Source: an uncultured Acidimicrobiia bacterium (GTDB taxonomy: Bacteria; Actinomycetota; Acidimicrobiia; Acidimicrobiales; AC-14). From it: DNA of 25,756 bases. Positions 1 through 25,756 of this stretch are shown piece by piece. The DNA lies in contig CAWIIV010000005.1 in NCBI GenBank assembly GCA_963836205.1, positions 1 through 25,756 of the forward strand, given 5' to 3'. The translations under genes and the position numbers were made by a program. The stretch's first letter is position 1, and every line of letters starts with the position of its first letter. The notes under the pieces are model-generated. The model saw only the letters and a program-made list of their open reading frames with translations. It did no database searches and was not told where the DNA came from.

Positions 1-210
1 AACGGGCGCCAGGGCCGATGTGGTCACGCCCGACCCCCCACCGGCGGCCGTCGTCGGCGTCGACCCGGGGGCCGAGATGGGACTCGCCCCGTCGTCCGAG
101 TCCGATCCGCTGCAGGCCACCATCGCCGCCAGGAGGAAGCCCACCAACCCGGCCCGCCTCGTGGTTCTTCGCAGGCCCGCGTTCGTCGTCGTGGTGCTCA
201 GCGTCGCCAT
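1..210 (-). CDS. Putative lipoprotein, N-terminal part only (runs off left edge)
   Basis: Own translation from ATG at 210: MATLSTTTTNAGLRRTTRRAGLVGFLLAAMVAC-SGSDSDDGASPISAPGSTPTTAAGGGSG... Basic n-region, hydrophobic core, lipobox-like MVAC, then an S/G/T/P linker. AGAGG lies upstream. Not in the ORF track because there is no stop in the window. Confidence 0.65.
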   Translation of the reverse strand, partial: MATLSTTTTNAGLRRTTRRAGLVGFLLAAMVACSGSDSDDGASPISAPGSTPTTAAGGGSGVTTSALAPV

Positions 211-290
211 CGTCCGCCTCTATGTCGCCCGCCGGGCGACGAAGGAGCAAGCGTATACGCCCGATCAGCCGGGTTCGACGGCGGGCCGGG

Positions 291-380
291 GACGAAGCGG
301 TATCCCATGTCCGGTTCGGTCAGGAGGTAGAGGGGCTGCGAGGGGTTGTGCTCCAGGATCGTCGACGCCGGTAGCTGCGC
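291..380 (-). pseudogene. Relic of the C-terminus of a KdpE/OmpR-family response regulator
   Basis: Minus strand reads AQLPASTILEHNPSQPLYLLTEPDMGYRFV, resembling the KdpE tail AQLRRKLExDPSxPxxLLTEPGMGYRF. No receiver domain is recognisable upstream. Confidence 0.5.
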
Positions 381-576
381 TGACCCGCAATTCTCGAGTA
401 GATGCCCCTTACTGGCGTCCGGGCCGGCCGATGTGTACAGATCGACGGCTCGGGGCGCGCTGGCGACGTGCGGTGGTGTGCCCAGAACGTGGCCCCAATA
501 ATGCTGGTCCCCTGCCGTTGCCAGCGTGTCCCCGAGGTGCCGTTGGCGGACAGGGCCGACGTTGCCTGACGCGGCA

Positions 577-1233
577 CTAGGTCCCGACGCAGACCTTGAC
601 GTTGAGGTGGCCGGTGCCGGTGGCGCCCCACAGGCGCAGCCAGAGGGGCAGGTACATCTCCATCCCCCGGGCGGCGCCGATGTCGCCCAGGTCGAGGAGG
701 TCGGCGGCGGGCCAGCCGAAGCTCTCCAGCACCGCCCGCACCTCGTCCTTGGCGTCGGCGTCGTTGCCGCACAGGAACATGGTGTGCGACCCGGGGACGA
801 TCTCGGGGTGCACCATCACGTCGGCGTTGACCGTGTTGAGGGACTTGACCACTCGCACGGCGGGGAACCGGGCCTGGAGCTGCTCGCCCACGGAGTCGGT
901 GTTGCAGACCGAGAGGGTCGGCGGCATGCCCTTCGAGAAGTCGAGGGGGTTGGAGACGTCGAGCACGACCTTGCCCGCCAGGTTGTCCTCGCCGGCGGCG
1001 GTGAGGACCTCGACCGACACCGAGCCCGCGGTGGCGTTGACCACCAGCTCGCCGAAGGCGGCGGCGTCGGCGAAGGTGCCGGCCGAGGCGGACGGCCCGA
1101 GGCCCGCGGCCCAGGCCGCCGCCTTCTCGTTGCCGGCCTGGCGGGCGCCCATCATCACCTGGTGGCCCAGGCCGGCCAGCCGGGTGCCGAGGGTCTGGCC
1201 GACCACGCCCGTTCCCAGCATCGCAACCTTCAT
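577..1233 (-). CDS. NADPH-dependent F420 reductase-like / NADP oxidoreductase (F420_oxidored family)
   Basis: N-terminal Rossmann motif LGTGVVG; DVSNPL and VVKSLNT motifs; AAAGGAG RBS. Confidence 0.88.
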   Translation of the reverse strand: MKVAMLGTGVVGQTLGTRLAGLGHQVMMGARQAGNEKAAAWAAGLGPSASAGTFADAAAFGELVVNATAGSVSVEVLTAAGEDNLAGKVVLDVSNPLDFSKGMPPTLSVCNTDSVGEQLQARFPAVRVVKSLNTVNADVMVHPEIVPGSHTMFLCGNDADAKDEVRAVLESFGWPAADLLDLGDIGAARGMEMYLPLWLRLWGATGTGHLNVKVCVGT

Positions 1234-1297
1234 CGGTCTCCTTTGGTGGATGGGGCCTGGTCAGGACCATAGGCCGCCCGGTCGTACGATCGCGCGG

Positions 1298-1810
1298 GTG
1301 AGGAACGTGCTGGAGGTGGTGGACGACGGGGTGGCCCTGGCCTTCTCGTTCGACGAGATGCTCCGCTACAGCGGACCCGGCAGCCCGGCCGGAGTGGCCA
1401 TGGCCTTCAAGGCCATGGAGCTGGCCTTTCCCCTCCTCGATCCCGAGTGGCCCCTCGAGCGCCGCCGGATCGTGATCGAGACCGCTTTCCGAGGGCCGGG
1501 CGCCCGTGACGCGTTCGAGCTCGTCACCCGGGGCCTGACCGAGGGGCGCTACCTCGTCGACGCCGCCCTCGAGCGTCCCGATCGGGGCACCACCCTGGAG
1601 CAGTTCGTCTTCCGTCCCCGCTACGGCGACGCCGCGGTGACGCTCCTCGTGCGGGAGGGGCAGGTCACCGACGAGTTCGTGGCCATGGCCCGCAAGCCCG
1701 ACCGCACTCCCGCCGACGAGGCCCGCTTCACCGCCCTCAAGCAGGCGATGGCCGACCGCCTCATGGCCAGCGCCCCGGCCGACATCTTCGAGGTCGAGCC
1801 CGCCGGCTGA
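1298..1810 (+). CDS. Conserved hypothetical protein, FmdE-like
   Basis: 3' part of ORF 596..1810: VRNVLEVVDDG...YSGPGSPAGVAMAFKAM...GPGARDAFELVTR. GTG start 7 nt after a TACGAT -10. The FmdE similarity is by recollection only. Confidence 0.7.
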   Translation: MRNVLEVVDDGVALAFSFDEMLRYSGPGSPAGVAMAFKAMELAFPLLDPEWPLERRRIVIETAFRGPGARDAFELVTRGLTEGRYLVDAALERPDRGTTLEQFVFRPRYGDAAVTLLVREGQVTDEFVAMARKPDRTPADEARFTALKQAMADRLMASAPADIFEVEPAG

Positions 1811-1845
1811 CGGGCGGTCCGATCGGCAGTCCGGTTGACCGGCGG

Positions 1846-2442
1846 TCAGCTGGCGGCGGGGAGCTTTTCCACCCGGTCGCCCACCCGCACCGTCCCGCCC
1901 GTGATCACCTTGGCGTTGATCCCCCGCAGGCGCAGGCTGCGTCCCGCCCGGGAGTTCACGAAGCGGAGGGCGGCCCCACCGAAGTGAGCGGAGAACTTGG
2001 GACAGCCGAGATGGGGCTGGTCGGTGACCTCGATGACGGCCGATCCGAGGGCCAGTCGGGATCCCGGCGGCAGGTTGTCGACGCTCAGGTCGAGGTCGAG
2101 ATAGAGCTGGTCGCCGGCCAGGGCCCGCCGGTCGGGGTCGACGGCCAGCAAGGCCGCGACCCGGGAGTTCATGACGTTGAGCTGCATGTCGGGGTGCGAC
2201 GACCCGTCGGGGGTGTCGGGGCTGCCCAGCACCCGCCAGCCGTCCCCGACCAGGCCGAGGTCGGGGTCGAGCGTCCCCTCGGCCAGGATTCGGCGCGCTC
2301 CCGGCGACGGCCGGCGGACGATCAGCTCGACCCGCCCGCCGTCCGCCGGCGACCGGGCGATGTCGTCCAGGCCCGCGGCCAGCTCGTCCCTCGTCCGGTG
2401 GTGCACGGCCTGAGCTTCGCCGACCTCCCCGGGATGTGCCAC
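1846..2442 (-). CDS. MOSC domain-containing protein
   Basis: GLVGDGW, LAGDQLYLDLDLS, LGSAVIEVTDQPHLGCPKF, LRGINAKVITGGTVRVGD. Start uncertain (2406/2442/2466). Confidence 0.85.
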   Translation of the reverse strand: MAHPGEVGEAQAVHHRTRDELAAGLDDIARSPADGGRVELIVRRPSPGARRILAEGTLDPDLGLVGDGWRVLGSPDTPDGSSHPDMQLNVMNSRVAALLAVDPDRRALAGDQLYLDLDLSVDNLPPGSRLALGSAVIEVTDQPHLGCPKFSAHFGGAALRFVNSRAGRSLRLRGINAKVITGGTVRVGDRVEKLPAAS

Positions 2443-2472
2443 CGAAATACGGGTGGCCGGTAGCATGAGGGC

Positions 2473-3873
2473 GTGCCGGATCGGGCGCCGGAAGGCGAAA
2501 GTCTCGGCGTCGAGCTGCTCGGCGACGGCCTGAGCGCTCCCTGTATCGACGGTCTCCAGCGGCCCTACCTGTCCCTCGACGCGGCCGCGTCCACCAGCGC
2601 CCTGCCACCCGTCGCCCAGCGGGTCGCCGACTTCATGCCCCGGTACTCGAGCGTGCACCGGGGGGCGGGGTGGAAGTCGCAGCTGGCCACCGCCGAGTAC
2701 GAGGAGGCCCGGGCCGCGGCCCTCGCCTTCGCCGGCAAGGACGAGGCCACCGACGTGGCCATCATCTGCCGCAACACCACCGAGGCCGTCAACCACCTCG
2801 CCTACCGGCTGCGGCTGGCGCCCGACGACGTCGTGGTCACCACCGTCGTCGAGCACCACGCCAACCTCCTCCCCTGGGCCCGCCTGGCTCGCCGCCGGTA
2901 CGTGGAGTGCGGGCCCGACGGCACCTTCGACGCCGACGAAGTGGCGGCCGTCCTCGACGACGGGCCCCGGCCCCGGCTGCTGACCGTCACCGGTGCGTCC
3001 AACGTCACCGGCTGGATTCCACCCACCGACGACATCGTGGCCGCGGCCCACGAGCGGGGAATCCCGGTGCTGGTCGACGCGGCCCAGCTGGCGGCCCACC
3101 GCCCGCTTCCCGCCAGCGCCGATTTCCTCGCCTGGAGCGGTCACAAGATGTACGCCCCGTACGGCGGGGGTGTTCTGGTCGGCCCCCGGTCGACCTTCGA
3201 GACGGGCGACCCTTTCCTGGCCGGCGGGGGGGCCGTCGACCTGGTCGACCTCGACGAGGTGGTGTGGACCGACCCGCCCGAGCGGGAGGAGGCGGGCTCG
3301 CCCAACGTCGTGGGTGCGATCGCCCTCCACGCCGCCATCGACGAGCTGGCCAAGCTCGGCTGGCCCGCCATCGTCGCCCACGACGACGCCATGGCCGACC
3401 GCCTCCGCCACGGGCTGGCCGCCATCGACGGCGTGCACCTGCTGGGCCCGGCCCTGGGGGCGCCCACCCTGCCCCTGGCCACGTTCGTGGTCGACGGCGT
3501 CCACCACGCCCTGGTCGCGGCCCGGCTGAGCGCGGAGCACGCCATCGGCGTCCGCCACGGGTGCTTCTGCGCCCACCCCTACCTCCTGCGCCTGCTCGGC
3601 CTCGACGAGGGCGAGGTCGCCTCGTACCGGTCGGCCGTGCTTCGGGGCGACCGGCGCCACATCCCGGGCGCGGTGCGGGCCAGCGCCGGGCTGTCGACCA
3701 CTGCGGCCGACATCGACCGCTTCCTGGCCGCCGTAGCCGCCATCGCCGGTGGCGACGACCCGCCCGTCCCCTACGACCAGGACCCGGGGACCGGCGACTA
3801 CTGGCCCCGCACCGACGATCCCGACTGGTCGACCGCCGCCCGCCGTCCGGGAACATCCTGCGCCCGAGGCTGA
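2473..3873 (+). CDS. Cysteine desulfurase, SufS-like (aminotransferase class V)
   Basis: LDAAAST, EHHANLLPW, DAAQ, SGHKMY (PLP Lys), EAGSPN, catalytic loop GVRHGCFCAHP. Confidence 0.9.
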   Translation: MPDRAPEGESLGVELLGDGLSAPCIDGLQRPYLSLDAAASTSALPPVAQRVADFMPRYSSVHRGAGWKSQLATAEYEEARAAALAFAGKDEATDVAIICRNTTEAVNHLAYRLRLAPDDVVVTTVVEHHANLLPWARLARRRYVECGPDGTFDADEVAAVLDDGPRPRLLTVTGASNVTGWIPPTDDIVAAAHERGIPVLVDAAQLAAHRPLPASADFLAWSGHKMYAPYGGGVLVGPRSTFETGDPFLAGGGAVDLVDLDEVVWTDPPEREEAGSPNVVGAIALHAAIDELAKLGWPAIVAHDDAMADRLRHGLAAIDGVHLLGPALGAPTLPLATFVVDGVHHALVAARLSAEHAIGVRHGCFCAHPYLLRLLGLDEGEVASYRSAVLRGDRRHIPGAVRASAGLSTTAADIDRFLAAVAAIAGGDDPPVPYDQDPGTGDYWPRTDDPDWSTAARRPGTSCARG

Positions 3874-3890
3874 TACACCAGAGGGGACCC

Positions 3891-4181
3891 ATGCCCGACA
3901 CCTGCACCCATCTCGACCAGGCCGCCGCCGTCTCGCCCCACGCCGACGGGTGCGAGGACTGCCTGGCCATCGGCGGGCGGTGGGTCCACCTGCGGCTGTG
4001 CATGGCGTGCGGCCACGTGGGCTGCTGCGACAGCTCCCCCAACCGCCACGCCACCGCCCACTTCCGCAGCACCGCCCACCCCCTGATCCAGACCTACGAG
4101 CCCGGTGAGGAGTGGTGGTGGTGCTACGTCGACGAGGTCGCCTTCCTCGTCCCCGGCGCCCCCTCGTTCCACCACCCGTGA
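3891..4181 (+). CDS. UBP-type zinc finger domain protein
   Basis: CTH...GCEDC...WVHLRLCMACGHVGCCDSSPNRHATAH...WWWCYVD; GAGGGG RBS. Confidence 0.92.
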   Translation: MPDTCTHLDQAAAVSPHADGCEDCLAIGGRWVHLRLCMACGHVGCCDSSPNRHATAHFRSTAHPLIQTYEPGEEWWWCYVDEVAFLVPGAPSFHHP

Positions 4182-4185
4182 CTTC

Positions 4186-4206
4186 GACCCCGGAGCCGCC
4201 GGGGTC
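4186..4206 (+). terminator. GC hairpin just after the zf-UBP stop
   Basis: GACCCCGG-agccg-CCGGGGTC, perfect 8-bp stem, no U tract. Confidence 0.35.
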
Positions 4207-4298
4207 ACGGCCCGGCCGCCGAGCGGTTTCGGAAAGAAATCGAGGCGACTGACCGGTCTGTCTTGCATAGCGGCGCGGAACCCGCCAACATATGGGCC

Positions 4299-4345
4299 GG
4301 CGCCCTTCTCGGCTGGTCCGCCGTCAGCCGAGTGGGCGCCCTTTT
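4299..4345 (+). terminator. Long stem-loop with T tract (intrinsic terminator, possibly bidirectional)
   Basis: GGCGCCC-tt-CTCGGCTG-gtccgccgt-CAGCCGAG-t-GGGCGCC followed by CTTTT, between convergent genes. Confidence 0.65.
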
Positions 4346-4361
4346 CGCGCCCGGAGAGCGT

Positions 4362-5867
4362 TCAGGCGGGGAGGCTGATGGTGACCTCGGTGCCGACGCC
4401 GGGGGTCGACCGCAGTGCCACTGCCCCCCCGTGGAGCTCGACGATCCCCTTCACGATCACCAGGCCCAGCCCGGTGCCGGCGATGGCCAGCTCCTGGGCG
4501 TTGGACGACCGGAAGAACCGCTCGAAGACCCGCGACTGCTCGTCCTCGGGGATGCCGAGGCCGGTGTCGGCCACCACCAGCGCCACCGTGTCGCCCTGCC
4601 GGCCCACCGAGACCGAGATCCGGCCGCCGTCGGGCGTGAACTTGACCGCGTTGCTCAACAGGTTGATGAGGACCCGGTCGAGGTGCTCGGCGTCGGCGGT
4701 GACGGTCATGGCGTCGTCGGCCACGTCGACCGTGAGCTTCAGCTCCCGTCCCGACAGGGCCGGGGCCATGGCCGCCACCGCCGACTCGATCAGCAGTGGA
4801 ACCGCCACCGGCGTCAGCGTCAGCCGGATCTTGCCCGCCTCCACGCCCGACACCGTCAGCAGGTCCTCGATGCGGTTGAGGAGCCGCCGGCTGTTGCGGC
4901 TGATCACCTCCAGCATGCGGGTCTGCTGGACGTTGAGCGGCCCCGCGTCGCCGTCGCCGAGCATCTCCAGGTAGCCCAGCATGCTGGTGACGGGCGTCCG
5001 CAGCTCGTGGCTGACGCTGGACACGAAGTCGTTCTTGTCGCGGTCGAGGCGGGTCAGGCGGTCGACCACCTCCCGCTCCCGGGCCAGGAGCTGGCGCTGG
5101 AGGGCCTCGGCCGCCTCCGCCTGGTCCACCGCCACCCGTAGCTGCTCGTTGAGCTCGGCCAGCTCCACGTTGCGGGCGGCGTAGACCTCGGCCAGGAGCT
5201 GGGCCGCCTCCACCCGGACGTGCTCGGCCTCCGCCATCATCGCCTGCGCCCGCTTGGACGGCGTGATGTCGAAGCCCACGCCCTGGAAGTAGGCCAACCG
5301 GCCGGCGTCGTCGCGGATGAGGCGGGCCTCGCCCAGGATCCAGACCTCCTCGCCGTCGCGGGAGATGAAGCGCACCTCGGCCCGGAACGGCCCCCCCGTC
5401 TGCACGCCCCGGGTGAAGGCCTCGATCACCACGTCGTGGTCGTCGGGGTGGAGCTGGGAGTACCAGAGGAGGGGGTTGGTGAGCCACTCCTGCTGGGTGA
5501 ACCCGAGCACGGTCTCGATGTGGGGGCTGACGTAGACCTCGTTGTCGGCGTCGCCGAGGGCGGCGGAGAACACCACCGCCGGCACCTGTTCCACGAGGGA
5601 CTGGAAGCGGACCTCCGATCGACGCACGTTGGCGGCCAGCTGGTCGCGCTCGCTGAGGTCGGCGTCGTCGCCCGGATGGGCGGCGCCACCGTGGTGGTGG
5701 CCGGCGGTCGGCCACACGACTCGCTCCCGGTCGCCGATGCCCACCCGTCCCGGGAAGACCACCTCGGCCAGGCGGAGCATGGCCTCCAGGGCCTCGCTGT
5801 CGCCGACGGCCATCGCCGCCAGGTGCGCCTCCAGCCCGGCCACGTCGACGGGGCCGGTGTCGCTCAC
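4362..5867 (-). CDS. Cytoplasmic PAS/PAC sensor histidine kinase (HisKA + HATPase_c)
   Basis: PAS: YVSPHIETVLGF...LHPDD...DIT. H-box SHELRTP, N-box NLLSNAVKFT, G1 DTGLGI, F-box VFERFFR, G2 GTGLGL. No transmembrane segment seen. Confidence 0.93.
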   Translation of the reverse strand: MSDTGPVDVAGLEAHLAAMAVGDSEALEAMLRLAEVVFPGRVGIGDRERVVWPTAGHHHGGAAHPGDDADLSERDQLAANVRRSEVRFQSLVEQVPAVVFSAALGDADNEVYVSPHIETVLGFTQQEWLTNPLLWYSQLHPDDHDVVIEAFTRGVQTGGPFRAEVRFISRDGEEVWILGEARLIRDDAGRLAYFQGVGFDITPSKRAQAMMAEAEHVRVEAAQLLAEVYAARNVELAELNEQLRVAVDQAEAAEALQRQLLAREREVVDRLTRLDRDKNDFVSSVSHELRTPVTSMLGYLEMLGDGDAGPLNVQQTRMLEVISRNSRRLLNRIEDLLTVSGVEAGKIRLTLTPVAVPLLIESAVAAMAPALSGRELKLTVDVADDAMTVTADAEHLDRVLINLLSNAVKFTPDGGRISVSVGRQGDTVALVVADTGLGIPEDEQSRVFERFFRSSNAQELAIAGTGLGLVIVKGIVELHGGAVALRSTPGVGTEVTISLPA

Positions 5868-5885
5868 TCCGTCACCGACCCGGGG

Positions 5886-7658
5886 TCACCGGACCCCGAG
5901 CGTGGGGCCGTGGAGGGCCCGGTGCACCTTTCCCCCGCCCAGATAGAGGTGGACGCCGCAGGGCAGGCAGGGGTCGAAGCTGCGGACGGTGCGCATGATG
6001 TCGATGCCCTTGAACTGGTCGGCCCCGTTCTCCTCGAACACCGGCGATCCCGCGACCGCGTCCTCATAGGGGCCGGCGGTGCCGAACGAGTCCCGGGGGC
6101 TGGCGTTCCAGCAGGTGGGCGGGTACGGGTGGTAGTTGGCGATGCGGCCCTTGCGGATCACCATGTGGTGGGACAGGACGCCCCGTACCGCCTCGTGGAA
6201 CCCGCACGAGACGGCCTCGTCGGGCACCTCGAACGGCGTCCACACGTCGAGCCGGCCCGCGCTCACCTCCGCCATCGCCTGTTCCAGGAAGTGGAAGGCG
6301 ATGGACGCGCTGTAGGCCTGGAAGTAGGTGCGGGCCCGGTCGCGCTCGATGGTGTTCGACCACCGCGGCACCCGCCAGGTGAGCTCGGTCTCGGGTAGGT
6401 GGGCGGTGCGGGGGAGGCGGATGCGCACCGACCCGTCGCCCGGCGCGTCGACGTAGGAGGTGTGCACCCGGCCGGCCAGGGCGGTGACCCACAGCCGGGC
6501 GAGGGGGCCTCCGCCGGTGTCGAGGGCGAGATGCTCTCCGGTGCGGGCATCGAGCCACCGGGGCGACATCACCCACGTGTAGTGGCCGCCCGGCTCGAAG
6601 TTGCGCCGCTGGGGCCGGGGCGAGGTGGTCTGGTTCCAGGGATGGCGCTGGTCGACGGGGTGGCCCAGGGGGTCGTGGGTGACGAAGGTCTCCCCCTCGG
6701 CCCAGTCCTCGTAGAACGAGCTGCCGAGCAGGATCCGCATCCCCAGGTTGATCTCGACCAGGTCGGTGGTGACCAGATCGCCGTCGACCACGATGCCGGG
6801 CGTGACGAACATGTCGCGGCCCCACGAGGTCATGTGGTCGTAGCGGAAGTCGCACGTCTCCGGGTTCTGGAACGAGCCCCACGAGCCGAGCAGCACCCGC
6901 CGCCGGCCGACCTCCTCGTAACCGGGCAGGGCCTCGTACATGAAGTCGAAGAGGTCGTCGTGGAGAGGGACGATGCGCTTGAGGTGCTCGACGTACTTCA
7001 CCAGCCGCACCAGGTAGTCGTCGAAGAGCTGGACCGTGGGCACGGTGCCGACGCCGCCCGGGTACAACAGCGACGGGTGGACGTGGCGCCCTTCCATCAG
7101 GCAGAACATCTCCCGGGTGAGGCGGCTCATCTTGAGCGCCTCCAGGTACAGGGCGCCCTCCATGGGGTTGAAGGCCCGCATGATGTCGGCGATGGTGCGG
7201 TAGCCGTGGACGTCGGCGTGGGGCGACTCGGTGACCTCGGCCCGGGCCAGCACCGCGGGGTTGGTCTCCCCCACCATGCGGGCGCAGAAGTCCACCCCCA
7301 CCAGGTTCTCCTGGTAGAGGTTGTGGTCGAACATGTACTCGGCCGCCTCGGCCAGGTTGACGATCCACTCGGCCAGGTGCGGGGGCTTGATCCCGTAGGC
7401 CATCTGCTGGGCGTAGACGGAGGCGGTGGCGTGGTTGTCGCCGCAGATGCCGCAGATGCGACTGGTGATCTGGTGGGCGTCGCGGGGGTCCTTGCCCTTC
7501 ATGAACACGCTGTAGCCCCGGAAGATCGACGACGTGCTGTGGCAGCGCACCACCTTGCGGTCACGGAAGTCGATGCGGGCGTGGATGCCGAGGCTGCCGA
7601 CGATGCGGGTGATCGGGTCCCACGTCTTGTCGACCAGGTGGGGGCCGGTGTCGGTCAC
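5886..7658 (-). CDS. hhyL: Group 1h [NiFe]-hydrogenase large subunit
   Basis: WDPITRIVGSLG, L1 SRICGICGDNH, L2 SFDPCLPCGVH plus C-terminal extension. GTG start at 7658 overlaps the hhyS stop (GTGA). Confidence 0.93.
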   Translation of the reverse strand: MTDTGPHLVDKTWDPITRIVGSLGIHARIDFRDRKVVRCHSTSSIFRGYSVFMKGKDPRDAHQITSRICGICGDNHATASVYAQQMAYGIKPPHLAEWIVNLAEAAEYMFDHNLYQENLVGVDFCARMVGETNPAVLARAEVTESPHADVHGYRTIADIMRAFNPMEGALYLEALKMSRLTREMFCLMEGRHVHPSLLYPGGVGTVPTVQLFDDYLVRLVKYVEHLKRIVPLHDDLFDFMYEALPGYEEVGRRRVLLGSWGSFQNPETCDFRYDHMTSWGRDMFVTPGIVVDGDLVTTDLVEINLGMRILLGSSFYEDWAEGETFVTHDPLGHPVDQRHPWNQTTSPRPQRRNFEPGGHYTWVMSPRWLDARTGEHLALDTGGGPLARLWVTALAGRVHTSYVDAPGDGSVRIRLPRTAHLPETELTWRVPRWSNTIERDRARTYFQAYSASIAFHFLEQAMAEVSAGRLDVWTPFEVPDEAVSCGFHEAVRGVLSHHMVIRKGRIANYHPYPPTCWNASPRDSFGTAGPYEDAVAGSPVFEENGADQFKGIDIMRTVRSFDPCLPCGVHLYLGGGKVHRALHGPTLGVR

Positions 7659-8677
7659 CCGCCGGTCGGCGGGTCGTCGCCCGCGGTCCGCAGTCCCTTC
7701 GGCAGCGGCCCTCGCCACTCCGGTTCGACGTTCATCGACGCACGGGTCACGTTGCGCAGGGCCCGTACCGACCGTCCGTAGAGCAGCACCGCCGACGACG
7801 ACATCCTCGCCCCCGGGGGCTCGTCGAGGAAGGGCTGGAACTTGTCGGGGAAGCCGGGCATGGTGCAGCCGATGCACGTGCCGCCGACGTTGGCGCAGCC
7901 GCCGACGCCGTTCATCCACCCCCGCTTGCCCACGTTGCAGTCGACCACCGGTCCCCAGCACCCGAGCTTGACGATGCACTTGGACGACCCGTATTCGCCG
8001 GCGAAGTCGCCCTGCTCGTAGTAGCCGCCCCGGTCGCAGTTCTCGTGGAGGGTCTGGCCGAACAGCCACTTGGGGCGCAGGACGTGGTCGAGCGGGATCG
8101 GCGGGGCCAGCCCGGCCAGCTGGCGGACCAGGTAGAGCAGGGTCTCGGTGCAGTTGTCGGGCTGGATCGGGCAGCCGGGCAGGTTGACGATGGGCATGCC
8201 GCCCTGCGAGCGCCAGTCCCAGCCCAGGTAGTCGGCCAGGCCCATGGCGCCGGTGGGGTTGCCGGCCATGCCGTGGATGCCGCCGTAGGCGGCGCAGGTG
8301 CCCACCGCCATCACCGCCCACGCCTTGGCCGTGAGCCGGTCGACCCAGGTGGTGGTGGGGATGGGCTGGCCGGTCGCGGGGTCGGTGCCGAAGCCGGCCC
8401 AACACCCCTCCTCGTTGCCCGTCTCGTCGGGGATGGAGCCCTCGATGACCAGGATGAAGGGGTCGAGCTTGCCCGCCGCCGCGTCCTCAAACCCGGCCAG
8501 GAACTCGTCGCCCACCTCGTAGGCCAGCACCGGGTGGTGGAAACGGACGCGGGGCACACCGGGGAAGGCGCCCAGCACGAGGTCCTCCAGGCTGGGCTGG
8601 GTGGCGGCGGTCATGGCGATCGAGTCGCCGTCACAACTGAGGCCGGCGGTGAGCCACAGGACCGGCACCTGCTCCAT
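7655..8677 (-). CDS. hhyS: Group 1h [NiFe]-hydrogenase small subunit
   Basis: LSCDGDS (Asp-ligated proximal cluster typical of 1h), GTCAAYGG, PGCP, HENCDR, KCIVKLGCWGP, GGCANVGGTCIGCTMPGFPD. No Tat signal. Confidence 0.93.
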   Translation of the reverse strand: MEQVPVLWLTAGLSCDGDSIAMTAATQPSLEDLVLGAFPGVPRVRFHHPVLAYEVGDEFLAGFEDAAAGKLDPFILVIEGSIPDETGNEEGCWAGFGTDPATGQPIPTTTWVDRLTAKAWAVMAVGTCAAYGGIHGMAGNPTGAMGLADYLGWDWRSQGGMPIVNLPGCPIQPDNCTETLLYLVRQLAGLAPPIPLDHVLRPKWLFGQTLHENCDRGGYYEQGDFAGEYGSSKCIVKLGCWGPVVDCNVGKRGWMNGVGGCANVGGTCIGCTMPGFPDKFQPFLDEPPGARMSSSAVLLYGRSVRALRNVTRASMNVEPEWRGPLPKGLRTAGDDPPTGG

Positions 8678-8683
8678 GCGATC

Positions 8684-8689
8684 AAGGTA
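8684..8689 (-). promoter_or_regulatory. Putative -10 element for leaderless hhyS transcript
   Basis: TACCTT 6 nt upstream of the hhyS ATG; no Shine-Dalgarno visible. Confidence 0.45.
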
Positions 8690-8726
8690 CCCGTACCGGG
8701 GTTGGGGCAGGGAGAGCCGAACGTCC

Positions 8727-8954
8727 CTAATGACGGGCGGAGACCGGTACGGGGGCCGGGATCTCGACCCGCTCCGCGGCCCGGAGGGTGTCGATCACCA
8801 GGGTGCGGACCTCTGCCGGCGCCCGCTTCCCGCAGTAGTAGCAGCGGTAGCTGGCGACGTTGCTGTAGTGGCAGCGGCAGAACCAGAAGACACCCAGCCA
8901 GCGGGCGACCTCGCTCCATTCCTCCGCTCTCCTGACGAAGCGCCGGGTGGCCAT
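8727..8954 (-). CDS. Small zinc-ribbon protein (75 aa)
   Basis: MATRRF...WFCRCHYSNVASYRCYYCG..., i.e. W-x-C-x-C-x3-N-x5-C-x2-C, RanBP2/DZR-like. Alternative in-frame GTG at 9080. Confidence 0.65.
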   Translation of the reverse strand: MATRRFVRRAEEWSEVARWLGVFWFCRCHYSNVASYRCYYCGKRAPAEVRTLVIDTLRAAERVEIPAPVPVSARH

Positions 8955-8961
8955 GGACAAA

Positions 8962-8990
8962 CGGTCGGCCGCTGCGCGAGAGCGCTTGAG
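8962..8990 (-). promoter_or_regulatory. Sigma-28 (FliA/WhiG)-like promoter
   Basis: CTCAAG-N15-GCCGACCG ending 7 nt before the ATG at 8954. Confidence 0.5.
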
Positions 8991-9089
8991 GCCGGCGGCC
9001 GACAAAGAGCCGATCGGACTACTTCCCGGCCGTCCATGCGGTGCTGGGTGCCGCTCGACGAGGGTCAAAGGGGTGGCCACGGGCGGGTC

Positions 9090-9117
9090 CCGACGGCGCC
9101 CGGTGGCGGTCGCTTGA
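9090..9117 (-). promoter_or_regulatory. Second, weaker sigma-28-like promoter
   Basis: TCAAG-N15-GCCGTCGG ending 9 nt before the in-frame GTG at 9080. Confidence 0.3.
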
Positions 9118-9374
9118 AGAGGCGGGCCGGGGTCGTCTGCGTGACGCGCCCGTCACCGGCCAGGGGCCCGGTATTGACAAAATTGGCGCCCGATCCTGCC
9201 TGCGCTCGCGGGCCCGGCTGCGGTCATCGGTCGGCGGCCGCGTGATGGCTGCGTCATCGCAGGTCAGAGGGGATATGACTCGCTGTGAGGCGGTTCCCGT
9301 GTGGGAGGGGGGAACGCGGCCCCGACCGTGCCCCCATTGCCGGGTGGGTCGAAAAGCTCATTCGCCGTGTGTGG

Positions 9375-9403
9375 CTCAAGTCCCAAAGGGGAAATGACGA
9401 TAC
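9375..9403 (+). promoter_or_regulatory. Sigma-28 (FliA/WhiG)-like promoter
   Basis: CTCAAG-N15-GACGATAC upstream of the GAGGAG RBS and the ATG at 9433. Confidence 0.55.
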
Positions 9404-9432
9404 GGGGATGACGCCCAGAGAGGAGCGGCACG

Positions 9433-9747
9433 ATGGATGACATCGAGAGCTTGTGCCGAGGATTCCTGCAGAACGCCGCCGCCCGCCACTGGGCGGTGGG
9501 CAAGGTGGCGCCGGAAGCCCCCACGTTCGACTACCTCACCGGCTACGGCGACGGTTGGGAGGCGGGCCACGTTGCTGCCCTCGCCCTCGTCATCGCCATG
9601 ATGTCGGGCGAGTCGATGACCGGGCTGATCGAGGAAGCCGACACCCGGGCGGCGGTGGAGTCGGCCTTCCCGTTCGACGCCATCTTCGATTTCACCGACG
9701 TCGACTCGGCCTCCTCCGCCGAGTCGGCCCCGCCGAAGGCGGCATGA
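9433..9747 (+). CDS. Hypothetical protein (paralog of 24451..24771)
   Basis: GAGGAG RBS; 34/82 identities, gapless, to the 106-aa ORF at 24451..24771 (hand alignment). Confidence 0.85.
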   Translation: MDDIESLCRGFLQNAAARHWAVGKVAPEAPTFDYLTGYGDGWEAGHVAALALVIAMMSGESMTGLIEEADTRAAVESAFPFDAIFDFTDVDSASSAESAPPKAA

Positions 9748-9932
9748 TGGGCCCGGACGACGAAGTCGTCCCCTGCCCCACGTGCTGGCTGCTGGCCGAC
9801 CTGATCCCGCCCGGCGACCACGGCGGCCTCTACCGCTCCCGCTGCGCCCGGGGCCACGAGAACACGCTGGCGCCGTCGGTGCTGGCCTACCTCCTCGACA
9901 TGCTCGGCCCCGCCTTCAAGCGCTCGGCCTGA
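9744..9932 (+). CDS. Small CxxC...CxxGH protein (62 aa), putative zinc-binding
   Basis: ATGA overlap with the upstream stop; [19 protein letters not shown]...[11 protein letters not shown]... Confidence 0.7.
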
Positions 9933-9978
9933 CGCGACCCCGTCGGCGCTGATCCAGCCCCCGGGCGATGATGTCCGG

Positions 9979-10728
9979 GTGGGCGCCTTCGACGGTCGGG
10001 TGGCGATCGTCACCGGCGGCGGCTCCGGGCTGGGCCTGGAGATCGCCACCGCCCTGGCCGAGGCGGGAACGGCGGTGGTGGTGGCCAGCCGCGACGGCGA
10101 ACGGTGCGCGGAGGTCGCCTCCTCCCTGGGCGGACCGGTGGCGGCATGGGGCCTGACCTGTGACGTCACCGACGAAGGGTCGGTCGAGCGCCTGGTCGGG
10201 GCGACGGTGGAGCGCTTCGGGCGGGTCGACATCCTCGTCAACTGCGCCGGAATCAATGTCCGGGGCGCGGCCGACGAGGTGGCGGTGGCCGACTTCGAGC
10301 GCTGCCTGGCGGTCAACGTCACAGGGACGTGGCTGGCCTGCCGGGCCGCGGCCCGGCCCATGCGGGCCGCCGGCTACGGCCGCATCGTCAACCTGGCCTC
10401 GGCCCTGGGCCTGGTGGGGGCGGCCGAGCGCTCGGCCTACGCCGCGGCCAAGGGGGCGGTGGTGCAGCTCACCCGGGCGCTGGCGGTGGAATGGGCCGGC
10501 ACCGGCGTCACCGTCAACGCACTGGCCCCGGGACCGTTCCTCACACCCCTCAACCAGGGCGTCGCCGACTCGCGCCGGGTGCGGGCCTTCCTCGACCACG
10601 AGGTACCGCTGCACCGCTGGGCCCGGCTGGACGAGATCCGGGCCGCGGCCCTGTTCCTCTGCTCGGAAGGGTCCTCGTACACCACGGGGACGGTGGTGTC
10701 GGTCGACGGCGGGTGGGTCGCCCACTAA
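9979..10728 (+). CDS. SDR family NAD(P)-dependent oxidoreductase
   Basis: [12 protein letters not shown], catalytic S...YAAAK, VNALAPG, VDGG. Confidence 0.93.
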
Positions 10729-10770
10729 TCCGTGCCCGCCGTCCCGCCGCCACCCGTTACCGTTCCCGTG

Positions 10771-12063
10771 ATGGCCACCGCAACCGTCCGATCGAACCTC
10801 GACGACGCCGGCGTAGGGGCGCCCAGCGCCGACGACGTCGAGGCGGCCGACGTCCGGCTCGACGCCGTGGTCCGGCGCACGCCCCTGGAGCGCAACGACC
10901 GCCTGGGCCAGCGGGTGGGCGCCGAGGTGTGGCTGAAGCGGGAGGACCAGCAGGTCGTCCGGTCCTACAAGCTCCGGGGCGCCTACAACTTCATCTCCCA
11001 GCTGACCGACGAGGAGAAGTCCCACGGCGTCGAATGCGCCAGCGCCGGGAACCACGCCCAGGGGGTGGCTTTCAGCTGCCGTCACCTGGGGGTTCCCGGG
11101 CGGATCGTCGTCCCCCGCACCACCCCCCGCCAGAAGCGGGAGCGGATCACCGCCATCGGCGGCGACCTCGTCACCCTCGTCGTCACCGGCGACACCTACG
11201 ACGACGCCAACCTGGCCGCGGTGGAGGACGCCATGGCATCGGGCCGGGTCCTCGTCCCCCCCTTCGACCACCCCTTCACCATCGCCGGCCAGGGCTCCGT
11301 GGCGGTGGAGATCGTCCGCCAGCTCGGCTTCGCACCCGACGTGCTGGTCGTACCCGTCGGCGGCGGCGGCCTGCTGGCCGGCACCGCCACCTGGCTGCGG
11401 GCCCGGCACCCGGGGACGCGCCTGGTCGGAGTCGAGCCGGCGGGTGCCGCCTGCATGGCCGCGGCCGTGGCCGCGGGCGAGCCGGTCGTGCTCAAGGACC
11501 TCGACAGCTTTGTGGACGGGGCCGCGGTGCGGCGGGCGGGCTCGGTGACGTACCCGATCGTGGCCGATCTGGTCGAGGAGCTGGTCACGGTGGAGGAGGG
11601 CCGGGTCTGCACCGAGATGCTCGACCTCTATCAATGGGAGGGCATCGTGGCCGAGCCCGCGGGTGCCCTGGCCCCGGCCGCCCTCGGGTACTCGGTGACG
11701 GTGGAGCCGGGCCAGACGGTGGTGTGCGTGCTCTCCGGCGGCAACAACGACGTGAGCCGCTACGGCGAGATCGTCGAGCGGTCCCTGATCCACGAGGGGC
11801 TCAAGCACTACTTCCTGGTCGAGTTTCCCCAGGAGCCGGGGGCGCTGCGGGGCTTCCTCGACGAGGTGTTGAGCGAGAACGAGGACATCACCCTCTTCGA
11901 GTACGTCAAGAAGAACAACCGGGAGACGGGCCCGGCCCTGGTGGGCATCGAGATCAACGGCCGCGACGACCTCGAGCCCCTGCTCGATCGAATGCGCCAC
12001 AGCCGCCTGCGCATCGAACCCGTCCCCCCCGGCTCACCGCTGTTCACCTTCCTGGTGACCTGA
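10771..12063 (+). CDS. ilvA: Threonine ammonia-lyase IlvA (short form, one regulatory domain)
   Basis: KREDQQVVRSYKLRGA, ASAGNHAQG, PVGGGGL, EPAGAL, SGGNND, FPQEPGALR, FEYVKKNNRETGPALVGIE. Confidence 0.93.
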   Translation: MATATVRSNLDDAGVGAPSADDVEAADVRLDAVVRRTPLERNDRLGQRVGAEVWLKREDQQVVRSYKLRGAYNFISQLTDEEKSHGVECASAGNHAQGVAFSCRHLGVPGRIVVPRTTPRQKRERITAIGGDLVTLVVTGDTYDDANLAAVEDAMASGRVLVPPFDHPFTIAGQGSVAVEIVRQLGFAPDVLVVPVGGGGLLAGTATWLRARHPGTRLVGVEPAGAACMAAAVAAGEPVVLKDLDSFVDGAAVRRAGSVTYPIVADLVEELVTVEEGRVCTEMLDLYQWEGIVAEPAGALAPAALGYSVTVEPGQTVVCVLSGGNNDVSRYGEIVERSLIHEGLKHYFLVEFPQEPGALRGFLDEVLSENEDITLFEYVKKNNRETGPALVGIEINGRDDLEPLLDRMRHSRLRIEPVPPGSPLFTFLVT

Positions 12064-12130
12064 GCCACGTCGGGGCCGCCGCGACCCCGGCCCGGCGTCG
12101 CAGGGATTTCTGATCCTACGGGTCAAGAGG

Positions 12131-12154
12131 TGGTAGGATACGAACACCAGTTCG
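12131..12154 (+). promoter_or_regulatory. LexA (SOS) box abutting an extended -10
   Basis: Perfect CGAAC-ACCA-GTTCG at 12141-12154, just downstream of TGG-TAGGAT (12131-12139) and upstream of the DUF222/HNH gene. Confidence 0.8.
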
Positions 12155-12196
12155 CTGGGCTGCTTCCCCCCACCTTGGCGTTCGTCGACAACGGGC

Positions 12197-13612
12197 ATGG
12201 CTATGGGCGTAGGGATCGCGGAGCTGCGGGAGTCCTTGAGTGGGTATGCCGCCGGCTTCGACGCGGCCGTGCTGTCGGCGGTGCAGGCCGCGGTGGTCGT
12301 CGACGAGGCGTCCCGGATCGAGAAGATCGCCGCCACCGTCAAGGCCCTGGCCGCGGCCCGGGTGGCGGATGCAGGGACGTGGCGGGCCGAGGGCGATCGT
12401 TCGGCAGCCCACATGCTGGCCCGGCGCACGGGCACCAGCGTGGTCCAGGCCGCGGCCGCCCTCGACACCGCCCGCCGGCTCGACGCATTGCCGCAGACGT
12501 CGGCGGCCGCTCGTCGGGGTGAGCTGTCGGCCGAGCAGGCGTCGGCGATCGTCGACGCCGCCTGTTCCGACGCCGAGGCCGAGAGCCGATTGCTCGATGC
12601 GGCCCGGCGCTCGCCCCTGGTCGAGTTGCGGGTGCAGTGCGCCCGCACCAAGGCCACCGCCCACGTCGACACCGAGGCCCGCCGTCGGCGCATCCACCAA
12701 AGGCGGTCGCTGCGCTCCTACACCGATTCGGAGGGCGAGTGGCATCTCCACTGCCGCGACAACCCCGAGGTGGGCGCCCGCATCATGGCCGCCCTCGAAC
12801 CGATCCGAGAGGCGATCTTCCGCCGGGCGAGGGCCGAGGCCCGCCACGAAGCGCCCGACGCCTACGCCGCCGACGCCCTGGCCGAGATGGCCCGCCGGTC
12901 AGGTGCCGGCGAAGTCGCCGGGATGCCGCCCGGGGCCGGCGGAACCACGGGGGACGACGGGCCGATCGGGTTCGGCGAAACCGATGGGGCGAGCGGGGTC
13001 GACGGGAATGACCAGACTCGTGCGCCCGACGGGCAGGTCGACGTCGACCGGGCCCTCGGAGCCGAGCGCGTCGCCGTGGCGGGTGACCGGCCCGTCCGGC
13101 AACGGGCGCCGGTGCCGCGGGTGGGTCCGCCGAAGATCATCGTGCGGGTCGACATCGAGGCACTGTTGCGAGGCTTGCCGACCGAGGGGGAGGTCTGCGA
13201 GATCGCCGGGTTCGGGCCAGTGGCGGTGTCCGCGGTGCGGGAGATGATCGACGCCGACGACCCCTTCCTCACCGCAGTTGCCACCCGGGGCCAGAAACTT
13301 TCGGAGTGGCCCATCTGGGGCGGCGGCCCAACGCCTTGCAGCAGACGGCCCTCCAGTTGGCTGTACCCGAGCTGCGCCAACGAGGCCTGCAGCGCCCAGG
13401 CCCGCCTCGACTACGACCATCGCGTCGACTGGTCCCGCACCCACTTCACCGTGCTCGACCTGCTCGATCGCCTCTGTGGGCACTGCCACACGCTCAAGAC
13501 GCGGCAGAACTGGTCCCTGGTCGAGGGCCGGGGCAAACGGGCGCTGGTCCCACCCGAGGATCGGCGGCATCCGAGGAACGCAGTCGAGCCGAGGGTGAAC
13601 GACCCGCCGTGA
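12197..13612 (+). CDS. DUF222 / HNH endonuclease-signature protein (13E12-repeat-like)
   Basis: N-terminal DUF222-like region (RRGELSAEQASAIV, AYAADALAEM, VRVDIEALLRG...CEIAGFGPV). C-terminal CxxxxC...DH...LCGHCHTLKT. A 19-codon segment appears transiently out of frame. Confidence 0.8.
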   Translation: MAMGVGIAELRESLSGYAAGFDAAVLSAVQAAVVVDEASRIEKIAATVKALAAARVADAGTWRAEGDRSAAHMLARRTGTSVVQAAAALDTARRLDALPQTSAAARRGELSAEQASAIVDAACSDAEAESRLLDAARRSPLVELRVQCARTKATAHVDTEARRRRIHQRRSLRSYTDSEGEWHLHCRDNPEVGARIMAALEPIREAIFRRARAEARHEAPDAYAADALAEMARRSGAGEVAGMPPGAGGTTGDDGPIGFGETDGASGVDGNDQTRAPDGQVDVDRALGAERVAVAGDRPVRQRAPVPRVGPPKIIVRVDIEALLRGLPTEGEVCEIAGFGPVAVSAVREMIDADDPFLTAVATRGQKLSEWPIWGGGPTPCSRRPSSWLYPSCANEACSAQARLDYDHRVDWSRTHFTVLDLLDRLCGHCHTLKTRQNWSLVEGRGKRALVPPEDRRHPRNAVEPRVNDPP

Positions 13613-13921
13613 GGACCGGCGCACGGGAACGCTGCGAACGACCAGCCCGGCGGGCGCCTCGGATGTTCAGGCGGAGTAGGTGTGCGCAAAGGCGCCGACC
13701 GGCGCGCAACCGCTGGTGTCGAAGCGTCCGCGGGGCTCGGGTGATTCGGGGCCGATCGGCTCTCCGTGGCGTCGGGGGTGACCGCTCGATCCGAGGACGC
13801 CGCCAGCTCGCCTCCGGCGGTCCGGCGGCCACAGTTCGTGTGGGCGTGGGCGGCGCGGCCCGAGTGGCACACGGGCCGGTCGTCGACGACCTGACTTCGA
13901 GTGCGTGTCCGCGAGAGGGAG

Positions 13922-14575
13922 TTAGAGCTCGTCGGCCATGCGGTCGGCGGGGGTCTCGGACAGGCGCTCGCGGTCGTCCTCGTCGAAGGTGGTGTCGATG
14001 TCGAACGAGAAAAGGACCCCCACGGCCCGGCCGACCCGGATGAAGACGTAGTCGAAGGCGAACGACGCCTCGTCGTCCTGGCCGACCAGGTCGACGGTGG
14101 CCCGGTAGCCGATGGCCTCGTCGCCGAGGTCGCCGACCCGAAGCTCCGACACGGACAGGTCGTCGATCTCGACGCCGTCGCCGAGCTCGTCCCCGAACCC
14201 GGTGCGGATGGCGTTCTCGAAGCAGCCGACGAAACTCGACTGTTCGAGCTCGGCGAACGCTTCCTCGGCCTCGTCCTCGCTCTCGGCCAGGTTGACGGCC
14301 GACGCACGGGCCAGTGTCTCGTCCTCGTCGGAGAAGGTCGCCTCTGCGCTGCGAGGCCCCTCGCCCAGGTCGGCGAGCATCTGGTTCTCGTTGAGGCACT
14401 GGCGGAAGGAATCGCTCTCGTCGTCGTCGTCCTCCTCGTCGTCCTCCCGCTCCAGGCCGGGAAAATCGGCGTCGGTGAGGATGATGCGCTCGGCGCGGGC
14501 CTTGTCGTCGGCGACGGACGGGAGCTTGTCGCCGCCGCCGGCCAGGCGGTACCGAAGCGGCGTTCCGGCCTTCAT
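13922..14575 (-). CDS. Acidic hypothetical protein resembling an actinobacterial lipoprotein with damaged signal peptide
   Basis: GGAGG RBS + ATG; two Cys; LGDEAIGYR...VFIRVGRAVG pattern; no hydrophobic leader in frame. Confidence 0.7.
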   Translation of the reverse strand: MKAGTPLRYRLAGGGDKLPSVADDKARAERIILTDADFPGLEREDDEEDDDDESDSFRQCLNENQMLADLGEGPRSAEATFSDEDETLARASAVNLAESEDEAEEAFAELEQSSFVGCFENAIRTGFGDELGDGVEIDDLSVSELRVGDLGDEAIGYRATVDLVGQDDEASFAFDYVFIRVGRAVGVLFSFDIDTTFDEDDRERLSETPADRMADEL

Positions 14576-14630
14576 GGCTGCCTCCGATCACCCGCAGCCG
14601 CGAGCTGGCCGCCGAGTAATGCGTATCTCG

Positions 14631-16517
14631 TCAGGCGACGGCGCCGGCGGGCTCGACTCCCTGGGAGAACTGGGTGTTGTAGAGCTCGGCGTAGCGACCG
14701 CCGGCGGCGAGGAGCGCCTCGTGGGTGCCCCGCTCGACGATGCGGCCGGCCTCGACCACGAGGATGAGGTCGGCGTCGCGGATGGTCGACAGCCGGTGGG
14801 CGATGACCAGGGCGGTGCGACCGGCCAGGGCGTTGGCCAGGGCCTCCTGCACCGCGGCCTCGGACTCCGAGTCGAGGTGGGCGGTGGCCTCGTCGAGGAT
14901 CACCACCTGGGGCTTGGCCAGGAGCAGGCGGGCGATGGTGAGGCGCTGGCGCTCGCCGCCTGAGAGGCGGTAGCCCCGCTCCCCCACCACCGTGTCGAGC
15001 TTGTCGGGCAACGACTGCACCAGGTCGGCCAGCCGGGCCTTGCGCAGGGCGTCCCACAGCTCGTCGTCGGTGGCGCCCGGTCGGGCGAAGCGCAGATTGG
15101 ACCCGAGGGTGTCGTGGAAGAGGTGGCCGTCCTGGGTGACCATCCCCAACGACTGGCGGATGGAGTCGAAGGTGAGGTCGCGGGTGTCGATGCCCGACAG
15201 CTTCACCGTCCCGCTGTCGACGTCGTACAACCGGGGGGCCAGTGACGCGATGGTGGACTTGCCGCTCCCCGACGACCCCACCAGGGCCACCAGTTGCCCG
15301 GGCTCGACCCGGAACGACACGCCCTTGAGGACCTCGTCGCCGCCCCTGGTGTCGAGGGTGAGAACCTCCTCCAGGGATGCCAGCGAGAACTTGTCGGCCG
15401 ACGGGTAGGCGAAGCGGACGTCGGAGAACTCGAGCGACACCGGGCCGTCGGGCACAGCCACCGCATCCGGCTTCTCCTTGATGAGGGGCTCGACGTCGAG
15501 GACCTCGAACACCCGCTCGAAGCTGACCAGGGCGGTCATGGCGTCGACCCGGGCGCTGGCCAGGGCGGTGAGGGGGGCGTAGAGGCGGGTGAGGAGCAGG
15601 GCCAGGGTGACGACGGTGCCCGCATCCAGCCGTCCCCGCAGGGCCAGCCAGCCGCCGAGGCCGTAGACGAGGGCCAGGGCGAGCGACGACACCAGGCTGA
15701 GGGCGGTGAGGAAGACCCACTGGGCCATGGCCGTGCGCACCCCGATGTCGCGCACCCGCGACGCCCGGGAGCCGAACTCGGCCACCTCGTCCGCCGGCCG
15801 CCCGAAGAGCTTGACCAGGGTGGCTCCGGGAGCGGAGAAGCGCTCGGTCATCTGGGTGGTCATGGCCGCGTTGTTGTCGGACGCCTCCCGCTGGAGGTCG
15901 GCCAGCTTGGTGCCCATGCGCCGGGCGGGGAGGATGAACACCGGCAGCAGGATCAGTGCCAGCAGGGTGATCGACCACGACAGCCGCAGCATCACGGCCA
16001 GGGTGAGCAGCAGGGTGATGAGGTTGCTGACGAACCCGGACAGGGTCCAGGTGAAGGCCCGCTGGGCGCCGATGACGTCGTTGTCGAGGCGGCTGACGAG
16101 GGCGCCGGTGCGGGTGCGGGTGAAAAAGGCCACCGGCATGCGCTGGATGTGCCCGAACACGGCCCGCCGGAGGTCGAGGATGAGGCCCTCGCCGATCTTC
16201 GCCGACTGCCAGCGGCCGACAACACCGATGACGGCGTCGAAGACGGCCAGGAACGCCATGAGGATGGCCAGCCCGACGACGGTGCCGGCCGACCCGTTGT
16301 CGACGATCACGTCGACCACCCGGCCCGCCAGCAGCGGGGTGGCCACGGTGAGGACGGCGGCGAGAACGCTGGTGAACAGGAAGGCGCCCAACGCCCGCCG
16401 GTAGGGCTTGGCGAACTCCCACACCCGGAGCAGGATCTCCTTGGTGAACGCCTTCTTGGGCGGCTCGCCCTGCATGGCGCTGTGCAGCGCCATCCACCCG
16501 TTCATGTCGACGTTCAC
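14631..16517 (-). CDS. ABC exporter, fused permease/ATP-binding protein
   Basis: N-terminal TM helices; Walker A GSSGSGKST, signature LSGGERQR, Walker B ILDEAT, IAHRLST. Confidence 0.94.
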   Translation of the reverse strand: MNVDMNGWMALHSAMQGEPPKKAFTKEILLRVWEFAKPYRRALGAFLFTSVLAAVLTVATPLLAGRVVDVIVDNGSAGTVVGLAILMAFLAVFDAVIGVVGRWQSAKIGEGLILDLRRAVFGHIQRMPVAFFTRTRTGALVSRLDNDVIGAQRAFTWTLSGFVSNLITLLLTLAVMLRLSWSITLLALILLPVFILPARRMGTKLADLQREASDNNAAMTTQMTERFSAPGATLVKLFGRPADEVAEFGSRASRVRDIGVRTAMAQWVFLTALSLVSSLALALVYGLGGWLALRGRLDAGTVVTLALLLTRLYAPLTALASARVDAMTALVSFERVFEVLDVEPLIKEKPDAVAVPDGPVSLEFSDVRFAYPSADKFSLASLEEVLTLDTRGGDEVLKGVSFRVEPGQLVALVGSSGSGKSTIASLAPRLYDVDSGTVKLSGIDTRDLTFDSIRQSLGMVTQDGHLFHDTLGSNLRFARPGATDDELWDALRKARLADLVQSLPDKLDTVVGERGYRLSGGERQRLTIARLLLAKPQVVILDEATAHLDSESEAAVQEALANALAGRTALVIAHRLSTIRDADLILVVEAGRIVERGTHEALLAAGGRYAELYNTQFSQGVEPAGAVA

Positions 16518-16600
16518 GGTCCTGCCCCCTTCACCCTTGTTGCTGGCACCCCTGTTGCTGGCATCCGGCAGTTGTGACGCACGGCCGGCGCCGAACTCAT
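16514..16600 (-). CDS. Putative leaderless 28-aa uORF coupled to the ABC exporter
   Basis: MSSAPAVRHNCRMPATGVPATRVKGAGP; ATG 5 nt after an ECF -10; TGA overlaps the ABC GTG. Confidence 0.3.
   Translation of the reverse strand: MSSAPAVRHNCRMPATGVPATRVKGAGP
16538..16563. repeat. 11-bp direct repeat, 15-bp period
   Basis: TGTTGCTGGCA at 16538-16548 and 16553-16563. Confidence 0.7.
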
Positions 16601-16605
16601 CGTTC

Positions 16606-16632
16606 CAACACCGACTCCAGTCTCCCCGTTCC
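16606..16632 (-). promoter_or_regulatory. SigH/sigmaR-type ECF promoter
   Basis: GGAAC-N18-GTTG on the minus strand upstream of the ABC exporter. Confidence 0.6.
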
Positions 16633-16656
16633 CGCCGGGCGCCCGCGCCGGAATGG

Positions 16657-17559
16657 CTACAGGCCGGTGAGCGCCACCAGGGCGAGGGGCCACAGGCACT
16701 TGCTGGCCACGATGAAGCGGGCGACCCGGGCCGGCGCCTCGCTCGGGCCGGGGCCGGGCGGCAGGAGGGCGAATGCCATGAGGGGGACGACCGGGGCTGC
16801 GGCCAGGGCGAACAACGCAGGGCTGCGGGCGGTGGTCAGGAGGACGGCCCACACCAGGGCGTAGGCCGCCGCGAACCCGCCCACCAGCCGGGGCTGGTGC
16901 CGGACCGCGACCAGGTGGGCCACGGTGCGGGTGCCGACGGCCCGGTCGGCGGAGGCGTCCTCCACCGTCTTGGCCACCTCGACGCACAGGATGCCCGCCC
17001 CCACAAGCAGGGCCGCGGCCACCGTCGCGGCCTCGGCCCCACCCGCGGCCTGGGCCCCGAAGACCAGCGTGGTCCCGCACTGGGCCGCGAAGACGGCATT
17101 GCCGAGGAGGGGGACCCGCTTGAGGAAGGGCGTGTAAAGGGCGGCCACCACACACATGGCGACCACGAGGAACAGCTGGTCCCGGGCCGAGGCCAGGGTC
17201 ACGGCCAACGCGGCGGTGAGGAGGGCGGCCGCCAGCCCCCCGGCCTGGGCGGTCGACACCCGACCCGCCGGGAGGGGGCGGTGGCCCTTGCCCATGCGGT
17301 CGGACTCCTGGTCGACGACGTTGTTGACCACGTTGCCGAAGGCGAGCACGAGCATGACGGCGGCGACCGGTCCGGCGAGAGTGGCCAGGGAGGGGGAGGC
17401 GGCGACGGCGGTTCCGGCGCCCACCAGGGTGGCCACGCCGGCCATGACGCAATTCTCGGCCCGGACCAGGCGCAGGACGGCGCCCGTGGTGGTCCCGAAC
17501 GGGGCGACCGCGACCGGCGCAGCCTCCGGCCGCAGGAGCGGTCCGGCCCGGTGCTCCAT
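16657..17559 (-). CDS. UbiA-family prenyltransferase, DGGGP-synthase-like
   Basis: LRLVRAENC, GNVVNNVVDQESD...RPLPAGRVS, LYTPFLKRVPLLGN, EVAKTVEDASADRAVGTRT; multiple TM helices; ATG at 17559. Confidence 0.82.
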   Translation of the reverse strand: MEHRAGPLLRPEAAPVAVAPFGTTTGAVLRLVRAENCVMAGVATLVGAGTAVAASPSLATLAGPVAAVMLVLAFGNVVNNVVDQESDRMGKGHRPLPAGRVSTAQAGGLAAALLTAALAVTLASARDQLFLVVAMCVVAALYTPFLKRVPLLGNAVFAAQCGTTLVFGAQAAGGAEAATVAAALLVGAGILCVEVAKTVEDASADRAVGTRTVAHLVAVRHQPRLVGGFAAAYALVWAVLLTTARSPALFALAAAPVVPLMAFALLPPGPGPSEAPARVARFIVASKCLWPLALVALTGL

Positions 17560-17604
17560 GGTCGTCCGCGACGCTAGCGCGGCCCGCTGGGCCAGCATGG
17601 GCGG

Positions 17605-18705
17605 ATGTCCGACGTCCTCAGCTTGCGGGCCCTCAACCGCGCCACCCTCGCCCGCCAGCACCTGTTGGAGCGGGTGGACATGCCGGTGGCGGCCATGGTG
17701 GAGCACCTGGTCGGCATGCAGGCCCAGGTGCCGAGGAACCCCTACCTGGCCCTGTGGTCGAGGGTGGAGGGGTTCCGGGCCGAGGACCTGGAGGCGCTTG
17801 TGGCGGGCCGCGGCGTCGTGCGGATGGGACTCATGCGGTCGACCCTGCACCTGGTCACGGCCGACGACGGCCTCCGCCTGCGACCGATGATGCAGCCGGT
17901 GCTGGATCGGGGTGTCTCCCCGGGAGGACCGTTCGGGCGCCACCTGGTCGGGGTTGCGGTCGACGAGGTGGCCACCGCCGGCCGGGCCCTCGTGGAGGCC
18001 GAGCCCCGGACGGGCGTCGAGCTGCGCCGGCTGCTGGGCGAGCGCTGGCCCGACCGCGATCCGGCGTCACTGGCCGCGGCGGCCACGTTCCTCCTGCCGG
18101 TGGTGCAGGTCCCGCCCCGAGGCCTCTGGCACACGAGCAGCCGTCCGACCTGGACCACGATCGAGTCGTGGCTGGGCCGACCCCTCGACCGGGGTCTCTC
18201 CATCGACCGCTTGATGCTGCGGTACCTGGCCGCCTTCGGCCCCGCGTCCGCGATGGACATGCAGAACTGGTGCGGCCTCACCCACCTGCGGGAGGTCGCC
18301 GATCGCCTCCGTCCCGGGCTGCGGGTGTTCCGCGACCACAACGGGCGGGAGCTGCTCGACGTGCCGGACGCCCCCCGTCCCGACCCGTCCGCTCCGGCAC
18401 CGCCTCGCTTCCTGCCTGAGTACGACAACGTCCTGCTCGGCCACGCCGACCGGACCCGGTTCTTCAACGACGAGGCCCGAGCCCCGGACCCCGACGGCGT
18501 GAACAGCATCCAGGGCTCGGTGCTGGTCGACGGGCTCTTCGCCGGCTGGTGGAACCTGAAGCGCCCGGCCCGCCTGGTCATCCGCCCCTTCTGGACGTGG
18601 CCCGCCGCCGATCGGGAGGCGGTGGACGATGAGGGCGGGCGTCTCCTCGCCTGGGTCGTGCCGGACGAGGCGTCGCCCGAGATCGTCCTCATGCCGCCGG
18701 TCTGA
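17605..18705 (+). CDS. AlkZ-like DNA glycosylase (HTH_42 winged-helix family)
   Basis: LNRATLARQHLL, QxQ catalytic motif GMQAQ, MRSTLHLV, RYLAAFGPA, RFLPEYDNVLLGH. Confidence 0.88.
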   Translation: MSDVLSLRALNRATLARQHLLERVDMPVAAMVEHLVGMQAQVPRNPYLALWSRVEGFRAEDLEALVAGRGVVRMGLMRSTLHLVTADDGLRLRPMMQPVLDRGVSPGGPFGRHLVGVAVDEVATAGRALVEAEPRTGVELRRLLGERWPDRDPASLAAAATFLLPVVQVPPRGLWHTSSRPTWTTIESWLGRPLDRGLSIDRLMLRYLAAFGPASAMDMQNWCGLTHLREVADRLRPGLRVFRDHNGRELLDVPDAPRPDPSAPAPPRFLPEYDNVLLGHADRTRFFNDEARAPDPDGVNSIQGSVLVDGLFAGWWNLKRPARLVIRPFWTWPAADREAVDDEGGRLLAWVVPDEASPEIVLMPPV

Positions 18706-18719
18706 GCGTGCCGGGCGGG

Positions 18720-18784
18720 CCGAACCGCCGGACCGAGCCGCCGGACCGAGCTGCCGGACCGAACCGCCGGACCGAGCCGTCGGT
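18720..18784. repeat. Tandem repeat, 5 x 13 bp
   Basis: ccgaaccgccgga / ccgagccgccgga / ccgagctgccgga / ccgaaccgccgga / ccgagccgtcggt, between convergent genes. Confidence 0.9.
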
Positions 18785-18800
18785 CCGGGGGGGCGGCGAC

Positions 18801-18930
18801 CTACCAGTCGCCCCCGCCGATGTCGCCGCCACCGCCCCAATCGCCGCCACCGCCCCAATCGCCACCACCGCCCCAGTCGCCGCCACCGACACCGCCGCCC
18901 CAATCGCCGCCGCCGATGTCGCCCCCGCCG
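18801..18930 (-). repeat. Coding repeat for the GGGGDW tail (~18-bp units)
   Basis: Repeated ccgccaccgccccaatcg-like units encoding GGGGDW. Confidence 0.8.
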
Positions 18931-20096
18931 CCCGGGTCGCCGTCGCCACCCGCGCCGGAGTTGTCGACGTAGACGTCGGTGTCGTGACTGCCGCCGCCCC
19001 AGCCCCAGCCGCCGCCCAGCATCTGGCCCAGGAAGAGACCGGTGAGGAGGCCGCCGCCACCACCGCCGCCGAACCAGCCGCCGCCGTAGAAGGGCGATCC
19101 CGAGCCGACGTAGGCCGGCTGGCCCCGCTCGTCGAGGTCGAGGGGCGGCTCTCCCCGGCGTCCGGGCTGCCCGAGGGCGGGCGGGGGCGGGGGCGGTTCC
19201 CGTCCCTCGACAACGGCCTTGGCCCGGGCCATGGCGTACTGGGCCTCGTCGAGGAGGCGGCCCACCCGCACCAGGTCGATGGGTTGGTCGACGGCCCGCA
19301 ATGCCTCCTGGGCCACCCGGTACCGCGACACGGCCGCGTCGTAGTCCGGACGGGCCGCGGGGTGGAGGTCGACGAGGGGTTCCAGGGTGACGACGTCGTC
19401 GGCCAGCACGGCCAGCTGGGACTCGAGGACGCTTCGATCGCGCTGGTCCTGGGCCCGTTCCCGGCTGCGCTTGCGGCGGAAGTACCAGACACCGCCCCCG
19501 ACGACGGCGGCCACGAGGACCAGCGGCACCACGCTCGAGCCCCCGCCGCCACCGTCACTCTCGCTACCGGAATCGCCCTCCCCCCGGTCGAAGGGTGTGG
19601 TCGCCGAGGGCGAGGTCGCCTGCGGTGCCCGGGCCGCCTGTTCCTGCGCCACCCGCTGTACGAAGTCCTCCAGCACCGCCTGCGTGCCCTCGCCGGAGTG
19701 GGCCTGGAACGAGGTGGTGGCCAGCGCCCCCGCCCGGCCCGCGGCCAGGGTGTTGCTGCCGGCCCGGAAGCTGTTGCCGGCGACGACCCCGTAGGTGCCG
19801 GCCAGCCCGGTGCGGGTTCCGAGGGTCTGGGGGAGTCGGCTGACGTCGCCGTCGACCTCGTCCACCGCCGCTGCGGGCAGGACGGCCACGAAGATGGGCG
19901 CCCCCGAGTCCCGGATGCGCTGGCGCAGGCCGTCGGCGTCGACCTCGTCGGCCCGCTCGGGGTCGGCATCGGCATCGACGTAGACCGAGTTGGAGCGCAG
20001 GGCGGCCGCGGCCCGGTCGAGAACGCCGGTCTGGGCGGCGGCCGCGGCCGGGACGACCAGGACAACCAGGGCGAAGGCGAGGAGAAGGCGTCGCAT
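18801..20096 (-). CDS. Exported/membrane protein with TPM-like N-terminal domain and Gly-rich GGGDW tail
   Basis: Signal peptide MRRLLLAFALVVLVVPAAAAA; a single TM (VVPLVLVAAVVGGGVWYFRRK); C-terminal GGGD(W/I) repeats. Confidence 0.8.
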   Translation of the reverse strand: MRRLLLAFALVVLVVPAAAAAQTGVLDRAAAALRSNSVYVDADADPERADEVDADGLRQRIRDSGAPIFVAVLPAAAVDEVDGDVSRLPQTLGTRTGLAGTYGVVAGNSFRAGSNTLAAGRAGALATTSFQAHSGEGTQAVLEDFVQRVAQEQAARAPQATSPSATTPFDRGEGDSGSESDGGGGGSSVVPLVLVAAVVGGGVWYFRRKRSRERAQDQRDRSVLESQLAVLADDVVTLEPLVDLHPAARPDYDAAVSRYRVAQEALRAVDQPIDLVRVGRLLDEAQYAMARAKAVVEGREPPPPPPALGQPGRRGEPPLDLDERGQPAYVGSGSPFYGGGWFGGGGGGGLLTGLFLGQMLGGGWGWGGGSHDTDVYVDNSGAGGDGDPGGGGDIGGGDWGGGVGGGDWGGGGDWGGGGDWGGGGDIGGGDW

Positions 20097-20124
20097 GCAG
20101 GGAGGCTCTACCCGCGACCGACCG

Positions 20125-20577
20125 TCAGTACCCGGCGGCGGGCGTGCCCGGCGGGTGGAAGACGCCAGCAACCGCGGCCGGGTTGGCGACGCACACCTCG
20201 CCCTCCAGGCCGTCGGGATCGCGGAAGAAGACGCTCAGGAGGGGGCCGAAGTCGGTGACGAAGCCGTCGGTGGCGCCCGCGGCCAGGAGCCGGTCGCGGA
20301 TGGTGTGGAAGGCGTCGAGCGACGCCGCCTGGAGGCCGAGGTGGTCGATGCGACCGCGCCCGAACATCGGCGTCTGGCGGCCGGCCTCGCCGTTGCCCTC
20401 CACCTCGAACACGTTGAGCTGGGTGTGGGGCCCGATGTCGACGAACGACAGTCGCATGCCGGGCTCCTCTTCGCCGTCGCGGGTCACGATGGCGTCGAAC
20501 ATCTCTACGTAGAAGCGGTGGAGTCGATCGCTGTCGCTGGTGAGGGTGGCCACGTGGTTGACACCGTCGAGCAGCAT
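20125..20577 (-). CDS. VOC (glyoxalase) family protein
   Basis: GVNHVATLT...RFYVEMF, IDHLGL, SVFFRDPDGLEGE. Confidence 0.9.
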   Translation of the reverse strand: MLLDGVNHVATLTSDSDRLHRFYVEMFDAIVTRDGEEEPGMRLSFVDIGPHTQLNVFEVEGNGEAGRQTPMFGRGRIDHLGLQAASLDAFHTIRDRLLAAGATDGFVTDFGPLLSVFFRDPDGLEGEVCVANPAAVAGVFHPPGTPAAGY

Positions 20578-20626
20578 GGCCGAATCCTAGGAGGCGGGGG
20601 CGTCCCCGGCGCCGTTGAATGGGGGG

Positions 20627-21271
20627 ATGACGAACCGTCCCGATTCCGACATCGCCGGAGCCAGCGCCGCCCAGGCCCGCCTCCTCGCCCACCTGGCCGA
20701 TCTCACCGACGCCGACGTGGCCCGCCGGTCGTTGCTCCCCGGCTGGACCGTCGGCCACCTCCTCACCCACCTGGCCCGCAACGCCGACTCCCACGTGCGC
20801 ATGCTGGAAGGGGCGGCCGCAGGCGCCGAGGTCGAGCAGTACGACGGCGGCGCCGAGGCCCGCGACGCGGCCATCGAGGCGGGCGCGTCCCGAACCGCGG
20901 CCGAGCTGGTCGACGACGTGCGGGCCGCGTCGGACCGGCTGGAGCAGCTGTGGGCCGTCGTCCCCGACCACGCGTGGGACGGCCACGGCGTCAACGCCGG
21001 CGGGCAACGGCGGCCGTGCGTCCTCCTCGCCTTCCACCGCTGGCGGGAGGTGGAGGTGCACCAGGCCGACCTCGGCCTGGGTCCGACGTGGGACGACTGG
21101 TCCGACGGCTACGTGGCCCGGGAGCTGCCCCGGGCATTGGCCACCCTGCCCGCCCGCCTGGCCGACCCCGCCGCCCGCCGCCTCACCGCCTGGCTGCTCG
21201 ACCGGGCCCCGTCGCCGGGCGAGCTCGACCTGGCCGGGTGGGACGAGCACCCGGAGAACTACGGCCGGTGA
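20627..21271 (+). CDS. Mycothiol-dependent maleylpyruvate isomerase family (MDMPI) protein
   Basis: SLLPGWTVGHLLTHLARNAD, RWREVEVHQADLG. Confidence 0.88.
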   Translation: MTNRPDSDIAGASAAQARLLAHLADLTDADVARRSLLPGWTVGHLLTHLARNADSHVRMLEGAAAGAEVEQYDGGAEARDAAIEAGASRTAAELVDDVRAASDRLEQLWAVVPDHAWDGHGVNAGGQRRPCVLLAFHRWREVEVHQADLGLGPTWDDWSDGYVARELPRALATLPARLADPAARRLTAWLLDRAPSPGELDLAGWDEHPENYGR

Positions 21272-22386
21272 GCACCTTCGTCGTCCGCCTGGCGACGTCG
21301 GGGCCGGGACTGGCGGTGGCGGTGAAGGACCTGTTCGACATGGTCGGCCTGCCCACCACGGCCGGGTCCCGGGCGGTGGCGGCCGCCGCCCGGCCGGCGC
21401 AAGCGGACGCCGCCTGCCTGGCCGGCGTCCGGGCGGGCGAGGCGGCCGGCACCCTCCACGTGGTGGGCAAGACCAACCTCCACGAGCTGGGCTAGGGGGT
21501 CACCGGGATCAACCCCTGGTACTGCACGCCGCCCAACCCCCTGCGGGAGGGACTGGTGCCGGGCGGGTCGTCGAGCGGCTCGGCGGTGGCGGTGGCCGCC
21601 GGCGAGGCCGACGTCGCCCTCGGCACCGATACCGGCGGGTCGATCCGCATCCCGGCCGCCTGCTGTGGAGTCGCTGGCCTGAAGACCACCTCCGGCCGCA
21701 TCCCCATGGCGGGCGTGTGGCCCCTCGCACCCAGCCTCGACACCGTCGGCCCCCTGGCCCGGGACGTCGCCGGCCTGGTGCTCGGCATGCAGCTCCTGGA
21801 GCCCGGCTTCGAGGTGGCCCCCCTCCCCGAACGGCTGGTGGTGGGACGGTTGCGGGTGCCGGCCCTCGCCGCCATCGACGCCGCCGTCGACGGCGCTCTG
21901 GCCGCGGCCGACGTCGAGGTGGTCGACATCGAGCCCCAAGGCTGGGACGCGGCGGTGGTCGCGGCCGGGATCCGGTTGGCGGCCGAGGCCTGGGCGACCG
22001 ACGGCCACCTCCTCGCCCGTCGTCAGCAACTGGGACCCGACGTCGCCTCCCGGCTGGAGAATGGCCGACCGCCCGACGGGTGGGAGGTCGCGGCCGACGC
22101 CGCCCGGGACGCCTGGCGACGGCAGGTGGCCACCCTGCTTGACGGGGTCGACGTGCTCGCCCTGCCCACCCTGGCCGACTTCCCACCCCCGCTCGACGAG
22201 GCCGGCCGGGTCTTCCGCATCCGCCGCACCGAGGTGATGAACCTGGCCGGGGTGCCGGCGCTGTCGCTCCCGGTACCGGCCCGGGGCCACGCCCTGCCCG
22301 CCAGCCTGCAACTGGTCGGCCGGCACGGCGCCGAGGAGCTCCTGCTGGCGGTGGGACTGGTGGTGGAGGCGGCCGTGGGGGCCTGA
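21268..22386 (+). pseudogene. Amidase (amidase-signature family) interrupted by in-frame TAG
   Basis: GTG overlaps the upstream stop; [50 protein letters not shown]; TAG at 21493-21495. Confidence 0.85.
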
Positions 22387-22388
22387 AG

Positions 22389-22922
22389 TCAGAAGGGTCC
22401 GAACACCCACTTCGACGGTGCGGCCTGGTCGTCGCCGATCCAGAAGTCGGCCCACAGGTCGACGAACTCCGTCCGGGAGATGTGGCCGTCGCCGTCGGCG
22501 TCGAGGAACCGGAACACACCGTCGGTGTCGACCGGGGCGCCCTTCCAGGCCTCGATCATCTGGTTGTACTCGGCTGGGCTGACCTCGCCGTTGCCGTTCT
22601 CGTCGACGGCGTCGAACATGGTGTTGGCGGTGCCCTCCACCTGGTCGCGGACCGCGGGCAGTTGGTCGACGACCGCCATGACCTCGTCGAGGGTGACCCG
22701 GTTGTCGCGGTCCTGGTCGGAGGCGGCCAGGAGCGTCTGCCACCACCCCATCATGACGGCCGTGATCCGTTCGAACTCAGGCGTGCCCGGCTGGTAGCCC
22801 CGGATCTCGTTCCACCGGTCGGTGAGGCACTGGAAGTCCTCCTCCTCCAGATAGCCGTCCTGGTCGACGTCGAGGGCGTAGAACACACCCGCCACCTTGC
22901 GCTTCTGGAACTCGCTCGACAC
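22389..22922 (-). CDS. EF-hand calcium-binding protein (calerythrin-like, four loops)
   Basis: Loops DVDQDGYLEEED, DQDRDNRVTLDE, DENGNGEVSPAE, DADGDGHISRTE; GGAGGT RBS. Confidence 0.92.
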   Translation of the reverse strand: MSSEFQKRKVAGVFYALDVDQDGYLEEEDFQCLTDRWNEIRGYQPGTPEFERITAVMMGWWQTLLAASDQDRDNRVTLDEVMAVVDQLPAVRDQVEGTANTMFDAVDENGNGEVSPAEYNQMIEAWKGAPVDTDGVFRFLDADGDGHISRTEFVDLWADFWIGDDQAAPSKWVFGPF

Positions 22923-22995
22923 AGCCCACCTCCGATCGGACGTTCGTCAGCCGGGGCGGATGGTAGCGGCGACATCGGGCTGCTCTACGTCGCCC

Positions 22996-23027
22996 TTGAC
23001 ACGAGAGTACTTTGTAGTGCAAAGTAC
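22996..23027 (+). promoter_or_regulatory. Promoter with overlapping palindromic operator
   Basis: TTGACA (22996-23001)-N18-CAAAGT; inverted repeat GTACTTTG-tagtg-CAAAGTAC (23007-23027); ATG at 23033. Confidence 0.75.
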
Positions 23028-23032
23028 CCTCC

Positions 23033-23592
23033 ATGACGAACATTCACGCATCCTCTCCCCAGGACGCGGCCGACGTCGTCGGCCATGTCGAGTCCGTCGG
23101 CCGCCAGACCCGCTTGGTGTTGGAGGAGTTCTGGTTCCCCCTGGTCGTCTTCGGCGCCCTCACCCTGGCCAGCGCCCCGGTGCAATGGAGGTGGCCGGGG
23201 GCGCGATCGCCGTGTTCTGGGCCATCGGCGGACCGGTCGGTGGCGCGCTGGTGGGCTGGTACTACCGGTCGCGCGAGCTTCGCCTCGGCCTGCGCCGGTC
23301 GGCCACCCCCTACGTGCTGACGGCCGTCGGCATCCTGGTCGGTGCGTTCCTGCTGCCGGCCGTGACCGGCGGCGACCTCCAGGAGGTGGTCTCGGTCTTC
23401 GCCGTGGCCGCCGGCTACCTCGTCTTCGCCTGGCTCGACCGCAGCCCCACCCTCGCCGCCCTGGCCGTCGGTCTGGCCGCGGTCCCGGTGGCCGTGCTGG
23501 CCGGCGGCTTCGAGCACCCGGGCGCCATCACCGCGGCGGTGACCGGCACCGCCATCCTGGTCTCCGGCCTCGCCTCCCGCCGCACCCGGTGA
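23033..23592 (+). pseudogene. Multi-TM membrane protein with a 1-nt frameshift in a G5 run
   Basis: One frame gives ...FWFPLVVFGALTLASAPVQWRWPG. Another continues GAIAVFWAIGGPVGGALVGWYY... Adding one G at 23197-23201 restores the ORF. Confidence 0.75.
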
Positions 23593-23933
23593 CCGACCCC
23601 GACGGGCACCCGGCCCAGCGCCTCGACGACGTCGTGCACCAACGGGTCCGCCTGGGGATCCTGGCCGTCCTCGAGCAAGCCGACCAGGCCGACTTCACCT
23701 ACCTGCGCAACGCCCTCGGCCTGACCGACGGAAACCTGTCCCGCCACCTGGGCGTGCTGGAGGAGGCGGGCTACCTGGAGATCAGCAAGACGTTCGAAGG
23801 GCGCAAGCCCCGGACCTGGGTCCGATCGACCCGGCTCGGCCAGTCCGCGCTGGCCGCGGAGATGGCCGCCCTCCGGGACCTGGTCACCCGGTACGAGAGC
23901 AACGTGGCCACGACCGGGTCGGATCCCGGCTGA
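23589..23933 (+). CDS. Winged-helix transcriptional regulator (HTH_34, ArsR/MarR-like)
   Basis: LDDVVHQRVRLGILAVL...ADFTYLRNALGLTDGNLSRHLGVLEEAGY...RKPRTWV; GTGA overlap. Confidence 0.9.
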   Translation: MTDPDGHPAQRLDDVVHQRVRLGILAVLEQADQADFTYLRNALGLTDGNLSRHLGVLEEAGYLEISKTFEGRKPRTWVRSTRLGQSALAAEMAALRDLVTRYESNVATTGSDPG

Positions 23934-23966
23934 CCGTGCCGGGCGGCAGCTAGGGCCGAGCCGTCG

Positions 23967-24446
23967 TCAGAAGCCGAGCGTGGCCGGGAAGGCGAGGTCG
24001 AGCTTGCGGGCCCGCAGGTCCTTCTCGTCGAAGTAGAGCTGCTCGAGCTGGGCCACCTCGGCGTCGTCGATGTCGAGGAGGTTGGCCATGCGGGCGATCT
24101 TGTCCTTCTCCTCCTGGTTGTAGTCGCCGTCGGAGGCGCAGGCCCGGATCGACTCGTAGATCACGGTGCGGGGCGCGGTGGCCCACTGGAGGCCCCGGTC
24201 GAAGAAGACCTTGACGTCGTCGCCGCCGGGGTAGGCCCGCAGCTCGGCCAGGGTCTCGTCGCTGGCCCCGATGGCGGCGGCGTAGCCCACGCACCACTCC
24301 CGCTCGGCGTCGGTGAGGTTGTCGTCGGCGTTGCAGCACACGATCAGGGCCTTGAAGAAGTCGAGCAGCACCGACTGGTCCATGGCCCCGTCGGCGTTCC
24401 AGAGCTCGGCGACGGTCCACCGGGCGGCCATGTCCTGCGGCGTCAT
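23967..24446 (-). CDS. TerB-like protein
   Basis: Duplicated motif ADDNLTDAERE / SDGDYNQEEKDKIARMANLLDI. Confidence 0.7.
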   Translation of the reverse strand: MTPQDMAARWTVAELWNADGAMDQSVLLDFFKALIVCCNADDNLTDAEREWCVGYAAAIGASDETLAELRAYPGGDDVKVFFDRGLQWATAPRTVIYESIRACASDGDYNQEEKDKIARMANLLDIDDAEVAQLEQLYFDEKDLRARKLDLAFPATLGF

Positions 24447-24450
24447 CGGA

Positions 24451-24771
24451 TCAGGCCGGGTCGGAGGGGTCGCCCGGGTCGGCGGTGTCGACCGCCTCCA
24501 TGCCCGTCATGTGGAGGTCGAAGGGGAAGGCGTTCTCCACCTGGGCCTGGGCCCGGGCCTCGTCGAGGATCTTGCTGGGGGACTCCCCCGTGACCAGGCC
24601 GAGCATGAGGGCGGCGGTGGTGAGCTGCCCGGTGAGCTGGCCTTCGGCGTAGCCGTTGCGGTAGTCGACCGTCTCCACCTCGGGCGCCGACTGCGACATC
24701 GTGTACTCACGCGCCCCTGCCCGCTGGAGGATGCTGCGGCACATCATCTCGATTTCCTGCAACGGCTCCAC
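24451..24771 (-). CDS. Hypothetical protein (paralog of 9433..9747)
   Basis: GGAGG RBS; shares IExxCRxxLQxAxAR, APExxTxDYxxGYxxG, GES and VExAFPFD with 9433..9747. Confidence 0.85.
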   Translation of the reverse strand: MEPLQEIEMMCRSILQRAGAREYTMSQSAPEVETVDYRNGYAEGQLTGQLTTAALMLGLVTGESPSKILDEARAQAQVENAFPFDLHMTGMEAVDTADPGDPSDPA

Positions 24772-24811
24772 GGTGCCTCCTCGCTGGCGGTGCTACGCCG
24801 ACGCTAACCGT

Positions 24812-25030
24812 TCAGAAGAACCCGCCCGGGAAGCTGTAGTAGTCGGTGGGCTCGTAGTCGCCGTCGTCGACCACCCGGTGGGACTGGGCCGCGAAGGCGT
24901 TCGGCCCCGGCGGCCACAACACCTTGACCGCCCCCGTCTCGTCGTCCCACTCGGCGGCCAGCGCCCGGCGGGGAGCGCCGTCGACCGAGATCTCGACCTC
25001 CTGGAGGGATCGGAGCTTGTGCCAGGCCAT
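24812..25030 (-). CDS. Small hypothetical protein (72 aa)
   Basis: MAWHKLRSLQEVEISVDG...EWDDETGAVKVLWPPGPNAF...DYYSFPGGFF; strongly G/C-ending codons; TATCCT -10 upstream. Confidence 0.65.
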   Translation of the reverse strand: MAWHKLRSLQEVEISVDGAPRRALAAEWDDETGAVKVLWPPGPNAFAAQSHRVVDDGDYEPTDYYSFPGGFF

Positions 25031-25169
25031 GAGGTGGCACCGAGGATAGGCAGGTTTTCGTAAGGCCCGACCGTCCCCGGCGCTCCCATTGCCGTGGAAT
25101 CGATCAGCCGCACCCAGCCGTGACGTGGGCACCCGACGCGAGCACCGAGCCCAGCCATACCATCGAGGA

Positions 25170-25756
25170 GTGGACGACGCCACGCTCGTCCACCAGGCGG
25201 TCGACGGCGACCGCCAGGCCTTCGCGGCCATCTACGACCGCTACGCGCCCCCGATCCACGACTTTCTCCGGTCGATGCTGCGCGACCCGGACGAGGCCGC
25301 CGACGCCCTCCAGGACACCTTCCTGGTGGCCGGCGCCCGTCTCCACCAGCTGCGCGACCCGGAACGGCTCCGGCCGTGGCTCTACGCCATCGCCCGCCAC
25401 CGGGGCCTTCGCTCGATCGAGCGGCGGGCCCGTCACCGCCCGCTGGACGACGTCGAGGTGACCGCCACCGACCCCGATCCGGCCGACGTCGCCGCCGACG
25501 CCGGCGCGGGCGCCGACCTGGCCGCCCTCGTCGCCGCCGCCGCCGACGGCCTCGGCCCCCGCGACCGGGTGGTGCTCGACCTCCACATGCGCCAGGGCCT
25601 CGACGGCCAGGACCTGGGCGACGCCATCGGCGTCAGTGCCAGCCACGCGTATGTCCTGGTCAGCCGCCTGCGGGATCAGGTGGAACGGTCCCTGGGCGCG
25701 CTGCTGGTGGCCCGCCTGGGTCGGGAGGAGTGTCCCGAGTTGGCCACGGTGCTCTC
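25170..25756 (+). CDS. ECF sigma-70 factor with C-terminal extension (truncated by window)
   Basis: Own translation: VDDATLVHQAVDGDRQAFAAIYDRY...AADALQDTFL...LRPWLYAIAR...LGPRDRVVLDL...DLGDAIGVS...VSRLRDQVERSLGALLVARLGREECPEL. TACCAT 6 nt before the GTG. Confidence 0.88.
   Translation, partial: MDDATLVHQAVDGDRQAFAAIYDRYAPPIHDFLRSMLRDPDEAADALQDTFLVAGARLHQLRDPERLRPWLYAIARHRGLRSIERRARHRPLDDVEVTATDPDPADVAADAGAGADLAALVAAAADGLGPRDRVVLDLHMRQGLDGQDLGDAIGVSASHAYVLVSRLRDQVERSLGALLVARLGREECPELATVL

Follow-up and report, generated by a model that had tools for sequence, protein, structure and literature searches.

We describe a locus in an uncultured Acidimicrobiia bacterium that, taken as a whole, is best explained as a cytosolic HhySL-PAS kinase sensor module, derived from group 1h [NiFe]-hydrogenases and informing the cell on H2; we hold this reading with slightly better than even confidence. 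The window, by which we mean the whole stretch of DNA analyzed (25,756 nucleotides), is an entire contig. It carries genes for a small and a large hydrogenase subunit and for a soluble histidine kinase (Table 1). The kinase-linked, widespread lineage to which its small subunit belongs is probably a hydrogen or redox sensor.

Organization of the locus

An earlier note, made from the DNA alone, had reported that hhyS and hhyL are followed at close range by a kinase gene on the same strand, and ORF and Pfam analyses bear this out. The GTG start of hhyL shares a GTGA overlap with the TGA stop of hhyS, and the kinase ORF begins 18 nt past the hhyL stop. All three genes are under purifying selection. 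Selection is more relaxed on the kinase-linked pair than on the canonical hydrogenase pair of the same genomes; for HhyL, omega was 0.16-0.25 in the kinase-linked copies versus 0.05-0.11 in the canonical copies (three near relatives, same genome pairs).

Table 1. Features of the kinase-linked hydrogenase locus and their positions in the window
Feature	Position	Strand	Description
hhyS	7655..8677	minus	340 aa; Pfam Oxidored_q6 and NiFe_hyd_SSU_C; putative sensor-type (kinase-linked) group-1h small subunit
hhyL	5886..7658	minus	590 aa; Pfam NiFeSe_Hases; group-1h-like large subunit
Soluble histidine kinase	4362..5867	minus	501 aa; PAS_3-HisKA-HATPase_c by Pfam
Two-helix motif LE..LA.M...EA.E.L.RLAE.VFP	5757..5843	minus	Kinase residues 9-37
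PAS core	5265..5609	minus	Kinase residues 87-201; Pfam PAS/PAS_3
GHHHGGAAH	5676..5702	minus	Kinase residues 56-64; non-conserved linker
75-aa ORF, CxC-X12-CxxC (four Cys)	8727..8954	minus	49 nt upstream of hhyS; GC3 0.91
Conserved non-coding stretch AGTAGTCCGATCGGC...CTCAAGCG...CCGACCG	8955..9025	minus	Before the 75-aa ORF; 6 upstream regions aligned

Genes for NifU-like, DUF5947 and DUF6084 proteins or for a maturation protease were not detected in the window by Pfam, and none of 8 proteins reached the cut-off of any NCBIfam model. No REC gene was present among the window ORFs up to position 13612, whether by Pfam or by reading of translations; likewise, the REC gene of locus L018 and the REC-Hpt part of the L018 kinase had no match on the window contig in a whole-genome tblastn search. 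A promoter and terminator scan of positions 3800-10000, which is ill-suited to high-GC Actinomycetota, returned no promoter-like site, no terminator-like site at the hhyL-kinase junction, and a single terminator-like site elsewhere (8907-8891), inside a 75-aa ORF upstream of hhyS.

This conserved four-cysteine ORF was overlooked in the earlier note. It is a candidate for the first gene of the operon. Of 6 near-relative genomes, 5 carry it, at 6 loci and with 70-87% identity (two of the loci, L013 and L092, are one contig). It was found neither in locus L017 nor in the deeper subclade of kinase-linked loci, and it had no Pfam match. The conserved non-coding stretch that precedes it is possibly a promoter, operator or leader; Rfam gave no match across positions 8600-9500, and no sigma-70-like site was found within the stretch by the scan, ill-suited as that is to high-GC Actinomycetota.

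The rest of the genome

The assembly resembles a MAG (25 contigs, 88.6% complete), and two further contigs carry copies of the locus that are about 99% identical to it, most simply explained as strain haplotigs. A search for a second, canonical hhy-hyp cluster, which the earlier note had proposed as a check, was successful. The canonical hhy cluster lies on another contig together with genes for NifU-like, DUF5947 and DUF6084 proteins (Pfam) and a maturation protease, and hypCDEF are likewise on contigs other than the window. Only one HycI and one HypD are encoded in the genome.

The hydrogenase subunits

Assignment to group 1h by the earlier note was upheld by structural matches, as both subunits are nearest to the actinobacterial hydrogenase of R. 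eutropha (5aa5). The best PDB match of HhyL was 5aa5_C at 1010 bits (next, about 160 bits) and that of HhyS was 5aa5_A, HofK, at 520 bits (next, 140 bits); Huc, of group 2a (7utd), scored 117 and 113 bits against the window subunits. The window hydrogenase is thus group-1h-like.

In HhyL the cysteine motifs RICGICGDNH and DPCLPCGVH are intact, with 20 residues beyond the last His of CGVH. The L1 and L2 motifs (TSRICGICGDNH and SFDPCLPCGVH) are present and, apart from clade-specific neighbors, identical in 91 aligned HhyL; these strings, with the four NiFe cysteines, reportedly follow Constant in 2011 and Greening in 2016. Kinase-linked HhyL are set apart by 16 clade-specific substitutions, including F63 to Q/V/I, and the window HhyL is 67% identical to the canonical copy of its own genome. 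In the HhyL tree the kinase-linked clade falls together with enzymes of Myxococcota whose loci include accessory genes.

HhyS opens at the conserved LW.TAGLSCDGDS and has neither a signal peptide nor a Tat signal. The ligands for three FeS clusters are retained: an alignment of 12 kinase-linked, 49 orphan and 77 canonical rows shows no variation at any of the 11 Cys/His positions. The C-terminal LTTGY tail is a feature observed in the present alignment rather than a published group-1h criterion. Between 72 and 75 of the 77 canonical rows have it; no more than 10% of the orphan rows show the canonical residues there, and 11 of the 12 kinase-linked rows, the window's among them, have a gap.

Phylogenetic analysis divided the small subunits along the same line. 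An IQ-TREE analysis of 60 HhyS rows separated 27 canonical sequences from 19 orphan, 12 kinase-linked and 2 Planctomycetota sequences (UFBoot 99/SH-aLRT 94), and FastTree recovered the same split with 140 rows (77 versus 63; SH-like 90); both trees are unrooted, and the sampled loci are those found from the window's proteins. In these trees the window HhyS shares a clade with the orphan extra hhyS of Acidobacteriota, apart from catalytic HhyS. Such a distinct, kinase-associated clade agrees with the earlier suggestion that a 1h paralog was recruited as a sensor. Two Planctomycetota loci combine a small subunit of this clade with accessory genes (NifU-like and HycI in L095), so clade membership alone does not exclude catalysis.

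The kinase

The kinase translation reads, in order, an N-terminal two-helix motif, a linker, PAS_3 (residues 111-197), a coiled coil, HisKA (278-344) and HATPase_c (392-500). With PAS input, HisKA and HATPase_c all above Pfam cut-offs, it qualifies as a HisKA-type kinase, and the H-box (SHELRTP), N (NLLSNAVKFT), G1 (DTGLGI) and G2 (GTGLGL) boxes are present. The protein had been described as free of TM helices; consistent with this, Kyte-Doolittle analysis revealed no N-terminal hydrophobic segment, and the profile has a single peak (1.85), which coincides with the G2 box (residue 460) within HATPase_c.

The N-terminus of about 70 residues, initially regarded as unrecognized, contains two predicted helices (9-22 and 24-37; pLDDT about 58-68 in an AF2 model of residues 1-222) whose motif is kept across aligned kinase-linked Actinomycetota loci, Acidobacteriota, Myxococcota and one Rokubacteria locus. 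The second part of that N-terminal proposal, a hydrogenase-docking or Ni-binding role for GHHHGGAAH, was rejected. This stretch is absent from 12 of 12 aligned relatives and sits in a low-confidence linker (segment 41-60, pLDDT below 50), and it is therefore no conserved element for docking or for binding Ni.

By tblastn with residues 1-250, the PAS domain was 42-59% identical to hhy-adjacent PAS domains of Planctomycetota and Myxococcota and 37-49% identical to those of Acidobacteriota. Searched for similar folds, the PAS model retrieved generic PAS/LOV/FixL matches only, with no pointer to a cofactor. Co-folding of HhyS with kinase residues 1-222 and three 4Fe-4S clusters gave no answer (score 0.00), which weighs neither way.

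Kinase-linked loci in other Actinomycetota

The earlier note had allowed that the adjacency of hydrogenase and kinase might be peculiar to this genome, which would have counted against its proposal; it is not. The hhyS-hhyL-kinase order occurs in 11 other Actinomycetota MAGs, in all of which hhyL and the kinase gene lie an estimated -25 to 73 nt apart, and its recurrence there is far more than expected by chance. NifU-like, DUF5947, DUF6084 and HycI had no match in the flanks of any of these 11 loci. A second, canonical HhyL (66-68% identity) was present in the window's own genome and in 5 of 5 other genomes tested; by tblastn, NifU-like and DUF5947 followed the canonical HhyL in the five other genomes, and DUF6084 was found in 4 of the 5 short loci. 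The deeper relatives carry a CheY-like gene and a REC-Hpt part fused to the kinase, both of which the window lineage has lost. When 400 other sampled genomes of the class were searched for the kinase N-terminus (E≤1e-40; no more than 6 candidates scored in each), none had a match, and the kinase-linked module is rare in its class.

Orphan hhyS in Acidobacteriota and other phyla

Acidobacteria have been noted to carry an 'additional copy of hhyS' some 3.6 kb before the hhy genes (Giguere et al. 2020, PMC8027828, citing Greening et al. 2015 PNAS); the main text of that paper contains neither 'kinase' nor 'regulator'. The extra hhyS is reported for Acidobacteriaceae bacterium KBS 83, Edaphobacter aggregans and Pyrinomonas methylaliphatogenes. 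In 45 of 80 HhyL-seeded loci we found this orphan gene, hhyS', adjoining genes for a homologous PAS kinase and a REC+GerE (LuxR-type) regulator, with canonical hhySL downstream. Among 80 loci seeded with the Acidobacterial kinase, hhyS' lay upstream in 78 and the regulator was present in 78. The module occurs in at least 78 Acidobacteriota loci, and 481 matching stretches were obtained. The hhyS', kinase and regulator genes abut or overlap in locus L100, and the cultured Tunturiibacter psychrotolerans X4BP1 has the full module (locus L248). In 5 of 5 orphan-bearing Acidobacteriota genomes searched, only one 1h-like HhyL gene was evident, at the canonical locus. Loci of Planctomycetota and Myxococcota have accessory genes with a PAS protein nearby.

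The Acidobacterial extra hhyS thus resembles the window HhyS in its small-subunit clade and in being followed by the same PAS-kinase family, and differs in having no dedicated large subunit and in that the gene for a LuxR-type regulator, and then the canonical operon, follow directly.

Proposed function

We infer that the three genes are co-transcribed, that H2 is the signal, that the kinase physically docks on the hydrogenase and that the module has a regulatory target. HhyS and HhyL would form a cytosolic hydrogenase, borrowing the maturation factors and the single protease of the canonical hhy and hyp loci. Oxidation of H2 at the NiFe site would reduce the three [4Fe-4S] clusters of HhyS, a tail-less subunit from what appears to be a lineage always paired with the PAS-kinase family. 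The kinase would dock on HhyS through its two-helix motif and PAS domain, and its autophosphorylation would vary with how far the FeS relay is reduced. From the kinase the signal may then pass, as a phosphoryl group, to a response regulator encoded outside the window and would most likely tune expression of the catalytic hydrogenase.

A broader proposal, which we offer tentatively and with some doubt, is that this small-subunit lineage is a two-component input sensing H2 down to atmospheric levels. The Acidimicrobiia would have kept their own large subunit, and the orphan HhyS' of soil Acidobacteriota (hundreds of loci) would time-share the single catalytic HhyL, so that one active site serves respiration at one time and, at another, a PAS kinase with a LuxR regulator switching the hhy operon.

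Certain observations run against a sensor. HhyL has retained the C-terminal extension and a complete set of active-site motifs, as expected of a catalytic enzyme; no cognate regulator lies near the window kinase; HhyL groups with accessory-gene-bearing enzymes of Myxococcota; and the module is rare in its class.

The pair could instead be a second catalytic isoenzyme that shares the canonical accessory proteins, with the PAS kinase sensing O2, a redox cofactor or energy state and either regulating the enzyme or being co-regulated with it. The intact NiFe motifs, FeS ligands and C-terminal extension and the purifying selection are compatible with such an enzyme; regulators often adjoin their targets, and the Planctomycetota and Myxococcota loci join accessory genes to a nearby PAS protein. 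We nevertheless regard an isoenzyme as rather doubtful, since it leaves unexplained about 50 Acidobacteriota loci in which an hhyS' with no large subunit adjoins the same PAS-kinase family, the clustering of the window HhyS with these orphans rather than with catalytic HhyS, and the loss of the canonical LTTGY tail; the faster evolution of the kinase-linked pair relative to the canonical pair of the same genomes also speaks against it.

The module might also sense redox state through its FeS clusters rather than H2. HhyS would then equilibrate with the electron-acceptor pool (or O2) and report redox poise, with HhyL of Actinomycetota serving folding or stability, or a minor H2 input. All FeS ligands are kept, and the Acidobacteriota orphans lack a dedicated 1h large subunit, both of which fit; but orphan HhyS' could pair with the single HhyL instead, and a constrained, dedicated HhyL with intact NiFe ligands persists across 12 Actinomycetota genomes, so that we judge this reading unlikely. 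A fortuitous adjacency or assembly artefact, which a MAG-like assembly with three near-identical copies of the locus might suggest, is extremely improbable given the same gene order in 11 independent assemblies and the recurrence of the hydrogenase-kinase association in other phyla.

Significance and comparison with known systems

The high-affinity hydrogenases of group 1h are viewed as enzymes of starvation whose substrate is ever-present. In the literature searched, no 1h hydrogenase was described as being linked to a kinase or response regulator. According to a 2026 commentary (PMC13289019), the signals underlying control of high-affinity hydrogenases are unknown. A concrete candidate for such control is the putative hydrogenase-derived sensor that, with its PAS kinase and response regulator, immediately precedes hhy operons; it spans at least 78 Acidobacteriota loci and exists as a full hydrogenase-kinase version in 12 Actinomycetota genomes. 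The module is genetically testable, including in cultured strains. If the H2-sensor reading is true, H2 sensing would have arisen with an origin independent of group 2b; under the broader, more doubtful proposal, the main biological sink for atmospheric H2 would have found the specific regulator that it has lacked.

Canonical group 1h enzymes (Hhy; R. eutropha AH, 5aa5) share with the window hydrogenase the Cys motifs, the absence of a signal peptide and the FeS ligands. The window differs from them in having no accessory or protease genes, no LTTGY tail, 16 HhyL substitutions and a kinase in the putative operon.

The large subunit of group 2b lacks the C-terminal extension that is removed by protease, whereas the window HhyL keeps its own. 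The group 2b small subunit has a long kinase-binding extension, unlike the short variable tail of the window HhyS. Group 2b clusters encode an NtrC-type response regulator (HoxA/HupR); the regulators of the window's relatives are instead LuxR-type, or CheY plus an Hpt relay. Moreover, the window sequences are 1h-type rather than 2b, and no 2b structure was among the PDB matches.

Group 2c and [FeFe] group C are listed in HydDB as putative sensory enzymes linked to signalling domains, a role inferred from context; they are other hydrogenase classes, and the window lineage is that of a high-affinity aerobic scavenger. The closest parallel in layout is group 2b (HoxBC-HoxJ-HoxA of Cupriavidus necator; HupUV-HupT-HupR), in which, as here, a soluble two-subunit [NiFe] hydrogenase lies beside a soluble PAS kinase in a genome with a separate catalytic hydrogenase; its regulatory logic is outlined in PMC13289019, PMC12319191 and the HydDB table. 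The predicted sensor module is thus analogous to group 2b and not a member of it, the likeness being one of layout and putative function only.

Organization of the operon and class of the hydrogenase

The window is the entire 25.8-kb contig C5 of a 4.05-Mb assembly (25 contigs, 72% GC, 88.6% complete), which its relatives assign to Acidimicrobiia. The earlier note had described hydrogenase genes hhyS and hhyL, joined by a GTGA overlap and followed after 18 nt by a soluble PAS-HisKA-HATPase kinase gene; ORF coordinates, Pfam matches and hydropathy confirm this layout. The GTG start of hhyL overlaps the hhyS stop, the hhyL stop and kinase start are 18 nt apart, and hydropathy gave no membrane segment in the kinase, whose sole hydrophobic peak is the G2 box. 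Alignment of upstream regions of related loci revealed a further, 75-aa ORF without a Pfam match, preceded by a conserved non-coding stretch. The single terminator-like site in a scan (8891-8907, minus strand) falls within this conserved ORF and is probably a coincidence.

Features of the hydrogenase-kinase operon
Feature	Position	Strand	Description
hhyS	8677..7655	minus	340 aa; Pfam Oxidored_q6 + NiFe_hyd_SSU_C
hhyL	7658..5886	minus	590 aa; Pfam NiFeSe_Hases
kinase	5867..4362	minus	501 aa; Pfam PAS_3 + HisKA + HATPase_c
75-aa ORF	8954..8727	minus	CxC-X12-CxxC; 49 nt 5' of hhyS; conserved; GC3 0.91

The proposed group 1h type was borne out by both subunits, as their best solved relative was 5aa5, the R. 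eutropha actinobacterial-type hydrogenase (HhyL, 1010 bits, next match about 160; HhyS, 520 bits, next match 140). Huc, of group 2a, scored 117 and 113 bits against the window subunits. The large subunit contains the motifs TSRICGICGDNH and SFDPCLPCGVH, which we take to be group 1h signatures, and extends 20 residues beyond the last His. A search for a second, canonical cluster in this genome located one on contig C6, where hhyS-hhyL is followed by NifU-like, DUF5947 and DUF6084 genes, an ORF of 540 aa and the genome's sole HycI-type protease gene; hypC, hypD, hypE and hypF are on C22. The window and C6 paralogues share 67% (HhyL) and 62% (HhyS) identity.

Distribution in Actinomycetota

A kinase-seeded search returned 80 loci, and tblastn detected HhyS and/or HhyL in 26. 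Nine of these, together with two found via HhyL, have the same hhyS-hhyL-kinase order, so that the adjacency is not unique to this genome but recurs in 11 Actinomycetota MAG loci. Their hhyL-kinase gaps are estimated at -25 to 73 nt, and none of the 11 gave an accessory-gene hit in its flanks. All five kinase-linked genomes tested encode a second HhyL, 66-68% identical, and NifU-like and DUF5947 genes come next. Across 400 other genomes sampled evenly from the class, no match to the kinase N-terminus reached E<=1e-40, which makes the Actinomycetota form a rare one.

A CheY-like REC gene lies directly 5' of hhyS in all five deeper-branching loci, and four have a hybrid kinase with REC-Hpt, the fifth (L093) being cut by the contig end. 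Both deeper loci scanned (L018 and L020) have a divergent MerR-type gene. The window's subclade is without the CheY-like REC and REC-Hpt parts and has in their place the 75-aa Cys ORF, present in five of six near-relative genomes and absent from L017.

Orphan small subunits and PAS kinases in other phyla

The HhyL-seeded set of 80 loci was mostly from Acidobacteriota. Homologues of the kinase N-terminus and PAS region were present in 52, of which 45 also had a REC+GerE regulator; 26 had neither, and two had the regulator alone, at a contig edge. The Acidobacteriota order is an orphan hhyS' (an extra small-subunit gene without its own large subunit), PAS kinase, LuxR-type regulator and canonical hhyS-hhyL-NifU-DUF5947-DUF6084-HycI; in one such locus, L100, the genes from hhyS' to the regulator abut or overlap. 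The L100 kinase, used as seed for a reverse search, matched 481 stretches. Among the best 80 loci, some on contigs already in the earlier sets, hhyS' was directly 5' of the kinase in 78 (of the remaining two, one is truncated at the end of its contig and the other is without it), with the regulator in 78, canonical hhyS downstream in 73 and hhyL in 72. All of these genes occur in the isolate Tunturiibacter psychrotolerans X4BP1. A single 1h-like HhyL gene was evident in each of five orphan-hhyS' genomes searched, three of which have other hydrogenase classes.

The same PAS family occurs near hhy genes in Myxococcota, Planctomycetota and one Rokubacteria locus, where the fused outputs are SpoIIE, HisKA_2 or GAF-HK-REC. 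A Myxococcaceae MAG encodes PAS_3-SpoIIE (PP2C phosphatase) near its hhy cluster (L040:5212-7788), and Sorangium cellulosum So ce26 a PAS_3-HisKA_2 kinase adjoining HypB and a REC-hybrid kinase (L039:5548-9538). The Rokubacteria MAG locus (L024) encodes a 1048-aa PAS_3x2-GAF-HisKA-HATPase-REC protein (5551-8694) with the N-terminal motif of the window kinase (51% over residues 1-208). Just 5' of or within it, an out-of-frame 54-residue fragment (5717-5878) resembles the HhyS N-terminus (56% identity) and may be a decayed hhyS'. The Gemmataceae MAG locus L102 is unusual: orphan hhyS' and a PAS gene share a strand; 3.5 kb from them the opposite strand carries an hhyL unaccompanied by hhyS, and the end of the locus holds a second hhyS-hhyL pair.

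Kinase N-terminus

A two-helix motif at kinase residues 9-37 (LE..LA.M...EA.E.L.RLAE.VFP) is conserved, with recognisable forms across Actinomycetota, Acidobacteriota, Myxococcota and Rokubacteria. Conservation is high in the PAS core too, and a fold search with the PAS model gave generic PAS matches only. The suggestion that GHHHGGAAH (residues 56-64) docks the hydrogenase or binds Ni was not upheld, as none of the 12 aligned relatives has this stretch, which lies in a linker with pLDDT <50 in the AF2 model.

Trees, signatures and selection

HhyS sequences, exclusively from loci found with the window's proteins, were placed in two unrooted trees, one by FastTree (140 rows) and one by a careful IQ-TREE run (60 rows). 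Both separated canonical rows from all orphan, all kinase-linked and two Planctomycetota rows (SH-like 90; UFBoot 99/SH-aLRT 94), and the split appeared in 100% of 200 bootstrap trees. The genome's own canonical HhyS falls with the canonical rows, on a long branch. No class varies at any of the 11 Cys/His ligand columns, and the clearest class difference is the C-terminus: 72-75 of 77 canonical rows end in ...EPKWRH..ELTTGY, 11 of 12 kinase-linked rows are gapped at the LTTGY position, and the canonical tail residues occur in <=10% of orphan rows.

The kinase-linked HhyL sequences group in a separate clade (support 100), with Myxococcota enzymes as its sister group. They carry 16 substitutions at columns that are >=95% conserved among the remaining 79 rows, including F63 to Q/V/I just ahead of the first Cys motif. 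Purifying selection acts on hhyS, hhyL and kinase (near-relative omega 0.07-0.16, 0.12-0.25 and 0.31-0.40, respectively). Kinase-linked subunits diverge faster than canonical ones across the same genome pairs (HhyL identity 87-93% versus 96-99%).

Surroundings of the operon

The 3' end of the operon faces a convergent zf-UBP gene, and on its 5' side a small ORF and the genes for an SDR and a threonine dehydratase diverge from it. The zf-UBP, class-V aminotransferase and MOSC genes 3' of the kinase (1849-4181) keep their synteny in near relatives (L012-L017). The kinase to zf-UBP interval is about 1.4-1.9 kb longer in L012, L013, L014 and L017 than in the window; the only interval read, that of L012, holds a 471-aa ORF (7704..9119, opposite strand), absent from the window, that by eye looks pyridine-nucleotide-disulphide oxidoreductase-like.

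A hypothetical family of about 105 aa, with no Pfam match, has members at 9433-9747 (plus) and 24451-24771 (minus) and, elsewhere in the genome, at C8:143779-144033. One member is divergent and 5' of the operon, with 72-78% identity in six loci from five near-relative genomes (L013 and L092 share a contig); paralogues share 37-68%. Near copies of a DUF222-like gene with an HNH-like Cys/His C-terminus (12197-13612, plus) occur on C19 (97% over 1.5 kb) and C11 (90%), and this gene behaves like a repeated or mobile one.

Contigs C3 and C4 carry copies of the locus about 99% identical to it. At that identity C4 matches the window over 1-20179, C8 over 14720-25756 and C3 over 1-9904, C4 and C8 jointly tiling all of it. 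Most simply these copies are strain haplotigs, and locus copy number is therefore uncertain.

Relation to known systems

The most economical reading of these sequences is that a 1h small-subunit lineage became the input of a two-component pathway; the window form of this lineage has retained a large subunit of its own. Two rival readings are less probable: an ordinary isoenzyme that has a regulator as its neighbour and, more doubtful still, an FeS redox sensor with no need for H2.

An 'additional copy of hhyS ca. 3,600 bp upstream' was reported in two Acidobacteria and P. methylaliphatogenes, and its expression measured, by Giguere et al. 2020 (PMC8027828), the main text of which, supplement aside, contains neither 'kinase' nor 'regulator'. 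The accessible text of Eichorst et al. 2018 (PMC5900883) gives one large-subunit copy per strain and does not mention a histidine kinase, and HydDB lists kinase-linked sensors in group 2b and [FeFe] group C1 only. In the literature searched, we found no account linking a 1h hydrogenase to a kinase or response regulator. The orphan hhyS had been noticed before; the signalling genes around it, and the full hydrogenase-kinase form, apparently had not.

The earlier note had likened the locus to group 2b sensors. Membership in that group was not sustained, as the module did not pass the tests for 2b and, on the reading above, originated within group 1h; the likeness in layout stands, and by analogy the arrangement in the window would work as HoxBC-HoxJ does.
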